A stretch of DNA of 64,000 nt from a virus. Taxonomy: Duplodnaviria; Caudoviricetes. How positions within the stretch are numbered: the first letter of the stretch is position 1; each line of letters starts with the position of its first letter. Of this stretch, positions 1 to 64,000 are shown one piece after another. The DNA is taken from the IMG/VR virus record IMGVR_UViG_2775507243_000004, positions 1 through 64,000 of that record. One strand, given 5' to 3'. The notes below the pieces were generated by a model. It made no database searches. It was not told where the DNA came from and saw only the letters and a program-made list of their open reading frames with translations. The translations under genes were made by a program, and so were the position numbers.

Positions 1-630
1 ATGGACATTGGGAAAATTGAAATAAAGCTGGATAAATGCTGGGAGCTACAAGATCTTTCAGTATTCACCAAACAGTACGTTCAGCTATACAGCTTTTTCT
101 ATGTTCTCAAGTGTGTAGATGAAGGAATGTATGTCGGGCTGAATTTCTCCACCTACCCATGGGGCGGTGGTTACAGTGTTGTTAATTTCTTCAAAGGTTC
201 CTACGGCTTAACTCCAGATGAGTACCGTCTTCAAGTAAACAAAATTCAGTATGCTTCACCTGGATTTATTGAGCTTAGTGGTGCTATAGCCATCGCCTCA
301 GATGTAAGTATTTTAGTTAGCGCACTATGTGCATCAGCTTTAGCTCTCAACAAAACATACGATACAATAGTAAAAAGTTATCACAGCAGAAGGTTAGGCC
401 AAATCAAAGTTCAAGAAGCCGAATCAAAATTAATGCAAGACGATATCGCATTTATACAGCAATCAATTAAGCGCTTATATTCCGAATTCAAATTACGCCC
501 TGAGCAAATAAACGCAATACAAAAAATCACAAACGGCAATGACCTTATACAGTTAAAAATTCTTTTGGCACTATATCGTCGAGCAGAACCAATTCAAGGG
601 CAGCAGTCGTCAGGAAAAGCACGGTTGTAA
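1..630 (+). CDS. Hypothetical protein in an integron gene cassette (start may lie upstream)
   Basis: 209-aa AT-rich ORF whose stop is followed directly by an attC. Confidence 0.75.
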   Translation: MDIGKIEIKLDKCWELQDLSVFTKQYVQLYSFFYVLKCVDEGMYVGLNFSTYPWGGGYSVVNFFKGSYGLTPDEYRLQVNKIQYASPGFIELSGAIAIASDVSILVSALCASALALNKTYDTIVKSYHSRRLGQIKVQEAESKLMQDDIAFIQQSIKRLYSEFKLRPEQINAIQKITNGNDLIQLKILLALYRRAEPIQGQQSSGKARL

Positions 631-632
631 TT

Positions 633-707
633 ACATAACAAATGGTTCAAATCGTTTGCTCCGCTCACTAACACGGGATAAAGCCTCTCCTTAACCAAAC
701 GTTAGGT
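633..707 (+). other. attC site
   Basis: ACATAAC...GTTAGGT cores; L boxes TGGTTCAA/TTAACCA with an extrahelical base. Confidence 0.85.
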
Positions 708-814
708 CTTAGCAAAAAATATACATATGACCAAACATACAATACAAAACTACTACATCTCATACGAACAACAAACAAATCATGATATTGAGGGGAAAGG
801 AACCCATTGCTTCC

Positions 815-901
815 GTTTAAGTCGCGGTTTTATGGTTTTTCTGCGCAAAAGTATTCCATAAAACCACAACTTAAAAACTGCCGCTGAACTCGGCGCTAGG
901 G
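815..901 (+). other. Truncated attC (3' part only, degenerate core GCTAGGG)
   Basis: Hairpin TTTAAGTCGCGGTTTTATGG...CCATAAAACCACAACTTAAA followed by CTGCCGCTGAACTCGGCGCTAGGG; no R'' box. Confidence 0.65.
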
Positions 902-906
902 TCGCT

Positions 907-1335
907 ATGCACTTAATAAACAAGCTTTCCGAAAAAATGATGGAGCATATAGCCGAAGCAGCTATTGCTTCAGTATCCGTCTTGCTTGTTTTTGCCGCAA
1001 AAGAACTTTCCCCTATAGTTTTACCGCTAATTGAAAGTAAACTTTCCAATCAAACATTGCTGTCTCTTTTTCTGGCTTCATTAGCAATAAATTTAATTTT
1101 GGCAGTCCTCATATATGTGGCATCTAAAAAACCAGACTTTAATTTGAAATATGGCATTTACTGGGACAGTAAAAAAAACCCTCATTGTCCAGCATGCCAA
1201 AAACCTGTTGCAGGCTACAGTGACTACGGGGCATCGGGAAAAGGCTATTATTGCAAACCATGTAAACAGATTTTTCCACTAACTGATGTATCTGGTAATG
1301 ACATATCACCCAGCCAAGCAATTAGTGAACTTTAA
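907..1335 (+). CDS. Cassette-encoded membrane protein with C-terminal Zn ribbon
   Basis: Two hydrophobic segments, CPAC...CKPC. Confidence 0.75.
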   Translation: MHLINKLSEKMMEHIAEAAIASVSVLLVFAAKELSPIVLPLIESKLSNQTLLSLFLASLAINLILAVLIYVASKKPDFNLKYGIYWDSKKNPHCPACQKPVAGYSDYGASGKGYYCKPCKQIFPLTDVSGNDISPSQAISEL

Positions 1336-1394
1336 CCCTGGCCCATCCATCAAGCGGGGCCTGCTAAAGCCACCCCTTATGTCAAACGTTATGT
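1336..1394 (+). other. Short attC with degenerate R'' (CCCTGGC)
   Basis: CCCTGGC-CCATC-CATCAAG...CTTATGTCAAAC-GTTATGT. Confidence 0.7.
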
Positions 1395-1409
1395 TGCAAA
1401 GGAGGTTCA

Positions 1410-1829
1410 GTGAGTACCGGCATATTCTCTCTTATCGGTTTAGTAGTAGGCGCAGTATTACAGTTTCTGTTCTCTCGGCACCTCGATAACAAAAAACATC
1501 AACGTGACTTAAGGGCAAAGGCATACGCCGACTACCTACAGTGCGTAAGTGAACATGCAAATCTCGGACACCAAAGAAATTCAGCAGAGGGCCGCCAACT
1601 TAGAGCCAAAACCTCTGACTCCAAATGCAGAATTTCACTTTACGGTGCACCGGCTGTGATTTCTGCATTTGCAAAATTTGAGCGACTCGGCGCGACAATG
1701 AATACAAATGAACAGTGCGGTGCCTTCACAAACATGGTGGCAGCCATGCGCAAAGATGCTCTTGGAAACTCATCTGTAGCCCCGGCCGATCTCGAAGCTG
1801 TATTACTTGGTTCGCGTCATGCAACATAA
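1410..1829 (+). CDS. Cassette-encoded hypothetical protein with N-terminal TM helix
   Basis: GGAGG RBS, GTG start; cassette bounded by GTTATGTTGC / GCAACATAAC complementary cores. Confidence 0.8.
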   Translation: MSTGIFSLIGLVVGAVLQFLFSRHLDNKKHQRDLRAKAYADYLQCVSEHANLGHQRNSAEGRQLRAKTSDSKCRISLYGAPAVISAFAKFERLGATMNTNEQCGAFTNMVAAMRKDALGNSSVAPADLEAVLLGSRHAT

Positions 1830-1890
1830 CAACTGGTTCAAATCGCTCGCTGGGACGGGCTAAAGCCCACCTCTTAGCCAAACGTTAGGC
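1824..1890 (+). other. attC site
   Basis: ACATAAC...GTTAGGC; same family as attC 633-707. Confidence 0.85.
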
Positions 1891-1907
1891 CTCACGTAGG
1901 AACGCCG

Positions 1908-2186
1908 ATGATGAACTATCCAAAGATCCTACCCACGCTACCACACGTGCTTCACGAGTGGATCGAGATCCAAGTCTGGCAGCAAGATCGAAACACATTT
2001 GTCGTCAGCGGTTCGTATTCCCAAGATGGCCTGCAGATGCACATCTACAATGATGCGCTCATTGCCTCGTATTCGACTCATGAAGAGGCTATTGAAGTTG
2101 GAAAGGCAATCGCGCGGCAAGCCAGCGCCGCTCGACTCATCGCCAGCTTGCCCTTCTGCTGCAGCTTTAAAGAAGGCGAACCATGA
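1908..2186 (+). CDS. Hypothetical protein, last (probably truncated) cassette
   Basis: Starts just after the attC core with an AGGA RBS; no downstream attC. Confidence 0.5.
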   Translation: MMNYPKILPTLPHVLHEWIEIQVWQQDRNTFVVSGSYSQDGLQMHIYNDALIASYSTHEEAIEVGKAIARQASAARLIASLPFCCSFKEGEP

Positions 2187-2389
2187 GTAATTCCACCTCA
2201 AAATAGTCATAAACAGGAGTAGGCTTACGCCCCCTTGAAAAAAGGTATTGTGTCCCTTGCAACAATCAGCAAGAAACCCGCAAATAGTGCAAGCTTTTAT
2301 AGGCATACTTTTTGCGGCATAGGCCCATATTTGGCGCGGCTTAAGCCTTCATCATGCAGGTGCATAAAAAATAGCGTGTTAAGTGGGCA

Positions 2390-2408
2390 GGCGTGGCGGG
2401 GTCACGAG
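2390..2408 (+). other. P2-family cos site
   Basis: GGCGTGGCGGGGTCACGAG resembles the 186/phiCTX cohesive end (GGCGTGGCGGGG...); lies downstream of the portal gene. Confidence 0.8.
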
Positions 2409-2456
2409 GGCGCGCGCTGGGGGCTGAGGCAGATTCTTCTCAACATGCAGGCTCAA

Positions 2457-2482
2457 AATAAGCCCGCAATTGCGGGCTTATT
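2457..2482. terminator. Palindromic terminator after tai4
   Basis: AATAAGCCCGCAATTGCGGGCTTATT. Confidence 0.7.
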
Positions 2483-2487
2483 ACGGA

Positions 2488-2850
2488 CTACTGACTTATA
2501 TAACGATCTTGCTCTTTAATGAGGCGGTCATAGTCCGGCCTTTCATAAGCATCCAAACATTTCATGACGGTAAGCTCTTCCCCTGATTGTTGACCAACAA
2601 GCCTACTCTTTTTCAGATACGCATCAAAATACCCTCGCACCTTTACATAAGCGGCTTCATCATCATGGCTGCCAAGTTGGAAGTATCCTCCCCTAGCAAG
2701 CCCAGCCTCTTTTTTCAATTGCTCATTTGAGCTCAGACAATACGCAAGTCCCCATTTCTTAAGAATGCTGCGCGTCTCTGTCACTTTAGTGGCTGAAATA
2801 GCCATTGCTGGGTAAATAAATAAGATGATAACTATCAGCCTCTTAATCAT
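2488..2850 (-). CDS. T6SS amidase immunity protein, Tai4-like
   Basis: Signal peptide, LKKWGLAYCL and KCLD motifs, ATGA overlap with the amidase. Confidence 0.8.
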   Translation of the reverse strand: MIKRLIVIILFIYPAMAISATKVTETRSILKKWGLAYCLSSNEQLKKEAGLARGGYFQLGSHDDEAAYVKVRGYFDAYLKKSRLVGQQSGEELTVMKCLDAYERPDYDRLIKEQDRYISQ

Positions 2851-3389
2851 TTCAACTCCCAAAAAAACACATCAATTGTTTGTACATCGGGTCTGCCTGG
2901 ATGCGTAAAATAGCAATGATCACCACAATCCGAGCCATTCCAAAGAGTTACATGCCCCGATGCATTGCCCCAACCTGATACCGTAAATATAAGAATTCCA
3001 TTCTTCCCTTTAAAATTTTCTGATACGTCTTTTCCATTCGCTTTTACCGAAACATCAGGGCTACCAAAATTAGCCTTCACAAAAGAAATCATATCTTTTA
3101 CGCGTAACAAATAATTTTTATCATCACCACCTTTTACTTTATAACCTGGCCCCCCTTTCGTTATAGTTACTCCGCCATAATTGAATGACCGGCTTAAACG
3201 AAGAGCACACGCATTTGCATAATCAGCAGGATTTACTTTAAAGAGTTCATAGGCATTACCACCTACTAATTTATAAACACTTGGAGCATCCATATGCACG
3301 GGATACTTTGACCAAACATCATTAAATTTAGGTCTATTAACTTTAATCCTTGCACTTTGACTACCTGCTGTTGCTTGTATTTGTCCCAT
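2847..3389 (-). CDS. T6SS peptidoglycan amidase effector, Tae4 family
   Basis: NACALRLS (catalytic Cys) and GHVTLWNG (catalytic His). Confidence 0.88.
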   Translation of the reverse strand: MGQIQATAGSQSARIKVNRPKFNDVWSKYPVHMDAPSVYKLVGGNAYELFKVNPADYANACALRLSRSFNYGGVTITKGGPGYKVKGGDDKNYLLRVKDMISFVKANFGSPDVSVKANGKDVSENFKGKNGILIFTVSGWGNASGHVTLWNGSDCGDHCYFTHPGRPDVQTIDVFFWELK

Positions 3390-3398
3390 TTTCAATCC

Positions 3399-4031
3399 TT
3401 AAGCTGAAGCATAAATTTCTACCGAATGATCTTTTAAAGCATTCATTATTTTGGCCTTCCCATCGGCTTGCACAATAGCGGTCAATGTAATTTGAGCAAC
3501 ACCTTCTGCAAGCTCATGTTCATCTCCACCACTAATAATGACCTCTACAGACTCCCCCGCTTGGTAATTTAAAGTTTCCACATGCACATTTATATCTGAA
3601 TAAAATCTAGATACATCAGCAAGAGGGGTTTCGTCCTCCCCATAGCTCCAATAAATACGCTTAATTTCTTTTTCTTTTACAATAGGGCTTACCAAACTTG
3701 ATAAAGCAGCCGCAATAACAGCAGGCGCTTTGCTCTTAGAAACGGGTAAAGCAGCTCCGCTTGGGGCCTCAATCATTGCATACTTTTGAGTTGCAATAAG
3801 CGTCGCACCACACGACGTTAACATCCCCTCAACCGCAACATTTTTTCCTAAATATGAAACGCCCACTACTCCTGCAACAATAACAAATTGGCACTTACAC
3901 TTTGGGCAAACGCCTTTATGTCCGACACCTGCAGCAGGTTTTCCATAAATATTAATACTTGCAAAACCTTCAATAACTGTACCACCATGTGAGGTAGGAT
4001 CGCCCTCTCTTATTATTGCTTTAAGACCCAT
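3399..4031 (-). CDS. PAAR-domain protein with C-terminal extension
   Basis: GDPTSHGGTV, GKPAA, CPKC, TSCGATLI. Confidence 0.9.
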   Translation of the reverse strand: MGLKAIIREGDPTSHGGTVIEGFASINIYGKPAAGVGHKGVCPKCKCQFVIVAGVVGVSYLGKNVAVEGMLTSCGATLIATQKYAMIEAPSGAALPVSKSKAPAVIAAALSSLVSPIVKEKEIKRIYWSYGEDETPLADVSRFYSDINVHVETLNYQAGESVEVIISGGDEHELAEGVAQITLTAIVQADGKAKIMNALKDHSVEIYASA

Positions 4032-4242
4032 TTAATGTTCCTCAAAATATAATCACTTATTCAAATTGATTAAACTTAAAAAATGCACCCTATTAGTTCA
4101 GTGACACGCTTAAGTTACAGAATACATATACAGCATCTTTAAATTTTAAATAATTATTTAAATACCTTACTAAGCGCATATTCAAAAAGCATATAGATAA
4201 CTTACGCCAAAATATTCCATATAGATAAATTAGCTATTCAGA

Positions 4243-4268
4243 TAAAAAAAGCCCGCGATTGCGGGCTT
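4243..4268 (-). terminator. Terminator after the portal gene
   Basis: AAGCCCGCGATTGCGGGCTT hairpin with T-tract on the minus strand. Confidence 0.75.
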
Positions 4269-4287
4269 GCTGTTTGCTTGGTTTTTT

Positions 4288-5310
4288 TTACGACAGCACG
4301 TAAGGATTGAAGCGGATCACCTCCACCCCCAGCCAGTCGTTCAGCTCCTTCATCCGCTCCTGCAATGGCTCAATCTCGTTATATGCAAACACGGTCGCGG
4401 CCTTCTCCACGTCACCCAAACCGCCAGTATTGTTGGGGATAATGCCCATCAGTTGCGCGGGTACGCGGTGGGCACTAAGTTGGTCGTCACGGGTTACGTT
4501 CTTGATGTTCCAGAAGTCGTCCTTAGCCGCCACTTCTGAGATAGGCAGAATCTGCATACCGTCTTTCTTGCCGCCAGGCGCGTACACCATTAAGTTTTTA
4601 AAATTGCCCGGGCCTTTGCTGCCTTGTAATGCCGTGCGTAAATCATCGATATAACTTTCATTTTGCGCGGCGTCCGTCATGTACAGGATAAAACCAGCGT
4701 GGCTGCCATTGGCGAAGTAGCGGCGGCGAAACAGCGTGGCCGATTCATTGAGCCAAGTTGAATTAAGCGCCGACAGGTATTCAGGCAGGCCGTAAATCTC
4801 CTGATTAATATCTGGCTCTAATAAATGGAAGATGGCCCCTTGCTGGAACTGGTGCTCGTTGGCGTAATCAAGGATCTGAAAATATTGCTCTTCTTTCATC
4901 CCTACCCGCATATATTTAGCCAGCGCATGTTTCAGGCCCAGCACCTTGCCGGTGCGGCTGGTAATCTTCTCAAAGTATGAATTGCCAAAGATCAGGTAAT
5001 CAAGCGCGAACTTGGAGAACTCCGACCGGCTTAACAGCGGGTGCGGGATAAAGGTTTTTAACAGGATATTGCGCTTAACTTGCAGCGGGCTGGAATGGTG
5101 AACCGTAGCGCGGTAAGTCTTAGCCAAGCCATCAAACGACATCGGCGGCTCGTACCATTTGCCATTGTTCACGCACTCTAAAAAGTCCAGCAGCTCACGG
5201 CGATCGAGCACGGCGGAAGGCTCGCCAAAGGTGAAGGCCACGGAGTGATCAGGCGCTTTTGCTTCTGGCGTTAAGGTTGTTTTTGCTTGGTAGTAAGATT
5301 GTTTTTTCAT
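4288..5310 (-). CDS. Portal protein (P2 gpQ)
   Basis: WYEPP, HHSSPLQVKRN, QEIYGLPEY, GSHAGFI motifs. Confidence 0.95.
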   Translation of the reverse strand: MKKQSYYQAKTTLTPEAKAPDHSVAFTFGEPSAVLDRRELLDFLECVNNGKWYEPPMSFDGLAKTYRATVHHSSPLQVKRNILLKTFIPHPLLSRSEFSKFALDYLIFGNSYFEKITSRTGKVLGLKHALAKYMRVGMKEEQYFQILDYANEHQFQQGAIFHLLEPDINQEIYGLPEYLSALNSTWLNESATLFRRRYFANGSHAGFILYMTDAAQNESYIDDLRTALQGSKGPGNFKNLMVYAPGGKKDGMQILPISEVAAKDDFWNIKNVTRDDQLSAHRVPAQLMGIIPNNTGGLGDVEKAATVFAYNEIEPLQERMKELNDWLGVEVIRFNPYVLS

Positions 5311-7062
5311 TTAGTAGATCGCCATAAAGCTGGAATTGGTGGAAGTCGAGCCCTCGAGCGGCTCATTGAGTAGCGCGTGCATACATGCCCAAGCTAAGTC
5401 AGCGTGGCTAACTTCTTCGGAGCGGCTGGCCGTGTAAGTGACTTGCCGCCCGCTGGTCGTCATGGTTTTTTGAATCGCCATAAATGCGGCGGCAAGATCC
5501 GTCCAGCCCGCGTCAAACTCCAAACGCCCATTGCGGATCACGTCTTGGGCCTTCATCACTAAGCGCCCTTTCATCTCCACGCTGTAATTGATGGCCTTAG
5601 CCGCTGGGTAGAACTGTTTAACCAGTTGATAAACGCCTTGCCCAATACCGGTGGTATCGATGCCGATATAAGCGACGTTGTATTGGCTGCAGATATCCTT
5701 AATCCCTTGGGCCTGCGCGGCAAAGTCCATGCCTTTCCATTGGCGCTTTTCTAACACGCGAAACTTGCCGCCAGGCACCAGCGGCGGGGCCAGTACGATC
5801 AGGCCCGCGCTATCGCCAGATAAAGCGGGGTCGTAACCAATCCATACAGGCCAGTAACCAAAAGGACGCGGGGCAATGGCTTTGAAGTCTTCCCATTTTT
5901 CCCAGCTATCGACCATGCACTTTTGCAATTCAGATAAGGGAAAGATGCTGGCGCTATCATCGATAAACTCACACATCAGCAAGTTTTGATAATCGTTGGG
6001 GTTGTATCGTTTTTTGATCTTGTCCAGATCAAACAGATTACAGCCACCTTCAATCGCGTCTTCAATCGTCACGACTTGCCGCCACTGATCGTCCTCACAG
6101 AGGCGACCTTTGGCGAGGCTGGCCGGTTTAACATCGAGCAGGATGCGATCAGCTTTAGCGCGGCCTTTATTGAAGGCATCGCCCGACCAGAACGGGTACG
6201 CATCGTGGTTTAGACTGGAAGGCGTCGAAAAGTAGGTTTGCCGCCAGTGCGAATGCAGGGCCATACCCGAAGCGACTTTTTGGAGTTCCTGAAAGCGCGG
6301 AATCCAGAAATACTCATCGACATATAGATTGCCGGTGTAGCTCTGCGCGGTGCGGGCGTTGGTGCCCAAGAAGTGCAGCGTTGCGCCGTTCGGTAAGACG
6401 ATGGGATCGCCTTTTAACTCTAAATCGGCGGCCTCTTTGGCAAAGGCGATAATGTATTGCTTGAATACATGCGCCTGCGCCTTACTGGCACTTAAAAAGA
6501 TCTGATTGCGGCCTGTCTCCATCGCATCAAACAGCGCCTCCCGGGCGAAGTACCAAGTCGCGCCAATTTGACGAGACTTTAAGACATTGCGAAAGGTGTG
6601 TTTCTTACCTGCATCAAACCAGCCGTGCTGATAGCCAAACAAAGAATCCATAAAGGCTTCTTTGATTAAAGCGACGTGCTCCTCGTTGAAATCGTTCTTA
6701 ACGGCTTTCTTGCGCTCTGCTTTGTTGCGGCTGGCGATATTGGGGTTTAGGTCGGCTTCATTACCGCCGCCGGTGTATTTATTAATCCTTGCGATACGTT
6801 CCATTTGCCGTGAAAGCAAATCAATTTCTTTAAAGTCGATACCCTCTTTTTTATCCTTATTTAAAAGCAAGATATAGCGCGATTCCAGCGACTCTTCGAC
6901 ACGCTCGATCAGCTTCTTTTTGTCCCATTCATCGCGCCGTTTCCAGCTATGCACCGTGGCGGGTTTTTCGCCTAACGATTCCGCAATCCGTGAAATACGC
7001 CAGCCTGCCCAATACAGCTGGCGAGCCTCAATACGCGGGTCTTTGCTCTTTATATTTTCCAT
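5311..7062 (-). CDS. Terminase ATPase subunit (P2 gpP)
   Basis: KSRQIGATWYFAREA, YVDEYFW, GYDP, HADLAWA. Confidence 0.95.
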   Translation of the reverse strand: MENIKSKDPRIEARQLYWAGWRISRIAESLGEKPATVHSWKRRDEWDKKKLIERVEESLESRYILLLNKDKKEGIDFKEIDLLSRQMERIARINKYTGGGNEADLNPNIASRNKAERKKAVKNDFNEEHVALIKEAFMDSLFGYQHGWFDAGKKHTFRNVLKSRQIGATWYFAREALFDAMETGRNQIFLSASKAQAHVFKQYIIAFAKEAADLELKGDPIVLPNGATLHFLGTNARTAQSYTGNLYVDEYFWIPRFQELQKVASGMALHSHWRQTYFSTPSSLNHDAYPFWSGDAFNKGRAKADRILLDVKPASLAKGRLCEDDQWRQVVTIEDAIEGGCNLFDLDKIKKRYNPNDYQNLLMCEFIDDSASIFPLSELQKCMVDSWEKWEDFKAIAPRPFGYWPVWIGYDPALSGDSAGLIVLAPPLVPGGKFRVLEKRQWKGMDFAAQAQGIKDICSQYNVAYIGIDTTGIGQGVYQLVKQFYPAAKAINYSVEMKGRLVMKAQDVIRNGRLEFDAGWTDLAAAFMAIQKTMTTSGRQVTYTASRSEEVSHADLAWACMHALLNEPLEGSTSTNSSFMAIY

Positions 7063-7108
7063 AGCCAAAGGCTAAGGCAATCAAAAGCAGAAGTATTTTG
7101 TTGCCTTT

Positions 7109-7127
7109 TGTGAAATGGGAATCCACA
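7109..7127. promoter_or_regulatory. Late activator box TGT-N13-ACA for the divergent P/O promoters
   Basis: TGTGAAATGGGAATCCACA inside GCCTTTTGTG...CACAAAAGGC; -10-like hexamers 35 nt away on both sides. Confidence 0.7.
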
Positions 7128-7221
7128 AAAGGCGCTAATTGATGGGGGTTTAATTTGTGTTGATAGTGGGGGCTACCGAGATAAGACACTTATTCAATTA
7201 AAATAAATCGCAGAAGGATAT

Positions 7222-8009
7222 ATGAAATATAAATCTTTTCGAGTTGCCACCGAAGGCTCCACCACAGATGGCCGCAAGATCACCCGTGAATGGCTTAGCC
7301 AGATGGCTAAGAATTACAACCCTAAGCAATTTGGGGCGCGCATTAATTTAGAGCACATCAAGGGCCTTTATCCAGATAGCGTGTTTAAAGCCTATGGCGA
7401 TGTGATTGCGGTATCCGTCAAAGAAGAAAACGGCGCAATGGCGCTCTTTGCCACCATCGACCCGACAGCCGATCTGATCAAGATGAATAAAGAACGGCAA
7501 AAGGTTTACACCTCTATCGAAGTAGACCCGACTTTGCAGGCTCAGGCGAAGCCTATCTGGTGGGCCTTGCTGTCACCGATAACCCCGCCAGCTTAGGCAC
7601 AGAGATGCTGCAATTCTCTGCCACCGCTGGAAATAACAGCCCGCTATTTTCCCGTAAAACAAATAAAGCATGTTTGTTTACGGATGCCATTGAATTTGCG
7701 CTCGAAGAAGAGCAAGAGGAAGCCCCCACCGTGTCTATTTTAGATTCAGTTAAAAAAATCTTTGCCAAAAAAGAAGTACAAACCAATCAGCAATTCTCAG
7801 ATATTCAGCAAGCCATTGAAGCCGTAGCCGAGTATCAAGCCGAAACCGCCGAAGGCCATAGCACGCTCAATAGCCGTATGGATGAATTAAACGCCAGCAT
7901 TACCGAATTACGTGAATTCAAATCAAAGATTGAAAACGAACCGGCGCACTTATCAGGTAATCGGGACAAAGCCACCGGCGGCACAGTGTCTTTAGAAACA
8001 GACTGCTGA
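7222..8009 (+). pseudogene. Capsid scaffold/protease gpO, frameshifted near 7531
   Basis: FRVATEGSTTDGR...YTSIEVDP continues as FAGSGEAYLVGLAVTDNPASLGTE in another frame. Confidence 0.85.
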
Positions 8010-8066
8010 TTAATTAATATCCCGCCATTCAACAAAAACAATTCAATACCCGATTAAGGAAACACC

Positions 8067-9158
8067 ATGCGCAATGAAACGCGAATTGCCTATAACGCTT
8101 TTGAAAAAAAAGTTGCTCAATTAAATAATGTTCCCGCCGCAAATAAAACCTTTACGGTTGATCCATCCATCCAGCAAAAGCTAGAAAACCGTGTGCAACT
8201 ATCGAGCGCCTTCCTCGGTAAGATCAATATGCCCTCTGTCACCGAGATGGAAGGCGAAAAGCTGGGCCTGGGCGTGACCAGCACAATTGCGGGCCGTACC
8301 AATACTAAAAAGAACCCGCGTAAACCGCGTGACGTGACGGGATTGAGTTCTGGCCGCTATCGCTGTGTACAAACCAACTTTGATACCGGCATTAGCTACG
8401 CCAAGCTGGATATGTGGGCCAAGTTCCCAGACTTCCAGACCAAAATCCGCGACGTGATCGTCAAGCAGCAAGCGCTTGATCGAATCATGATCGGCTTTAA
8501 TGGTGTATCGGTGGCCGAAGACACCGACCGCGAGAAATTCCCGCTGCTGCAAGACGTGAACAAAGGCTGGCTTCAGCAGTACCGCGACAACGCGCCGACC
8601 AGTGTAATGACGGGCACAGAGAAGCAGCCCGATAAAATCATCGTCGGTAAAACCGAGGTCAAGGGCAAAGACAACGTCACCTGGGACACCGAAAAAGGCG
8701 AGTACAGCAACCTCGACGCGCTGGTGTTTGATGCAGTGAATACCCTGATTCATCCCGAGTACCGCGAAAACCCCAATTTAGTGGTGATCGTCTCCAGCGA
8801 ATTACTGGCAGATAAATACTTCCCCAAGATCAATAGCGAGCACGCGCCCACCGAAGAAATGGCGCTGGATATGCTGATTAGCCAAAAGCGCATTGGTGGC
8901 AAAACCGCCGTCACGGTGCCTTTCTTCCCGAAAGACAAAATGCTGATTCTGCCGCTGGCTAATTTGTCGCTGTACTGGCAAGAGGGAGGCCGCCGCCGTC
9001 ATGTGCGTGAAGAGCCGGACTATGACCAGATTGCCGATTACACAAGCTCAAACGACGCTTATGTCATTGAAGCGTATGAAGCGGGCTGCCTGATTGAAAA
9101 CATCGAGCTGCTACCCGAAGAGCGCACAGAAGAAAAACCCGCAGAGGCAGAAAAGTGA
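8067..9158 (+). CDS. Major capsid protein (P2 gpN)
   Basis: MRNETR, ALDRIMIGFNG, PLLQDVNKGWLQ. Confidence 0.95.
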   Translation: MRNETRIAYNAFEKKVAQLNNVPAANKTFTVDPSIQQKLENRVQLSSAFLGKINMPSVTEMEGEKLGLGVTSTIAGRTNTKKNPRKPRDVTGLSSGRYRCVQTNFDTGISYAKLDMWAKFPDFQTKIRDVIVKQQALDRIMIGFNGVSVAEDTDREKFPLLQDVNKGWLQQYRDNAPTSVMTGTEKQPDKIIVGKTEVKGKDNVTWDTEKGEYSNLDALVFDAVNTLIHPEYRENPNLVVIVSSELLADKYFPKINSEHAPTEEMALDMLISQKRIGGKTAVTVPFFPKDKMLILPLANLSLYWQEGGRRRHVREEPDYDQIADYTSSNDAYVIEAYEAGCLIENIELLPEERTEEKPAEAEK

Positions 9159-9814
9159 GCCCCGCAAAAGCCCACTTGCTACGCATGACAGCGGCTCAGC
9201 TCTCAAAAGAAAGCGGTTCTGGTGCCCATGTGAATGCCAGCGGCTACGCGCTGATGTTGCACAAGCTGGCGGGCGACAAGCGACGGCTTAAACAAATCCA
9301 ATCCCTTAGCCGCAAGATCGACGCTAAGCGCGAAATGCTGCCCGATTACGCGCCATGGATTAGCGGCGCTTTATCCGCCCAAGGTGGCGGGCAGGATGAA
9401 GTGCTGATGACGGTGATGGTGTGGATGATCGACACCGGCAACTTCACCGCAGCGCTGCCGATTGTGCGCTATGCAATCAAACATCGATTAGCGCTGCCGG
9501 ATCAGTACCAGCGCACCTTGGCGTGTTTAGTTGTCGAGGAAATGGCCGACACCGCCATGAATGGGCGGGTATTGGGCGAGGCCATTGATGTGGAAGGTCT
9601 ACAAGGCGCGGCTGAAATCACCCAAGCCGAAGATATGCCCGACCAAGTAAAGGCCAAGTTATTTAAGGCCATCGCTTACGGCCTATCCGAGCACAACAAA
9701 CCCGCTGCCGCCGACTATTTCCAGCAGGCCTTAGCGCTACACCCCAAGTGTGGCGTGATTAAGGATCTGGAACGGCTAAAGCGGGAAATGAAGAACATGG
9801 CCGCTGACAAGTAG
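9155..9814 (+). CDS. Terminase endonuclease subunit (gpM)
   Basis: MSPAKAH, QDEVLMTVMVW, DMPDQVKAKL. Confidence 0.9.
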   Translation: MSPAKAHLLRMTAAQLSKESGSGAHVNASGYALMLHKLAGDKRRLKQIQSLSRKIDAKREMLPDYAPWISGALSAQGGGQDEVLMTVMVWMIDTGNFTAALPIVRYAIKHRLALPDQYQRTLACLVVEEMADTAMNGRVLGEAIDVEGLQGAAEITQAEDMPDQVKAKLFKAIAYGLSEHNKPAAADYFQQALALHPKCGVIKDLERLKREMKNMAADK

Positions 9815-9917
9815 CCGAACGAGCGAACCCCGCAGCGAGAGGCAGGGGGAGGCGAATCCTTTTAAGGTTTTTCAAATCCCCCTCCACCTCTTCTTCAAAA
9901 GGGCAAAAGGGCAAAAC

Positions 9918-10385
9918 ATGGGATTTATTGCAGCACAAAAAAATGGCGAAACCTTGGAACCGCTGATTAAAAACAGCGGCTTCTGGCCAGATATCGATAT
10001 GGCCGACGCGCACTTAGCTTTACGCCTCGATGGCACAGTCACCGAGCCAAGGCTAAGAGTGGCGCTGATTGCGGCGATGGCCAGCGCGAATCAAGACCTA
10101 CGCAAATTTAAAGCCAAGCATCTGGCCGATGGCATCCAGAACTTGGCCGAGGTTGAAAGCGAAACACTGGATTGCCAGAGCGTATTAGTCAGCCATTACA
10201 TCCGCGCGGTGTACTGCTTAGCCAAAGCCAACCTGACCGAGCGTTACCTTGATTTTGATAGCACCGGCGACGGCCACAACAAGGCGGATCAATTGCTTGA
10301 CCCCATCGAAGACCTACGCCGTGACGCACGTTGGGCGATTCGAGACTTACTCGGATCAAACCGCGCCAGTGTCGAGCTGATCTGA
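9918..10385 (+). CDS. Head completion protein (gpL)
   Basis: FWPDID, YIRAVY, DARWAI. Confidence 0.9.
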   Translation: MGFIAAQKNGETLEPLIKNSGFWPDIDMADAHLALRLDGTVTEPRLRVALIAAMASANQDLRKFKAKHLADGIQNLAEVESETLDCQSVLVSHYIRAVYCLAKANLTERYLDFDSTGDGHNKADQLLDPIEDLRRDARWAIRDLLGSNRASVELI

Positions 10386-10591
10386 TGCAGGTCGTTGCAA
10401 GCCAGGGCGACACGCTGGACGAGATCTGCTTTCGGGTTTACGGCAAAACCGCCGGTATCACTGAGGCCGTGCTCGCCGCCAATCACCGGCTGGCCGATAT
10501 GGGGCCAGTGCTCAAAATGGGCACCGTGGTTGAGCTGCCCAACGTCAGCCCACCCGAAGCTAAAAAAACCATCATTCAACTATGGGACTAA
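10385..10591 (+). CDS. Tail protein X
   Basis: QGDTLDEIC...IQLWD. Confidence 0.9.
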   Translation: MQVVASQGDTLDEICFRVYGKTAGITEAVLAANHRLADMGPVLKMGTVVELPNVSPPEAKKTIIQLWD

Positions 10592-10595
10592 CCCA

Positions 10596-10964
10596 ATGAC
10601 CGAACCCCTCACCGGCACTGCCGCTTCATTCACCGTATTTTTACTCACCATTGCGGGGCTATTTTCAGGCATCCACGCCGACGTATTGATGGGCAGTTTT
10701 GCGGGGGCCGTGGTGTTTATCATGACCGCGCAAAAGCTCAGCGTTTTACAGAAGATCGTTTTCTTTTTAACCGCATTTGTGGCCGGTTGTGTCGCTGCCA
10801 AACTGGTGGCGGATCTGATCGCCATTCCCCTACCGGCTTCGATTGTGGTTAGCGAAGGCATCGGCGCACTGATTGCGGGAGCGATCAGCATGAAGCTGCT
10901 GCAATGGCTGATCTTGCGAGCCGAACACCCCGAGGACTTGCTCAATATCAGGGGTAAAAAATGA
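10596..10964 (+). CDS. Putative holin
   Basis: Multi-TM, GSFAGAVVF, position in the lysis cassette. Confidence 0.75.
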   Translation: MTEPLTGTAASFTVFLLTIAGLFSGIHADVLMGSFAGAVVFIMTAQKLSVLQKIVFFLTAFVAGCVAAKLVADLIAIPLPASIVVSEGIGALIAGAISMKLLQWLILRAEHPEDLLNIRGKK

Positions 10965-11446
10965 ACCTCTATTTACTCATCAGCGTGCTGGCCTGCCTCT
11001 TTGCGGCGCTCAGCATTGCCCTATTCAATCGAAACAGCAAAGCCCATCGCCTAGGCATTTGTATTTTTGCTTATGGCTTAACCGTCTATTACGGCCTGAC
11101 TGCTATTCGCCTACTGATGGGCATCACGGCCACCAGTCCCACACACACCTTTTTACTGCTGTTTAGCGGTGTTTATTTCTGCTTTAAGCGCGGCAACGTC
11201 AGCGATTTATGGGCCGCTTTGGCATGGCCTATTCAGAAATTATTAAACAAGGAGCCTCACATTGAACACCTCGCCCCAGCTCTCCCCGCACTTCAGCCTG
11301 CGCGAATTCACCGCCAGCCAAACCGCAGCTCTGTACAACATCGACAACAGCCTGCCCGTAAACATGCTCGAAAACGCGGCGTACACCTGCGAGCAACTCG
11401 AAAAAGTCCGAGCCATACTCGGAAACAATCCCCTCATTATTACTAG
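10961..11446 (+). CDS. Second holin-like membrane protein (3' end uncertain)
   Basis: Three TM segments ending in RGNV; the C-terminal part overlaps the endolysin. Confidence 0.55.
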   Translation: MNLYLLISVLACLFAALSIALFNRNSKAHRLGICIFAYGLTVYYGLTAIRLLMGITATSPTHTFLLLFSGVYFCFKRGNVSDLWAALAWPIQKLLNKEPHIEHLAPALPALQPARIHRQPNRSSVQHRQQPARKHARKRGVHLRATRKSPSHTRKQSPHYY

Positions 11447-11726
11447 CGGCTGGCGTAACCCTGCATTAAATAAAGCGGTCGGTGGCAGCGCCAGCAGCGA
11501 TCACGCCACCGCCCGCGCTGTAGATATTCGCTGCCCGAAGTTTGGCACAGCCAGAACGATTGCAAGGACTTTGGCCGCCTCTAACATCGAGTTCGATCAA
11601 TTGATTTTAGAGTCCCCCACGCTGCCAAGTGCATGGGTACACATCGGCTTTCGTAAAGGGGCCAACCGGCGGCAAGTGCTAACTAAGTTTGCTGGAAATA
11701 AAACCTATTTTGCGGGGATTAAATGA
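11262..11726 (+). CDS. Endolysin, peptidase M15 family
   Basis: LSPHFSLREF, SGWR...SDH...AVD, WVHIG. Confidence 0.88.
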   Translation: MNTSPQLSPHFSLREFTASQTAALYNIDNSLPVNMLENAAYTCEQLEKVRAILGNNPLIITSGWRNPALNKAVGGSASSDHATARAVDIRCPKFGTARTIARTLAASNIEFDQLILESPTLPSAWVHIGFRKGANRRQVLTKFAGNKTYFAGIK

Positions 11727-12181
11727 GCCGACTCACCGCCCTTGCCCTTGTTGCCTTGTGCTTTCTGGCCGCGCTACTGATTGCAATCAATTTGCACCAA
11801 GGCCAGAAGCACAAAGCCGAGTTGCTGCAAATAGAACTCAGCGCTAGCGAGCAAGACAAGGCCCAGCAAGCGGCCTTGCTTGTGCAGCTTTACAAAGTCA
11901 GTAGCGACAACGACAGCGCCCAAGCCGACTTACGCAGCAGCCTTGAAAGCGTCAACACCGCGCTACTTCAAAACAAACGCGCCATGGAGCAACTTAAAAA
12001 TGAAAGCAAAGAAGTCAGGGATTGGGCTGATACTCGCCTGCCTGCTGATGTTGTCCGCCTGCGCCAGCGCCCCGAAATCGCCAGCGGTGCAGCTTATCGA
12101 GATTGGCTGTCCCACCGTGACGGCTTGCCGCCTGCCAGCGATCCAAGCCCAAACCAACGGCGAGCTAAATCAAGCGATTGA
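11723..12181 (+). CDS. LysB/Rz-like i-spanin
   Basis: N-terminal TM, coiled coil, WADTRLP. Confidence 0.85.
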   Translation: MSRLTALALVALCFLAALLIAINLHQGQKHKAELLQIELSASEQDKAQQAALLVQLYKVSSDNDSAQADLRSSLESVNTALLQNKRAMEQLKNESKEVRDWADTRLPADVVRLRQRPEIASGAAYRDWLSHRDGLPPASDPSPNQRRAKSSD

Positions 12182-12266
12182 TGATCTGGAAGCCGCGTGG
12201 CATCACTGCGCGGCGCAAGTCGATATGGTGCTGAAGTGCCAACAAACCGCTAAGGCCGCCCAATGA
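12000..12266 (+). CDS. LysC/Rz1-like o-spanin
   Basis: Lipobox LSAC, CPTVTAC, TNGEL; overlaps LysB. Confidence 0.8.
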   Translation: MKAKKSGIGLILACLLMLSACASAPKSPAVQLIEIGCPTVTACRLPAIQAQTNGELNQAIDDLEAAWHHCAAQVDMVLKCQQTAKAAQ

Positions 12267-12725
12267 TTAAGCCTGCCGACCTACGCGAATACCTGTCTAA
12301 AACAGTGCGCCACCTTGCCCACAACCCCGATAAGCTCGCCATTTTTATTGATGAAGGCAAGCTGATTGCCACAGCGGGCAAGTCGCTTTCTTTTGAGTAT
12401 CAATACACGCTCAATCTGATTATTCAAGACTACGCCGACCATCCCGACACCATTATGGTGCCGATGCTGGCTTGGGTAAGCAGCAATCAGCCCGAGCTGT
12501 TTAGTAATGTAGACAAGCGCCAGAATGGCATTAGCTTTGAAGCGGATATCCTGGAACCACGACACCATCGACCTTGCAATCAAGATCAATTTGACTGAAC
12601 GCGTGGTGGTGCGAGAGGTAGACGGCAAGCCCGTCATCACCCATTACGGCGAGCCGCCGCTGGATGAATACTCGGGGCAAGATTGGGCTTTATTCTTGCG
12701 CGATCAGCCGTGGCCAGTTGAATGA
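12263..12725 (+). pseudogene. Tail completion gpR, frameshifted near 12553
   Basis: LSFEYQYTL...FEADIL continues as NHDTIDLAIKINLTERVVV in another frame. Confidence 0.85.
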
Positions 12726-13174
12726 GCGACAACTTTAAAGAGCTGGAAGGCTGGGCTTCAGGCTTGCTTGGCAATCTGGACGCCAAAGCATTACGCGCCA
12801 TGAATAAAAAGCTAGCGACCGAGCTACGCAAGCGCCAGCAAGCCCATATCGCCGCCAATCAAAACCCAGACGGCACGCCCTACGCACCCCGCTTGCCGCA
12901 GATGCGAAAGAAAGGCGGACGCATTAAGCGCAAGATGTTTACTAAACTGCGCACCGCCCGCCATCTTAAAACCCAAAGCAATAGCGATGCGGCCGCCGTA
13001 CATTTCAGCCCCAGCGCCAACCGCCTTGCCCGCGTTCACCATTTTGGTTTAGTCGATAGGGTCAATGCCAAGCGCGGCATCAGGCACAAATACGCGGTGC
13101 GTGAATTGCTAGGGTTTAATCAAAGCGACGATGAGTTCATCGCCGACACCCTCCTCAGCCAAATCAGCAAGTAA
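12722..13174 (+). CDS. Tail completion/virion morphogenesis gpS
   Basis: QNPDGTPYAPR, ARVHHFG, RELLG. Confidence 0.9.
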   Translation: MSDNFKELEGWASGLLGNLDAKALRAMNKKLATELRKRQQAHIAANQNPDGTPYAPRLPQMRKKGGRIKRKMFTKLRTARHLKTQSNSDAAAVHFSPSANRLARVHHFGLVDRVNAKRGIRHKYAVRELLGFNQSDDEFIADTLLSQISK

Positions 13175-13193
13175 TGTAAAAGCCCACCTCACA
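13175..13193 (+). promoter_or_regulatory. Late activator box for the V operon
   Basis: TGTAAAAGCCCACCTCACA; CACTAT at 13228. Confidence 0.65.
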
Positions 13194-13239
13194 CCCGCCC
13201 GTGCGTGAACATCGCGCACCGGCGCGGCACTATGGCGCA

Positions 13240-13917
13240 ATGAATCAAACAGCCGAACATTCCCGAATTTTAGAAAGCCTGATCCGCATCGGCACCGTGG
13301 CCGAAGTGGATCACGACAACGCGCTCTGCCGTGTGCAAAGCGGCGAACTGCTGACCGACTGGCTACCGTGGATTACCGCGCGTGCGGGCAAGGTGCGGAT
13401 CTGGAATCCGCCCAGCATCGGCGAGCAAGTCGTTCTATTTAGCCAATCCGGCGAAGTGGGCGCGGGCGTGCTTTTACCTGGGCTATTTTCAGACGCCTTT
13501 CCGCCGCCCAGCCATGACGCCAGCGTCACTTGCATCGCGTTTCCGGATGGGGCGCTAGTTAGTTACAACCACGGCAGCGGCGCATTGAACGCCACCGGCA
13601 TCAAAACCGCGCTGATTCAAGCCTCGGATCATGTCACCGTCGATTGTCCTGAAACGACCACCACCGGCAACCTCACCGTCGGCGGGGATCTGAGTGTTAA
13701 GGGCGACAGCACACTAAAAGGTAAAGCGGATGTACTGGGCGCGTTTAGCTACGCCGCAGGCATGAGTGGTACCGGCGGGGCAAGTGGCGGCGCAACGACG
13801 ATTACTGGCCCGATTACCCAAAGCGGCGGCGCGATTACCAGTAATGGCGTGGTTTTAGATCGCCACACCCATGGCGGCGTACAGTCTGGCGGTAGTAGCA
13901 CCGGCGGGCCGAAATAA
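13240..13917 (+). CDS. Baseplate spike gpV
   Basis: LIRIGTV, WLPW, PSIGEQV, C-terminal HTH iron-binding motif. Confidence 0.92.
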   Translation: MNQTAEHSRILESLIRIGTVAEVDHDNALCRVQSGELLTDWLPWITARAGKVRIWNPPSIGEQVVLFSQSGEVGAGVLLPGLFSDAFPPPSHDASVTCIAFPDGALVSYNHGSGALNATGIKTALIQASDHVTVDCPETTTTGNLTVGGDLSVKGDSTLKGKADVLGAFSYAAGMSGTGGASGGATTITGPITQSGGAITSNGVVLDRHTHGGVQSGGSSTGGPK

Positions 13918-14267
13918 TGGCGGGCCTAAACAGACACAGCGGCCATGCGATTGATGATCTGGCGCATATCCAGCAATCAGTGGCCGATGTACTCACTACT
14001 CCGCTGGGTAGCCGCTTAATGCGCCGCGACTATGGCTCTGAAATTCCCGCGCTAATCGATCAGCCTTTAAATGGGGCTACCCGCTTGCGCGTGATGGCCG
14101 CAACCGCCACCGCGCTTAAAAAGTGGGAACCCCGTATCCGCGCCCAGCGCGTCACTTTAGAGCTGGGCCAGCAACACGGCTCACTCAGCATCACGCTAGA
14201 AGCCGAACGCATCGATGGCCCACGCGGCCAGCAGTCGGTGGCGCTTTCTATTCCTCTGCGAGCCTAA
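13917..14267 (+). CDS. Baseplate gpW (gp25-like)
   Basis: LTTPLGSRLMRRDYGS, WEPRI. Confidence 0.92.
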   Translation: MAGLNRHSGHAIDDLAHIQQSVADVLTTPLGSRLMRRDYGSEIPALIDQPLNGATRLRVMAATATALKKWEPRIRAQRVTLELGQQHGSLSITLEAERIDGPRGQQSVALSIPLRA

Positions 14268-14270
14268 GCC

Positions 14271-15170
14271 ATGAAAAGCCAAGAAGTAGACCTCTCCCGC
14301 TTACCCCCGCCCAAGCTCATCGAGGCGCTGGATTTTGAAACGATCTTTAAGGAGCGCAAAACCAAGCTAATCGAGCTATACCCCGATGCGGCCGCCGTGC
14401 TGAGCCTGGAATCGGAACCGCTCACCAAGCTGTTACAAGAAAACGCTTACCGCGAATTGATCCAGCGGCAACGGATTAACGAACGCGGCGCGGCTTGCAT
14501 GTTGGCGTTTAGCCAGGGGAATGATTTAGATAATCTAGTGGCTAATTTTAATGTGCAGCGCTTTGTCATTTCGCCCGCCAATCCAAACGCGGTACCGCCC
14601 ACCGATGCGATTTTAGAAACCGATGATTCATTACGCGCACGCGGCCAGCGGGCTTTTGAAGGCTTAAGCGTGGCAGGGCCAAGGTCTGCTTATATATTCC
14701 ACGCGCTTTCGGCTGACGCCCGCGTGGCCGATGCAAGCGCCATCAGTCCCCAGCCCTGTGAAGTAGTGGTCAGTGTGCTGGCGAATGATGGCGACGGCAG
14801 CGCACCCGCTGATTTACTTAGCAAAGTAAAGCTAGCGCTATCAGGTGAAGAGGTGCGGCCCGTCGGCGACCGGCTTACCGTGCAGTCGGCCAAGATCGTC
14901 AATTACGCTATCACCGCCGTTTTATATCTTTACCAAGGCCCAGAAAAAGGCCCGATTTTAGAAGCCGCCCACGCCCAGCTTAAAAAATACATCAGCACCC
15001 AGCGCCGCATGGGGCGCGATATTCGGCAATCGGCCATCTTTGCCGCGCTGCATGTAGAAGGCGTCCAGCGGGTCGAACTCGTGTCGCCGGCCAAAGATGT
15101 GGTGCTTGATGAAACACAAGCCGCGCATTGCACCGCCGTGGATATCAGCGTCGGCGGCATCGATGACTAA
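14271..15170 (+). CDS. Baseplate gpJ
   Basis: DLSRLPPP, SVAGP, VRPVGDR. Confidence 0.93.
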   Translation: MKSQEVDLSRLPPPKLIEALDFETIFKERKTKLIELYPDAAAVLSLESEPLTKLLQENAYRELIQRQRINERGAACMLAFSQGNDLDNLVANFNVQRFVISPANPNAVPPTDAILETDDSLRARGQRAFEGLSVAGPRSAYIFHALSADARVADASAISPQPCEVVVSVLANDGDGSAPADLLSKVKLALSGEEVRPVGDRLTVQSAKIVNYAITAVLYLYQGPEKGPILEAAHAQLKKYISTQRRMGRDIRQSAIFAALHVEGVQRVELVSPAKDVVLDETQAAHCTAVDISVGGIDD

Positions 15171-15711
15171 ATCACTGCTCCCTACTGGCTCCAGCAAGCT
15201 AGAGCGCGCCATCGCCCAAAGCTGCCAATCAGGGCAAGAGCTGCCTATTTTGCTGGCGGCGCTTTGGAATGCCGACACCTGCCCCAAAGCCGCCTTACCG
15301 TATTTAGCCTGGGCTTTCTCAGTAGACCGATGGGACGAGAACTGGAGCGAACCAGTACAGCGGGAAGTGATTCGCCAATCGTTCTTTGTACATCAGCACA
15401 AGGGCACCATCGGCGCATTAAAACGCATCGTCGAGCCGCTGGGTTATCGCTTAGAGATCACCGAATGGTGGGAAGAAAACCCCGTCGGCCCGCGTGGCAC
15501 CTTCAAGCTGGAAGTCAAAACCATAGACCAAGGCATGACCGAAGAAACCCAGATCGAGCTGAATTATTTAATTGACGAAGCCAAGCCGCTCTCGCGCCAC
15601 CTGATCGAAATGAATATCAGCGTCGAGCCGCGTGGTTTGCTCTATATCGGCATCGCGGAATATCAGGGCGAAGTCATCAATATCTACCCGAAGGCCACAA
15701 GCACACCATGA
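15163..15711 (+). CDS. Tail protein gpI
   Basis: LPYLAWAFSVD, HKGTIGA, EWWE. Confidence 0.92.
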   Translation: MTKSLLPTGSSKLERAIAQSCQSGQELPILLAALWNADTCPKAALPYLAWAFSVDRWDENWSEPVQREVIRQSFFVHQHKGTIGALKRIVEPLGYRLEITEWWEENPVGPRGTFKLEVKTIDQGMTEETQIELNYLIDEAKPLSRHLIEMNISVEPRGLLYIGIAEYQGEVINIYPKATSTP

Positions 15712-18452
15712 CCCAAAAATACTTTGCCATCCTCACCCAATACGGCGCGGCCCAGATTGCCGACGCCACCGCGCAAAAAAAGACCATCCATATTGAAAAA
15801 ATGGCCGTGGGTGATGGCGCGGGCAAAGACACCGTCCCCAATGACAAGCAAACCAAGCTCATCAAAGAAAACTACCGCAGCGCTTTAAACTCGCTTAAAT
15901 CCGAAGCGGGCAAGAATACGGTGATTGCTGAACTCATCATCAAGGAAACCATCGGTGGCTGGTGGATTCGGGAAATGGGCCTGTATGACGACAAAGGCGG
16001 CTTAGTGGCCGTTGCCAACTGCCCCGCCAGCTATAAGCCGCAATTAGCCGAAGGATCGGGCAAAGTACAAACTCTGCGTATGGTGTTTGTGGTCAGCAAC
16101 ACCGCCGCCGTCACGATCAGCGCAAGCCTAGATATTGGGATCGCCAGCATTGAGCTGGTCGAAGAAACCATGAAGAAACATATCAAGGACGACGATCCGC
16201 ATTCAAAAGATTATTACAATAAAAAAATCACCGATAAAACCAACGCAGACTTAAAAAAAGACCTCACCGCCACCGCCGTCAAAGAGGGGAGCCGTGGGCG
16301 CGATGAAGCGACAAAATACGCAGACGGCAGCAAGGTCGCCTTAACCGGCAATCAAACCATTGCAGGAAATAAGACACTGACCGGCGACACCGTCGTCAAT
16401 AAGATCACCGCCAAGGTGGACGTCGTTTCAGAAAATTCTTTGATTGCGATGCGCGACAATCCCAAATATGCCCCCGCAGTCAATCTCAGCAACAAAGCCT
16501 TAAGCAAAGCGGTAACGGATGCTTTACCCAATGGCAACTCAGAGCAAGTCGGCGCTTATTTAACCTATGCCGCCGATACGGAGTCCGGCTCTTTCCGTAA
16601 AACCGGCTCTTTAGAATTTAGAGTGGATAAGGAAGGGCTGACCCGTTCCATGTGGTCGGTCAACCACCGCGACGGCACATCAGGCGTGGTCGTCTTAAGC
16701 AAAGGTAGTTGCTCCTTTCCGGTGCCTATCTCTGCTCCTGATCCAACTCAAACGGCCAATGACTCATTTAAAGTGTCATCAAAATGGGTGAATGACAAAT
16801 TAGCGCCCTACTACCAAGAGCTGCCGCTGCTGCCCTCTGTTTCTGATTTAAATGATTACATCAATGATGGCTACACCTTCCAAGCCACCAATGTAAACGC
16901 AGCCAAAGGCACCAACTACCCCGTCCCGCTGGCGGGCCTGCTTGAAATCAAGGCCAACGGCACTTCATACATTTATCAGAAATACACCACCTACGATAAA
17001 TCTGAACAATTCACCCGCACACGATCCGCCAACCTGTTGTGGGCAGCGTGGGTAAAAGAAGTCAACGAGCAAAGCGGTATTGCGACGGACTCACAAAAAC
17101 TGGGCGGCAAGCTGGCAAACATGTACACGCTCAAAAGCGAGGCCGACGAGCGTTACCCAATATTTGCCGACTTAGGGGGCAAAGGGCTGGCACTTGAGGG
17201 GTGTGTAAACACTAACGCAAAAGGTCAAATTTCTAATGCAGTAGAGAACGACTGGACGCAGGGTGCATTCCACAACAGCAATCAGCCCACGGCACTAGAC
17301 AACAAAACAGCCTGGCTTGCCTCAATGCAAACTCAGTACAGCCAAGGCTATTCAGTCATCAGCAAAATCGGCACTTACCGAAGTGGCTGGCAGTTTGGCG
17401 CGTCTATGGTTTTTCAAATGACGGGCGAAGCAAACCGCCCTCTGGGACTTTGGGAGATGCGGCAAGATGGCGCGTTTATTTCAAAACACCTCACACTCAA
17501 TAAAACAGCAGAGCCTGCCGACTTCTCAAAAATCGTATTTGAAAAAAAATACCCTAGCGCCGAAAAGCAAATTTTAGGGGCAATCACTTGGGACTCTTTC
17601 AGGGATGTTTCCGCCGTATCCAATGTTGCCGCCATCTGGGCAGAAGGTGCAGGCACCGCTGCCAATTGGGGGGAGCTGCATTTTGGCGTCACCACCAATG
17701 GCGACGGCAACCTGCCGACTAAAATCATGTCGATCAGCGATGGCCGAGTTCTCACCAGCCAACTGCATACCTATTACCTAAAATCACGCGATCCAGCGGG
17801 CAGCATTGCGGATAGGGCCAGAGATTACGATGGCGTATCGAGCCTGCTGCGCTGGCAAAACTACGGCAACGGCCATGTGATCTTTGACGGCAGCAATGGC
17901 TTATCCCCTAGTGGCGGTGGAGTTAGCGTAGCCAATGCCACCGAGCCTTGGAGAGAAGCCTTCCCCGTTTTAATGGGCTGGAATGGTGAGAATACCCATG
18001 GTGTTCGTGTTGACTCATGCCGAACGGCTGACAAGCTGCTCGATGGCTCTTTCGGCGTACCAACCGGCGTCCCCGTCCCATGGCCCAGCAACACCCCGCC
18101 CGCTGGCTGGATCTTTTTACAGGGCCAGGGCATTAACCCAGCCGAAGCCCCTGTCCTTGCTTCGCTCTACGGTGCCACCCTGCCCGACCTGCGCGGCATG
18201 TATATCTCAGGCTGGGATGCGGGGCGCGGTATTGATCCGGGGCGAACCGTATTGAGCTATCAGGCCGCCAATGTGGGCGAACACCAGCACACCGTCCCCT
18301 TTGATGATGGCGGCTGGCTGCCTTACTCAGGTGGCGGGGGCCAGCCAGGGGTTAACTATGTGCGCCCCCAACCACGGGCTACGGTAGACGGTCCACAGGG
18401 CAGAACGCACCCGGATAACGTCGCATTTAATTACATCGTTCGGTGGGGATAA
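15708..18452 (+). CDS. Tail fibre gpH
   Basis: P2 H N-terminus (GGWWIREMGL), internal knob-like segment, C-terminal collar (PDLRG, NVAFNYIV). Confidence 0.9.
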   Translation: MTQKYFAILTQYGAAQIADATAQKKTIHIEKMAVGDGAGKDTVPNDKQTKLIKENYRSALNSLKSEAGKNTVIAELIIKETIGGWWIREMGLYDDKGGLVAVANCPASYKPQLAEGSGKVQTLRMVFVVSNTAAVTISASLDIGIASIELVEETMKKHIKDDDPHSKDYYNKKITDKTNADLKKDLTATAVKEGSRGRDEATKYADGSKVALTGNQTIAGNKTLTGDTVVNKITAKVDVVSENSLIAMRDNPKYAPAVNLSNKALSKAVTDALPNGNSEQVGAYLTYAADTESGSFRKTGSLEFRVDKEGLTRSMWSVNHRDGTSGVVVLSKGSCSFPVPISAPDPTQTANDSFKVSSKWVNDKLAPYYQELPLLPSVSDLNDYINDGYTFQATNVNAAKGTNYPVPLAGLLEIKANGTSYIYQKYTTYDKSEQFTRTRSANLLWAAWVKEVNEQSGIATDSQKLGGKLANMYTLKSEADERYPIFADLGGKGLALEGCVNTNAKGQISNAVENDWTQGAFHNSNQPTALDNKTAWLASMQTQYSQGYSVISKIGTYRSGWQFGASMVFQMTGEANRPLGLWEMRQDGAFISKHLTLNKTAEPADFSKIVFEKKYPSAEKQILGAITWDSFRDVSAVSNVAAIWAEGAGTAANWGELHFGVTTNGDGNLPTKIMSISDGRVLTSQLHTYYLKSRDPAGSIADRARDYDGVSSLLRWQNYGNGHVIFDGSNGLSPSGGGVSVANATEPWREAFPVLMGWNGENTHGVRVDSCRTADKLLDGSFGVPTGVPVPWPSNTPPAGWIFLQGQGINPAEAPVLASLYGATLPDLRGMYISGWDAGRGIDPGRTVLSYQAANVGEHQHTVPFDDGGWLPYSGGGGQPGVNYVRPQPRATVDGPQGRTHPDNVAFNYIVRWG

Positions 18453-18456
18453 TCCA

Positions 18457-19008
18457 ATGCTTAAGAACACCACAAAACCAGACAACACCCGCCCGGAACA
18501 GCGGCCAGAAACAAAACCCTTGCAGCCGGTTTCTTTCGATCAAGACGGCTTTGCCAGTCATGACGGCATCGTGGCTTGCTTTTGCCACGACACCCACACG
18601 CTCGAATATATCGGCAAGGCTGAAATGTGGGTGTCTAAAGATTGCGGCTTGCCTGCCGGTGCAGTGCTAGACGCGCCTAAGCTCAGGCCCGCTAAAAATA
18701 AAGCCGTCATTCGGAATAAGGCCGATCAGTGCTGGGCGCTGATTGAGGATTATCGAAAGATGATCGCTTACCAGACCAGCGACGGCGCAGCGCGTTTAAT
18801 TGATACGCTAGGCCCCATCCCCGAAGACTTCACCCTGCTACCGTATTTTGAAGGGGCGGTCTGGAACGGTAAAAAATGGCTGCCAGGTATTCAAGCCATT
18901 CCGCTGGTTTTAGCGGAAAGCGAGCAAGACCAGCTCACCGCTTTGCATGACAAATTAGCGCGTATGGAAGCCTTGCTGGCTCAGGTACTCAGCGAACCTG
19001 CTGTTTGA
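18457..19008 (+). CDS. Tail fibre assembly chaperone
   Basis: GLPA, WALIEDYR, WNGKKW; follows the fibre gene. Confidence 0.8.
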   Translation: MLKNTTKPDNTRPEQRPETKPLQPVSFDQDGFASHDGIVACFCHDTHTLEYIGKAEMWVSKDCGLPAGAVLDAPKLRPAKNKAVIRNKADQCWALIEDYRKMIAYQTSDGAARLIDTLGPIPEDFTLLPYFEGAVWNGKKWLPGIQAIPLVLAESEQDQLTALHDKLARMEALLAQVLSEPAV

Positions 19009-19011
19009 TGG

Positions 19012-19030
19012 TGTCGTTCCCCGCTTCACA
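19012..19030 (+). promoter_or_regulatory. Late activator box for the F operon
   Basis: TGTCGTTCCCCGCTTCACA; CATGAT at 19065. Confidence 0.65.
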
Positions 19031-19098
19031 ATCCCCAGTGAAAGCCAAGTAAAACAGAATCGCCCATGATGGCTCGGTCAATTCAAACCGAGGAAACC

Positions 19099-20271
19099 AT
19101 GAGCGATCAATTCCACCATGGTGTGCGCGTCATCGAGATTAACGAGGGTACGCGCACCATTCAAACTATTAGCACCGCTGTCATTGGCTTGGTCTGCACG
19201 GCCCCCGATGCAGACGCAAAATTCTTCCCACTCAATCAGCCGGTGCTGATCACCAGCGTTCAAAAAGCTATTGGCAAAGCAGGCACTAAGGGAACGATGC
19301 TGCGCACGCTGAATGCCATCGCTAAACAAACTAATCCCATCATCGTGATGGTGCGCGTCGAACAAGGCGCGGACGAAAAAGAAACCGAAAAGAACATCAT
19401 CGGTGGCACCGATGAAACAGGCCGCTTCACCGGCCTTAAAGCCTTGCTCGCGGCCAATAGCATCGTGCATGTAAAACCGCGCATTCTAGGCGTGCCAGGC
19501 TACGACACTTTGCTGGTCGCCAACGAGCTGGCAACCATTTGCCAGAAGCTACGCGCCTTTGCCTACATCAGCGCACGCGGCTGCAATAGCGTGGAAGAAG
19601 CGCTGGAGTATCGCGCCAACTTCGGCCAACGTGAGCTGATGCTGATCTGGCCAGACTTTAAAAACCCGAACTGGTCGGGGCTGGATGATGAAGGCCTCGA
19701 CTTAGCCGTCGCCTACGCCATCGGCTTACGCGCCAAGCTGGATAAGGACGTGGGCTGGCATAAGACGCTTTCTAATGTGGTGATTAATGGCGTGACCGGC
19801 TTAAGCCAAGATGTGTTTTGGGATCTGCAAGACCCCGACACCGACGCGGGCCTGCTCAATGGCAAAGATATCACCACCATCGTACGTGCCAAGGGCTTTG
19901 TGTTCTGGGGCAATCACACCCTTTCTGCTGATCCGCTGTTTCAATTTGAGAACTACACCCGCAGCGCCCAAGTCATCGCCGACACCATGGGCGAGGCGCA
20001 TATGTGGGCTATCGATCAGCCGATGACGCCGAGCTTAGCCAAAGATATTTTAGAAGGGATTAATGCAAAGGGCCGCGCGTGGGTTTCAGCCGGTTACTTG
20101 ATGGGCTTTAACGCTTGGCTGGATATCGAGGCCAACGGGAAAGAAGATCTGAAGGCGGGCAAGCTCACCATCGATTACGACTACACCCCCGTCCCGCCGC
20201 TGGAAAACCTAGAGCTGCGCCAGCGTATTACCGATAAATACCTAATGGAATTTGGCGCAAGCGTCGGCTAA
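19099..20271 (+). CDS. Tail sheath FI
   Basis: FHHGVRV, GWHKTLSN, DYDYTPVPPLE. Confidence 0.95.
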   Translation: MSDQFHHGVRVIEINEGTRTIQTISTAVIGLVCTAPDADAKFFPLNQPVLITSVQKAIGKAGTKGTMLRTLNAIAKQTNPIIVMVRVEQGADEKETEKNIIGGTDETGRFTGLKALLAANSIVHVKPRILGVPGYDTLLVANELATICQKLRAFAYISARGCNSVEEALEYRANFGQRELMLIWPDFKNPNWSGLDDEGLDLAVAYAIGLRAKLDKDVGWHKTLSNVVINGVTGLSQDVFWDLQDPDTDAGLLNGKDITTIVRAKGFVFWGNHTLSADPLFQFENYTRSAQVIADTMGEAHMWAIDQPMTPSLAKDILEGINAKGRAWVSAGYLMGFNAWLDIEANGKEDLKAGKLTIDYDYTPVPPLENLELRQRITDKYLMEFGASVG

Positions 20272-20286
20272 TCAAGGGGAATCAAT

Positions 20287-20796
20287 ATGGCATTACCAAG
20301 CAAGCTCAAAGGCTTCAACGTCTTTATGGACGGGATTAATTTTGTGGGCAAAGTAAGCGAAGTCACCTTACCCAAGCTCAGCCGCAAAATGGAAGAGTAT
20401 CGGGGCGGAGGCATGGGTGGCACGGTCGATATCGATCTGGGCCTTGAGAAGCTCGAAATGTCGGCCACCTACGGCGGCTTTATGCGCGAGATTTTTACGA
20501 CGTTTGGCGCGGCCACACACGACGCCGTGCTGATTCGCTTTGCCGGTGGCTATCAGCGGGAAGACTCAGAAGAAGTCGACGCAATCGAAGTCATCATGCG
20601 CGGTCGTCACAAAGAAATCGATATGGGCAGCGCCAAGCCTGGCGAAGATACCGAGTTCAAAGTATCTAGCTCACTTAGCTATTACAAGCTAACCCTTAAC
20701 GGCAAAACGCAAGCTGAAATCGACACCGTAAACATGATCGAAATCATCGACGGCGTAGACCGCCTTGCCAAAATGCGCAGCGCCATTGGCCTGTAA
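20287..20796 (+). CDS. Tail tube FII
   Basis: MALPSKLK, EEYRGGGM, YYKL. Confidence 0.95.
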   Translation: MALPSKLKGFNVFMDGINFVGKVSEVTLPKLSRKMEEYRGGGMGGTVDIDLGLEKLEMSATYGGFMREIFTTFGAATHDAVLIRFAGGYQREDSEEVDAIEVIMRGRHKEIDMGSAKPGEDTEFKVSSSLSYYKLTLNGKTQAEIDTVNMIEIIDGVDRLAKMRSAIGL

Positions 20797-20814
20797 TTAA
20801 AAGGATTTAAAAAA

Positions 20815-21108
20815 ATGACTCACCCAAACACCGTAGAACTCGATACCCCACTGATTCGCGGCGATCAAACGATTAGTAACATTACCCTAATCAAACCCAA
20901 AAGCGGCGCATTGCGTGGCGTGAAGCTGGGCGACTTGCTGCAGATGGATGTGGAAGCCATCACCAAGGTATTGCCGCGTATTTCAGACCCTACGCTCACC
21001 GAGCAGGATGTCCGCAATTTAGACCCTGCCGACCTGCTGCAATTGGCAGGGATTACCGCCGGTTTTTTATTGCCGAAGGACGCCAAGGTGGACTACCCGC
21101 AAGCGTAA
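20815..21108 (+). CDS. Tail assembly chaperone gpE
   Basis: GALRGV, LPRIS; T6 slippery run at 21063-21068. Confidence 0.9.
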   Translation: MTHPNTVELDTPLIRGDQTISNITLIKPKSGALRGVKLGDLLQMDVEAITKVLPRISDPTLTEQDVRNLDPADLLQLAGITAGFLLPKDAKVDYPQA

Positions 21109-21233
21109 ATTCAGCCATGGCCGATATCGCCATGGTATTTCATTGGCCCCCGGAGGCGATGGACAACATGACGGTATCGGAGTTGATGGAATGGCGCGAA
21201 GAAGCGCGCAAACGACACAACCCAGAAAAATAA
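21066..21233 (+). CDS. gpE' extension via -1 frameshift
   Basis: -1 frame from the T6 run is open and reads MADIAMVFHWPP...ELMEWRE (P2 E' family). Confidence 0.85.
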   Translation, partial: FIAEGRQGGLPASVNSAMADIAMVFHWPPEAMDNMTVSELMEWREEARKRHNPEK

Positions 21234-21236
21234 TAA

Positions 21237-21950
21237 ATGATAAATAAACTCCATCGCGGCGACAGCCTGCCCTTTTTAGAATCCCTCCCCGCCGCTCTGG
21301 TCGATGCGCTGATTACTGACCCGCCTTATGCCTCGGGCGGCTTACATATCGGCTCTAAAAGCCGCAGCACCTCTGATAAATATCAGAACGGCGGCACCGC
21401 TCGCAAATACCCCGAATTCACCGGCGATCACCGCGACCAACGCGCCCACCTGCGCTGGATGACGCTCTGGCTGTCTGAGTGCCTGCGCGTCATGAAAGAC
21501 GGCGCGCCCATTTGCCTCTTTACCGACTGGCGACAATTGCCGCTGACCACCGACGCCTTGCAAGTCGCGGGCTTTACTTGGCGCGGCATTGCCGTCTGGG
21601 ACAAGGGCGAAGGCGTGCGGCCTCAGATGGGGCGCTTTAGAAATCAGGCGGAATACATTGTGTGGGGCAGCAAAGGCCATATGCCAAACGAGCGTGATGT
21701 CGGCGTATTGCGCGGTGTTTACAAGGAAGTGGTCAAGCAAAAAGACAAGTTCCATGTCACCGGCAAGCCGACCGACTTAATGCGCGACCTCATCAAGATC
21801 TGCGAGCCTGGCGGTTTAATTCTTGATCCTTTCGCCGGATCAGGCTCCACCCTGCTTGCCGCTGAATTGGAAGGCTACGACTGGCTGGGCTGTGAGTTAA
21901 GCGAGGAATACAAAAATATTGCCTTAGAACGATTGGCACAGGAGCACTAA
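21237..21950 (+). CDS. N4/N6 DNA methyltransferase (beta class)
   Basis: DPPY followed by LDPFAGSGST. Confidence 0.92.
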   Translation: MINKLHRGDSLPFLESLPAALVDALITDPPYASGGLHIGSKSRSTSDKYQNGGTARKYPEFTGDHRDQRAHLRWMTLWLSECLRVMKDGAPICLFTDWRQLPLTTDALQVAGFTWRGIAVWDKGEGVRPQMGRFRNQAEYIVWGSKGHMPNERDVGVLRGVYKEVVKQKDKFHVTGKPTDLMRDLIKICEPGGLILDPFAGSGSTLLAAELEGYDWLGCELSEEYKNIALERLAQEH

Positions 21951-24538
21951 TGAGCGCGGCGCGAAATTTACGACTAGAAGTGGTTTTAAAAGCGATAGAT
22001 AAATTCACCGCGCCGTTTAAAGGGGTACTGAATCAAAGCAAGGCGGTATCAAAGCAAGTCAGCGCACTTAAAAACAAGATGAAAGACTTGGATAAAACCC
22101 AAGGCCATATCGATTCATTTAAAAAGCTCAGCCGAGATACCGCTCAATCTTCTCTGCAAATGAAAGCGGCACAGGAACGCGCCAGCGCACTAGGTAGAAG
22201 CCTAGCCGCCACCGCCAACCCCACTAAAAAAATGAGCGCGGAATTTAACCGCGCTAAAAAAGAAGCCGCAGAATTAGCGGCAAGGCACACTCAGCTTGTC
22301 AGCCGACAACAAAGCCTGCGCACGTCCTTAAATGCGGCGGGCGTCTCTACGCGTAATCTGTCCCAGCATCAGCGCGAACTCAGGCAAAACGCCGCCAGCA
22401 CAACCGCTGCTCTGCAAAGAGAACAACAGCAGCTGGAACGCTTAGGCCGACAGATGCAGCGCCAACACGCGGCCAGAGCAACTTACGACCGAAGCATGAA
22501 CGCCAGAAACAATCTGGCGGGAGCCGGTGCCGGTATGGCGATTGCGGGCGGCGGTGCGCTGTATGCGGCCAAGCGTGTGATGGCTCCAGGCTTAGACTTT
22601 GATGCGGAAATGTCCAGCGTACAGGCGCTCACCCGACTGGATAAAAACGGCCCCCAGCTCGCGGCCTTACGCAAACAGGCGCGAGAATTAGGCGCGGCCA
22701 CCAGCTTTACCGCCAACGAAGCCGCACAGGGGCAAGGCTTTTTAGCGATGGCGGGCTTTGATCCGACCGCGATTCAAAAGGCCATGCCTGGCGTACTTGA
22801 TTTAGCCAAGGCCGGACGGGTAGAACTGCCCGCCGCTGCCGATATGGCCTCTAATATTCTGACCGGCTTTAAGCTGAACGCTGAACAGATGGGCCGCGCG
22901 GGCGATGTACTGGTCGGCACTTTCACCCGCTCGAATGTCGATTTAAGAATGCTGGCCGAGTCGATGAAGTACGCCGCGCCGGTCGCTGCCAGTCTGGGCG
23001 TAGATCTGGAAACCGCCGCCGCGATGACCGGTAAGCTAGGTGACGCGGGGATTCAAGCTAGTATGGGCGGCACGGCCTTACGCGCCATTATGTCCCGCCT
23101 AGCGGCTCCTCCCAAAATGGCCGCAGAAGCCATCAAAGAACTCGCCCTACAGACCAAAGATGCAAAGGGCAATCTGCGCGACCTGCCGACGATCCTTGCT
23201 GAGCTGGAAGCCAAAACCAAAAACATGGGGAACGCCCAGCGGGCGGGATACTTTAAGCATATTGCGGGCGAAGAAGCTTTTAGTGCCTTGAGCGTGCTCA
23301 CTGCACAAGCTGGTAGCGGCAAGCTGCAAGAACTAATTGCCACCCTCAGACAATCCGCCGGTGAAGCCAGCGCCAATGCAAAGACCATGAGCGACAACGC
23401 GGCGGGCGATATCAAGACGCTGCAATCGGCTTGGGAAGATGTGGGCATTGAAATGTTTGAAGGGAGCAATAGCCCTTTGCGCGAGCTGCTGCAAAATATC
23501 ACCGACGTCATCCGAAAAGGGGGCGAATGGATGAAGGCCAACCCTCAACTCGCTGCCACCCTTGTCAAAGTCAGCGTATCGGCTGCCGCCATCGTGGCGA
23601 TATTGGGCGGCTTAGCGCTATCCGCAGCGGCGCTATTAGGCCCGTTTGCCATGATTAAATTTGCTTTAACGACGCTTAATATTCAAATAGGCATCGGCTC
23701 AGTCTTAGCCAGAGCGGCCACATGGAGCTATGGCCTGTTGACCGGCGCTCTAAGCATGGCCGGTAATGCCGCATTATTTATGGGCCGCGCCCTGCTGATG
23801 AATCCTATCGGCCTATTAGTCACGGGCATCGCCATTGCAGCCCTGTTGATTTACAAATATTGGGAACCCATTAAGGCTTTCTTTAGCGGCCTATGGGATC
23901 AGATCAAAGCCGCCTTTCATGGTGGCATTGCAGGTATCGGCGCATTAATCCTGAATTGGTCGCCACTAGGTTTGTTTTACAGCGCCTTTGCAAAAGTCTT
24001 CAGCTGGTTTGGCCTGGAACTCCCCGCCACATTTACTGGCTATGGCCAGATGATGGTCGACGGCTTATGGCAAGGGATCGCGGGCAAGTGGGACTGGTTA
24101 AAAGGGAAGTTTTACGAGCTGGCCAAAATGCTGCCCGAGCCGGTACAAAAGGCGCTCGATATCCACTCGCCCTCCCGCGTGTTTGCCCAGATCGGGCGGC
24201 ATACCGTCGCGGGCTTGGATCAAGGTTTAAGCGATAGCCAGCAAGCGCCACTCGATACCATTAAAAACATGGCCCGCAAAATGGCGACCGCTGCCGGTGG
24301 CCTGATGATTGGCGGCACCAGCTTGGGGGCTATGGCCGACGTCAAGCTGGATCAGCGCCCGCCCATGTATGCGCAAAGCAACTACGGCCAAAGCCCAGCG
24401 CCATCGATCCAGATCACGATCAACGCAGCGCCAGGGATGAACGAACAAACACTGGCCCAGCTGGTCGCGCAAGAAATCGCCAAGGCCGAACGCCAGAAGC
24501 AGGTGCGTAGCCGATCACGCTTAGGAGATAGCGACTGA
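21950..24538 (+). CDS. Tape measure protein gpT
   Basis: Ala-rich helical protein with TP901-type core (FLAMAGF), IHSPSRVF. Confidence 0.93.
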   Translation: MSAARNLRLEVVLKAIDKFTAPFKGVLNQSKAVSKQVSALKNKMKDLDKTQGHIDSFKKLSRDTAQSSLQMKAAQERASALGRSLAATANPTKKMSAEFNRAKKEAAELAARHTQLVSRQQSLRTSLNAAGVSTRNLSQHQRELRQNAASTTAALQREQQQLERLGRQMQRQHAARATYDRSMNARNNLAGAGAGMAIAGGGALYAAKRVMAPGLDFDAEMSSVQALTRLDKNGPQLAALRKQARELGAATSFTANEAAQGQGFLAMAGFDPTAIQKAMPGVLDLAKAGRVELPAAADMASNILTGFKLNAEQMGRAGDVLVGTFTRSNVDLRMLAESMKYAAPVAASLGVDLETAAAMTGKLGDAGIQASMGGTALRAIMSRLAAPPKMAAEAIKELALQTKDAKGNLRDLPTILAELEAKTKNMGNAQRAGYFKHIAGEEAFSALSVLTAQAGSGKLQELIATLRQSAGEASANAKTMSDNAAGDIKTLQSAWEDVGIEMFEGSNSPLRELLQNITDVIRKGGEWMKANPQLAATLVKVSVSAAAIVAILGGLALSAAALLGPFAMIKFALTTLNIQIGIGSVLARAATWSYGLLTGALSMAGNAALFMGRALLMNPIGLLVTGIAIAALLIYKYWEPIKAFFSGLWDQIKAAFHGGIAGIGALILNWSPLGLFYSAFAKVFSWFGLELPATFTGYGQMMVDGLWQGIAGKWDWLKGKFYELAKMLPEPVQKALDIHSPSRVFAQIGRHTVAGLDQGLSDSQQAPLDTIKNMARKMATAAGGLMIGGTSLGAMADVKLDQRPPMYAQSNYGQSPAPSIQITINAAPGMNEQTLAQLVAQEIAKAERQKQVRSRSRLGDSD

Positions 24539-24948
24539 TGATGATGGTTTTAGGCATGTTTGTATTTGAGCTATCCAGTGCACCTTACCAAACATTGGAG
24601 CAGTCCAAATCATGGCGGCACGCCAGCCAAACACGAATCGGCATCGGCCCCGCTAATCAGTTTTTAGGGCCAGATGCGGAAACCATCGCACTGAGTGGCG
24701 TGTTGTATGAAGAACTAAACGCGGGCGAGGTTTCTTTGTTGGCGCTGGACGATATGGCCGACACAGGGGAAAAATATTTTTTAATTGAAGGCACCGGCTG
24801 GATTTATGGCGAATACGTCATCGAATCGATTAAAACCACCCGCACCTTGTTTTACAAAAACGGCTCAGCCCGCAAGATTGAATTTAACTTAAGCCTGAAG
24901 CGGATCACATCCGACCCTCTCGAAGCCATCATGGGCCTATTGCAATGA
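24538..24948 (+). CDS. Tail protein gpU
   Basis: MMVLGMFVF, QFLGP, IEGTG. Confidence 0.9.
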   Translation: MMMVLGMFVFELSSAPYQTLEQSKSWRHASQTRIGIGPANQFLGPDAETIALSGVLYEELNAGEVSLLALDDMADTGEKYFLIEGTGWIYGEYVIESIKTTRTLFYKNGSARKIEFNLSLKRITSDPLEAIMGLLQ

Positions 24949-26000
24949 ATGAAGGCCATAAATCCCCGCGCTTTAAAATTTTAGTGGGCAGCAAGGATAT
25001 TTCTAAGCTGGTCAACGATAGGCTGGTATCGGTTGGCCTGACAGACAATCGCGGCTTTGAAGCGGATCAGCTCGATATTACGCTGGACGATAGCGACGGC
25101 CTGCTAGAGATTCCGCCACGCGGTGCCGTGGTCAGTGTGTCGCTGGGCTGGTCTGATAGTGGCTTAGTCGATAAGGGCCAATATACGGTGGATGAAGTCG
25201 AACACAGCGGCGCACCGGATCAGCTCACCATCCGCGCCCGCAGTGCCGATTTACGCGCGGGCTTGTCGGTTAAGAAAGAACGCTCCTGGCATCAAACCAC
25301 CGTGGGCGCGATTGTTGAAACCATCGCCAAACAAAACAAGATCCAGCACCGGATCGGGCAAGGCTTAGCCGGGCAAGCCATCAATCACATCGACCAAACC
25401 AGCGAAAGCGACGCCAGCTTTTTAAGCCGTATCGCTAAAATGTTTGATGCGATTGCCACGGTAAAAGATAACAGCCTGCTGTTTATGAAAGCAGGCCAGG
25501 CCACCACGGCCAGCGGCAAGCCCTTGGGTAAAGTGCTGATTACGCGCCAATCAGGGGATAGTCATAGATTCGGTATTGCAGACCGGGGCGCATATAGCGG
25601 CGTGAAAGCCGCATGGCAAAACACCAAAACGGCCAAGAAAGAAACCACTACGGTAAAACGTAAGCCCAGAAAAAAAGCAGGCCCCGGGCAAGGTGAAGTC
25701 ATCCAGGGCGCGGACGATAATGTCAAAACCCTAAGACACGTTTACGCCAGCAAAACCAACGCCGAACGGGCCGCAAAAGCAGAATGGGAAAAACTGCAGC
25801 GCGGCGTGGCTCAGTTCTCAATCTCCCTCGCCTATGGCCGCCCCGAACTCTTCCCCGAGCTACCCGCCAGCGTTTCAGGCTTTAAGCCCATTATCGATAA
25901 GCAAGACTGGATCATCAGCCGCGCCACGCATAGCCTGACAGATAGCGGCTACACCACGGCTTTGGAGCTGGAAGTAAAGGCTAGTGAGGTAGACGGGTAA
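24945..26000 (+). CDS. Late control/baseplate hub gpD
   Basis: DNRGFEADQL, IDQTSESD. Confidence 0.93.
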   Translation: MNEGHKSPRFKILVGSKDISKLVNDRLVSVGLTDNRGFEADQLDITLDDSDGLLEIPPRGAVVSVSLGWSDSGLVDKGQYTVDEVEHSGAPDQLTIRARSADLRAGLSVKKERSWHQTTVGAIVETIAKQNKIQHRIGQGLAGQAINHIDQTSESDASFLSRIAKMFDAIATVKDNSLLFMKAGQATTASGKPLGKVLITRQSGDSHRFGIADRGAYSGVKAAWQNTKTAKKETTTVKRKPRKKAGPGQGEVIQGADDNVKTLRHVYASKTNAERAAKAEWEKLQRGVAQFSISLAYGRPELFPELPASVSGFKPIIDKQDWIISRATHSLTDSGYTTALELEVKASEVDG

Positions 26001-26067
26001 AAACCAAGCTGGAACATAAGCCGAACATGTGCTATATGTGTATAGCAAACTCTAAAGGACGAAAGCG

Positions 26068-26292
26068 ATGTTAGCAATCAGACTACCTGCCGAGATAGAA
26101 AGTCGCTTAGATTTTTTAGCGAAGAGTACCGGCAGGACTAAAACATTTTACGCCAAAGAGGCCATTCTTCAGCATCTGGATGATTTAGAAGACCTCTATC
26201 TGGCCGAACAACGCTTAAGTGCCATCCACTCTGGGCAAAGTAAAACCTATAGTTTAGAAGAAGTGGAGCGCAACCTTGGCTTGGCTGATTAA
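26068..26292 (+). CDS. RelB-like ribbon-helix-helix antitoxin
   Basis: MLAIRL...TGRTKTFY...LEDLYLA. Confidence 0.85.
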   Translation: MLAIRLPAEIESRLDFLAKSTGRTKTFYAKEAILQHLDDLEDLYLAEQRLSAIHSGQSKTYSLEEVERNLGLAD

Positions 26293-26545
26293 ACTGGATG
26301 AAGAAGCTCAGAAAGATCTAGCCAAACTAGATAAACAAGTAGCACGACGAATTACGGCTTTTTTACGGGAGCGGGTAGCAACGCTAGAAGATCCACGCAG
26401 CATTGGTGAAGCCTTAAAAGGCTCTAAGCTCGGTGAATTCTGGAAGTACCGCGTGGGTGATTACCGACTTATCAGCAGCATAGAAGATGGCGCATTGCGC
26501 ATACTGGTTGTGAAAATAGGTAATCGACGTGAAGTGTACAAATAG
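26276..26545 (+). CDS. RelE/StbE-family toxin
   Basis: WKYRVGDYR, IGNRREVY; overlaps the antitoxin. Confidence 0.9.
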   Translation: MAWLIKLDEEAQKDLAKLDKQVARRITAFLRERVATLEDPRSIGEALKGSKLGEFWKYRVGDYRLISSIEDGALRILVVKIGNRREVYK

Positions 26546-26558
26546 CTTTAAATCGAGC

Positions 26559-26589
26559 CAAGCCCCTTTTAAACAAAGGGGCTTTTTTA
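26559..26589 (+). terminator. Terminator after the TA pair
   Basis: AAGCCCCTTT...AAAGGGGCTTTTTT. Confidence 0.7.
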
Positions 26590-26599
26590 TGCCTGTAAC

Positions 26600-26851
26600 C
26601 TACACCGCTGCACTCGCATTAGGTGTCTGCACAAACGAATTAACTGGCGAGTGCATCCCTGCACAGTTTTCTATTTGCCTTCGTGAAGGAAGGTAATCTA
26701 TGCCTACAGTAAGTCCAAGCAAAAATGCCAATACTAAACACACCGTATTAAGTAGCCATTTTGAAGCGGAAATATGAAAGTGTGCATGTTTAATCTTAAT
26801 ATCCTTACATGCAGTCATACCCGTGGAACCTAAGAATGTTCGATCTTTCAT
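26600..26851 (-). CDS. Small membrane protein
   Basis: Single TM segment, downstream of the repressor. Confidence 0.5.
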   Translation of the reverse strand: MKDRTFLGSTGMTACKDIKIKHAHFHISASKWLLNTVCLVLAFLLGLTVGIDYLPSRRQIENCAGMHSPVNSFVQTPNASAAV

Positions 26852-26951
26852 TTTGAATTAGCCATAAAAAAACCCGCCACATTGCGGGTTCAATTAGCAA
26901 AAAAACAGCGTTCACAATATAAACGCTGTTTTTTTTAATGGCCGTTCACAT

Positions 26952-27353
26952 TCAAAATTTAAAAGTTTGATCACCATGAATGGTCAAATCACCCTCAATT
27001 ACTTTGCCGACTCCCCCAACATATTTCTGCTGAACTACTACCTGCTTATCAACGCCTGCATGGGCCATTGATAAAAGAGCAGTCCGCACCGACGGCGTCG
27101 CAGCACGTAAAGCAGAAATCATCTGTTGCTCTTCTGGAGACAAAAGACCTGCGGTACGTTCTCCCGTCACAATGTACTGAACATCCGCGCCTATATCAGA
27201 GAATGGTAATAGTACAGAAATGGGGGGATTAGTTTTATTTTTTTCGTAGCCATAAAGAGAGTCAACTGAGATACCAAGCGCCTTTGCTGCTGCTTCTTGT
27301 GACAAACCAAGCCGCTTTCTTTCCTCTTTTAGGCGAGCAGAAACACCGACCAT
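26952..27353 (-). CDS. XRE-family immunity repressor
   Basis: RLKEERKRLGLSQ...YEKNKTNP, DVQYIVTG. Confidence 0.85.
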   Translation of the reverse strand: MVGVSARLKEERKRLGLSQEAAAKALGISVDSLYGYEKNKTNPPISVLLPFSDIGADVQYIVTGERTAGLLSPEEQQMISALRAATPSVRTALLSMAHAGVDKQVVVQQKYVGGVGKVIEGDLTIHGDQTFKF

Positions 27354-27367
27354 TCTCTGCTTTACGT

Positions 27368-27415
27368 TTGACAACCCCGAAGATGATACGGATAATCTAT
27401 TCATAGATTCTAGCA
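27368..27415. promoter_or_regulatory. Face-to-face lysis/lysogeny promoters
   Basis: Plus strand TTGACA-N17-GATAAT (27368-27396); minus strand extended -10 TGCTAGAAT (27415-27407). Confidence 0.65.
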
Positions 27416-27460
27416 AGTCTCTTAGTGTCACTCTAAACAGCCTTAATGGTAGCGCAAACA

Positions 27461-27727
27461 ATGGAAGAAAACGATTCAGGCGATCAAAGCATGCCTAGGG
27501 CACCACGCGGCATGCTCAGCCGCAGAGGGATAAATTTACGCCTCAAGGAAATTGAACACCCTGTTGTGAGTGGCATCGCCAAGCAAGAATCAAGATCAGT
27601 CGCTTCTATGTGCCGGTTGCTCTTATTAGAGGGTTTGGCGTCTCGAGGTATAGAAGTCCCCGAGGAAGAACTAGAAAGCATCGAAGACGTAGCCTTAATC
27701 AGTACAGAACAAACGGTAATGGCTTAG
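27461..27727 (+). CDS. Small RHH/Arc-like DNA-binding early regulator
   Basis: INLRL...IAKQESRSVASMCRLLL. Confidence 0.6.
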   Translation: MEENDSGDQSMPRAPRGMLSRRGINLRLKEIEHPVVSGIAKQESRSVASMCRLLLLEGLASRGIEVPEEELESIEDVALISTEQTVMA

Positions 27728-27837
27728 TGCCTGCCTAAGTGCCCCTAAGAAATATAAGCGTTTTACCCGACGAATGGTAGTCGTTTGTGGCTCTGCCTTT
27801 TGCTTTTGTAATTTTTGTTAGCTTTGGAGTAATCATC

Positions 27838-28095
27838 ATGGCCGTAGAAATTCGTTGTCCCGCTTGTGGCGGTAAAACATCTACACGCAATAGCATTCAA
27901 TTGACTGCAAAGCTTAGAAGTGCAGAAATTGTGTGCCGAAACTGCAATAGACCGAGCGATGTCATGATTGAAGTCACCAACAATTACAATGTAATAAAAG
28001 AAAAAAACCCACTCTTACACACCTACAAAATCGGCGACTGGCACAAAGAAAAAGCCGCTAATGACTCCGAAGAACAACTTCCCCTCGCGCTATAA
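27838..28095 (+). CDS. Ogr/Delta-like zinc-finger late activator
   Basis: C-X2-C-X22-C-X2-C; GGAG RBS. Confidence 0.7.
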   Translation: MAVEIRCPACGGKTSTRNSIQLTAKLRSAEIVCRNCNRPSDVMIEVTNNYNVIKEKNPLLHTYKIGDWHKEKAANDSEEQLPLAL

Positions 28096-28155
28096 CCCGA
28101 AGTAATTCCCCTTTTATCTAAGCCTTCCCGCGCCTGTTTAACAGCCGCAGGGGCT

Positions 28156-28638
28156 TTGTCACGTCTGGATAAAACAATGCCCGCTATTGCAGAGCAATTA
28201 CCCCAGCCCTTTACGCCAAGAATCATCAATACATTGGAGCCTAAACGCTGCAATGTAACGAAAATCAAAATGAGTCCGCGTGAATGTGCTGTCGCAATGG
28301 TCAGCGGCTATCCAGACATGCCCAAGAGTGAAAGCAAGCGAGAACGCCCCGCCTTTATCTATGCCGACGACGGCGAAGAAGTGCTCGCCACGCTCAAACC
28401 ACAGCGCAAACCTTTGCCGGTATTGAATCAGGAAGAAAACCAAGAGCTGGCCGATTTATTAGCTTGGGCACAAAAAGCCGATACAGCGATCCATGCCCGC
28501 ATGGCCCGCCTCAATCAGTTCGACTTGCCCCAAGAATCCGCCAAGCTCAAACAGATGCGCGGCTTGCTGGGGTGCTTGATCGTAGAAGGTGAAACAACGC
28601 TACAAAACGCGTGGTATGCCAAGGCGACCGCGCAATGA
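28156..28638 (+). CDS. Hypothetical early protein
   Basis: ORF with ATGA overlap into rep; start uncertain. Confidence 0.55.
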   Translation: MSRLDKTMPAIAEQLPQPFTPRIINTLEPKRCNVTKIKMSPRECAVAMVSGYPDMPKSESKRERPAFIYADDGEEVLATLKPQRKPLPVLNQEENQELADLLAWAQKADTAIHARMARLNQFDLPQESAKLKQMRGLLGCLIVEGETTLQNAWYAKATAQ

Positions 28639-30542
28639 ATCCAAAATTCAATTTGCAAGAATGGCTGGAAACCGCCACAGATAGCGAGTGCCGCGCCAAG
28701 GCTAAAGAATTTGCCGTCCGTTGCTCAAGTATCGAAGAGCCACTGGAGTTGCTAGAAATGGTGGTTTCGCGTGGCTGGATCGTACTACCCGAGCACGGCG
28801 TAAAACATCTTGACTACAAAAAAATGAAACCGGCCCAGCGCCGCTATGTGCTGGAGCTGGCCGCGCGAATCAAGTCAGATAAGTGGTGGAGTAAGCGCTT
28901 GCGTACGCTCGCCATCCGCGCCGCCGAAGCCCGCGCTTATTCCTACGGTATTGGCATGGGTAAGGATAAAGCGTATGTCAGCACTTGGAATTTAGAGCGG
29001 ATGGTGATCCGCGCCCAGCAAGGCGCGGTGGCCATGGCCGAAGCGGTGGCTATTTCGCCCGATGGTGAAGTCATCGATATGGCCGATGTGCTGGAAGGCA
29101 GTATGGCCAACGGCAAAAACAAGCGCACCGAGTTGATAGTTCGTACCAAGGGCATGGCCGAACGGGCTCAAGAACTAGGCTACCGCGCTTACGCCATTAC
29201 CCTGACTGCGCCAGGCTGCTACCACCGCTGCACCAGCGTCGGCGAAAAGCCGCACTTAAAACTGATCCTCAATAAAAAATGGAATGGCTTTAGCCAGCAA
29301 CAAACCGCCAGCTATTTGACTAAGTGCTGGGCGCAATGCCGTACCCAATTTAGCAAATCCGAAATTGATTTTATGGGGCTGCGCACTTTAGAGCCGCACA
29401 AAGACGGCACCCCGCACTGGCACTTAATCTTTTTTGTGAAGCCGCAAAACGCCAGCGAAGCTCTTAAGATCATCCGCGATAAATATCTACATGCCGAGAG
29501 TCAGGAGAAAAACGCCCAAAAAGTCCGCGTAAAGATCGACGCAATCAAGCCACGCAAAGGCCAAGACATGGTTTACGCCGCCGTGGCCTATGCCATTGCC
29601 TACATCGCTAAAAATATCGATGGCTATAAAGTGGACGGCGATACCGAGGCGGGCATGAGTGCCATCAACGGCGCACAGCGTGCAACGGTCTGGGCACGTA
29701 TTTTGGGCCGTCGTCAGTTCCAGATGTTTGGCACAGCGCCGGTCACGCCTTACCGCGAATCCCGACGCGTGCGCAAAGACGCTGAAACCCTACTAGAAGA
29801 ACTGATCGCGCAGGATAAAGAGCCGGCCATTGTCGAAGCCGCTAAGGGATTAATCGACGGCAATCTAAAGCCCTGCATTACCGAAGCCATGAAGGCCATG
29901 AGATCAGGCCGTGCCGATGTACTCGCACCTCTCACCGCTTTACGCGATTTACACCTTGATGGCCAGATCGTTTGCCCTACCCGTATTTTGGGCAGCGCAT
30001 GGGACGCCGCCGACAAGGGCGACTTTCGCGCCTATATGGTCGCCATGGAAAACGACCCACTGGAGCTGGTAAAACGCGAACAAATCAACGGTTATGGCGA
30101 AGTGGTTGCAGTCATTTGCGGCGTAAAGAGCCAACGCGGCCAAGTGCTTACCCATAAGGAAGGCTGGAAAGTGCAGGGTGCCAAAGGCAAAGCGCGGCTG
30201 GGCAAAGCTTGCCACGCCCAAAAAGGCCCATTTAAGGGTGCATCACATATCGAATACAGCCCGCACGAAGTCGCAGAAATGAAACGCGCCCAAAAGCAGA
30301 AACAAGAGGCTGTGTTTTTAGGTGTGGCCTTTGCCGCTGAAGCGAAGCGCAAGCGTCGGGAGAGGGCGAAGCCTTCGACCCTAGGTCATGTGGCATTAAC
30401 TGTTTCTTGCACTTTGGATCAGGCACTTAATGATAAAGGCATAAGAAGAGAAGAAGCCCCACCGGATCTAAGCGAGCGGGCCAGATTAAACGCCCAGAAG
30501 TACGGCGCTCAGGCTTATCTCGACGCCAAAAACAAAAATTAA
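28635..30542 (+). CDS. Rolling-circle replication endonuclease gpA
   Basis: TLTAP, EPHKDGTPHWH, YAIAYIAKNI, RQFQ. Confidence 0.9.
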   Translation: MNPKFNLQEWLETATDSECRAKAKEFAVRCSSIEEPLELLEMVVSRGWIVLPEHGVKHLDYKKMKPAQRRYVLELAARIKSDKWWSKRLRTLAIRAAEARAYSYGIGMGKDKAYVSTWNLERMVIRAQQGAVAMAEAVAISPDGEVIDMADVLEGSMANGKNKRTELIVRTKGMAERAQELGYRAYAITLTAPGCYHRCTSVGEKPHLKLILNKKWNGFSQQQTASYLTKCWAQCRTQFSKSEIDFMGLRTLEPHKDGTPHWHLIFFVKPQNASEALKIIRDKYLHAESQEKNAQKVRVKIDAIKPRKGQDMVYAAVAYAIAYIAKNIDGYKVDGDTEAGMSAINGAQRATVWARILGRRQFQMFGTAPVTPYRESRRVRKDAETLLEELIAQDKEPAIVEAAKGLIDGNLKPCITEAMKAMRSGRADVLAPLTALRDLHLDGQIVCPTRILGSAWDAADKGDFRAYMVAMENDPLELVKREQINGYGEVVAVICGVKSQRGQVLTHKEGWKVQGAKGKARLGKACHAQKGPFKGASHIEYSPHEVAEMKRAQKQKQEAVFLGVAFAAEAKRKRRERAKPSTLGHVALTVSCTLDQALNDKGIRREEAPPDLSERARLNAQKYGAQAYLDAKNKN

Positions 30543-30623
30543 AGCACGACCAAGGCACTGCTACGCCTGCCGCATCTAACCCGACGTATGCAGCATTCAT
30601 TGATCTAAATAGGAATCTGAACC

Positions 30624-30863
30624 ATGAGCGACAAGATAGACCAAGCCAGCGATGTATCAGAGCTGATGCGCTGCAACGCCATAGCCGCCCACTTCGCCAG
30701 CGCAAAGCTAAACAAAGATAAAACCCCTCAGCCAAGCGGGGAATGCCGCTGGTGCAGCGCGGTCGCCGTCAATGATGCGGTGTTCTGCTGCGAGGAATGC
30801 GCCAAGGACTGGCAAGGGTATAACGCCACGAAGCAAAAAGCCCAGCGCATTGCAGGCAGATAA
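30624..30863 (+). CDS. TraR/DksA-like C4 zinc-finger protein
   Basis: MSDKIDQA, CRWC, FCCEEC. Confidence 0.65.
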   Translation: MSDKIDQASDVSELMRCNAIAAHFASAKLNKDKTPQPSGECRWCSAVAVNDAVFCCEECAKDWQGYNATKQKAQRIAGR

Positions 30864-31037
30864 ATGGAAATAAAGCGGATATCCGAACTCACCGAGAGCG
30901 GCCACTACTGGTGGCGGGCTCACCCAAAGCAGGACTGGCAAGTTTTATATATCGCCAACCCCGAAAGATTAACTTATGGCATGGCGAGCTTTGAATTCGT
31001 TGGACCAATACAGGAGCCAAAACATGAGCAGCATTAG
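30864..31037 (+). CDS. Small hypothetical phage protein (57 aa, not in the ORF track)
   Basis: Fills the gap in the operon: MEIKRISELTESGHYWWR...FVGPIQEP. Confidence 0.55.
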   Translation: MEIKRISELTESGHYWWRAHPKQDWQVLYIANPERLTYGMASFEFVGPIQEPKHEQH

Positions 31038-31254
31038 AATTAATAAAGAAGAACTCATCGAGCTAACAGGGAAGCAGCAAACATCAGCACAAGTAAAATG
31101 GTTTAAACAGCATTTAAATATCAATATTGCTTGTGATGCGAAAGGGCCAATCCTTAATCATGCAATTTACAGTGAACTATTAAAAAAACAATATGGCCTG
31201 ATACCTGAAGCCCCCAATGCTGTTAAACGCCCACAAGTAATATTGAGAAACTAA
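31024..31254 (+). CDS. DUF4224-like excisionase/directionality factor
   Basis: EELIELTG...AQVKW, immediately before int. Confidence 0.7.
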   Translation: MSSIRINKEELIELTGKQQTSAQVKWFKQHLNINIACDAKGPILNHAIYSELLKKQYGLIPEAPNAVKRPQVILRN

Positions 31255-32396
31255 TGACTCGAAAACGTGAGAAAAATAAGGGACTAACCAATAGCAGGAT
31301 TTATATTAAAAATAATCGCTATTATTTTTTCTCTGCCAATTACACAATTAGCCCAATTGATGGGAAGGCAAGGCAGTGGCATAGCCTTTGCCTAGTTTCA
31401 GATGGTGAATTAAATGCAAGGCTTGCCGCGCAAAAAATAATTAGCCATAACACTCAAACAGATGAAGAAGGCAACTTTCCTACCCACTTTAAAAACTATG
31501 CATCTTATGTCTTTAAAAAGCGAGCGAAAGAAGCCCCAAAAGATCTACCACGCTTGCTGATGCACGAAACAGCCAATAAGAATTTAAATGGTATATTTGA
31601 AACGATTGAAACCGCATTTCGCCAATTTAATATTGTTGATGTACTTCCTGTTGATATCGCCTCTTTTGTTGACCAGTGGGAAGGTAAAAGAATGGCGCAG
31701 GTGTATCAATCGAGGTTATCTGATTTTTTTAAATGGGCGTGTCGGAGAGGATACAGAGCAGAAAACCCATGCAGAGAAATATCCGTCGCCAAGCCGAAGA
31801 AACGAAGCCGCTATATCACCGACGATGAATTTAACGAGGTAAAAGAAGCGCTATTGATGGGGCTAGATGGCCAGCCAACACGAAGTGGCAAAATGGTCAG
31901 TTGCTACGTGGATCTTTGTTTCTTGCTGTACCAGCGAACAACAGAAATAAGATTGCTGCGCTGGGATCAAATCACATCCGAAGGAATTTTATTTACGCCG
32001 ACCAAAACAGAAAAAAGCAGCGGTGCAAAAGTACAAGTTCCAATGACCCAAGCAGTACAGGATGTTTTAAGTAGAGCAAGACAAGCGTATCCAGAGCGCG
32101 AGATCAAATCAGAGTATGTAATCCACACTCATGATTTAAAGCCTTACACGACTACAGGAATAGGCTCAGCGTGGAAACGTGCAGCGCAACGAGCAGGTGT
32201 TAGCAATGCAACGCTAAAAGACTTACGAGCAAAGGCAATGACCGATGCAAAGCGGGATGGCTATACAGTGAAGCAAATCAGTGTTGGCGGTGCGCATACT
32301 GATGAAGAAATGACCGAGAGCTACATCAAGCTCAGGGAAACACCAGTCAGCGAGGTAGTTCTCAAGCTACCAGTAAAAAAACAGCCCGAAAAATAG
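31254..32396 (+). CDS. int: Tyrosine integrase
   Basis: QRTTEI, KDLRAKA, AH...Y catalytic pattern; adjacent to att. Confidence 0.9.
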   Translation: MTRKREKNKGLTNSRIYIKNNRYYFFSANYTISPIDGKARQWHSLCLVSDGELNARLAAQKIISHNTQTDEEGNFPTHFKNYASYVFKKRAKEAPKDLPRLLMHETANKNLNGIFETIETAFRQFNIVDVLPVDIASFVDQWEGKRMAQVYQSRLSDFFKWACRRGYRAENPCREISVAKPKKRSRYITDDEFNEVKEALLMGLDGQPTRSGKMVSCYVDLCFLLYQRTTEIRLLRWDQITSEGILFTPTKTEKSSGAKVQVPMTQAVQDVLSRARQAYPEREIKSEYVIHTHDLKPYTTTGIGSAWKRAAQRAGVSNATLKDLRAKAMTDAKRDGYTVKQISVGGAHTDEEMTESYIKLRETPVSEVVLKLPVKKQPEK

Positions 32397-32473
32397 CCCG
32401 TAAGAATGCCGTTTTCTCTGCTTTTTTCCTCGCTTTGCGGGATTATATTAGAACATCTTCTAATATAACGGGC

Positions 32474-32511
32474 AAAACAAAAGGGCTAGCTTTCGCTAAC
32501 CCTTTGTTTTT
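32474..32511. terminator. Bidirectional terminator after the tRNA 3' end
   Basis: AAAACAAAAGGGCTAGC-TTTC-GCTAACCCTTTGTTTTT. Confidence 0.75.
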
Positions 32512-32513
32512 AT

Positions 32514-32558
32514 TGGTCGGAATGAGAGGATTCGAACCTCCGACCCCTTGCACCCCAT
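32514..32558 (-). repeat. att core: 3' half of tRNA-Pro(GGG)
   Basis: Minus strand ATGGGGTGCAAGGGGTCGGAGGTTCGAATCCTCTCATTCCGACCA; the 5' half is absent. Confidence 0.88.
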
Positions 32559-32665
32559 ACTTACAGATCACCACACAACCGCTTTAAAAACAATAAGTTA
32601 CATCTTTACACTGCACAGACAAACCACCTAAAAGCCCTTGCAGAACACGATAACAAGAAGGCTCC

Positions 32666-32734
32666 CGTACATTTTTCGTACATGAGAATATCCCAACAAT
32701 CCCATCACGTTCAACTTTAAATATCAACTGATTA
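32666..32734. promoter_or_regulatory. Putative integrase arm repeats and IHF site
   Basis: CGTACAT twice, 11 bp apart; TATCAACTGATTA matches WATCAANNNNTTR. Confidence 0.5.
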
Positions 32735-32949
32735 GCAAAAAAAAAACGGCTCTGCTGATTGAATAATGAGCAAAGCAAACAGTCTGAATTAACATCTGTA
32801 ACAAGATCAATAAAAATTAAAGCAGTACCATAAAATAAGTAGAAAATGACCTGTGCTTGCTAACCGTTATATTTTTCAAACGAAACAATCAAATTAAGAC
32901 AGCCACAGTATTGTGGTAAAAATATATAAAAAGCACGATCAGTAATACA

Positions 32950-34314
32950 TTACTCTAAAATATTACCAAATATAATGCGAAGACTTTCATCTGATACGTC
33001 ACGAGCATTTATTTTTTCTGCTGGTAACTCTAAAACATCTCTAATCTCTTGTAGTCTATTTTTCATTCGATCACCGACTGGAGAACGAATCAGCAATGGA
33101 TCAACACATCCTAAGACTAACTCAAGAACTATATGCACAAGTACACTCTCAGATGCTAATTCATCCAATTCAATACGAACACCACTAGGCAAATTTTTAC
33201 CTAAAATTTCCAACAAGTATGGGCGAACATTATTAGCAATTTTTTTCAATTGACCTAATAAATTTTCACCAATCACATCATCATCTAAAATCCAATTTTG
33301 AATGGCAATATGTGTTGGTAAATTGGAATTATTTCGTAATGTATTATTATTCACAACAGGTTCCTTAGGAGAATTACAACTCTCAATCCAATTATCAATA
33401 GTAAAATCTAAAAAATTATTATTTTCAACCTCTTCATGGGAATAATTAGTCCTACAAAGTGTTTCATTTTTATACATTGAATATTTCTTCAATGCACGTA
33501 GCAATATAGGTGATTGAACGGCATCAAAATCAACTTTTGACAACGCTAATGTATCTAAAAGCAATGAACTTGCCTCTAATGGTTTGATATTCTTTTCAAT
33601 TAATTCAATTGATGCATATGAATTTTCACTAACAACTTTTGCAGCTTTTTCAAAATTTGTTTCATATAAATGCATGCATGTACTAATATGTCGTTGTATG
33701 CCTGGTTGTACCCCAAGCTCATTCGCGATGAATTGCTGTACCCCCCAGAAAGCAAACCAATTATATGGAACCCCAAGCCACAAATCATTTGAACGATTAA
33801 TAACTGTCATCGACAATCGATTTTCATCCATACGAAGCATTACTTGTGTATTACAAGGAATATCTCGTGATGAACTACTAATATCTTTCGCCGAATACAT
33901 AGAAAGAACTACACGCCGACTAAAAGGTAGTTTCCTCAAATGTTCGATTGCATCTTTAATTTGGTCAACGCCAAAATAACTCCTTAAACGAACCCCATAA
34001 GCACCATTCAGGGTTTCACCATCATCAGAGTATTGATCATAAGAAGGAAGAATTTCTTGCAATGGAGCAAGCTTATTACTTCCAGTAAGTAACCATGCAG
34101 TTTCGACAAGTGCAAAAACAGGATTAATTGTCCTCCCTTGAAGAAAACAAAGTCGCTCACCTTGGTCGAGCTCAACACAAACATGACCTAGTTCAATACA
34201 TGGACCAACCCTAGATTCAACCTTTGGAAGGTTGTTTTGAGTCGCAATATTTAAAAGCTGTAAATATGCCGCATTAGGAGAGAGTCCTCTTACTAAGATC
34301 ACGGTAGTCTCCAC
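32950..34314 (-). CDS. Thymidylate synthase/dUMP hydroxymethylase-like protein with C-terminal extension
   Basis: NPVFALVETAW, SDDG..GAYG, SRR, DIPCN, RSNDLWLGVPYN, MHLY. Confidence 0.88.
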   Translation of the reverse strand: METTVILVRGLSPNAAYLQLLNIATQNNLPKVESRVGPCIELGHVCVELDQGERLCFLQGRTINPVFALVETAWLLTGSNKLAPLQEILPSYDQYSDDGETLNGAYGVRLRSYFGVDQIKDAIEHLRKLPFSRRVVLSMYSAKDISSSSRDIPCNTQVMLRMDENRLSMTVINRSNDLWLGVPYNWFAFWGVQQFIANELGVQPGIQRHISTCMHLYETNFEKAAKVVSENSYASIELIEKNIKPLEASSLLLDTLALSKVDFDAVQSPILLRALKKYSMYKNETLCRTNYSHEEVENNNFLDFTIDNWIESCNSPKEPVVNNNTLRNNSNLPTHIAIQNWILDDDVIGENLLGQLKKIANNVRPYLLEILGKNLPSGVRIELDELASESVLVHIVLELVLGCVDPLLIRSPVGDRMKNRLQEIRDVLELPAEKINARDVSDESLRIIFGNILE

Positions 34315-34640
34315 TTAGAAAACTTATCACTGTTTTTTTTCATCTTTTCAAGATAATTTGACTCAAGATCAATTCCTGTCTGGCCAGAAATTTTAACTAA
34401 ATAAATAAATACATCAGTCAATTCTTCACTTAATAATGGCTTAGCAGTTTCGTAATCTAAATCACCACGTACTACTTTTTTTAAAATATTTGCATACTCT
34501 CCAATTTCACCGAGCATGCAAACAACTAAGTGCTCTAAATCCTGCACATTAGATGATGTAATAGGCACATAAAATGGAACATTGCCTTGATGCTGCTTAT
34601 CAAACTCTTTTTGAAGCTCAATTATTTTCTCTAAATCCAT
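34299..34640 (-). CDS. MazG-like all-alpha NTP pyrophosphohydrolase
   Basis: GEIGEYAN...EELTDVFIY. Confidence 0.85.
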   Translation of the reverse strand: MDLEKIIELQKEFDKQHQGNVPFYVPITSSNVQDLEHLVVCMLGEIGEYANILKKVVRGDLDYETAKPLLSEELTDVFIYLVKISGQTGIDLESNYLEKMKKNSDKFSKWRLP

Positions 34641-34647
34641 GTCACAC

Positions 34648-35544
34648 CTATGCATTTAAATTAGAGATTAAATTATCGATACTTTTTTGGTAAATTAATG
34701 TCGCATCAGCAATTGCCGTTCCATGAGATCTTTTTTTCCTTAATTGTTCTAAATCACGAGCAGCTTCAATTGCGCCCTCCAACCTTTCAAGAGTCAATTG
34801 AGAGGTCAATTTTGGATCTAGTTCAGTCCCTTTTAACCCTGCCTCTAAAGCTTCTTTCAAGCTAAGCAGTGGAGCGGCAGAAACAACCGTTACAGACTCT
34901 TTAAGTTCATTAAGCATCTTACTTAAAATACTTAATGGGTTAACCTCATTTGTAAAATATCGAAGTAAGCTTAGGCTGCTTAAAGTTTCTAGACGTGGAC
35001 GCACCAGAGAAGAAGAACTACTGTTGTAATATGCACGGAAAGCAAAAATAGTTAACTTTACTATTTTTAGATGAGGAATCCCCGCATAAATGTCAGCTAA
35101 TGTTTGACGAATTTCTTCTAAATTAACTTTCAAAAAATTACAAACTTCTAACGATCTAAAATAACAAGTACAATATAATACATCGTCTTCAATTTGACAT
35201 TGTAAAATCATAAATGAAGGGATTGGTTTATCATCTTTACCAAGTTCAACAATCTGCTCTTGTGAAATCAAAGAATAAAGAGCTCGATTACTTGATGAGT
35301 TTCTTTTTAGATCCTCAATAATATATTCTACCCCATCACCATAATATTGAGCATGAGTGAAATACAAATCTGGAGGACACTTTTTAGAACGCCACTTTGC
35401 TGCAACGTTCTCAACATCTAGCATCACGAATCCAGCAAGAGCTGCTGTTTTACACTCAAAGTTCAAAATCCAATTAAATTTCGCCCCGTGTTCCAATTGA
35501 ACTTTGGCTTGCGCATGTAAGTCATACAAGCTAATTTCACTCAT
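34648..35544 (-). CDS. Divergent thymidylate-synthase-fold protein lacking the catalytic Cys
   Basis: IIEDLKRNSSSNRALYSL, IPSF, LYCTCYFRSLEV align with TS motifs. Confidence 0.65.
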   Translation of the reverse strand: MSEISLYDLHAQAKVQLEHGAKFNWILNFECKTAALAGFVMLDVENVAAKWRSKKCPPDLYFTHAQYYGDGVEYIIEDLKRNSSSNRALYSLISQEQIVELGKDDKPIPSFMILQCQIEDDVLYCTCYFRSLEVCNFLKVNLEEIRQTLADIYAGIPHLKIVKLTIFAFRAYYNSSSSSLVRPRLETLSSLSLLRYFTNEVNPLSILSKMLNELKESVTVVSAAPLLSLKEALEAGLKGTELDPKLTSQLTLERLEGAIEAARDLEQLRKKRSHGTAIADATLIYQKSIDNLISNLNA

Positions 35545-36160
35545 ACAATAGCTTTAATTGCTGCATTACTATTTTATGAATATAATTAGGGTCAAGAGTC
35601 GCATCCAAAATTAATTTCTTTCCTTTATATTCAGACATTACTCTCTCATAATTCTCAGAAACTATTTTTAATTTATCAGCTTTCTCATAGCTATCAAGAA
35701 TTGGACGATTACCTAAACGTCGTACAGACTCGTCTACTGGATTACGCAAATACACAACCAGATCAGGATCTGGAAAGTCTTTATTCAGACGCTGTACAAG
35801 TTCCCAGTCAGAATCCTGAGTACAATGATATGCAAAAGATGAAAAATAATAGCGGGTACTAATCACTGAAAAGCCACGACTCATCATCTGAGTGACACCA
35901 TCAGTGTCATTATATAAATGATCAAATCTGTCGGCAGAAAACAAATATGCCATTTGATGATCAAAATGTTGAGCATTTTCTTGGAACTTCACACGCCCTT
36001 TAAATGCTTGCCGAATCATATTCCCAACAGGACCAGATGATGGCTCACTCGTCAGCATCACCTTATACCCTGAGGTCAAATAGGCTTTTTCAAGCATTGA
36101 CGCTTGTGTGGATGTACCAGAACCATCCAAACCTTCAAAAACAATAAATTGTGGCTTCAA
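35537..36160 (-). CDS. Thymidylate kinase-like dNMP kinase
   Basis: FIVFEGLDGSGTST, EPS, LFSADR, PDL. Confidence 0.88.
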   Translation of the reverse strand: MKPQFIVFEGLDGSGTSTQASMLEKAYLTSGYKVMLTSEPSSGPVGNMIRQAFKGRVKFQENAQHFDHQMAYLFSADRFDHLYNDTDGVTQMMSRGFSVISTRYYFSSFAYHCTQDSDWELVQRLNKDFPDPDLVVYLRNPVDESVRRLGNRPILDSYEKADKLKIVSENYERVMSEYKGKKLILDATLDPNYIHKIVMQQLKLLYE

Positions 36161-36178
36161 TCTAATTACACCTAAACG

Positions 36179-37000
36179 TTATTTAATATCAACCAGACCC
36201 GTACTAGAATCTAGCGTTAAACCATAATATTTAATTTCTTTAATTTCCTGATCATCGCAATTATAAATAGCCACGCTATTTATATACCCTGGTGTTAAAT
36301 AACTCATGGATCCAACACCAGATATTTTCATCCCCCGAGCTCCGAGGCGACAACTTAATCGAGCATGCTGATGTCCATGCAACAGGGCAGAAAATCCATA
36401 GTCATCCAACAAAGAAAGCACACTGTAAGCATTTCTTGTTGTAGAACTATCCTCATCTTCAACCGGAATAAAATGATGGTGAGCAATGGCAATTCTAAAC
36501 CGATGAGAAGTCTTTTCAGGGCAATGTTCTTCAAGCAACGCTTTCACTTTCACTAGATCAACTTTACCCATTTTGTGATCTAAATGATATGAAGTATTCA
36601 TCAACAAAAAATCTACGTCATCACTCTTAATGAAGCATGCACCGCTATTATTAAACCGACACTGAGTATCATTTCGAATGCCAGCACTCCACGCATCAAA
36701 AAGCGAAAATCCAAGCCTCCCTCCACTTTTAATAAGATCATGATTTCCAGGACAAACAAGAACATTTCTGAGATTAAAACCATTTTTAATTATGGCAGAC
36801 CTAATGATTTCTTGCGCCTCAGCATACCCATCAGGACTACCCTTGAAAGTTACATCACCTGAGATAACGAGAAACGACCCAATTTTGTTCTCAACAACGC
36901 CTAAAAGTGAATCTAAAGCAATCTTGATGTCACTACTTTTCTGATGAGCGAGAGGATTTCCAAAATGGAGATCGGAAATGTGTACAATATCAAACTTCAT
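36179..37000 (-). CDS. Calcineurin-like metallophosphoesterase
   Basis: SDLH, SGD, PGNHD, HHH, HGHQH. Confidence 0.9.
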   Translation of the reverse strand: MKFDIVHISDLHFGNPLAHQKSSDIKIALDSLLGVVENKIGSFLVISGDVTFKGSPDGYAEAQEIIRSAIIKNGFNLRNVLVCPGNHDLIKSGGRLGFSLFDAWSAGIRNDTQCRFNNSGACFIKSDDVDFLLMNTSYHLDHKMGKVDLVKVKALLEEHCPEKTSHRFRIAIAHHHFIPVEDEDSSTTRNAYSVLSLLDDYGFSALLHGHQHARLSCRLGARGMKISGVGSMSYLTPGYINSVAIYNCDDQEIKEIKYYGLTLDSSTGLVDIK

Positions 37001-37176
37001 TATGCCAACATGAGTGTAATAGTAAGCAGCAGTATACCTAGCCTAGAATTATTAGGGAGGTGCAACAGACAAGAAGTAAGTACTAAATCAATTATTAACA
37101 CCTCACAATGCAAACCATTACTTACTTTGCATACCTTGATTTTTATTACTTCACGTATCACCCACTATACTTCTCC

Positions 37177-37325
37177 CTAAAATAGCCAGCCCAGCGTCCC
37201 GCCTTCCCGTTGGTAATCACGAGTTTCTTGCAACTAACAATTGATGCTAACTCCCCCCGACCCAAGCAATTGTGGATAACGCCGGCCATGGCCAAGCCTT
37301 GATCAAACTCGAAAAGTACACCGTC
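37177..37325 (-). pseudogene. Decayed, internally deleted copy of the dam 3' end
   Basis: Shares TTGGTAATCAC and GGCCATGGCCAAG..TTGATCAAACTCGAA with 38765-39010. Confidence 0.7.
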
Positions 37326-37344
37326 CCCTTGTTTTTTTCACGCT

Positions 37345-38586
37345 CTACTGCCCACTCTCCGCCTCAACCCACAACCCCGGAAACAGGTACCTGAATAGCT
37401 TAATGGGAAATGCCAGCTTATAAGGGGCATGCAGTGATTCTGATTTCAGAATACCCAGGGTGGTCAGGTCTTTAATCACTCTGGATTGTGTGCGGTCAGA
37501 ATCACCGCCCAGCATGGCTTTAAAATCTTGTTTAGGCATCTGGCCTGCATGCAGCAGATATTTTAATGGCAGCAGACTATTTAATTTGAGCAAATTGGGT
37601 GTTTCCGCTGAAACAGATTCTGCCATCAGCATTTTATGCAGCCGCTCTTCAAAGCCTGTCAATTCCAGCATTTGATTCATAAAGCTCACCTGATCAAGGC
37701 AGGTATCGAGCATAAAGTCGATAAATTGAATAAAGTGCTTTTCAGATAAATTACCGCGCCCGTCCTGATCCCCTTCCCGCGGTAAATCAGCCCGAGCCAG
37801 CACCTCGTTATAGCGGGCGTGATTTCGCGCCAACCCTCTCATCGGCGACCAGATCCCCTTGGTCAGCCCCAAGGCATGAAGGCCAGAATGGGTATGCAAA
37901 CGGATAGTGCGCCCATTCCCATCGCCAAAGGGATGAATCCAGGCCAGCCTGTGATGCGCCGCCAAAATAGCAATCACGGCGCGCTCTCCCCTCAGCTCAA
38001 AGCGATAGCCATTATGGAACTCGTCCATAAACGCCGGCAGATAATCTTTGCTGGGCGGGATATGCAATCCCACCTGAACATCATGTTTACGCAATTGGCC
38101 TGGGGTCACCTCTTCATTCCAAGCAGAGCCATCCTGATGAACCCCACGCGCCATGCGATCCTCCAGACTCAGATGCTGATACATCGCGTGATGTAAAGAA
38201 CGAATAAATTCAGAACCAAAAAAAAGCCCCCCGGCAGGCAGAACACCCGGTGAGCCAATAGTGCCCTCTGCCCACACTTCAGCCTGCATACAAGCTAAAG
38301 CCGCCCGCTGCTTCTGCGCCTCATCCGGCCGGGCAGAGAAATCCTTGCTCATGGCCTGCGCAATCAACAACGGGGTTGTATGCTGCCCCTCAATCTTATT
38401 GGTGTAATAAGAATTCATCGGCCGCAACGCCTCGCGCAGAATCTCTGCAATACCCTGCGGGCAATGCTGCTGATAGGATGAATAGATCAGCGCCGAAGCC
38501 TTCTCTGATAGCGCCTCCATCTGAGGCGTGCCTTGGCGTGGCAGCAAGGGAGACATTGAAAACGGGGAGGTGTACAAGCTCGGCAT
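37345..38586 (-). CDS. Fic-family protein with C-terminal wHTH-like region
   Basis: HPFGDGNGRTIR; TNKIEG autoinhibitory motif. Confidence 0.92.
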   Translation of the reverse strand: MPSLYTSPFSMSPLLPRQGTPQMEALSEKASALIYSSYQQHCPQGIAEILREALRPMNSYYTNKIEGQHTTPLLIAQAMSKDFSARPDEAQKQRAALACMQAEVWAEGTIGSPGVLPAGGLFFGSEFIRSLHHAMYQHLSLEDRMARGVHQDGSAWNEEVTPGQLRKHDVQVGLHIPPSKDYLPAFMDEFHNGYRFELRGERAVIAILAAHHRLAWIHPFGDGNGRTIRLHTHSGLHALGLTKGIWSPMRGLARNHARYNEVLARADLPREGDQDGRGNLSEKHFIQFIDFMLDTCLDQVSFMNQMLELTGFEERLHKMLMAESVSAETPNLLKLNSLLPLKYLLHAGQMPKQDFKAMLGGDSDRTQSRVIKDLTTLGILKSESLHAPYKLAFPIKLFRYLFPGLWVEAESGQ

Positions 38587-38764
38587 AGGGCAACAATCCT
38601 GCGATGATCTTTGGCGTAAACTTTGGCTATTTTTAAAAAACACCTAACTATAGGTTTTATAACATATAATGATGCTAAAAACATCACATAAAAGCTAAAT
38701 ATTGGCGAAAATTTTGGCAGAAATAGTTACCTTAGTGCTTTAAGCAAAATACTCTTTTAGCTAT

Positions 38765-39565
38765 TCAAAATAGTCCCCCCAAGTCCCCCGCATCCCAATT
38801 GGTAATCACCAGCTCTTTGCTGCTGGCAATCTGGCCTTGCTTACCATTATTGCCGTTGCTGTACTTGATGCTCAGCCCCTGCATGGTGAGGCCTTCGAAG
38901 GCTTGCCGGATGTCAGCGTGGTCGTTGATGCTGACCATTACCCTGCCCTGGCAATTGCGCATAAAGTCGGCCATGGCCAAGTATTGATCAAACTCGAACG
39001 GCACACCGTAGCCTTCGGTTTGCCAGTACGGCGGATCGCAATAAAAGAAGGTATGGGCGCGATCGTAGCGGCGCATGCAATCCAGCCAGCTGAGGTTTTC
39101 TACCGCGGTACCAGCTAGGCGCAGGTGGGCAGAGGAGATATTTTCTTCGATGCGGCACAGATTAACGATCGGGGCCGTGGTGGCCGTGCCAAATGACTGG
39201 CCATTGACCTTGCCGCCAAAGGCATGCTGCTGCAGATAAAAGAACCGCGCTGCACGTTGAATATCGGTCAGCGTTTCTGAGCGCGTATCTTGCAGCCATT
39301 TAAAGACTTGGCGCGAGGACAGCGCCCACTTAAATTGCCGGACAAACTCTTCCATATGGTTTTGCACCACGCGGTAGAGATTGACCAAGTCGCCATTGAT
39401 ATCATTAATGATTTCAACCGGCGCAGGCACCGGTCTTAAGAAATACAGCGCCCCGCCGCCACAAAATACTTCTACATAGCACTCGTGAGGGGGAAACAAC
39501 GCAAGCAGCTTATCCGCAAGGCGGCGTTTACCGCCCATCCAGGGAATGATTGGGGATGTTGACAT
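38765..39565 (-). CDS. D12-class N6-adenine DNA methyltransferase (Dam-like)
   Basis: PWMGGK, EVFCGG, DPPY. Confidence 0.93.
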   Translation of the reverse strand: MSTSPIIPWMGGKRRLADKLLALFPPHECYVEVFCGGGALYFLRPVPAPVEIINDINGDLVNLYRVVQNHMEEFVRQFKWALSSRQVFKWLQDTRSETLTDIQRAARFFYLQQHAFGGKVNGQSFGTATTAPIVNLCRIEENISSAHLRLAGTAVENLSWLDCMRRYDRAHTFFYCDPPYWQTEGYGVPFEFDQYLAMADFMRNCQGRVMVSINDHADIRQAFEGLTMQGLSIKYSNGNNGKQGQIASSKELVITNWDAGDLGGLF

Positions 39566-39722
39566 AGAAAGCTCCGGCCAAAGACCCGCTGATAGGGTCT
39601 GATTGGAGGCTCGGGGCCTTCAGATAATTGAATGCACCGCAACGCGGACATTTGATGGATAGCTCTAAATACCGACCCTCTGCGAGCTTTTTATGGCATT
39701 GGGCACAACGAATATTTTGCAT
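39528..39722 (-). CDS. Mu Com-like zinc-finger regulator
   Basis: IRCAQCHKKLA...IKCPRCG, overlapping the MTase. Confidence 0.85.
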   Translation of the reverse strand: MQNIRCAQCHKKLAEGRYLELSIKCPRCGAFNYLKAPSLQSDPISGSLAGAFYVNIPNHSLDGR

Positions 39723-39730
39723 TACCCATT

Positions 39731-39748
39731 ATAGAACGATCGTTCTGT
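39731..39748. promoter_or_regulatory. Operator AGAACGATCGTTCT upstream of com-dam
   Basis: 14-bp palindrome abutting a minus-strand TATAAT (39733-39728). Confidence 0.7.
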
Positions 39749-39834
39749 TTGTTCCATGTTTTAAATACTTAATTTAGCCTCAAACAATAAACACTCAACT
39801 GGCCATTTTTTATCCCTAAAGGCTGCGAAAAGGG

Positions 39835-40017
39835 TTATCCACCATAACTAGGTTCATATTTAGCACGGCCCGTACTCCCTGGCTTAGTAATCCTGTTCAA
39901 GTGCGCACACTGAGGACACCAACTTCTATGCAACACCCGGCTTGGCGGAGCCTGCCAAATATGCCCGCGATGACACTGCCATGGCATTGGTCTGCCCTTT
40001 TCATGTCTGGTGGTCAT
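39835..40017 (-). pseudogene. Zinc-ribbon domain remnant
   Basis: WQCHRGHIW...WCPQC. Confidence 0.4.
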
Positions 40018-40054
40018 TCGTCATATTTCTCTTTACCTCCCGCCTGACTGCACT

Positions 40055-40080
40055 CAAAATAGAACGATCGTTCTATTTTG
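40055..40080. promoter_or_regulatory. 26-bp perfect palindromic operator upstream of umuD
   Basis: CAAAATAGAACGATCGTTCTATTTTG. Confidence 0.8.
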
Positions 40081-40092
40081 GTGATACCCCCA

Positions 40093-40536
40093 ATGGTTAA
40101 TCTTCATACGGCTGATTGGCCTGTTTATCGCTGTGCTGGTTCGGCCCATCGTATTCCTCTGGCGTATTGCGATACACCGATTCATGCGGGATTCCCAAGC
40201 CCCGCCGAGGGCTATCTCGATGATTATCTAAGCCTTGATGAGCATCTAATTCACGATAAAGCCTCGACGGTCTTACTGCGTACTACAGGCGATTCGATGA
40301 TAGACGCCCATATTTGTGATGGGGATATATTGATTGTGGATCGTGGCAGGCAGGCTGTTTCGGGCGATATTGTGGTAGCGTCTTTGGAGGGTGAATTCAC
40401 CTTAAAGCGCTTGATTATCCGTGGCTCACAGTTGATTCTGCAGCCGGCAAATGCTTTGTTTTCGCCTATTGTGGTGAGCCCAGGGCAAGAGCTAGAGATC
40501 TTTGGGGTGGTATCGGGTATTGCGAGGCGGCTTTGA
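40093..40536 (+). CDS. umuD: UmuD-like S24 autoprotease
   Basis: AGFPSPA, GDSM, TLKRL. Confidence 0.9.
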
Positions 40537-41807
40537 TGTTGCGGCAGATGGCATTGGTGGATTGCAATAATTTCTACGCGTCCTGTGAGCGGGTATTTCA
40601 GCCCAAATTACGCACGCGCCCCATTGTGGTGTTGTCGAACAATGATGGCTGTGTGGTCGCACGTAGTGCGGAAAGTAAGGCCTTGGGTATTCCTATGGGC
40701 GTGCCGCTGTATCAGATCCGTGATTTGATTAAAGAGCATGGCGTGGTGGTTAGATCGAGTAATTACGCGCTGTATGGGGATTTAAGCCGTAGGGTGATGA
40801 CAATTTTAGGCCGCTATTCTCCGCAGCAAGAAGTCTATTCAATCGATGAGAGTTTTTTAGATTTAAGCGGCTTTGCCAATGTCACGCAATACAGCCAGCA
40901 AATACGCCGTGATGTAAAGCAGCGTACGGGTATTCTGGTGAGTGTGGGGATTGCACCTAGTAAAACACTGGCTAAGCTTTGCAATCATGTGGCGAAGAAG
41001 ATCCAGCCCTGGGCGGCAACAGGTGTTTGTAATCTGCATGAGATTGAGCCATCTGCGCTTAAAGACTTACTGCAAAGTCTGCCTGTAGGTGAAGTATGGG
41101 GGATTGGTCCACGCTTGGCCCGCAAGCTGGAGTTTGATGGCATTTGCACGGTGTATGACTTGAAGTGTGCACCGGCCAGCCAAATGCGCAGCCGTTACAG
41201 CGTATTGATGGAGCAGATCATTCGCGAGTTAAATGGTGAGGCCTGCTTGGAGCTGGATGAGGTGCCGGTAGCTAAACTGCAAATTATGTCTAGCCGCTCG
41301 TTTGGAAGTAAAACAGGGCTGCAGAGTGAGATTCAGGCCGCCGTTGCTTTGCATGTAAGCACGGCAGCAGAAAAGCTACGCCATCAGCAATCGCTGGCCA
41401 GCCAGTTGATGGTGTTTATTCGCACCAATCCATTTAGTGAGCGTGATTTACCGATGCGTCGCTCTATTGTGATGCAGCTGGCTAATCCAACAGATGACAC
41501 TTTATTGCTACAAAGCGCTGCGATGGCAGGCTTGCAGCAAATCTTTGTGCCGGGCTACCCCTATCAAAAAGCGGGGGTGATGCTGGATGGTATACAAGCA
41601 AAAGCTGCGCAACAGATGGATCTATTTGCAGAAGCCGCCAGCCCGCAGCGGGAGAAATTAATGGCGGCAATGGATACGATCAATCAGCGCTTTGGTCGCC
41701 ATACCCTGCGTAGCGCCGCAGAGTTGATGAGCCACGCCAGCCAGATGAATCAGCATCATCGATCACCACGCTATACAACTTGCTGGGAGGAGTTGTTGAG
41801 TATTTAA
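40536..41807 (+). CDS. umuC: Y-family DNA polymerase V subunit
   Basis: [28 protein letters not shown]. Confidence 0.95.
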
Positions 41808-42139
41808 TCAGGCATTCTTCTAAAAACAATGTTTTCATTGTGTCTAATGACAATTTGAACGTCTGTAGTGGCAAGCTCGAGTAGCATGCCACTTAGATTG
41901 TAAGAAAATTGCACCTCGCCTTTTCCCCTGAACTTTATGTAATGAGATACTGAGTCAAATAGCGGAGTGATCTCGTGCCTATCAATATCAACAATATTTT
42001 CAATGCCAACGGATTTGATACTCGTTAAATCCATGCTGATTGAATCTTTAGACGAAAAAACCAAAACTCCATCTGAGTTAGTAAAGACATCCATCGAGTC
42101 ATCAGGGGTTATTTTGATAGGTTTTTCATTGTTTGCCAT
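41804..42139 (-). CDS. Hypothetical protein
   Basis: 111-aa ORF co-oriented with the T6SS cluster. Confidence 0.55.
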
Positions 42140-42213
42140 AAAAAATTCTTTTGTAGTTGATGCAGCTTTTTTTAAACTAGTTTGCTAATCATGGGCAACA
42201 GCAGCACTGCGGC

Positions 42214-43320
42214 TTATTTTTTTGGCAGTAATGGCTCCCCCCACTCTGCACGGATTTCTGGAGGGAATGGGGCTTCGAATGCGGTTTTATGCGAAAGCCA
42301 ATTAAAGGTGCCCCAGAGTAAATACAAGGGTCCAAAGATAGGGAAAAACAAAAAGGAGATCACCACAAAAATAGGATGGTCCTGATTCCACTTTTTTATT
42401 TTTGGGCCATATGGGCCAATACACCCCATAGATTGCCACCAACTATTAGGGGCAGCTTCGGCTAAAGTTTCGCCAACAGGCAAGGCCGGACCGTTTTCTT
42501 CCATATAGGCATGCAGATACGCCCATGATGCCCGAACGGAATGTTCACTCATGACCAGTGGATTACCAATCGTAAAGAAATCAACAAAGTCTGGCATTGC
42601 CTCATGCTTTAGCATTTGATCCCATGCTTTATCATGGTCACTTTTGGCGACTTGTTTTTGTGCAAAATCAGGATCTTTAATTCCCACACCTAGGGAGTGA
42701 ACCGTCGATGGTAATTGCCCCAACATAACAACTTTTGAAACATAAACAAATATTAATGAATTCCAATCGTATTCAATAATCACTGTTGGCCAAGCATACA
42801 ATGGATTGCGTTTTTTAAAACTTTTTCTTATATAATCAATAAGCCCGGGTGTGTCACGAAAAACTCTATAAACTTTTTGCTTTTTCTTATCAAAAATTAA
42901 GCTATCGTTTTTAAGAGAAAACATATCAGCTCTAAGCTGATAAAGCCCAATATGAAGTGCATAAAACACACCCAAGCCACTAAGAGTCATAAAAACAAAT
43001 TTAAATAAAAAAGTGAATAATCCTTCTATTTCTAATTCAAAAAAGCAGACATACAATGCGTATGACATTAGGGGTAAGCCCCCAAAAAAGACAAGTAGCG
43101 AAAATAAGGTGACCAAGCCTCTTTGATAATGAGTTGTACTCGCCAGCTCGATGGCCTCTGGGTAAATCGTTTTAACGCCGTTCAAGCTGCTACCTTTGCA
43201 CCGCGCAGTCGTTTCTTTACTTAGGTATGCTGCAATATCAATGCTAGATACATCAATAATGGCGGAAGGGTATTCGCCCTTTAATAGGCGATAGGCTGTT
43301 GTTGAGGCAGTTGGAGTCAT
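42214..43320 (-). CDS. Membrane immunity protein (DUF6708-like), paralog 2
   Basis: TM pairs; near-identical C-half to 43420-44556; WAYLHAYMEENG. Confidence 0.7.
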   Translation of the reverse strand: MTPTASTTAYRLLKGEYPSAIIDVSSIDIAAYLSKETTARCKGSSLNGVKTIYPEAIELASTTHYQRGLVTLFSLLVFFGGLPLMSYALYVCFFELEIEGLFTFLFKFVFMTLSGLGVFYALHIGLYQLRADMFSLKNDSLIFDKKKQKVYRVFRDTPGLIDYIRKSFKKRNPLYAWPTVIIEYDWNSLIFVYVSKVVMLGQLPSTVHSLGVGIKDPDFAQKQVAKSDHDKAWDQMLKHEAMPDFVDFFTIGNPLVMSEHSVRASWAYLHAYMEENGPALPVGETLAEAAPNSWWQSMGCIGPYGPKIKKWNQDHPIFVVISFLFFPIFGPLYLLWGTFNWLSHKTAFEAPFPPEIRAEWGEPLLPKK

Positions 43321-43419
43321 AAGCTTTTAATTTTTTAGATGGGATTGAATGATTAATCTATTTGCTATGATTCCCACTTCACCCGCGGCTATCGCACAAG
43401 GCAATAGCCGCGTTAAGGC

Positions 43420-44556
43420 TTATTTTTTGGGCAGTACTGGCTCTCCCCACTCTGCACGGATTTCTGGGGGGAATGGGGCTTCGAATGCGGTTTTATGCGA
43501 AAGCCAATTAAAGGTTCCCCAGAGTAAATACAATGGTCCAAAGATAGGGAAAAACAAAAAGGACATCACCACAAAAATAGGATGGTCTTGATTCCACTTT
43601 TTTATATTTGGACCATATGGGCCAATACACCCCATAGATTGCCACCAACTATTAGGGGCGGCCTCAGCTAAAGACTCACCAACAGGCAAGGCTGGGCCGT
43701 TTTCTTCCATATAGGCATGCAGATAGGCCCATAATGCCTGCACAGAATATTCACTCATGACCAGTGGATTACCAATGGTAAAGAAACCAACAAAGTCTGG
43801 TATTGCCTCGTGCTTTAGCATTTGATCCCAGGCTTTATCATGGTCACTTTTTGCGACTTGTTTTTGTGCAAAATCAGGATCTTTAATCCCCACCCCCAGG
43901 GTGTGAACCGTTGATGGTAATTGCCCCAACATCACAACTTTTGAAACATAAACAAAGATTAAAGAATCCCAATCGTATTCAACAATCACGGTAGGCCAAG
44001 CATAAAATGGATTACGTTTTTTTAAGCTGTTTCTAACGTAATCGATAAGGCCAGGTATGTTTCTAAAAACACGGTAAACTTTTTTCTTTTTCCTATCAAA
44101 AAACAAGCTGTCGTTTTTAAGTGAAAACATATCGACTCTAAGTTGATAAATGCCGAGATGAAATGAGAAAAATACACTTAAAATACAGATTGTCAGCCCA
44201 AAACTCACCATTAGGAAAAGCACCACATCTAGATCAGAGATTGCTGCTGAAAACAACAATAGTCCAATATAAGTGCCATATAACATTACGGGAAAAAAAC
44301 CAAAAATAACAAGCATTGCAAACACAGTTAAAAGGCCACGCTGATAATGAGTAGTACTGGCCAACTCGATGGCAGCTGGATAGATCGTTTTAACTTCGCT
44401 CAGCGTACTGCCACTTTGCCGCGTGGTTGTTTTCTTATTCAGATACGTGACAATGCCCAAGCTGGATGCATTGATCATTGCTGGCGGGTATTCACCTTGC
44501 AGTACACGATAAGCAGTGGTGGTTGCCGTATTTAATGTCATTTTTAATAAGCTCAC
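43420..44556 (-). CDS. Membrane immunity protein (DUF6708-like), paralog 1
   Basis: Overlaps the effector stop; multi-TM. Confidence 0.72.
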   Translation of the reverse strand: MSLLKMTLNTATTTAYRVLQGEYPPAMINASSLGIVTYLNKKTTTRQSGSTLSEVKTIYPAAIELASTTHYQRGLLTVFAMLVIFGFFPVMLYGTYIGLLLFSAAISDLDVVLFLMVSFGLTICILSVFFSFHLGIYQLRVDMFSLKNDSLFFDRKKKKVYRVFRNIPGLIDYVRNSLKKRNPFYAWPTVIVEYDWDSLIFVYVSKVVMLGQLPSTVHTLGVGIKDPDFAQKQVAKSDHDKAWDQMLKHEAIPDFVGFFTIGNPLVMSEYSVQALWAYLHAYMEENGPALPVGESLAEAAPNSWWQSMGCIGPYGPNIKKWNQDHPIFVVMSFLFFPIFGPLYLLWGTFNWLSHKTAFEAPFPPEIRAEWGEPVLPKK

Positions 44557-47417
44557 AGATATTTAATCGAGGCGGGTGCAGATTTATTTACGGGCGAAGG
44601 TTTTTTTTCTTCATATTTAATTTGAGGTTCAGATTCAGATTGGCGGCTCTTTTTTAAAGCCTTAAATAAAGCTTTTTCTTCTTCTGCCGATGTACTAAAC
44701 CTATTTTCTTTACCAAAATAGCAATCTTCGGCCCAATCCTGTAGCGCGGTGGGTGTTAGCATTGCAGAGCCAGAATATACAAGTACACCTAGCCCCATTA
44801 AAACCAAGGCCCAGCCGGTTAAGCTCATACCCAAAATAGCAATCCCACCCTCTGTGGCCACAGCTGTAGCAGAAACAATCTCCCCTGTTCCTAGCCATGT
44901 AGCAACTATTTCTGTTGTTGCCGCAATACCAGCAACTCCACCTGCACCATATAATGCACCAGTAAGGAACCAAGAAGCAGCTAATTTATTGTTGTGTTTA
45001 TAGTTTTCCCCAGCAAAAACAAAAGCCTGCGCACTATCCACCAGCAAAGCCCCCCAGCCCGCATAGCCCCCTACGGCTTTTAAAACCATAGTAAGAGCAC
45101 CATGCTTTGCAAATTGCGCCGCAGCAATACCTGCTATATCCCCAGTTGCCCCAACCGTCCCAGAGCCATTACTGGCAATCCCAAACCAAGCATCGCGCAA
45201 AGCTTTTTGATCTTCTGGGCTGGCAGCAGCTAAAGATTGAAGGCTGCCATTTAAGCCCAGCATTTGCAGGGATAAAAAGCCGATGGCAATGCGGCCTTCT
45301 GCCTTGATAAAGACCGCTTTACTACCACGCCAGCTGTTTTCTTTTAAGTTATATAAGGCTTCTTTGGCCGTCTCTGCCACGTGCCTTTGCTGCGCAAACA
45401 TTTTGCCAAAATCCTCTGCCGATACTTTTTGTATCCCCTCTAAGCCTTGTGCGGTTAAATTGAGTTTCGAGACTTTGAGGGATACTTTTTCAGCGTCTTT
45501 TAGGGCCGTGGCGCTTTGTGTAGCTTGCTTCAGCTTATCGGTATCGGTGAGTACATGCAGCTCAATCAAGCTTTGCTTGCGCATGCTATTTATCAGTTTT
45601 TTACTTGGCGTGTAACGCTTACTAGCAAGTAATGCAATCGCCTCATCAAAAGGCAAGAACACACTGACTAATAGGGGCCGAGGCTTGATCTTGGTTTTAT
45701 TAAGCACACCAGCCAGAATATGCTCCATATTCTGGCCAAGCAAAGTCATGCCCAGTAGCTTACCTTCTATTACTTTAAAGCTACTGTGCTCGCTTGCGTA
45801 GCCAACCGCCCCGCCAATTAGCGCTGTAGAAACGCCCTGATGAAAGCCAAAGACCGCCTCATTCAGCCAGCTAAACTTAGGGCTAAGCTGTGGCATAAGT
45901 AAATCTTTGAGCAGATTATAGGTTTTGGCCTGATTATCTTCGGCCACATATTCAAACAGCGATTTTTGATTAGAAAGCTGTGCGCGCAGCATCACTGCAT
46001 CCTGCTCACTAATTTTTTTGATTGCCTGTTTATATGCAAGCTCAGCGCTGCTAGGGCCTAGGCTGCCCCCGCCGTAAACATGAAAAGCCTCCTCGCTATA
46101 GCAAGCCCCCGCACTATGGTGGGTTTGCTTAGGATCGTTCGGGTCATTTTCATCAAAATGCAGGGCAAAACAATCAGTCACGTTTTTTTGAGAGGCAGCG
46201 ACGTAATCATCATCGTATGAGGTGATGATCTGATCCATCTCAGCCATTTTTTTATCATACTCGAGCATAAACTGTGCACGTTTTGGCTCATCAAAAAAAG
46301 TACTTAGTTTTGCCCAGTCTGTTTGGGTGCGCTCATTAGCCTTCGTCTTACGAAGTGCATCATCTTCCAGCTGATAAACCTCTCCCATACTTGCTGGTGT
46401 AACAGGCTGCCCCGCATGAGTTGGCTTCCATACTGTGTCTTTTAGGCTAGGTCGAAAAGAGGGGTTAAGTTTGTTTTTGTCATATAGCGCTTTGTTCATT
46501 GAGCCTATACGTCTTTGTGCCCCATCGAATAAGGTGGTTCCAGTCTTCTTATAATGATCATCACCGATGCATTTCTTTAAACCAATAAGCAAGCCTGAGC
46601 ATAAGACACCCCGACTGTAAGGGACGGCAACTTCACTCTTCCTCACCAGCGCACGCATGCGCAAGTGATTGAGCTCGGCAGAAACCGCAACTGGGTCTGG
46701 TAGGGCAAACACAAGGCCTTTATCTTTGGTCTTGGTGTGCATATTGCCCAATTGCTGCATATGGCCATTCAGTTGATCAAGCGCATCTACTCCGCCTTTA
46801 AAGGGGAAGTAGGGCTCCGCATCTTTGCCCGGGCTTACATTGCGCAGCGCATATTCAGCAACAAATTTCCCTGGGCTTTCTGCCTTGGCAACAAATGCAT
46901 TATCTGGTGCTTTTCCGCTATCTAAGTAGGCTTTAACATCAAGGCATTGCATGACTTTGGGATTGGCTTGATTGGCTTTTTTTAGCTTGTCATTCCATAA
47001 GTTGGCGCTATACGCCAGCCATATTTTCCCCGTTTTATGCGCTTGGGGAATCGTCAGCAAACGCACTTTATGCAAATGGCCGGATTTATTACAAGAAAAA
47101 GGCTCTGCTAAATAAAAGGAGGGATGTGAGGCAGAGTAAAGCGCCCCTTCTGGCGTAATCCGGTAAATATCCCAGCCATCTTTTTTGCCTGCTGGCGGGG
47201 TTTCATAAAACACATATAAATAGCCCCGGCGCAGGGTTCGCAGTACATAGCGCGATTGCTTAGGCGTAGCAAGCTGAGCCGCTTTTTGCGCAATGGCGTG
47301 CGAAAGCAGCTTTGCACTGCCGGATGGCTGTAAATCTGCTTTATTCGCAATCACTGAGGGGCGCACCAATAGAATAGGCAGTCCACTTTTTTCACACGCT
47401 CTACAGGTATCTGTCAT
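44553..47417 (-). CDS. MIX-domain (VasX/BTH_I2691-like) T6SS effector, likely pore-forming
   Basis: LPILLVRP, LRRGYLYVF, DPVA; hydrophobic C-terminal helices. Confidence 0.8.
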   Translation of the reverse strand: MTDTCRACEKSGLPILLVRPSVIANKADLQPSGSAKLLSHAIAQKAAQLATPKQSRYVLRTLRRGYLYVFYETPPAGKKDGWDIYRITPEGALYSASHPSFYLAEPFSCNKSGHLHKVRLLTIPQAHKTGKIWLAYSANLWNDKLKKANQANPKVMQCLDVKAYLDSGKAPDNAFVAKAESPGKFVAEYALRNVSPGKDAEPYFPFKGGVDALDQLNGHMQQLGNMHTKTKDKGLVFALPDPVAVSAELNHLRMRALVRKSEVAVPYSRGVLCSGLLIGLKKCIGDDHYKKTGTTLFDGAQRRIGSMNKALYDKNKLNPSFRPSLKDTVWKPTHAGQPVTPASMGEVYQLEDDALRKTKANERTQTDWAKLSTFFDEPKRAQFMLEYDKKMAEMDQIITSYDDDYVAASQKNVTDCFALHFDENDPNDPKQTHHSAGACYSEEAFHVYGGGSLGPSSAELAYKQAIKKISEQDAVMLRAQLSNQKSLFEYVAEDNQAKTYNLLKDLLMPQLSPKFSWLNEAVFGFHQGVSTALIGGAVGYASEHSSFKVIEGKLLGMTLLGQNMEHILAGVLNKTKIKPRPLLVSVFLPFDEAIALLASKRYTPSKKLINSMRKQSLIELHVLTDTDKLKQATQSATALKDAEKVSLKVSKLNLTAQGLEGIQKVSAEDFGKMFAQQRHVAETAKEALYNLKENSWRGSKAVFIKAEGRIAIGFLSLQMLGLNGSLQSLAAASPEDQKALRDAWFGIASNGSGTVGATGDIAGIAAAQFAKHGALTMVLKAVGGYAGWGALLVDSAQAFVFAGENYKHNNKLAASWFLTGALYGAGGVAGIAATTEIVATWLGTGEIVSATAVATEGGIAILGMSLTGWALVLMGLGVLVYSGSAMLTPTALQDWAEDCYFGKENRFSTSAEEEKALFKALKKSRQSESEPQIKYEEKKPSPVNKSAPASIKYL

Positions 47418-48409
47418 TGGTTTTCTTTTTGTGGTGAGTGCAGCATGATCTGATCCCACTGGCTTGCTGTGATTTCAGCCAAGGCGGTATTCAAAGGCGT
47501 TTGAGTTTCTTTGGCGTTTTTAAAAATTGCGCTCATGGATGGGTGCTGCCAAAACTGCGGATATCGATCCGCATAGAGGGCAAAGGCCACTTGATCATCG
47601 ATTTGCGGCCAGCCCAATTCCCTAGCCGTTTTAACCCATAGCCGTCCATTTAAAAACATCTGGGCATAGGGGGCTGATCGCGTGGCATACCATTGCGCTA
47701 AAGTACGGTTAATTGCCTCAGCATCGAGGATGGCTTCTGCTTCATGGGGCTTTAATGTCAGCGTTGCCTGGCTGCCCCTAGTGCTTTGTAGATGAGTGAC
47801 TCTGCCGTCAATCGATAATAAATACCAGTTAGCAACAGGCCCAAGCCACAGACTGATGCGCTCTTCACCCAGCAGCGCTAAAAGTAAGGGCAATGTTCTG
47901 GGGTCAGCTGCTCTTAAATAACGCTTACCTGTTTGCCCCTTTATTCTTTGCTGCATCATTCTGGCCAGCCATGCGGCCAACTCTTCACTACTCGCATGGC
48001 TTTGTAGCCAAGCGCATACAGGTAGCCCGCCAAAGCCTCTATCTAGCAGTGCCAGATTATTTTCTAAGGCAATCTGAATAGACTCTGCAAATAAAGGGTC
48101 TTCTTTGCCCTGCAATTGCACTAAATAGGGCAATTGAGCATAAGGCAAAGGCGGCTCGTTAAAAGTCAGCATGGTGATGCTTCGCCCGTCCCACGCTGCT
48201 GTGCGGGAGTCTTGCAGAGTAGGCGTGTTTTCTGGCGGCGCAGCATCTGGCCCGCCATCCAAGGGGCGTGGCTCGCCCAACATGGGATCAATCAGCAGAT
48301 AAAAAGCGCCGTCTTGTTTTGATGATCCAATTTGTGCTGCCAGCTGCATAATATGAGTCGGTTCTATAGCCAGTGGAGGCCATGGGTCAAACAGTGCTGT
48401 GCTTTGCAT
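47414..48409 (-). CDS. DUF4123 T6SS effector adaptor
   Basis: YLLIDP, PYLVQL, RAADPRTL; between vgrG and the effector. Confidence 0.8.
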   Translation of the reverse strand: MQSTALFDPWPPLAIEPTHIMQLAAQIGSSKQDGAFYLLIDPMLGEPRPLDGGPDAAPPENTPTLQDSRTAAWDGRSITMLTFNEPPLPYAQLPYLVQLQGKEDPLFAESIQIALENNLALLDRGFGGLPVCAWLQSHASSEELAAWLARMMQQRIKGQTGKRYLRAADPRTLPLLLALLGEERISLWLGPVANWYLLSIDGRVTHLQSTRGSQATLTLKPHEAEAILDAEAINRTLAQWYATRSAPYAQMFLNGRLWVKTARELGWPQIDDQVAFALYADRYPQFWQHPSMSAIFKNAKETQTPLNTALAEITASQWDQIMLHSPQKENQ

Positions 48410-48426
48410 TAATTTTGGCCTGTGTA

Positions 48427-51072
48427 TCAAAGAACGGCTGCGCCACCCGCAGCGGCATCTTTCATTTTTTGTGAACAATCCTTGGCTTTAACAAAGGGCA
48501 CAAATTGGGGTGTTAAGCTCGCTGGGCCGCTCATATCGTGATTAGCGCCTTTCACCGTGACAGTGCCGGGGCAATGAATCTCGATATTGCCGCCTTTTAG
48601 CCGGATATACCCGCCACCAGCCGTAACTAAAACTTCATCTTTAGCCGAAATACTGAGCAGCCCCTTGCAAGCAGTTACTTTCAGGTCTTTATCACCAGTG
48701 ATTTCGATATCGTCGCTCTGCGCTTGCAACTGGATTTTGCCTTTGGCTGCGATCAGTTTTAAAGCGACTTTGTCTTTTACCCCAGCTACAAACAAGCTGA
48801 TGTTCTGGCGGACGTTGTGAATCCAGCGGCGGCCAGAAGTTTGGTTGGTGTCTCTTTGGGCGACCAGATCTAAGTTGGTGCCTGCGGTAAGAGTTTGGCT
48901 TTGCGGGCTGGTGATAGCCACGCCGTCTTCACCGTGCAGCAGGATAATATTCTGCTGGCCCGCTTGTTTTTCGGACTGGCTTTTACCGTCTTTATCCGTA
49001 TTCGTGCCTGCTTCTAGGCTTTTACTGGCGTGGATATGATGGTGCAAATGGCCTTGGATGTTTTTATCACCCGCGCTATTGTCCGGATTGATTGTTTTAT
49101 TGTCTTCGCCAGTTTCTATGGTGTCTGCAAGCTGGTTGGTCGCTGTTTCACCTAGGCTTTGTGCAAGCGCCAAGGCCGATTCAAGCTGGCTTTGCGCGGG
49201 GCTGTGGTCGAGCTGTTTACCGGATGCACCGCCTTTGGCTTCGGTGCTGATCAGCAAGCCATTGGCGCGGATTGCGCCTTGATTATCTGTGCGTAATTCA
49301 AACCCTTCACCGCGTGGCTCACCTTTGCCGTCGGTGCGCGGATGGATTAAATAGCCAAGATTGAGCTGGGTTTTGCCGTGTTCGCTCGATAGCTTGGTGC
49401 GCACTTCACCCTTAGTATCGTCAAACAGCAGCTCGCCGTATTGGCCACCTTCATGCTCTTTGGTTTTGATGCCGGATAACGTTTTGTTTGCAGGTAAGAC
49501 GCCTGCGCTGCTTAAGGTGGGCACGGAATGGCTTCCGTTATAGACAGCGCCAGTGACTACGGGGCGGTCGATGTCTCCCTCTATAAAGCTGACGGTTACT
49601 TCTTGCCCGATACGCGGGATAAACTGATGCCCCCAGCCTGCGCCTGCCGATGGCGCGGCGACGCGTATCCAGCAGGAGGACTTGTCATCTAGGTTGGCGC
49701 CAAACTCCGGGTGCTCGGCAGCACGCTGCCAGTGAAATTGCACCTTTATCCGCCCTTGCTCGTCGGTATGGACTTCGGAGCCGGCAGGGCCAACCACCGT
49801 GGCAGTTTGCAATCCAAGACTGGTGGGCTTGGTAAATTCTTGCTCACCAAGATGGCTAAGCACAGGCTGGCCGCGTCTTTGGGCGGTGAAATCGGCTTGG
49901 TAAGGCGCGTTACCTTTACCCGAAGTGGCAAGCAGGCTTGGGGCAACTAAGCCAAGTTGCTGGGTTAGATCCACCGGCAAATTATTATTGGCGGTGAATT
50001 GAAGCGCGGTGACGGCAAATTCGCGCTGCTCGGCGCTATCCCATTCGTGGGCGGGGTGATCTTCTAAGCAAAACCATTGCCCGGCTTGCAAGCTACGTAA
50101 TGTGCCGGAGCCGCTAAATGATTTCTTTTGCCCGTCTAAAGCGTCCTGGCGCAGCTTGGCATCGTGGTTGAGCTGGTCTAAATCGCTGGCGTAGTAATGC
50201 GCTTGTGGGTCGTAATATTCGAAGCTGGATTGGATTTGCTGCCCGCCATCGCCTTGATCAACCGTGCTATCGCTTAGGCTATGGCTGGTGCTGCTGGCTT
50301 TGTAATCAAAGCTGGCAAGGGAAACTGAGCTGCTACCAATTTGCCGCTGAGTATTCCATGTGGTGAGCGAATCACTTTCTTCTGTGGCGTCCGAGCGGTG
50401 GAATCTCACCGCACTTTCTGCAGCTTCGGGTAGGGCAAAGGCGTCATCAAATACAATAAGTTGAACCTGAGGCGTGTCTCCGGCCAAATGCTCGAAGCGC
50501 CATACCAAGCCGCTTTCTTTCATTAAGCGGCACAAAAACGCAAAATCGTCTTCTCGGTATTGCAAGCAATAAGAGCGCGGCGGGTATTCGCCTGATAATT
50601 TAAAATCCAGCGTTTGTACCGAAGCAAATACAGGGTTTTTGGCCTGATGCTCGGCCAGTACCTGTTTCACAATATCGGGGGCGGATAAATCCTGAAAAAC
50701 GCGAGAAGTGCGGCGGTATCTGAGCAGCGCAAAAGGTGGCTCTACGGTGATGGAATATTTAGCGAAGCCGCCATCCGAGCCTAAAAGCTGCGCCTGCGAG
50801 ATTACACCACAGCGCTCAATCTCATCGCCATTGGCATCTGCCACAGATAAAACAATCGGCAGGCCAAGCAGCGATTTAAGCTCTAAAGCCCCATCGGGTG
50901 ACAAGCAATCGATCTGATAACGGTAAGCCTGATTAATCCCCTCGCTGCCCGTCACACGCTGAGGTAAAAGCTGCTCGCCCCACGCTGCGCCATCGCCCAA
51001 TTGGAGAGAGATAAGACGCTGCTCTTGACTAAACGCAGAGGCAAAGGAAGCAAGCAGATCACTAAGATTCAT
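48427..51072 (-). CDS. vgrG: T6SS spike VgrG with DUF2345 C-terminus
   Basis: QYREDDFAF, TDEQGRIKVQFHW, PRIGQEV, GFELRTD. Confidence 0.95.
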   Translation of the reverse strand: MNLSDLLASFASAFSQEQRLISLQLGDGAAWGEQLLPQRVTGSEGINQAYRYQIDCLSPDGALELKSLLGLPIVLSVADANGDEIERCGVISQAQLLGSDGGFAKYSITVEPPFALLRYRRTSRVFQDLSAPDIVKQVLAEHQAKNPVFASVQTLDFKLSGEYPPRSYCLQYREDDFAFLCRLMKESGLVWRFEHLAGDTPQVQLIVFDDAFALPEAAESAVRFHRSDATEESDSLTTWNTQRQIGSSSVSLASFDYKASSTSHSLSDSTVDQGDGGQQIQSSFEYYDPQAHYYASDLDQLNHDAKLRQDALDGQKKSFSGSGTLRSLQAGQWFCLEDHPAHEWDSAEQREFAVTALQFTANNNLPVDLTQQLGLVAPSLLATSGKGNAPYQADFTAQRRGQPVLSHLGEQEFTKPTSLGLQTATVVGPAGSEVHTDEQGRIKVQFHWQRAAEHPEFGANLDDKSSCWIRVAAPSAGAGWGHQFIPRIGQEVTVSFIEGDIDRPVVTGAVYNGSHSVPTLSSAGVLPANKTLSGIKTKEHEGGQYGELLFDDTKGEVRTKLSSEHGKTQLNLGYLIHPRTDGKGEPRGEGFELRTDNQGAIRANGLLISTEAKGGASGKQLDHSPAQSQLESALALAQSLGETATNQLADTIETGEDNKTINPDNSAGDKNIQGHLHHHIHASKSLEAGTNTDKDGKSQSEKQAGQQNIILLHGEDGVAITSPQSQTLTAGTNLDLVAQRDTNQTSGRRWIHNVRQNISLFVAGVKDKVALKLIAAKGKIQLQAQSDDIEITGDKDLKVTACKGLLSISAKDEVLVTAGGGYIRLKGGNIEIHCPGTVTVKGANHDMSGPASLTPQFVPFVKAKDCSQKMKDAAAGGAAVL

Positions 51073-51262
51073 AATAAATCAACGAGGTATGGCGACCGCA
51101 AAATATTACACGAAGCTTTAACCTACCTGTTTTATGATTTACCCTGTTTGTGTATATTCACTAATTCATCAGCCAGTCAACGTAAGTAAAATACCGTACG
51201 GACTAAAAACAGGTGTGTAAAGCTTCAAATAAAGTAGAGTAACGGGGCGTTTTTTTAACCAT

Positions 51263-51505
51263 TTATAAAGCCCAATCAATCACCCCATCATGCCTAATCC
51301 GGCAATCATGATAAATGGCAGCCCATTCGGTCATGGTTTGCAGGACATCCCCGGCAGATCCGTCAGTCAGCGGCGGCAGCTCTGAGGGGCAGCGCACCAG
51401 CAGGCTGGCTTGCGGCATGGCCTTTGGCGGCGGCATTGATGAGCAAGCGCCCAGCAGCAGGCAAGCACTCACGGCTATAGATCGTGCTATTGGTTTTAAT
51501 TTCAC
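51263..51505 (-). CDS. Rz1-like o-spanin
   Basis: Lipobox LGAC, YHDCRIRH. Confidence 0.75.
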   Translation of the reverse strand: MKLKPIARSIAVSACLLLGACSSMPPPKAMPQASLLVRCPSELPPLTDGSAGDVLQTMTEWAAIYHDCRIRHDGVIDWAL

Positions 51506-51722
51506 GGATGACTCCTCGGTCGATAATGCGTTCTGTAATTTTCAGCGCGGCCAGGCGCCCTTCTACGGCTGAAGCAATGGCCTCGCTTTTTGCCTGAGTT
51601 TTAACTGCCGCGCTGATGGCGGCTTTTTGAGCGACTAATTCCAGCGCATCCTGCCGCCAGCCATTCACCAGCCAGCCCGCGCCAAAACCCAGCGCGGCAG
51701 CAATGATCGTGGCCCGTATCAT
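51363..51722 (-). CDS. Rz-like i-spanin
   Basis: N-terminal TM (GWLVNGWR); overlaps Rz1. Confidence 0.7.
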   Translation of the reverse strand: MIRATIIAAALGFGAGWLVNGWRQDALELVAQKAAISAAVKTQAKSEAIASAVEGRLAALKITERIIDRGVIREIKTNSTIYSRECLPAAGRLLINAAAKGHAASQPAGALPLRAAAAD

Positions 51723-52186
51723 GAGGTTTGCTCGCACAAAGCCCGCTCTGCAGCGCGGCGGCGAACCAGCCCGGGGAGTTTTTCTCCGCCGGCGTAGACC
51801 CATTTACTCAGCTCTGCACATGCGCCCGCTGTATCGCCGGCATTGAGTTCTTTAAGCAAGCTTGAGCGGCAGAACTTCCCTCCCCCAACATTAAAGGTAA
51901 AAGAGGCAAAAGCACCGCGTTGATTGGCAGTGAGCGGCACGGTGACGCAAGCATCGATCGCTCGGTTGGCCGTCAGCAGATCCGCGATCAGTAAGTCTTT
52001 GCAGGCATCCGAACTTTTCTTTTGCCCCAGCTTGACCTCTGCCCCAGTATGGCCCCAGCAGATGGTTGGAATGCCAACCGGATCCGAGTACGCCGCGGTG
52101 CGCAGCCCTTCAAAGTGCATCACCACCGGCGTGGCCAGCCCGATGGCCGCCGCCACCGCAGCACTGATGATTTTCTTATTCATCAT
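51719..52186 (-). CDS. GH24 lysozyme (SAR-type endolysin)
   Basis: EG...D...TICWGHT, FNVG, GLVRRR; weakly hydrophobic N-terminus. Confidence 0.92.
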   Translation of the reverse strand: MMNKKIISAAVAAAIGLATPVVMHFEGLRTAAYSDPVGIPTICWGHTGAEVKLGQKKSSDACKDLLIADLLTANRAIDACVTVPLTANQRGAFASFTFNVGGGKFCRSSLLKELNAGDTAGACAELSKWVYAGGEKLPGLVRRRAAERALCEQTS

Positions 52187-52391
52187 TCGCTTTCTCCTCT
52201 TTATTTCCACGTTTACGCAGCACGCGCCAGTACTTGAGCGCAAGTAAGCCAATCTGCAATACGAGATAAAGCAAGGTCACCAGCTGGATCAGTTCATCCA
52301 TGCTCCATGAGCCCACCGCCGAAATGCTGAGGGTGAATCCTGTTCTAATGCCGACGCTGCCGATATCGTCTTTCAACATGTTTTGATCCAT
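52176..52391 (-). CDS. Putative holin
   Basis: Small TM protein with charged C-terminus, before the lysozyme. Confidence 0.65.
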   Translation of the reverse strand: MDQNMLKDDIGSVGIRTGFTLSISAVGSWSMDELIQLVTLLYLVLQIGLLALKYWRVLRKRGNKEEKANDE

Positions 52392-52459
52392 AAAAAAACC
52401 CGCTCGAGGCGGGTGTGGTTTCTTCAATAAAAGGGGCTTTATGCGCGTAAACGGCTTTT

Positions 52460-53524
52460 TTATGCGGTGATTGAGACCAGTTTCTTAGCGGGCTTTTTCT
52501 TCTTCGCGGGTTTTCTGGATTTCTTAAGCTGGGCTTTGCTGATCACCAGCTCTAGACTGCTGGACCAGCCATTGGCACTAAAATCATGGGTAATCGTATC
52601 CACTACCCACTGGCCATCTACCCCCAGCTTCACGCCTGACAGGCTGATTTTACGTTCGGCCACGATATCTGCCCTGCCTGCCAGATCCAGCGTTAAGGTG
52701 CCGGTGGAGCGGTTATTTCGCTCTAACGCCCCTTTTGCGCTTGCCCCCGCCCTACCTGTGCTGGGCACAGAATGGCGAGCGGCCCGCACAGGCGCAGAAG
52801 GATTGTCTTTGTCCGGCACAATGATTTCCAGCGTTTTACCGGTCTTTTTGTTATGGCTTTTAACGGCAACGCCGCCCGACTCATTCCGGTCTGAAAGGGT
52901 GTAGCGCCAGCTTTTAATATCGGCCCTGTGTAACACCAGCAGCGGAATCGCTTTGCCACTCACGCTTTTAGTCTGCCCGCCACGCGGAACGACCAGCAGT
53001 TTTCCGGCTTTGACGGAGGCGGTGGCGTCGTACTGTCTCGCAATCCGCGTAATAAAGTGGATATCCGATTCATTCACCTGATCCAGCCGCTCTACCCTGG
53101 CCTTCATCGTGCACACCGGCGTCAGCTTATTACGCTGCGCAATCTCTTTGACCACCTGAGCGAGGGTGACGTTTTCCCATGCATGGCGGCGCACCGCTTT
53201 TACCGTGCCGGATAAATCCGCAGGCCGGCCACGCAGGGTAATTTGTTGTGGCGGGCCGCTGGATTCCACTTCATCAATCCGATAGCTGCCCAGCGTTGTC
53301 AGCCCTGTTTCCTGATAGCCCAACGAAATCTGCAGCCGTGCACCTCGCGCCGGCAATGCCACTGCGCCATCCCGATCATCCAGCGAAATCTCCGCCTCAT
53401 CACTCTCCATCCCCGCTTTATCTGTAATCCGGATACTGAGCAGCCGATCCGACAACAGGGCCGTAATATCACGCCCAGTGGCCTGGCCTGCAGCCGTGGC
53501 TACAATTTTAAAGATGGGTTGCAT
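52460..53524 (-). CDS. Late control gpD
   Basis: DKAGMESD, LDQVNESD. Confidence 0.9.
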   Translation of the reverse strand: MQPIFKIVATAAGQATGRDITALLSDRLLSIRITDKAGMESDEAEISLDDRDGAVALPARGARLQISLGYQETGLTTLGSYRIDEVESSGPPQQITLRGRPADLSGTVKAVRRHAWENVTLAQVVKEIAQRNKLTPVCTMKARVERLDQVNESDIHFITRIARQYDATASVKAGKLLVVPRGGQTKSVSGKAIPLLVLHRADIKSWRYTLSDRNESGGVAVKSHNKKTGKTLEIIVPDKDNPSAPVRAARHSVPSTGRAGASAKGALERNNRSTGTLTLDLAGRADIVAERKISLSGVKLGVDGQWVVDTITHDFSANGWSSSLELVISKAQLKKSRKPAKKKKPAKKLVSITA

Positions 53525-53527
53525 GCT

Positions 53528-53734
53528 CTACTCCCAAAGCGTAATGGTTTCGCGCATCGGCGCAGCTAAATCAGGAAAATGGATCATGACGCCCGAGGGA
53601 TAAGGTTGTTTGATCGCAGCCAGCCCGTGATTGCGGGCCAGCACCGCTTCGACCGTGCCTTTCACATGGCCGTAAACGGCATAGCACAGGCGATCGAGCA
53701 GGTCGCCATCACACGTTCTGATAGTCTTCGCCAT
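53528..53734 (-). CDS. Tail protein X
   Basis: DGDLLDRLC...ITLWE. Confidence 0.85.
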   Translation of the reverse strand: MAKTIRTCDGDLLDRLCYAVYGHVKGTVEAVLARNHGLAAIKQPYPSGVMIHFPDLAAPMRETITLWE

Positions 53735-54539
53735 AGCGTTTAAACTCCATATTAAAAGTCTGTTTACGCGGTGCACCATCGGTAAAGAGAAACTCCTGAT
53801 CCTCTTCAATGTGAGTGATGTACCAGCGTCCAAATGATTGCCCATAGCCCGTTGTCAGCGTGACGGGTTTCAATGCGCTGGCGATCTCACGTAAGGTATC
53901 GAGATGCCCCGTCCCCTGCTGCGCCAAATAGATCACGCCATTAATTTTGATGGTTTCACCGCCTTTAGAAACCGCTTGCTCAGCCGGCGTGCGGGTCAGC
54001 CGCTCTTGTGACTGAATACCGTACTGGCTGGACCGGCTCAGGCGATCAAATGCGGCCTGCCCCAGCGCGAAACGAAAGATCCGGCCTTTTTCAGCGGCGA
54101 TTTCTAATAAAAAGCCTTTGGCAATCGGGGTCTCATCCCGACGAATTCCTTCATCAAATAAAACATCACGCGCACGAATAGCGCCATTAACGCCAGCAGA
54201 ACGCATATCCAGCACGCCCCCCATCGATTTCTTTAAGGCGCCATGGCTCAAATCCAGCCATGCACCGGCTTCACGCAACGCCTGGCTGGTGCTGCGGGTA
54301 ATATCTTGCACAGCGAGCTGAAGCACACCAGCGGAACGACTCACCGCACGGGCATTGGGGCCATCCAGCAGTTCCCCCGCACTGGCAATCAACCCCACCG
54401 CTTTTTGAGTGAGCTCGGCCGCAGTTCTGGTGTCTTTGATTGCCACAGAGATATCCCGCGGCAATATCCGCATATTGGCGACAGCAGCAGACCGGCCAGC
54501 CACTTGGGTGGCAACCTGAAGTAAGGGCATAAAATCCAT
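53709..54539 (-). CDS. gpU-like tail protein with N-terminal extension
   Basis: QERLTR, LTTGYG, PRKQTF. Confidence 0.8.
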   Translation of the reverse strand: MDFMPLLQVATQVAGRSAAVANMRILPRDISVAIKDTRTAAELTQKAVGLIASAGELLDGPNARAVSRSAGVLQLAVQDITRSTSQALREAGAWLDLSHGALKKSMGGVLDMRSAGVNGAIRARDVLFDEGIRRDETPIAKGFLLEIAAEKGRIFRFALGQAAFDRLSRSSQYGIQSQERLTRTPAEQAVSKGGETIKINGVIYLAQQGTGHLDTLREIASALKPVTLTTGYGQSFGRWYITHIEEDQEFLFTDGAPRKQTFNMEFKRYGEDYQNV

Positions 54540-54541
54540 AA

Positions 54542-57500
54542 TCAGCCTATTGGGTCATACATGGCAGAGCGGCTGGCCTGTTGCTGCCAGCCATCAAAAA
54601 TGCGCTTCAAATGCGGGGCGATTTCAGCGGCAATCTGCTGCGGGTTTTTAACATCGCCCTTTACCGTCACCTGAATCGTGGGCTGAAAGGTAAAGACCTG
54701 ACTGGGAATGACTTTAGGTTCAGGCTTCACAACCGGAGGGACAATGACCGGCGGTGCAACAGGTGGCACAGGGACAGTAGGAGCAGGCGGTTTTGCTTCC
54801 TCTTTACCCGCAATCGCCTTACCAATCAGCGCGCCGATTTTTTCACCGCCCAACGCGCCTATGGCCCCGCCCAGCAAGCCACCAATCGCAGTCCCTATAC
54901 CCGGCGCAATCATGGTGCCGATCACGGCCCCCATTTTGGCACCTGCCAGCCCCCCTCCTAATGAGCCTGCAGCCCCGCCATAGCCTTCGCCTTTCTCCGG
55001 CGCTGTCTTGGCGTTTTTGTAAGTGTCATAGGCCGTATAGCCAGCACCGGCTACCGACAAAGCCGCACCGCCCACCTTGCCCAAGACTTTGCTGCCGGTT
55101 TTAAATGCCTGGCCTATCTTGGCTAATTTGCCAACCCGCTCCACGGCAGGCAGAGGCCCCAGCGCAGGTCTTACCCGACCTGCACCGCGCCCACGCCTTC
55201 GGCGTGATCGCTCGCGGCCCCCTCCGGATCGATCGGCGCCTTCCCCTGAAAGATCAAGACCGCCCCCTGTCGGCAGATTTGTGACAAAGACTTCTTGCAC
55301 ACCGCCCGCGTCCCCACCTTGCCCGCCTTCTTCTCCCTGTCCACCCCGTAAGACGCCCACGGCATCATCTAAAAAGCCACCTACCGCCGAACCAATGCCT
55401 GGCGCAATCATTTCGCCAAGGGTGGCGCCAATTTTGAGGCCATCGGGTGGATCACTTGCCTGCGCTTTTTGCTCCCCTGCATGCAGTGCAGCTTCGGGGG
55501 CGTGCTCTCCATTTTTGTAATTGCCATAAGCGGATGCTCCTAAGGTCCCCAGCGCCATGACTGATCCGCCAAAGCGGCTCACCAAACGCCCGCCCGCCTT
55601 AAATGCGCGGCCGATTTTGGCCCGCTTTCCTGTCCGTACGGGCCCTTCTGCTTGCGGTGCATCAGGGCTGGTAGACGATGTGGCGCCACCTACTGACGGC
55701 CTGCGGCTTGATCCGCCCAAAGACCCGCCCGGCCAATTGGTCACAAAGACCTGCTGTACACCGACCTCTGCGTGACCAGCCCCGCCTGCGGCGCTGCCCT
55801 CACTCCCTGCACCGGGCAAACGCAGGCCCATTTTTTCCAGCGACTTACCAACCAGCCAAGTACCCGCACCTGCGGCGACCCGTTTTAGCGCAACCAACCC
55901 CACACCAATGCCAGCCGCTAAGGCAGTCAGTGCAATTGCCGGATTATTTGCCGTGATCGTTGTGCCAAACTTCAACACTTGCGCCGCCGTATCCGCCACA
56001 AAGTCTGTCACCGGGCGAATCGCATCGCCAATCGTCACCATGGCCGCCGTAAATTCACTGGCGACCACATCCCATTTACGGTTTGAGGTTTCATCCCGTT
56101 TGGATTTATCGGTATCGAGTTTTTTAATCCCGTCGGTATTTTGAATTTTGATCAGATCATCTTTAATTTGCTGACCATATTTAATCTGTGCCAGTGCGGC
56201 AGAACGCGCCTGCATATCACTGAGCACTTCCCCCAGCCCTGCCGCCTGCATATAGGCCGAGAGCGCTTCTTCTTCGGCTTTTTTATCTCCGCTGGCGTTT
56301 TTAATCCGGGCTTTGATATCCGCCAGCTTTTTAGCTCGGGTTGCATCGCCACTGGTGGCTAGGTTTTCGGTCAGACGCATAAAGGCCGCGACCGGCCCAT
56401 CGCCATGGGCACGCATGGTGGCTTCCATCGAGCCTTGCAGATCGATCCCTGCATCTGCAAATTTCTTATTGGAATCCGGCGCGATGATTTTAGAGAGTAA
56501 GTTTTTAAAGTTATTGGCCGCGCTGTCGGCATTACCCGTCAGCTTAATCTGCGCTTGCAAGCTGGCAGCGATATAACGCACGGCCTCCGGACCTTGCATC
56601 CCCATGCTGCCCACCGTGGCCAGCAGCTCCGGCATAAACTTGGCCATCTTGTCGGATTCAAAAGCCCCGATGTCACCGGCCACCGCAATCTGGCCCATGA
56701 CTTTTTCCATCTCAGCCTGATTCACGCCGTTTTGCTGTAATGAGTAAATCAGTTGCGCAGCATCGCCGGATTCCATCTTTTGACCGATGGTGAGCTTGCC
56801 CAGCAAATCGCTATAGCCCACCGCTTCACGCCAGTCCATGCCTTGAGTAACAAGCCCATTCACAGAAGCGGCCAGATCACTCTGGGCCATTTTTTGCCGT
56901 TTGGCGGCAGCGCGGATCGCCCCGTCCAGCTCTTTTTCTCCGCCTTGTCCGGCAATGCCGGCTTTTATGGCGATATCACGGATTTCGGCCTGATAGTCGC
57001 CAGCTATTTTGGTCGGAATAGCCGCCGTAGCCAGCCCAAGCCCTGCGATACGGCCCAGCTTCACGCCCGAGTCCATTTGCGTTTTGCCCGCTTCCTGCAA
57101 GGCTAAACCACGGCTGGTGCGGCCCAGGCGAATGTATTCTCGGTCCAGCTTATCAACCGCAACGCCCGCTTGTCTGAGCTGCCCAATATGCGTATCCAGG
57201 CGACGGCGCAGGCCACCATCTGCCACCGCGCGCTGAGAAGTCGCCACGTCCCGCATGCTGGAGCCTAATGCCGTACTGGCTTGCCTTGCGCCACCTAAAG
57301 CTTGCGTCTGCTGCTTTAATTCATTTTTACTGGCATGCAAAGCCGCACGCTTTGCTTCAAACGCTTGCTTGGCCCGTTTTGCTTCTTGCTGGGTTTTTTC
57401 CAGTTCATGGGATAGCTTACTTTCTGCAGCAGTTGCATCTTTACTTGCCGCAATCTGCGCCCTTTTTTCAGCAAGCAGTGCCTTTTGCCCTTTGGCCGCC

Positions 57501-58000
57501 AGCAGTGCGGCCTGGTACTCTGCTTTTAGCGCCAGCACTTCTCCACTTGGGCCGGTTTTATCTTTGCGGGCGTGCAGCCAGGTGTTTTTCTTTGCCTCAG
57601 CTGCCGACTGAGTCAGCTTCAGTGAGCGGCTCAGCGCGGTGTGTTCTGCCTCAAGTACAGATACATCCGCCTTGCCCGCCGTGCCCTTACGCATCGTCGC
57701 CAGCTGTTTCGCCATGCCGCCGACCCGATCGGTCGCGCCTTTCCAGTCTTTTTCAAGGCCGGTGACTTCTGAGCGTAAGGTGCGAACACCATCCAAGCCA
57801 ATCCGGCGTGAGGCGCGATCAGCCTGCTCCATACTGCGCTGCAGGCGCTGGGTCTCTCCCACCAGCGATTGCAAGCCCTTGGTATTGGCGAGCTTTCCCT
57901 GTAAACCCTCGACCGAGCGCTGGGTTTTAGTGATCGCAGAACCAAAGGTCGATGAGACAGCGCCGCCGATCACAATGCCGATGGCCAGATCTCTAGACAT
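54542..58000 (-). CDS. Tape measure protein
   Basis: Long Ala/Gly-rich ORF between the chaperone and gpU. Confidence 0.9.
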   Translation of the reverse strand: MSRDLAIGIVIGGAVSSTFGSAITKTQRSVEGLQGKLANTKGLQSLVGETQRLQRSMEQADRASRRIGLDGVRTLRSEVTGLEKDWKGATDRVGGMAKQLATMRKGTAGKADVSVLEAEHTALSRSLKLTQSAAEAKKNTWLHARKDKTGPSGEVLALKAEYQAALLAAKGQKALLAEKRAQIAASKDATAAESKLSHELEKTQQEAKRAKQAFEAKRAALHASKNELKQQTQALGGARQASTALGSSMRDVATSQRAVADGGLRRRLDTHIGQLRQAGVAVDKLDREYIRLGRTSRGLALQEAGKTQMDSGVKLGRIAGLGLATAAIPTKIAGDYQAEIRDIAIKAGIAGQGGEKELDGAIRAAAKRQKMAQSDLAASVNGLVTQGMDWREAVGYSDLLGKLTIGQKMESGDAAQLIYSLQQNGVNQAEMEKVMGQIAVAGDIGAFESDKMAKFMPELLATVGSMGMQGPEAVRYIAASLQAQIKLTGNADSAANNFKNLLSKIIAPDSNKKFADAGIDLQGSMEATMRAHGDGPVAAFMRLTENLATSGDATRAKKLADIKARIKNASGDKKAEEEALSAYMQAAGLGEVLSDMQARSAALAQIKYGQQIKDDLIKIQNTDGIKKLDTDKSKRDETSNRKWDVVASEFTAAMVTIGDAIRPVTDFVADTAAQVLKFGTTITANNPAIALTALAAGIGVGLVALKRVAAGAGTWLVGKSLEKMGLRLPGAGSEGSAAGGAGHAEVGVQQVFVTNWPGGSLGGSSRRPSVGGATSSTSPDAPQAEGPVRTGKRAKIGRAFKAGGRLVSRFGGSVMALGTLGASAYGNYKNGEHAPEAALHAGEQKAQASDPPDGLKIGATLGEMIAPGIGSAVGGFLDDAVGVLRGGQGEEGGQGGDAGGVQEVFVTNLPTGGGLDLSGEGADRSGGGRERSRRRRGRGAGRVRPALGPLPAVERVGKLAKIGQAFKTGSKVLGKVGGAALSVAGAGYTAYDTYKNAKTAPEKGEGYGGAAGSLGGGLAGAKMGAVIGTMIAPGIGTAIGGLLGGAIGALGGEKIGALIGKAIAGKEEAKPPAPTVPVPPVAPPVIVPPVVKPEPKVIPSQVFTFQPTIQVTVKGDVKNPQQIAAEIAPHLKRIFDGWQQQASRSAMYDPIG

Positions 58001-58029
58001 AACAGCCTCCTATAAAAAAACAGCGGGCC

Positions 58030-58176
58030 TCAGCCCGCTTCATCACGATTCAGCCAGTGCCCGATCTCGCTAACCGGCACACTGCGTACCGTCTCACGCG
58101 ACCAGCCCAGCTCACGCGCCAGCCGTCTGGCTAACGGCCACCACTCATGGCTCCCTATCATCGCTAAGTAAACGAA
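58030..58176 (-). CDS. gpE'-like extension in the +1 frame
   Basis: LARELGWSRETVRSVPVSEIGHWL, open from TTT_CGT. Confidence 0.6.
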   Translation of the reverse strand, partial: FVYLAMIGSHEWWPLARRLARELGWSRETVRSVPVSEIGHWLNRDEAG

Positions 58177-58402
58177 AATAAGCGTCCTGCAGCTTTTTGT
58201 AATCGCGCAAGGTCAGCTGCCGCAGATCATTGGGCGCACAATCGCACAGCCGCGCAAACATCAGCTGTTCCCGCTCCGCATCGCTTTTGCCCAAGACCTG
58301 CACATCGAGTTGATCGCCCACCGTCGGCTCACGTAGCTGCAGCTGATTCACCAGCACATCGTTTAATTTAATGGCGGTGCTTAACTTAATCATTTCTTGC
58401 AT
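58145..58402 (-). CDS. Tail assembly chaperone
   Basis: LREPTVGD, DYKKLQDAYF. Confidence 0.85.
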   Translation of the reverse strand: MQEMIKLSTAIKLNDVLVNQLQLREPTVGDQLDVQVLGKSDAEREQLMFARLCDCAPNDLRQLTLRDYKKLQDAYFRLLSDDREP

Positions 58403-58443
58403 GATGGTTTCCTGATCGGCCCGCCGTGTGCGGGCCTTTGTGA

Positions 58444-58947
58444 TTAAAGGCCGATTGCGGCGCGCTCTGCGGCCAGCTCGTCATTGCCATTGATAATGCG
58501 GATTGCGTTGACCGGATCAATTTCAAAGATCACCCGGTTATCCACTTCCAGCTTGTAATAGCTCAGGCTGGCGCTGTACTTGGTTTCGCTTTTGTCCCCC
58601 GGCTTCCAGCTACCGGAATCCACTTCGGTCAGCAGGCCTCGCCAAGTCACGATCACCGCCATCACTGCGCCTTTCTGATCCGTGAATGCCCCCCGAAAAT
58701 TGCCGGCAAACAAGGTGCTGTCAGCAATCCCGAAGAAAGTCAGCGCTTCTGGGCTGACGCCGGCCAGCGTAAAACCGCACTCCAGTTTTTCCAGTCCCAT
58801 GGGCATATCGACTTCGGCATCCATCCCACCGGCCCGATAGGCATCTGTTTTGCGTTTTAACTTGGGCAGCGTAATTTCCATCACCCTGGCGGCAAAGCCA
58901 CGGCCATCGAGAAACATATTTAAATTGGTAAGAACTTGAGGAATCAT
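58444..58947 (-). CDS. Tail tube FII
   Basis: YRAGGM, WKPGDK, YYKL. Confidence 0.92.
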   Translation of the reverse strand: MIPQVLTNLNMFLDGRGFAARVMEITLPKLKRKTDAYRAGGMDAEVDMPMGLEKLECGFTLAGVSPEALTFFGIADSTLFAGNFRGAFTDQKGAVMAVIVTWRGLLTEVDSGSWKPGDKSETKYSASLSYYKLEVDNRVIFEIDPVNAIRIINGNDELAAERAAIGL

Positions 58948-58959
58948 CGTGTGCGCTCC

Positions 58960-60135
58960 TTAGCGGCCGAAGTCGAGGACTTCGGTGATCCATTGATTGG
59001 TCACTTCCACCTGGAAGACAGGGTTTTCAGCGGGCGGTACATCGGTAAAGCGGATGGTCCAATAAATACGTCCCTGCTCGATTGCGCTGGCGGTGTTTTT
59101 ATCCGGGTCCGGAAACACTTCAAAATTAATCACCGCCCCCAGCGCTTTAAGGTCGCGCATAAAAGCATCCAAGCCATCAGTCACATCTTTGACATAGGTT
59201 TTGGTAATTCCGCGATCCACCGCCCATTGATGGCCTTTGAGAATTGCATCCATCACCATATCCACGGTGCGCACCCGGGTGACAAAGCTCCACTTTGGAT
59301 CCGCCGACAAGGTACGGTTACCCCAGAGGCGAAAGCCGCCTTCGCGAATAATGGTGGTGATATGCGCTTCATTCAGCAGATTGGCGCGGCAGGTGGCATC
59401 GCCATAAAGATATTCAATCGGGCGCTTGGTCCCCAGCACTTCGCTGAATTCGGTATTAGACGGGCTGGCCCAGAAACCGACACTGGCATCCTGACGGGCA
59501 AACAAACCCGCAGTGGCCGCCGATGCGGGTGCATCGGCTTCGGCGCTCAGCTTGCTATCCCAAACCCGCAGGCCCGGATCCACCACATAGGAGCGCTTGC
59601 TGCCCAGATTTTTAACAAACGCCAGCGCCGCTTCATCGTCGGTATTGGGGCCGTCAATGATGGCGATCGCCCGCAGCTTATCGGCCAGTGAAACCATGGC
59701 AGAGGCCACGGCCGCACTGCTGCTGTGGCCCGGCGCCACAATCAGCCGCGGGGATTGATTGGTTTTAGATTTTGCATCCAGCAAAGCCTGTAAACCGGTG
59801 CGCTTACCCTTGGCATCAACGCCACCAATAATGGCGCTGGTCAGCTGTGCCGGCGTTTCAGCGGTTTGGCTGACGCCAACCGCTACCACTACGGCAGCAG
59901 CCTGGGCGTAGATTTCTTTGAGACGCTTAGCCATGGCGCTCTCTTCGCCAAACTGCGCTACGCCTTCCCGTAAATTGGTAATCAAAATGGGGGTATCTGC
60001 CGCAGCCAAACCCGCACCCGGTGTAAATGTATCGACAATGCCAATAATCGATGAAGACGGCAGCGCAATGACGCGCGGCCCTGTATCCACCAGCGTAACC
60101 GTCACGCCATGGAAAAAACCACCTGTTCCGGCCAT
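58960..60135 (-). CDS. Tail sheath FI
   Basis: FFHGV, GFWASPSN, WGNRT. Confidence 0.93.
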   Translation of the reverse strand: MAGTGGFFHGVTVTLVDTGPRVIALPSSSIIGIVDTFTPGAGLAAADTPILITNLREGVAQFGEESAMAKRLKEIYAQAAAVVVAVGVSQTAETPAQLTSAIIGGVDAKGKRTGLQALLDAKSKTNQSPRLIVAPGHSSSAAVASAMVSLADKLRAIAIIDGPNTDDEAALAFVKNLGSKRSYVVDPGLRVWDSKLSAEADAPASAATAGLFARQDASVGFWASPSNTEFSEVLGTKRPIEYLYGDATCRANLLNEAHITTIIREGGFRLWGNRTLSADPKWSFVTRVRTVDMVMDAILKGHQWAVDRGITKTYVKDVTDGLDAFMRDLKALGAVINFEVFPDPDKNTASAIEQGRIYWTIRFTDVPPAENPVFQVEVTNQWITEVLDFGR

Positions 60136-60212
60136 AGGGCCTCCTGAAAATAGGCGAAAAAAAACCGCCTTAGGGCGGGTGAAATAAATAAAAAACTTAT
60201 TAAAAAATGATT

Positions 60213-61565
60213 CTAAATAGGCTTAACCACAACGATCGCTGTGCCATCATTTAATACTTTGCGCACCTGGCCAATGGCCTGGCGATAGTCACCTGGCACT
60301 TGATCAATGTCGGCAGATGAGACCCAGCGGCCAGAAATACCTGCCCCCTTCGTAACTGGCAGCAGATAATCACCTAACTTTGCACCAGCCAGCAGTACCG
60401 GCACTTTGCCGCAATATGCAATCCGGTCAACATTGGCGCGGGCCGCCTCTAATTTAGCGTCCCAGACCGCCAGTTCCGCTTCATAGTCCTGCACCGCTTT
60501 GGCCTGTCTTAAATTTTCAGCCTCTAATAAACATGCATGTTCAGCCTGCTCACTCAGCCAGAGAAGGTGGTCCTCGTGATATTCACTGATTGCAGAATGA
60601 AACATATTGATATCACCATCAAACTGATCTGGTGCCGGACTTTGGGGTTCCATGCGTAACGCTGGCAGCTCAGGCACTGGTCGTTCTTGAGGTTTAAGGC
60701 CAACCACATTTTCATCTCCCCATGAATCACCACCGACAATGCTTGGATTGGTAGATTTAATGGCGAATGTGACTGCCTTAGAAAATTGATCCGTAATTAA
60801 ACCACCCGCATCAAAACCAATAATCTGACCGGCCAATACAGGCGCACATGTAGCAGCTTTATACTCATATTCGGCATAATCTGCGCCACTGGCATTAAGC
60901 GTTCCCCCCGCATTCAAAGAGCGCCCTGTCACTGAGTTTTTACCTAAAAGTACCCCTGCATTTGCAGCATTAATCCCCAGGGCGGTTACGGCTCTGAATT
61001 CAGCGGTTACATTGGAGCCCGCACCAAAGACTTGCGCAACGGCAACGCCTTCTGGCACCGACTTATAAAGCACATGGCAGGATGCTGAACCTATTCCTAA
61101 TAATAAGTTGCCAGCTTGATCCAATCGCATAGCCATGGGTGCATCTGCAACGCCATCAGCAGTGCCATTAGAGGTATAAAAAACTAAATCTCCGTCATTG
61201 CCACCACTCCCCATATTGACACGAGCAGAACGAATACCAGCTCCTCGGCCAAGATTTCTCGCGGAAGCATTAATGCCAAATGTCAATTCAGCGTAATCAC
61301 CTAAATTAGTCCCCCGTGTCAGATAAACACCTCCCCGCCCTGCCCCTGTAATCAGCTGTTCGCTGTTTAATTTTTTAAAGGCTCCATCTGCAGCATTACT
61401 TAGCCCGATTAGGCAAGCATCCAGCGTACTGTTTGTGATGGTTTTTCCCTCTACTACTTTGGCTTTGGCAATAGCCACGACCTGATCCATCCGATCATTC
61501 ACGCTACCCGTCAGGGCGGTTGTGGCCGTAACTAAATCCGCAACTTGAGACTCAAGCGTCGACAT
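60213..61565 (-). CDS. Tail fibre/spike with probable C-terminal autocleaving chaperone
   Basis: MSTLESQVADLV N-terminus; SGADYAEY and GKVPV resemble the peptidase G2 IMC domain. Confidence 0.6.
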   Translation of the reverse strand: MSTLESQVADLVTATTALTGSVNDRMDQVVAIAKAKVVEGKTITNSTLDACLIGLSNAADGAFKKLNSEQLITGAGRGGVYLTRGTNLGDYAELTFGINASARNLGRGAGIRSARVNMGSGGNDGDLVFYTSNGTADGVADAPMAMRLDQAGNLLLGIGSASCHVLYKSVPEGVAVAQVFGAGSNVTAEFRAVTALGINAANAGVLLGKNSVTGRSLNAGGTLNASGADYAEYEYKAATCAPVLAGQIIGFDAGGLITDQFSKAVTFAIKSTNPSIVGGDSWGDENVVGLKPQERPVPELPALRMEPQSPAPDQFDGDINMFHSAISEYHEDHLLWLSEQAEHACLLEAENLRQAKAVQDYEAELAVWDAKLEAARANVDRIAYCGKVPVLLAGAKLGDYLLPVTKGAGISGRWVSSADIDQVPGDYRQAIGQVRKVLNDGTAIVVVKPI

Positions 61566-61574
61566 ATTTAATCC

Positions 61575-62072
61575 TTATAGTTTTGTTTGAATAAGCATGT
61601 GCTGGGTTCGAATTAGCCCAGCGGCAAATTGGGTTAGTTCTTTAGCCAGCATCAGATTGATTGGCGCATTCATTGAAATAATATTGATACTGTCCGCCGG
61701 CACAGCACTCAGCGCTAAGTCATAAGCAAGCAGGTGCTTTTGCCCTGCTTTGTTGTAAACCAAAGGGGTATCCGGATGGCTCCATACCGCGATCAAAATA
61801 CCCGTATCCGAAATAAACCCCACCTCTCGAATCCAGAAGTCCTCGTTGCTGTCGAGCAGGGTGTTGACATGAATTTGCGTCGGGCCGACTTTCTCGCCCC
61901 CTGTGAGCGTGCGGCGGGCACGTTCGTTTTTTAAGGCTATTTGTGTGCGGTCAGGGCGATAAGCAGCATCGCCCACGGCAATGGCCGCGATCTTTATATC
62001 AAGGCCGGTGCTGCTGGCATTAAAACAAGCAGCCAGCCCCGCATCCGTCATCAGCGGAATAAGCGCACTCAT
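61575..62072 (-). CDS. Tail fibre N-terminal (collar) protein
   Basis: AVGD, ALKNE, WIREVG. Confidence 0.75.
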   Translation of the reverse strand: MSALIPLMTDAGLAACFNASSTGLDIKIAAIAVGDAAYRPDRTQIALKNERARRTLTGGEKVGPTQIHVNTLLDSNEDFWIREVGFISDTGILIAVWSHPDTPLVYNKAGQKHLLAYDLALSAVPADSINIISMNAPINLMLAKELTQFAAGLIRTQHMLIQTKL

Positions 62073-62698
62073 TGAATCTCCATCGCGATGCGAGTCAGGG
62101 TAAAAAAACAGGAGGCACTGGCAAGCGCCATTTCCTGCGTAAAAGCGAGCGGCGCCGCCTTAATATCAGCGCCAAAACGGCTGAGGGTTGTGAGATCGGC
62201 CCTGCTGGCCAAGGCCAGCGACTGATTAAATTGTGACCCCGTGATCAGCTCGTAATAACTACGAACAGGCTTAAGCTCATCGACCAGTGTTTTAATTTGC
62301 TGATATGTTTCTGGGCTCAGCGGCGCACCACCATCACGATTCTCATTGGCCCAGGCCATGAGCGAAAAACTATGCGGACTCCCTTTGGGCGATGTTTGCC
62401 ACCACTCGATCAAATCCACATTGATATTAAGCGCCGCCAGCGCCCCTTTAACCGCGCCGACGGTGCCCTTAATCCGATGCGTTGGCAGCGAATTAGCAAT
62501 CAAATCACGCTGCATTTGTTCGGTAATGGCCAGCTCCCACCCTTCAACAGATGCCCCCCATGCAAGTAAGGGCAAAAAGGGCACGGGGCAGAATTTAGCC
62601 GCCCCCAGGCAGGCAATGGGTGAGGGGTCCAGCTCTGAACAACAAGCACTTGATAAGGCCAGCTCAAGCGATGTGGCATTGGGAGGCAGTAAGCTCAT
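62069..62698 (-). CDS. Tail protein gpI
   Basis: SLLPPNA, LPLLAW, HRIKGT, EWWQ. Confidence 0.9.
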   Translation of the reverse strand: MSLLPPNATSLELALSSACCSELDPSPIACLGAAKFCPVPFLPLLAWGASVEGWELAITEQMQRDLIANSLPTHRIKGTVGAVKGALAALNINVDLIEWWQTSPKGSPHSFSLMAWANENRDGGAPLSPETYQQIKTLVDELKPVRSYYELITGSQFNQSLALASRADLTTLSRFGADIKAAPLAFTQEMALASASCFFTLTRIAMEIQ

Positions 62699-63660
62699 AT
62701 CGCCTCCAGCGTAATGCCCTCACACTGAGGAAAATGCCGTGCGTCACAAGTGATATCAGCCCCCGGCTCAGCCAGCGTGACACGGCGAACCCCAGCAATA
62801 TGCAAGGCAGCAAAAATGGCCGAGCGTGACAAAGTACCGCCCAGTTTTCTGGCGCTCTTCAGCGCGATTTCCAGCCTGTCTTTTGCCTCTGCCAGCACAG
62901 ACTGTGATGCAGGGCCATTTTCCAGCTCAATCTGTGCCGCCACCTTAAACCCGATCCTGCTGCCTGGCTGTACTCTGGGCCGGTCAGTCAGCGGCCTTAC
63001 ATCATCAGCAGAGAGTGCGGTTTGCACGGCGGCCGTTAAAACAGAACCATCAATATCGGGTGCATGTGGTAAAACCGTGACCGAAACATCCCCCGGTAAA
63101 GGCAACAACAAACCCGCATCATAAGTACAAGCCAAAACAAGGCTATCCGCTGGCAACTGATGGCGCAGCTCATCACTGATCGCTACCGCCATAAACACGG
63201 GGGCATCAATGGACACATCCGCAATCTGTGCCGACGCGCTCAAACTATGAAATAAATAAGCTCCGCGTGAACCGGCCACCGATAAACCTTCCAGCGCCAT
63301 CTGGCAGCGATAACGCAGACGCTCATCTTCTTCATAAACAGCCTCAAGTGGCGGCTCTGCATCCGGATTGGCGGGCGTCATCAACAGCCGGCTAACGCCA
63401 TAATCGGCGGCCTTATTGTCCAAATCGGTGCCCCGCGCATACGCCAGCATGGTGGACACAGCCGCATCATTCACCCAGGCCCGCAGCATCAGCTCCTGAT
63501 AGGCCGATAATTCCAGCAGTTTTACTACTGGGTCGCTTTCTAGCACCGCGCTCCAATCGGGATAAATCGCCTTAAACTGCGCCAGCTTACGGGCATAGAT
63601 CGCCTCAAAATCTAGCGTTTCCAGCAACTGTGGCGGCGGGAGTTGGCTTAAATCGATCAT
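62695..63660 (-). CDS. Baseplate gpJ
   Basis: IDLSQLPPP, SVAGS, VRPLTD. Confidence 0.92.
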   Translation of the reverse strand: MIDLSQLPPPQLLETLDFEAIYARKLAQFKAIYPDWSAVLESDPVVKLLELSAYQELMLRAWVNDAAVSTMLAYARGTDLDNKAADYGVSRLLMTPANPDAEPPLEAVYEEDERLRYRCQMALEGLSVAGSRGAYLFHSLSASAQIADVSIDAPVFMAVAISDELRHQLPADSLVLACTYDAGLLLPLPGDVSVTVLPHAPDIDGSVLTAAVQTALSADDVRPLTDRPRVQPGSRIGFKVAAQIELENGPASQSVLAEAKDRLEIALKSARKLGGTLSRSAIFAALHIAGVRRVTLAEPGADITCDARHFPQCEGITLEAI

Positions 63661-63983
63661 GCGGTCACCTCCAGCAACATGCTGTCGCCCAGATAAATCC
63701 CTGAAATTTTCATATTCACCCTGCCATCAATCACAGAAATAATCGTGACCTTGCTGACTTTAATCCGCGGCTCCCAGCGCACTAGATTGCGGGCGATCTC
63801 CGCTTGCGCCGCTGCAATCCAGCCCGCATTGACCGGCAAATCCACCATGCGTGGTAAATGGCTGCCATATTCTGGCCGCTCCCTGCGGCTGCCCAAGGGC
63901 GTGGTCAAAATATCGGCAATGGATTGAGCCAGATGAGCAGAGCCAGACATGAGCTGCCCTGTTGTGCGATCCATGCCCATCAT
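63657..63983 (-). CDS. Baseplate gpW (gp25-like)
   Basis: ILTTPLGSR..RPEYGS, WEPRI. Confidence 0.9.
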   Translation of the reverse strand: MMGMDRTTGQLMSGSAHLAQSIADILTTPLGSRRERPEYGSHLPRMVDLPVNAGWIAAAQAEIARNLVRWEPRIKVSKVTIISVIDGRVNMKISGIYLGDSMLLEVTA

Positions 63984-64000
63984 CGGATTAAGCCTCGCTG

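What the first reader, a model, noticed from the sequence alone, without database searches (positions are those of the whole stretch)
32950..37000. Five-gene pyrimidine-nucleotide-modifying operon at a prophage end: candidate undescribed anti-phage system
Seen: five co-oriented, mostly overlapping or abutting genes, visibly more AT-rich than the phage genes. Order: metallophosphoesterase, dTMP-kinase-like, Cys-less TS-fold protein, MazG-like, TS/hydroxymethylase-like. The operon sits just inside the att end of the right element. Established: TS homolog + dNMP kinase + all-alpha pyrophosphatase is the toolkit lytic phages use to make hmdU/hmdC DNA, and prophage ends are defence-cargo hotspots. 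Inference: with no DNA polymerase or base-transfer enzyme nearby in this window, the operon may make a modified dNMP/dNTP as a poison or signal, or intercept phage-made modified nucleotides, with the phosphoesterase as effector or eraser. I do not recognise this architecture as a named system.
Basis: partly seen in the sequence, partly recalled or inferred. Interest (0 to 1): 0.92.

Follow-up and report, generated by a model that had tools for sequence, protein, structure and literature searches.

The report
Mobile thymidine-nucleotide rewiring operon, candidate defence
A rare, horizontally moving bacterial operon combines the enzymes that some phages use to swap thymine for 5-hydroxymethyluracil with nucleotide-degrading enzymes of a kind known from phage defence, so it is probably an untested system that tampers with DNA building blocks during conflicts with viruses.

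Summary
Five co-oriented, overlapping or abutting genes lie at 32950-37000 on the minus strand, at 33-39% GC against about 48-55% nearby. They sit about 400 bp inside the att end of a roughly 50.6-kb element in tRNA-Pro.

The genes encode:
- a Calcineurin-CE-like metallophosphoesterase;
- a dTMP-kinase homologue;
- a thymidylate synthase (TS)-fold protein with an invariant Ser in place of the catalytic Cys;
- a DCTPP1-like MazG;
- a TS homologue with the dUMP-hydroxymethylase signature, fused to a helical domain found only in this cassette (here called X).

All five genes occur in the same order in 15 of 17 loci from several phyla. Most of these are small low-GC islets, often beside recombinases. 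A variant without the kinase occurs on E. coli plasmids and chromosomes. The Ser-for-Cys protein was found in none of 50,697 phage records and in 0 of 55 genomes of related species. The host has its own thyA and tmk.

No PADLOC system matches, and my ten literature searches found no description of this architecture.

My best reading (0.45) is a thymidine-pool rewiring module that makes 5-hmdU nucleotides and hydrolyses canonical ones, used for defence. The main rival is self-modification of the mobile element's DNA to escape restriction. No phenotype, expression or binding data could be obtained. Earlier scan notes cover only this same stretch; different TS-containing cassettes were noted on other genomes.

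The parts
36179..37000 (-). Metallophosphoesterase (MPE, 273 aa), Calcineurin-CE-like. It has no PUA domain.
   Evidence: PF00149 E 5.6e-13. All six metal-binding motifs are invariant in 18 of 18 homologues. The best NCBIfam hit is DS9_1_antiphage at 86 bits, below its cut-off of 420. The profile aligns over its full length with GpdQ, Rv0805 and Icc in PDB. hhalign against a DS9_1-like ORF gives probability 99.35 over 242 columns.
35537..36160 (-). dTMP-kinase homologue (207 aa), additional to the host tmk.
   Evidence: PF02223 E 1.3e-38. TIGR00041 scores 149.4 bits against a cut-off of 83.25. It is 27% identical to the host Tmk encoded elsewhere in the genome. It is missing in L002 and in the E. 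coli variant.
34648..35544 (-). TSL: a TS-fold protein (298 aa) with invariant Ser110 in place of the catalytic Cys, no folate-binding segment, and a helical C-terminal extension of about 115 aa.
   Evidence: PIPSF is invariant in 19 of 19 sequences, together with R87, E133 and N141; R130 is nearly invariant. The AF2 model has pLDDT 84.9. Foldseek gives probability 1.00 to MilA, TS, T4 dCMP hydroxymethylase and AfhB. There are 128 homologues; every source name shown is 'hypothetical protein' except one 'thymidylate synthase'.
34299..34655 (-). MazG-like all-alpha NTP pyrophosphatase (118 aa), DCTPP1/RS21-C6-like.
   Evidence: The metal ligands ExxE and ExxD are invariant in 18 of 18. The profile's best PDB hit is DCTPP1 at E 2.5e-11. 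Pfam MazG scores 21.2 bits, just under its cut-off of 22.
33415..34314 (-). TS2 catalytic domain (residues 1 to about 300), a dUMP-hydroxymethylase-type TS homologue.
   Evidence: PF00303 E 7.3e-29. The catalytic set R35, E71, Y106, R133, C154, R174, S175, D177, H215 and Y217 is invariant; R134 is nearly invariant. Asp occupies the ThyA L143 position in 19 of 19, and Asn the N177 position in 18 of 19, as in the SPO1, M6, PaMx11 and MW2 enzymes. The nearest phage hits are M6/PaMx11/Bordetella-phage TS homologues, several annotated as dU hydroxymethyltransferase.
32950..33414 (-). Domain X (residues about 301-454 of TS2): a poorly conserved helical module specific to this cassette.
   Evidence: It is homologous to separate ORFs of about 120-135 aa downstream of short TS2 genes. 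An exhaustive profile search gave 77 hits, which I sorted by listed length: 48 stand-alone proteins of 113-132 aa, 16 C-terminal fusions on proteins of 425-452 aa, and 13 fragments or repetitive proteins. All 7 long hits tested carry a TS domain. No family or fold match was found.
37001..37344 (.). Upstream intergenic region. It holds a fossil fragment of the dam gene at about 37240-37330.
   Evidence: Alignment with 38940-39030. No sigma-70-like promoter or terminator was predicted in this gap.
32511..32558 (-). att repeat: the 48-bp 3' part of tRNA-Pro that bounds the element carrying the cassette.
   Evidence: An identical copy lies at an intact tRNA-Pro(GGG) about 50.6 kb to the right in the genome.

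Best explanation
The stretch is one self-contained, horizontally mobile operon of five genes and six modules that acts on the thymidine branch of the dNTP pool.

**Proposed mechanism (inferred from sequence; nothing assayed)**
- The MazG-like pyrophosphatase turns pyrimidine dNTPs into dNMPs.
- The Calcineurin-CE-like phosphoesterase turns dNDPs (or dNMPs) into lower phosphates.
- TS2 converts dUMP into 5-hydroxymethyl-dUMP instead of dTMP.
- The dedicated Tmk homologue phosphorylates that product, and host NDK can then make 5-hmdUTP.
- The Ser-for-Cys TS-fold protein (TSL) keeps the dNMP-binding residues but lacks the nucleophile and the folate site. It would act as a non-catalytic partner or dNMP sensor of TS2.
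- The fast-evolving X domain would act as a regulatory or sensing module.

**Net effect.** Thymidine nucleotides are drained and replaced by 5-hmdU nucleotides.

**Most likely use.** The cassette is carried as cargo on prophage ends, plasmids and small islets. I think its most likely use is anti-phage or anti-mobile-element defence: starving or poisoning the invader's DNA synthesis.
For: **Shown**
- The cassette is conserved in order in 15 of 17 loci across phyla. Its genes overlap.
- The only other conserved neighbour is X.
- The catalytic residues of MPE, MazG and TS2 are invariant.
- TS2 has the hydroxymethylase signature: Asp at the ThyA L143 position, Asn after the Cys, and NRSND. It shares this with 4 of 4 phage reference TS homologues (SPO1, M6, PaMx11, MW2) and 0 of 7 ThyAs. 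The rule for L143 and N177 comes from PMC13326640, section 24.
- In a quick tree TS2 groups with these phage enzymes, away from ThyA (SH-aLRT 88-94).
- The host has its own thyA and tmk. The cassette copies are only 21% and 27% identical to them.
- MPE is a relative of the Calcineurin-CE/DS-9A domain.
  - That domain converts dADP to dAMP in a dNTP-depleting defence.
  - MazG can replace it there (bioRxiv 10.64898/2026.01.15.699771, abstract and section 5).
- A TS homologue plus its dNMP kinase is enough to put a modified base into E. coli DNA (PMC13326640, section 24).
- A system with a thymidylate synthase domain is among the experimentally validated E. coli defences. The Fig. 3C legend also lists dNMP kinase, 5-hmdU DNA kinase and NMAD domains (PMC13092281, passages).

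**Context**
- The cassette is lower in GC than both flanks in 14 of 17 loci, and lower than at least one flank in the other three.
- A recombinase lies within one or two genes in 7 of 14 loci, and housekeeping genes are directly adjacent in several. No phage structural families appear among the nearest neighbours scanned.
- TSL is found in 0 of 55 related species genomes and in none of 50,697 phage records.
- It is present on 2 conjugative E. coli plasmids and in 5 of 5,426 E. coli chromosomes.
Against: - There is no phenotype, no expression data and no product chemistry.
- No recognisable sensor or known defence domain is present. There is no PADLOC system match.
- The defence-island signal is weak. 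Among 148 flanking ORFs, the only PADLOC families hit by more than one ORF were HNH and mad2, with 2 ORFs each.
- In this prophage the cassette lies co-oriented downstream of com-dam at the extreme end, where Mu carries its anti-restriction gene mom (recalled). No predicted promoter or terminator lies in the 345-bp gap. This fits the self-modification rival.
- MazG's nearest solved relatives prefer dCTP-type substrates, not obviously dTTP or dUTP.
- The roles of TSL and X are pure inference.
- The E. coli variant lacks Tmk, and its downstream ORF is cut by an IS. Either the kinase is dispensable or those copies are decaying.
Confidence: 0.45

Rival explanations
1. Self-modification for anti-restriction. 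The cassette is a late-expressed cargo that replaces T by 5-hmdU in the DNA of the prophage or plasmid that carries it. The DNA then escapes restriction in the next host. This would be a pyrimidine counterpart of Mu mom.
For: - Every enzymatic step has an analogue in hmdU phages.
- M6-type phage loci pair the TS homologue with a 5'-deoxynucleotidase and a triphosphate hydrolase.
- In this window the cassette lies co-oriented behind com-dam and fic at the att end.
- It also occurs on conjugative plasmids.
- A TS homologue plus a kinase suffices to modify cellular DNA (PMC13326640, section 24).
Against: - TSL is absent from all 50,697 phage records.
- No phage structural family was seen among the nearest-neighbour ORFs scanned in the 14 other loci with flanks. 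Several cassettes lie directly between housekeeping genes, where self-modification brings no transfer benefit.
- No dedicated DNA polymerase and no post-replicative modification enzymes are present.
Confidence: 0.2
2. Small-molecule production. The operon makes a free modified nucleoside or nucleotide, such as 5-hmdU or a derivative made with TSL. This would serve as an antimetabolite, a chain-poisoning analogue or a signal, and the phosphoesterase would release it.
For: - TS2's best solved relative is MilA, a TS-fold enzyme of nucleoside-antibiotic biosynthesis.
- A phosphoesterase and a pyrophosphatase could trim the product.
- TSL's invariant pocket residues suggest it binds a specific ligand.
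Against: - No transporter, tailoring enzyme or resistance gene is conserved beside the cassette.
- The kinase pushes the product towards the triphosphate, not towards release.
Confidence: 0.1
3. Interceptor of phage-made modified nucleotides. MazG and the phosphoesterase destroy hm-dCTP or hm-dUTP made by infecting phages, and the TS-fold proteins bind or sense those nucleotides.
For: - MazG is DCTPP1-like. From memory, DCTPP1 prefers 5-modified dCTP.
- TSL looks like a dNMP binder without chemistry.
Against: - It does not explain a fully catalytic dUMP-hydroxymethylase-type TS2.
- It does not explain a dedicated kinase conserved in 16 of 17 loci.
Confidence: 0.08
4. Ordinary auxiliary nucleotide metabolism. 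An extra thyA/tmk/mazG set boosts dTTP supply for the prophage or complements the host.
For: TS, Tmk and MazG genes are common phage auxiliary genes. PHROGs hits to phage TS, Tmk and MazG families support this.
Against: - The host has intact thyA and tmk.
- TS2 lacks the ThyA-type Leu, His and Gln and has the hydroxymethylase residues.
- A Cys-less TS paralogue and domain X are conserved with it.
- The cassette moves as a unit outside phages.
Confidence: 0.07

Closest known systems
Pre-replicative 5-hmdU pathway of thymidine-replacing or hypermodifying phages (SPO1; M6, PaMx11, Bordetella phage MW2)
   Same: - TS2 shares the D-x-P-C-N / N-R-S-N-D signature with their TS homologues (annotated or described as dUMP hydroxymethyltransferases) and groups with them in a quick tree.
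- phmmer scores to them are 85-128 bits, against 12-64 bits for ThyAs.
- In PaMx11 and MW2 the TS homologue is followed directly by an HD-domain 5'-deoxynucleotidase-type gene. MW2 also has a triphosphate hydrolase nearby. The cassette would cover the same logic with MPE and MazG.
- The association of dU-hmt with hypermodification genes is described in PMC5889632 (passages).
   Different: - No phage DNA polymerase, 5-hmdU DNA kinase or aGPT-Pplase is present.
- The hydrolases belong to other superfamilies (metallophosphoesterase and MazG rather than HD).
- There is an extra Cys-less TS-fold protein and the X domain.
- The cassette is found in bacterial islets, plasmids and a prophage end. TSL is in none of 50,697 phage records.
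PUA-Cal-HAD; its two-gene make-up matches DS-9 of DefensePredictor (bioRxiv 10.64898/2026.01.15.699771; PMC13092281)
   Same: - The phosphoesterase is homologous to the Calcineurin-CE-type domain. NF053862 is its best NCBIfam hit, and hhalign gives probability 99.35 to a DS9_1-like ORF.
- That system depletes dNTPs, senses a modified dNMP, and has rare variants in which MazG replaces Calcineurin-CE (abstract and section 5).
   Different: - There is no PUA-like domain. MPE starts with its first metal motif at residue 10.
- There is no HAD partner.
- The score is 86 bits against the family cut-off of 420.
- The cassette adds biosynthetic enzymes (TS2, Tmk).
Validated E. coli defence system with a thymidylate synthase domain in DefensePredictor; the Fig. 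3C legend also lists dNMP kinase, 5-hmdU DNA kinase and NMAD domains (PMC13092281). Earlier scan notes call it DS-4.
   Same: Phage-style thymidine-modification enzymes operate in a bacterial, non-phage operon that protects against phage (text passages and figure legend).
   Different: - None of the five proteins hits a 5-hmdU DNA kinase, NMAD or DS-type TS or kinase model in Pfam, NCBIfam or PADLOC.
- I could not see the figure or the supplementary tables, so the exact architecture of that system is not known to me.
T4 hydroxymethyl-dC precursor pathway (gp42 dCMP hydroxymethylase, gp1 dNMP kinase, gp56 dCTPase); recalled from textbook knowledge
   Same: The three-step logic is the same: hydrolyse the canonical dNTP, modify the dNMP with a TS homologue, then rephosphorylate with a dedicated kinase.
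   Different: - TS2 is uracil-type (Asn at the N177 position in 18 of 19), whereas T4 gp42 has Asp.
- TS2N gave no phmmer hit to the T4 enzyme.
- The kinase is a Tmk homologue, not gp1-like.

Membership tests
Canonical thymidylate synthase ThyA (for TS2) | TS fold and Pfam PF00303 score above the gathering cut-off, with the catalytic Cys | tested here: met
   101.2 bits against a cut-off of 24.3. C154 is invariant in 18 of 18.
Canonical thymidylate synthase ThyA (for TS2) | Water-excluding hydrophobic residue at the E. coli L143 position, plus His147 and Gln165, as in reductive methylases | tested here: not met
   Asp, Asn and Asn in 19 of 19 TS2-family rows. Leu in 7 of 7, His in 6 of 7 and Gln in 7 of 7 ThyAs. 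The rule for L143 is from PMC13326640, section 24.
dUMP hydroxymethylase (SPO1 gp29 / M6-type dU-hmt) (for TS2) | Catalytic Cys, Glu58 and Tyr94 equivalents; Asp at the L143 position; Asn at the N177 position | tested here: met
   C154, E71, Y106 and D151 occur in all rows. N185 occurs in 18 of 19, with Asp in L017. The same residues occur in the SPO1, M6, PaMx11 and MW2 enzymes.
dUMP hydroxymethylase (SPO1 gp29 / M6-type dU-hmt) (for TS2) | Groups phylogenetically with known dU-hmts rather than with ThyA or dCMP hydroxymethylase | tested here: inconclusive
   - This was a quick IQ-TREE run with SH-aLRT support only; the careful search did not finish.
- TS2 plus dU-hmt separate from T4 gp42 (support 88) and from ThyA (support 94).
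- Long branches were flagged.
- L013 and L017 fall outside the main TS2 clade.
dUMP hydroxymethylase (for TS2) | Product is 5-hmdUMP | not testable with these tools
   This needs an enzyme assay.
dTMP kinase (TIGR00041 equivalog) | Whole-protein score above the curated cut-off | tested here: met
   149.4 bits against 83.25. The substrate (dTMP or 5-hmdUMP) was not testable.
MazG / all-alpha NTP pyrophosphatase, DCTPP1-like | The ExxE and ExxD metal-binding motifs, and homology to solved members | tested here: met
   E50, E53, E78 and D81 are invariant in 18 of 18. The profile hits DCTPP1 at E 2.5e-11. Pfam MazG scores 21.2 bits, just under its cut-off of 22.
PUA-Cal-HAD / DS-9 | Calcineurin-CE-type phosphoesterase domain | tested here: met
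   NF053862 is the best NCBIfam hit at 86 bits. hhalign gives probability 99.35 and E 6e-21 over 242 columns to a DS9_1-like ORF.
PUA-Cal-HAD / DS-9 | N-terminal PUA-like sensor domain, a HAD phosphatase partner, and the equivalog score cut-off | tested here: not met
   - MPE is 273 aa and starts with the DxH motif at residues 10-12.
- No HAD or PUA family appears among the five proteins.
- The score is 86 bits against a cut-off of 420.
DefensePredictor system with a TS domain (legend also lists dNMPk, 5hmdUk, NMAD) | 5-hmdU DNA kinase and NMAD domains present | tested here: not met
   No such family appears among the hits of the five proteins in Pfam, NCBIfam or PADLOC at E up to 0.1. The reference architecture is known to me only from a figure legend.
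Any system in PADLOC-DB v2 | Component proteins match the models of one system | tested here: not met
   Only isolated hits were found: the MPE N-terminus to a generic 'Effector' model and to PDC-S60, and Tmk to PDC-M51B and VakA. TSL and MazG had none. TS2 had only E 0.027.

The most novel reading that the evidence does not exclude
This would be immunity, or warfare between mobile elements, by rewriting DNA-precursor chemistry rather than merely depleting it. On a trigger, the operon would swap the cell's thymidine nucleotides for 5-hydroxymethyl-dU nucleotides. The catalytically dead, Ser-for-Cys TS-fold subunit would act either as a sensor of a (modified) pyrimidine dNMP or as a dominant-negative partner that shuts down thymidylate synthesis. 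The cassette-specific X domain would be the fast-evolving trigger module. This would be the first cellular system that uses a complete phage-style base-replacement pathway against invaders.
Probability: 0.2. Interest if true: 0.85.

Novelty: new variant of a known kind. Interest (0 to 1): 0.62.

Why it matters
Nucleotide-pool attack is an emerging theme in bacterial immunity. Known examples include dCTP deaminase, dGTPase, PUA-Cal-HAD and Kongming. A thymidine-directed system has not turned up in my searches.

This cassette would also show phage base-replacement chemistry recruited by cells and mobile elements. It supplies a conserved pseudo-enzyme of the thymidylate synthase fold whose role can be tested directly.

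It is small (4 kb), self-contained and has an E. coli variant, so cloning, phage challenge and LC-MS of dNTP pools and DNA would settle its function quickly. If instead it modifies the carrier element's own DNA, it would be a new anti-restriction cargo of temperate phages and plasmids.

Tried and rejected
**Searches that found nothing**
- Near-identical DNA in phage records: none.
- tRNA scan of the window: none. The att fragment was found by eye and by pattern instead.
- Atlas look-up of domain X: no usable hit.
- The search for homologous proteins on TS2 residues 250-454: no hits.
- Longer, fused forms of TSL: none found, which the tool itself calls weak evidence.
- RNA runs: no RNA holder was listed.
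- A third att copy that would bound the left, P2-like element: not found in the window.

**Unfinished or indirect analyses**
- The careful tree search did not finish in 300 s, so I report the quick tree.
- A true DS-9A (above cut-off) was not found in 301 genomes of the order. I used a weaker DS9_1-like ORF for the comparison.

**Literature**
- I made ten searches. None listed a paper describing this gene set. One search was badly specified and uninformative.
- The paper that defines Calcineurin-CE (Nicastro et al. 2023, NAR, doi 10.1093/nar/gkad879) is not held. I saw nothing of it and know it only from a reference list. It may list this architecture.
- Supplementary tables and figures of PMC13092281 and of the PUA-Cal-HAD preprint were not seen, and they may bear on novelty.

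**Readings rejected**
- Simple thyA/tmk complementation, because host copies are present.
- An SbcD/Mre11-type nuclease reading of the phosphoesterase, because only the N-terminus matches those while full-length matches go to GpdQ, Rv0805 and Icc.
- A decayed pseudogene reading of TSL, because its motif is invariant in 19 of 19 sequences across phyla.

Full report
**1. The observation**

- 36179-37000 (273 aa)
- 35537-36160 (207 aa)
- 34648-35544 (298 aa)
- 34299-34655 (118 aa)
- 32950-34314 (454 aa)

They are separated by an 18-nt gap and then overlap by 8, 8 and 16 nt. This is the layout of a translationally coupled operon. GC is 0.33-0.39 across 33-37 kb, against 0.48-0.55 in the adjoining phage DNA.

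Domain assignments are confirmed:
- Metallophos, E 5.6e-13.
- Thymidylate_kin, E 1.3e-38. TIGR00041 scores 149 bits against a cut-off of 83.
- A protein with only faint TS similarity (PF00303 E 0.031).
- A MazG-like protein, E 3.6e-4.
- A clear TS homologue, E 7.3e-29.

**2. Position in the genome**

A 48-bp stretch at 32511-32558 is the 3' part of a tRNA gene on the minus strand. The identical 48 bp recur about 50.6 kb to the right in the genome, where ARAGORN finds an intact tRNA-Pro(GGG). The cassette therefore lies about 400 bp inside one att end of a roughly 50.6-kb integrated element.

The att-proximal 19 kb of that element is cargo-rich:
- the cassette
- a Fic protein
- Mu-type Com with a D12-class Dam methylase
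- UmuD and UmuC homologues
- a VgrG / VasX-like / DUF6708 module

A fragment of the dam gene is fossilised in the 345-bp gap upstream of the cassette. This suggests cargo exchange by recombination behind dam. No sigma-70-like promoter or terminator is predicted in that gap.

The integrase at 31254-32396 and a P2 GpA-type replication gene belong to a different element on the left. I did not find its second att.

**3. Co-conservation**

The 298-aa protein (TSL) has 128 homologues in the large protein collection. Every source name shown is 'hypothetical protein' except one 'thymidylate synthase'.

A pattern scan of one genome per species returned 17 loci. They come from Beta-, Gamma- and Alphaproteobacteria, Campylobacterota, Bacillota, Bacteroidota, Gemmatimonadota and a Geobacter.
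- In 15 of 17 loci all five genes are present in the same order.
- L002 lacks the kinase.
- L013 has the kinase moved.

An all-against-all comparison of 152 flanking ORFs found no further conserved partner except one small ORF, described in section 6, and recombinases. The unit is therefore self-contained.

The cassette is lower in GC than both flanks in 14 of 17 loci, and lower than at least one flank in the other three.

Nearest neighbours in the 14 loci that have flanks:
- A tyrosine integrase, transposase or resolvase lies within one or two genes in 7 loci.
- Housekeeping genes are directly adjacent in several: PDH E1, GMP synthase and an RNA methyltransferase.
- No phage structural family appeared among the nearest-neighbour ORFs scanned.

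Among 148 flanking ORFs, the most frequent Pfam families were integrase domains. The only PADLOC families hit by more than one ORF were HNH and mad2, with 2 ORFs each. The defence-island signal is therefore weak.

Distribution:
- TSL is found in 0 of 55 other species genomes of the same family.
- It is found in none of 50,697 phage records by tblastn.
- A four-gene variant without the kinase sits on two conjugative IncHI1B E. coli plasmids.
- At 99.8% identity or more, the same variant is in 5 of 5,426 complete E. coli chromosomes, in an IS-rich island.

**4. The two TS-fold proteins**

*TS2.* TS2 keeps the TS catalytic residues R35, E71, Y106, R133, C154, R174, S175, D177, H215 and Y217 in 18 of 18 homologues, and R134 in at least 90%.

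PMC13326640 (section 24, read) gives two rules. The E. coli N177 position decides dUMP (Asn) against dCMP (Asp). The L143 position is a bulky hydrophobic residue in ThyA and an acidic residue in hydroxymethylases.

In my alignment:
- The L143 position is Leu in 7 of 7 bacterial ThyAs.
- It is Asp in the SPO1, M6, PaMx11 and MW2 TS homologues and in T4 gp42.
- It is Asp in 19 of 19 TS2-family proteins.
- TS2 also shares Asn after the Cys, and NRSND, with the four phage TS homologues of the dU-hmt group.
- The N177 position is Asn in 18 of 19 TS2 proteins, with Asp in L017.

Further support:
- phmmer scores of the TS2 catalytic domain are 85-128 bits to those four phage enzymes and 12-64 bits to ThyAs. 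There was no hit to T4 gp42.
- The nearest phage hits overall are M6, PaMx11 and Bordetella-phage enzymes, several annotated as deoxyuridylate hydroxymethyltransferase. PMC5889632 describes M6 and PaMx11 among the phages in which dU-hmt associates with 5-hmdU hypermodification genes (passages).
- A quick maximum-likelihood tree puts TS2 with these enzymes and away from ThyA. Support is SH-aLRT 88-94. Long branches were flagged, and the careful search did not finish.

I therefore read TS2 as a dUMP hydroxymethylase. This is inferred from sequence and has not been assayed.

*TSL.* TSL folds as a TS domain. The model has pLDDT 84.9, and Foldseek gives probability 1.00 to MilA, TS, T4 dCMP hydroxymethylase and the AfhB hydroxylase.
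- It has an invariant Ser in the Cys position (the PIPSF motif, 19 of 19).
- It keeps the equivalents of R127, D169 (as Glu) and N177 in all 19 sequences, and of R166 in at least 90%.
- By secondary-structure comparison of the two models, it lacks the roughly 40-residue segment that in TS carries the folate-binding helices and Tyr94.
- It adds a helical tail of about 115 residues.

Invariance across phyla argues for a working ligand-binding protein rather than a decayed copy. Its role as partner or sensor is inference. The complex predictor was not available.

**5. The hydrolases and the kinase**

*Phosphoesterase (MPE).*
- It has all six metallophosphoesterase motifs invariant in 18 of 18.
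- Its profile matches GpdQ, Lmo2642, Rv0805 and Icc over the full domain. It matches SbcD/Mre11 only at the N-terminus. This points to a small-molecule phosphoesterase, not a nuclease.
- Its best NCBIfam family is DS9_1_antiphage, at 86 bits, far below the equivalog cut-off of 420.
- hhalign to a DS9_1-like ORF from another genome gives probability 99.35 over 242 columns.

The PUA-Cal-HAD preprint (abstract and section 5) reports three relevant points:
- The Calcineurin-CE domain converts dADP to dAMP in a dNTP-depleting abortive-infection system triggered by a modified dNMP.
- Calcineurin-CE domains are found in effector positions of predicted anti-selfish-element systems.
- MazG can replace Calcineurin-CE in rare variants.

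*MazG.* It keeps its ExxE and ExxD metal ligands in 18 of 18 and is the best-conserved protein of the cassette. Its nearest solved relatives are DCTPP1/RS21-C6, at E 2.5e-11.

*Kinase.* It is a bona fide Tmk homologue, only 27% identical to the host Tmk. TS2 is 21% identical to the host ThyA. The host has both of its own genes elsewhere in the genome.

**6. A sixth module**

The last roughly 150 residues of TS2 (domain X) are helical, modelled with low confidence and poorly conserved (27% mean column identity in the 15-sequence alignment).

In loci where TS2 is short (about 310 aa), a separate ORF of about 120-135 aa follows it. That ORF is homologous to X.

An exhaustive profile search of 1.84 billion representatives gave 77 hits. 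I sorted them by the listed lengths:
- 48 stand-alone proteins of 113-132 aa
- 16 proteins of 425-452 aa with X at the C-terminus
- 5 apparent truncations
- 4 fragments
- 4 long repetitive proteins that I take as noise

All 7 long hits tested carry an N-terminal TS domain, and 2 of 2 small ones hit no family. X is therefore dedicated to this cassette and physically tied to TS2.

**7. How it most likely works**

The enzyme set reproduces the logic of phage base replacement:
- hydrolyse canonical nucleotides (MazG, MPE);
- divert dUMP to 5-hmdUMP (TS2);
- rephosphorylate with a dedicated kinase (Tmk).

M6-type phages place a 5'-deoxynucleotidase and a triphosphate hydrolase beside their TS homologue. 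A TS homologue plus its kinase is enough to put a modified base into E. coli DNA (PMC13326640, section 24).

I infer a thymidine-pool rewiring module. I favour a defence role (0.45) for these reasons:
- It lives mostly outside phages, as a sporadic, low-GC, recombinase-associated islet.
- One of its enzymes belongs to a family known from nucleotide-depleting defence.
- A system with a TS domain has been validated as a defence (PMC13092281, passages and figure legend).

The main rival (0.2) is modification of the carrier element's own DNA for anti-restriction. The position behind com-dam in this prophage and the plasmid copies fit that reading. Further rivals and their refutations are listed in their own section.

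**8. Comparison with known systems, and novelty**

- The cassette is not a PADLOC system.
- It is not PUA-Cal-HAD, because it has no PUA domain, no HAD partner and a score below the cut-off.
- It does not contain the 5-hmdU DNA kinase or NMAD domains that the DefensePredictor Fig. 3C legend lists alongside TS.
- Ten literature searches found no description of it.
- The Calcineurin-CE founding paper could not be read. Figures and supplements of the two key papers were not seen.
- Earlier notes of this scan on this stretch are first-reader notes only. Other TS-containing cassettes of different make-up were noted on other genomes.

I class it as a new variant of a known kind. It is a candidate nucleotide-pool-targeting system with two components not described before, the Ser-for-Cys TS-fold protein and domain X.

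**9. Limits**

- There is no phenotype, no expression data and no binding test.
- Neighbourhoods were annotated from my own ORF calls.
- The count of 17 loci is a lower bound from a pattern-based scan.
- The tree is a quick search.

Noticed in passing
window 37240-37330 compared with 38940-39030: A fragment of about 90-110 bp in the gap upstream of the cassette is clearly homologous to an internal or 3' part of the dam methylase gene. It looks like a fossil left by cargo exchange behind dam. fic lies between the fossil and the intact gene.
   Followed up: partly
window 40078-41807 (+): UmuD-like (Peptidase_S24) and UmuC-like Y-family polymerase genes lie in the same prophage, 3.5 kb from the cassette and divergent from com-dam. 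I found no evidence that they work with the cassette, but a translesion polymerase beside a base-modifying operon is worth noting.
   Followed up: partly
window 42214-51072 (-): A VgrG (Phage_GPD, T6SS_Vgr, DUF2345), a VasX_N-domain protein of 968 aa and two DUF6708 paralogues form a T6SS auxiliary module inside the prophage cargo region.
   Followed up: partly
window 31254-32505: The tyrosine integrase of the left, P2-like element ends about 110 bp from the tRNA-Pro att fragment, yet no further copy of that att was found in the window. How the left element is bounded is unexplained. A terminator-like hairpin lies at 32480-32505 on the minus strand.
   Followed up: partly
L017 9196-10146 (Sphingomonas MAG): The TS2 homologue of this locus has Asp instead of Asn at the N177 position, the dCMP-type residue. 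A C-5 cytosine DNA methylase gene lies next to the cassette. This may be a cytosine-directed variant.
   Followed up: no
L026 14982-15936 (E. coli G3/10 chromosome): In the E. coli variant, the short ORF after the TS gene is annotated as a frameshifted fragment and abuts a partial IS3 transposase gene. The kinase is also absent. These copies may be decaying.
   Followed up: no
L014 5438-6364 (Geobacter MAG): A PF06189 5'-nucleotidase gene (E 1.7e-123) lies directly upstream of the cassette in this locus only.
   Followed up: no
L036 6985-7581 and L037 7067-7648 (phages PaMx11 and MW2): In both phages the TS homologue is followed directly by an HD-domain 5'-deoxynucleotidase-type gene. This is a non-homologous counterpart of the cassette's phosphoesterase.
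   Followed up: no
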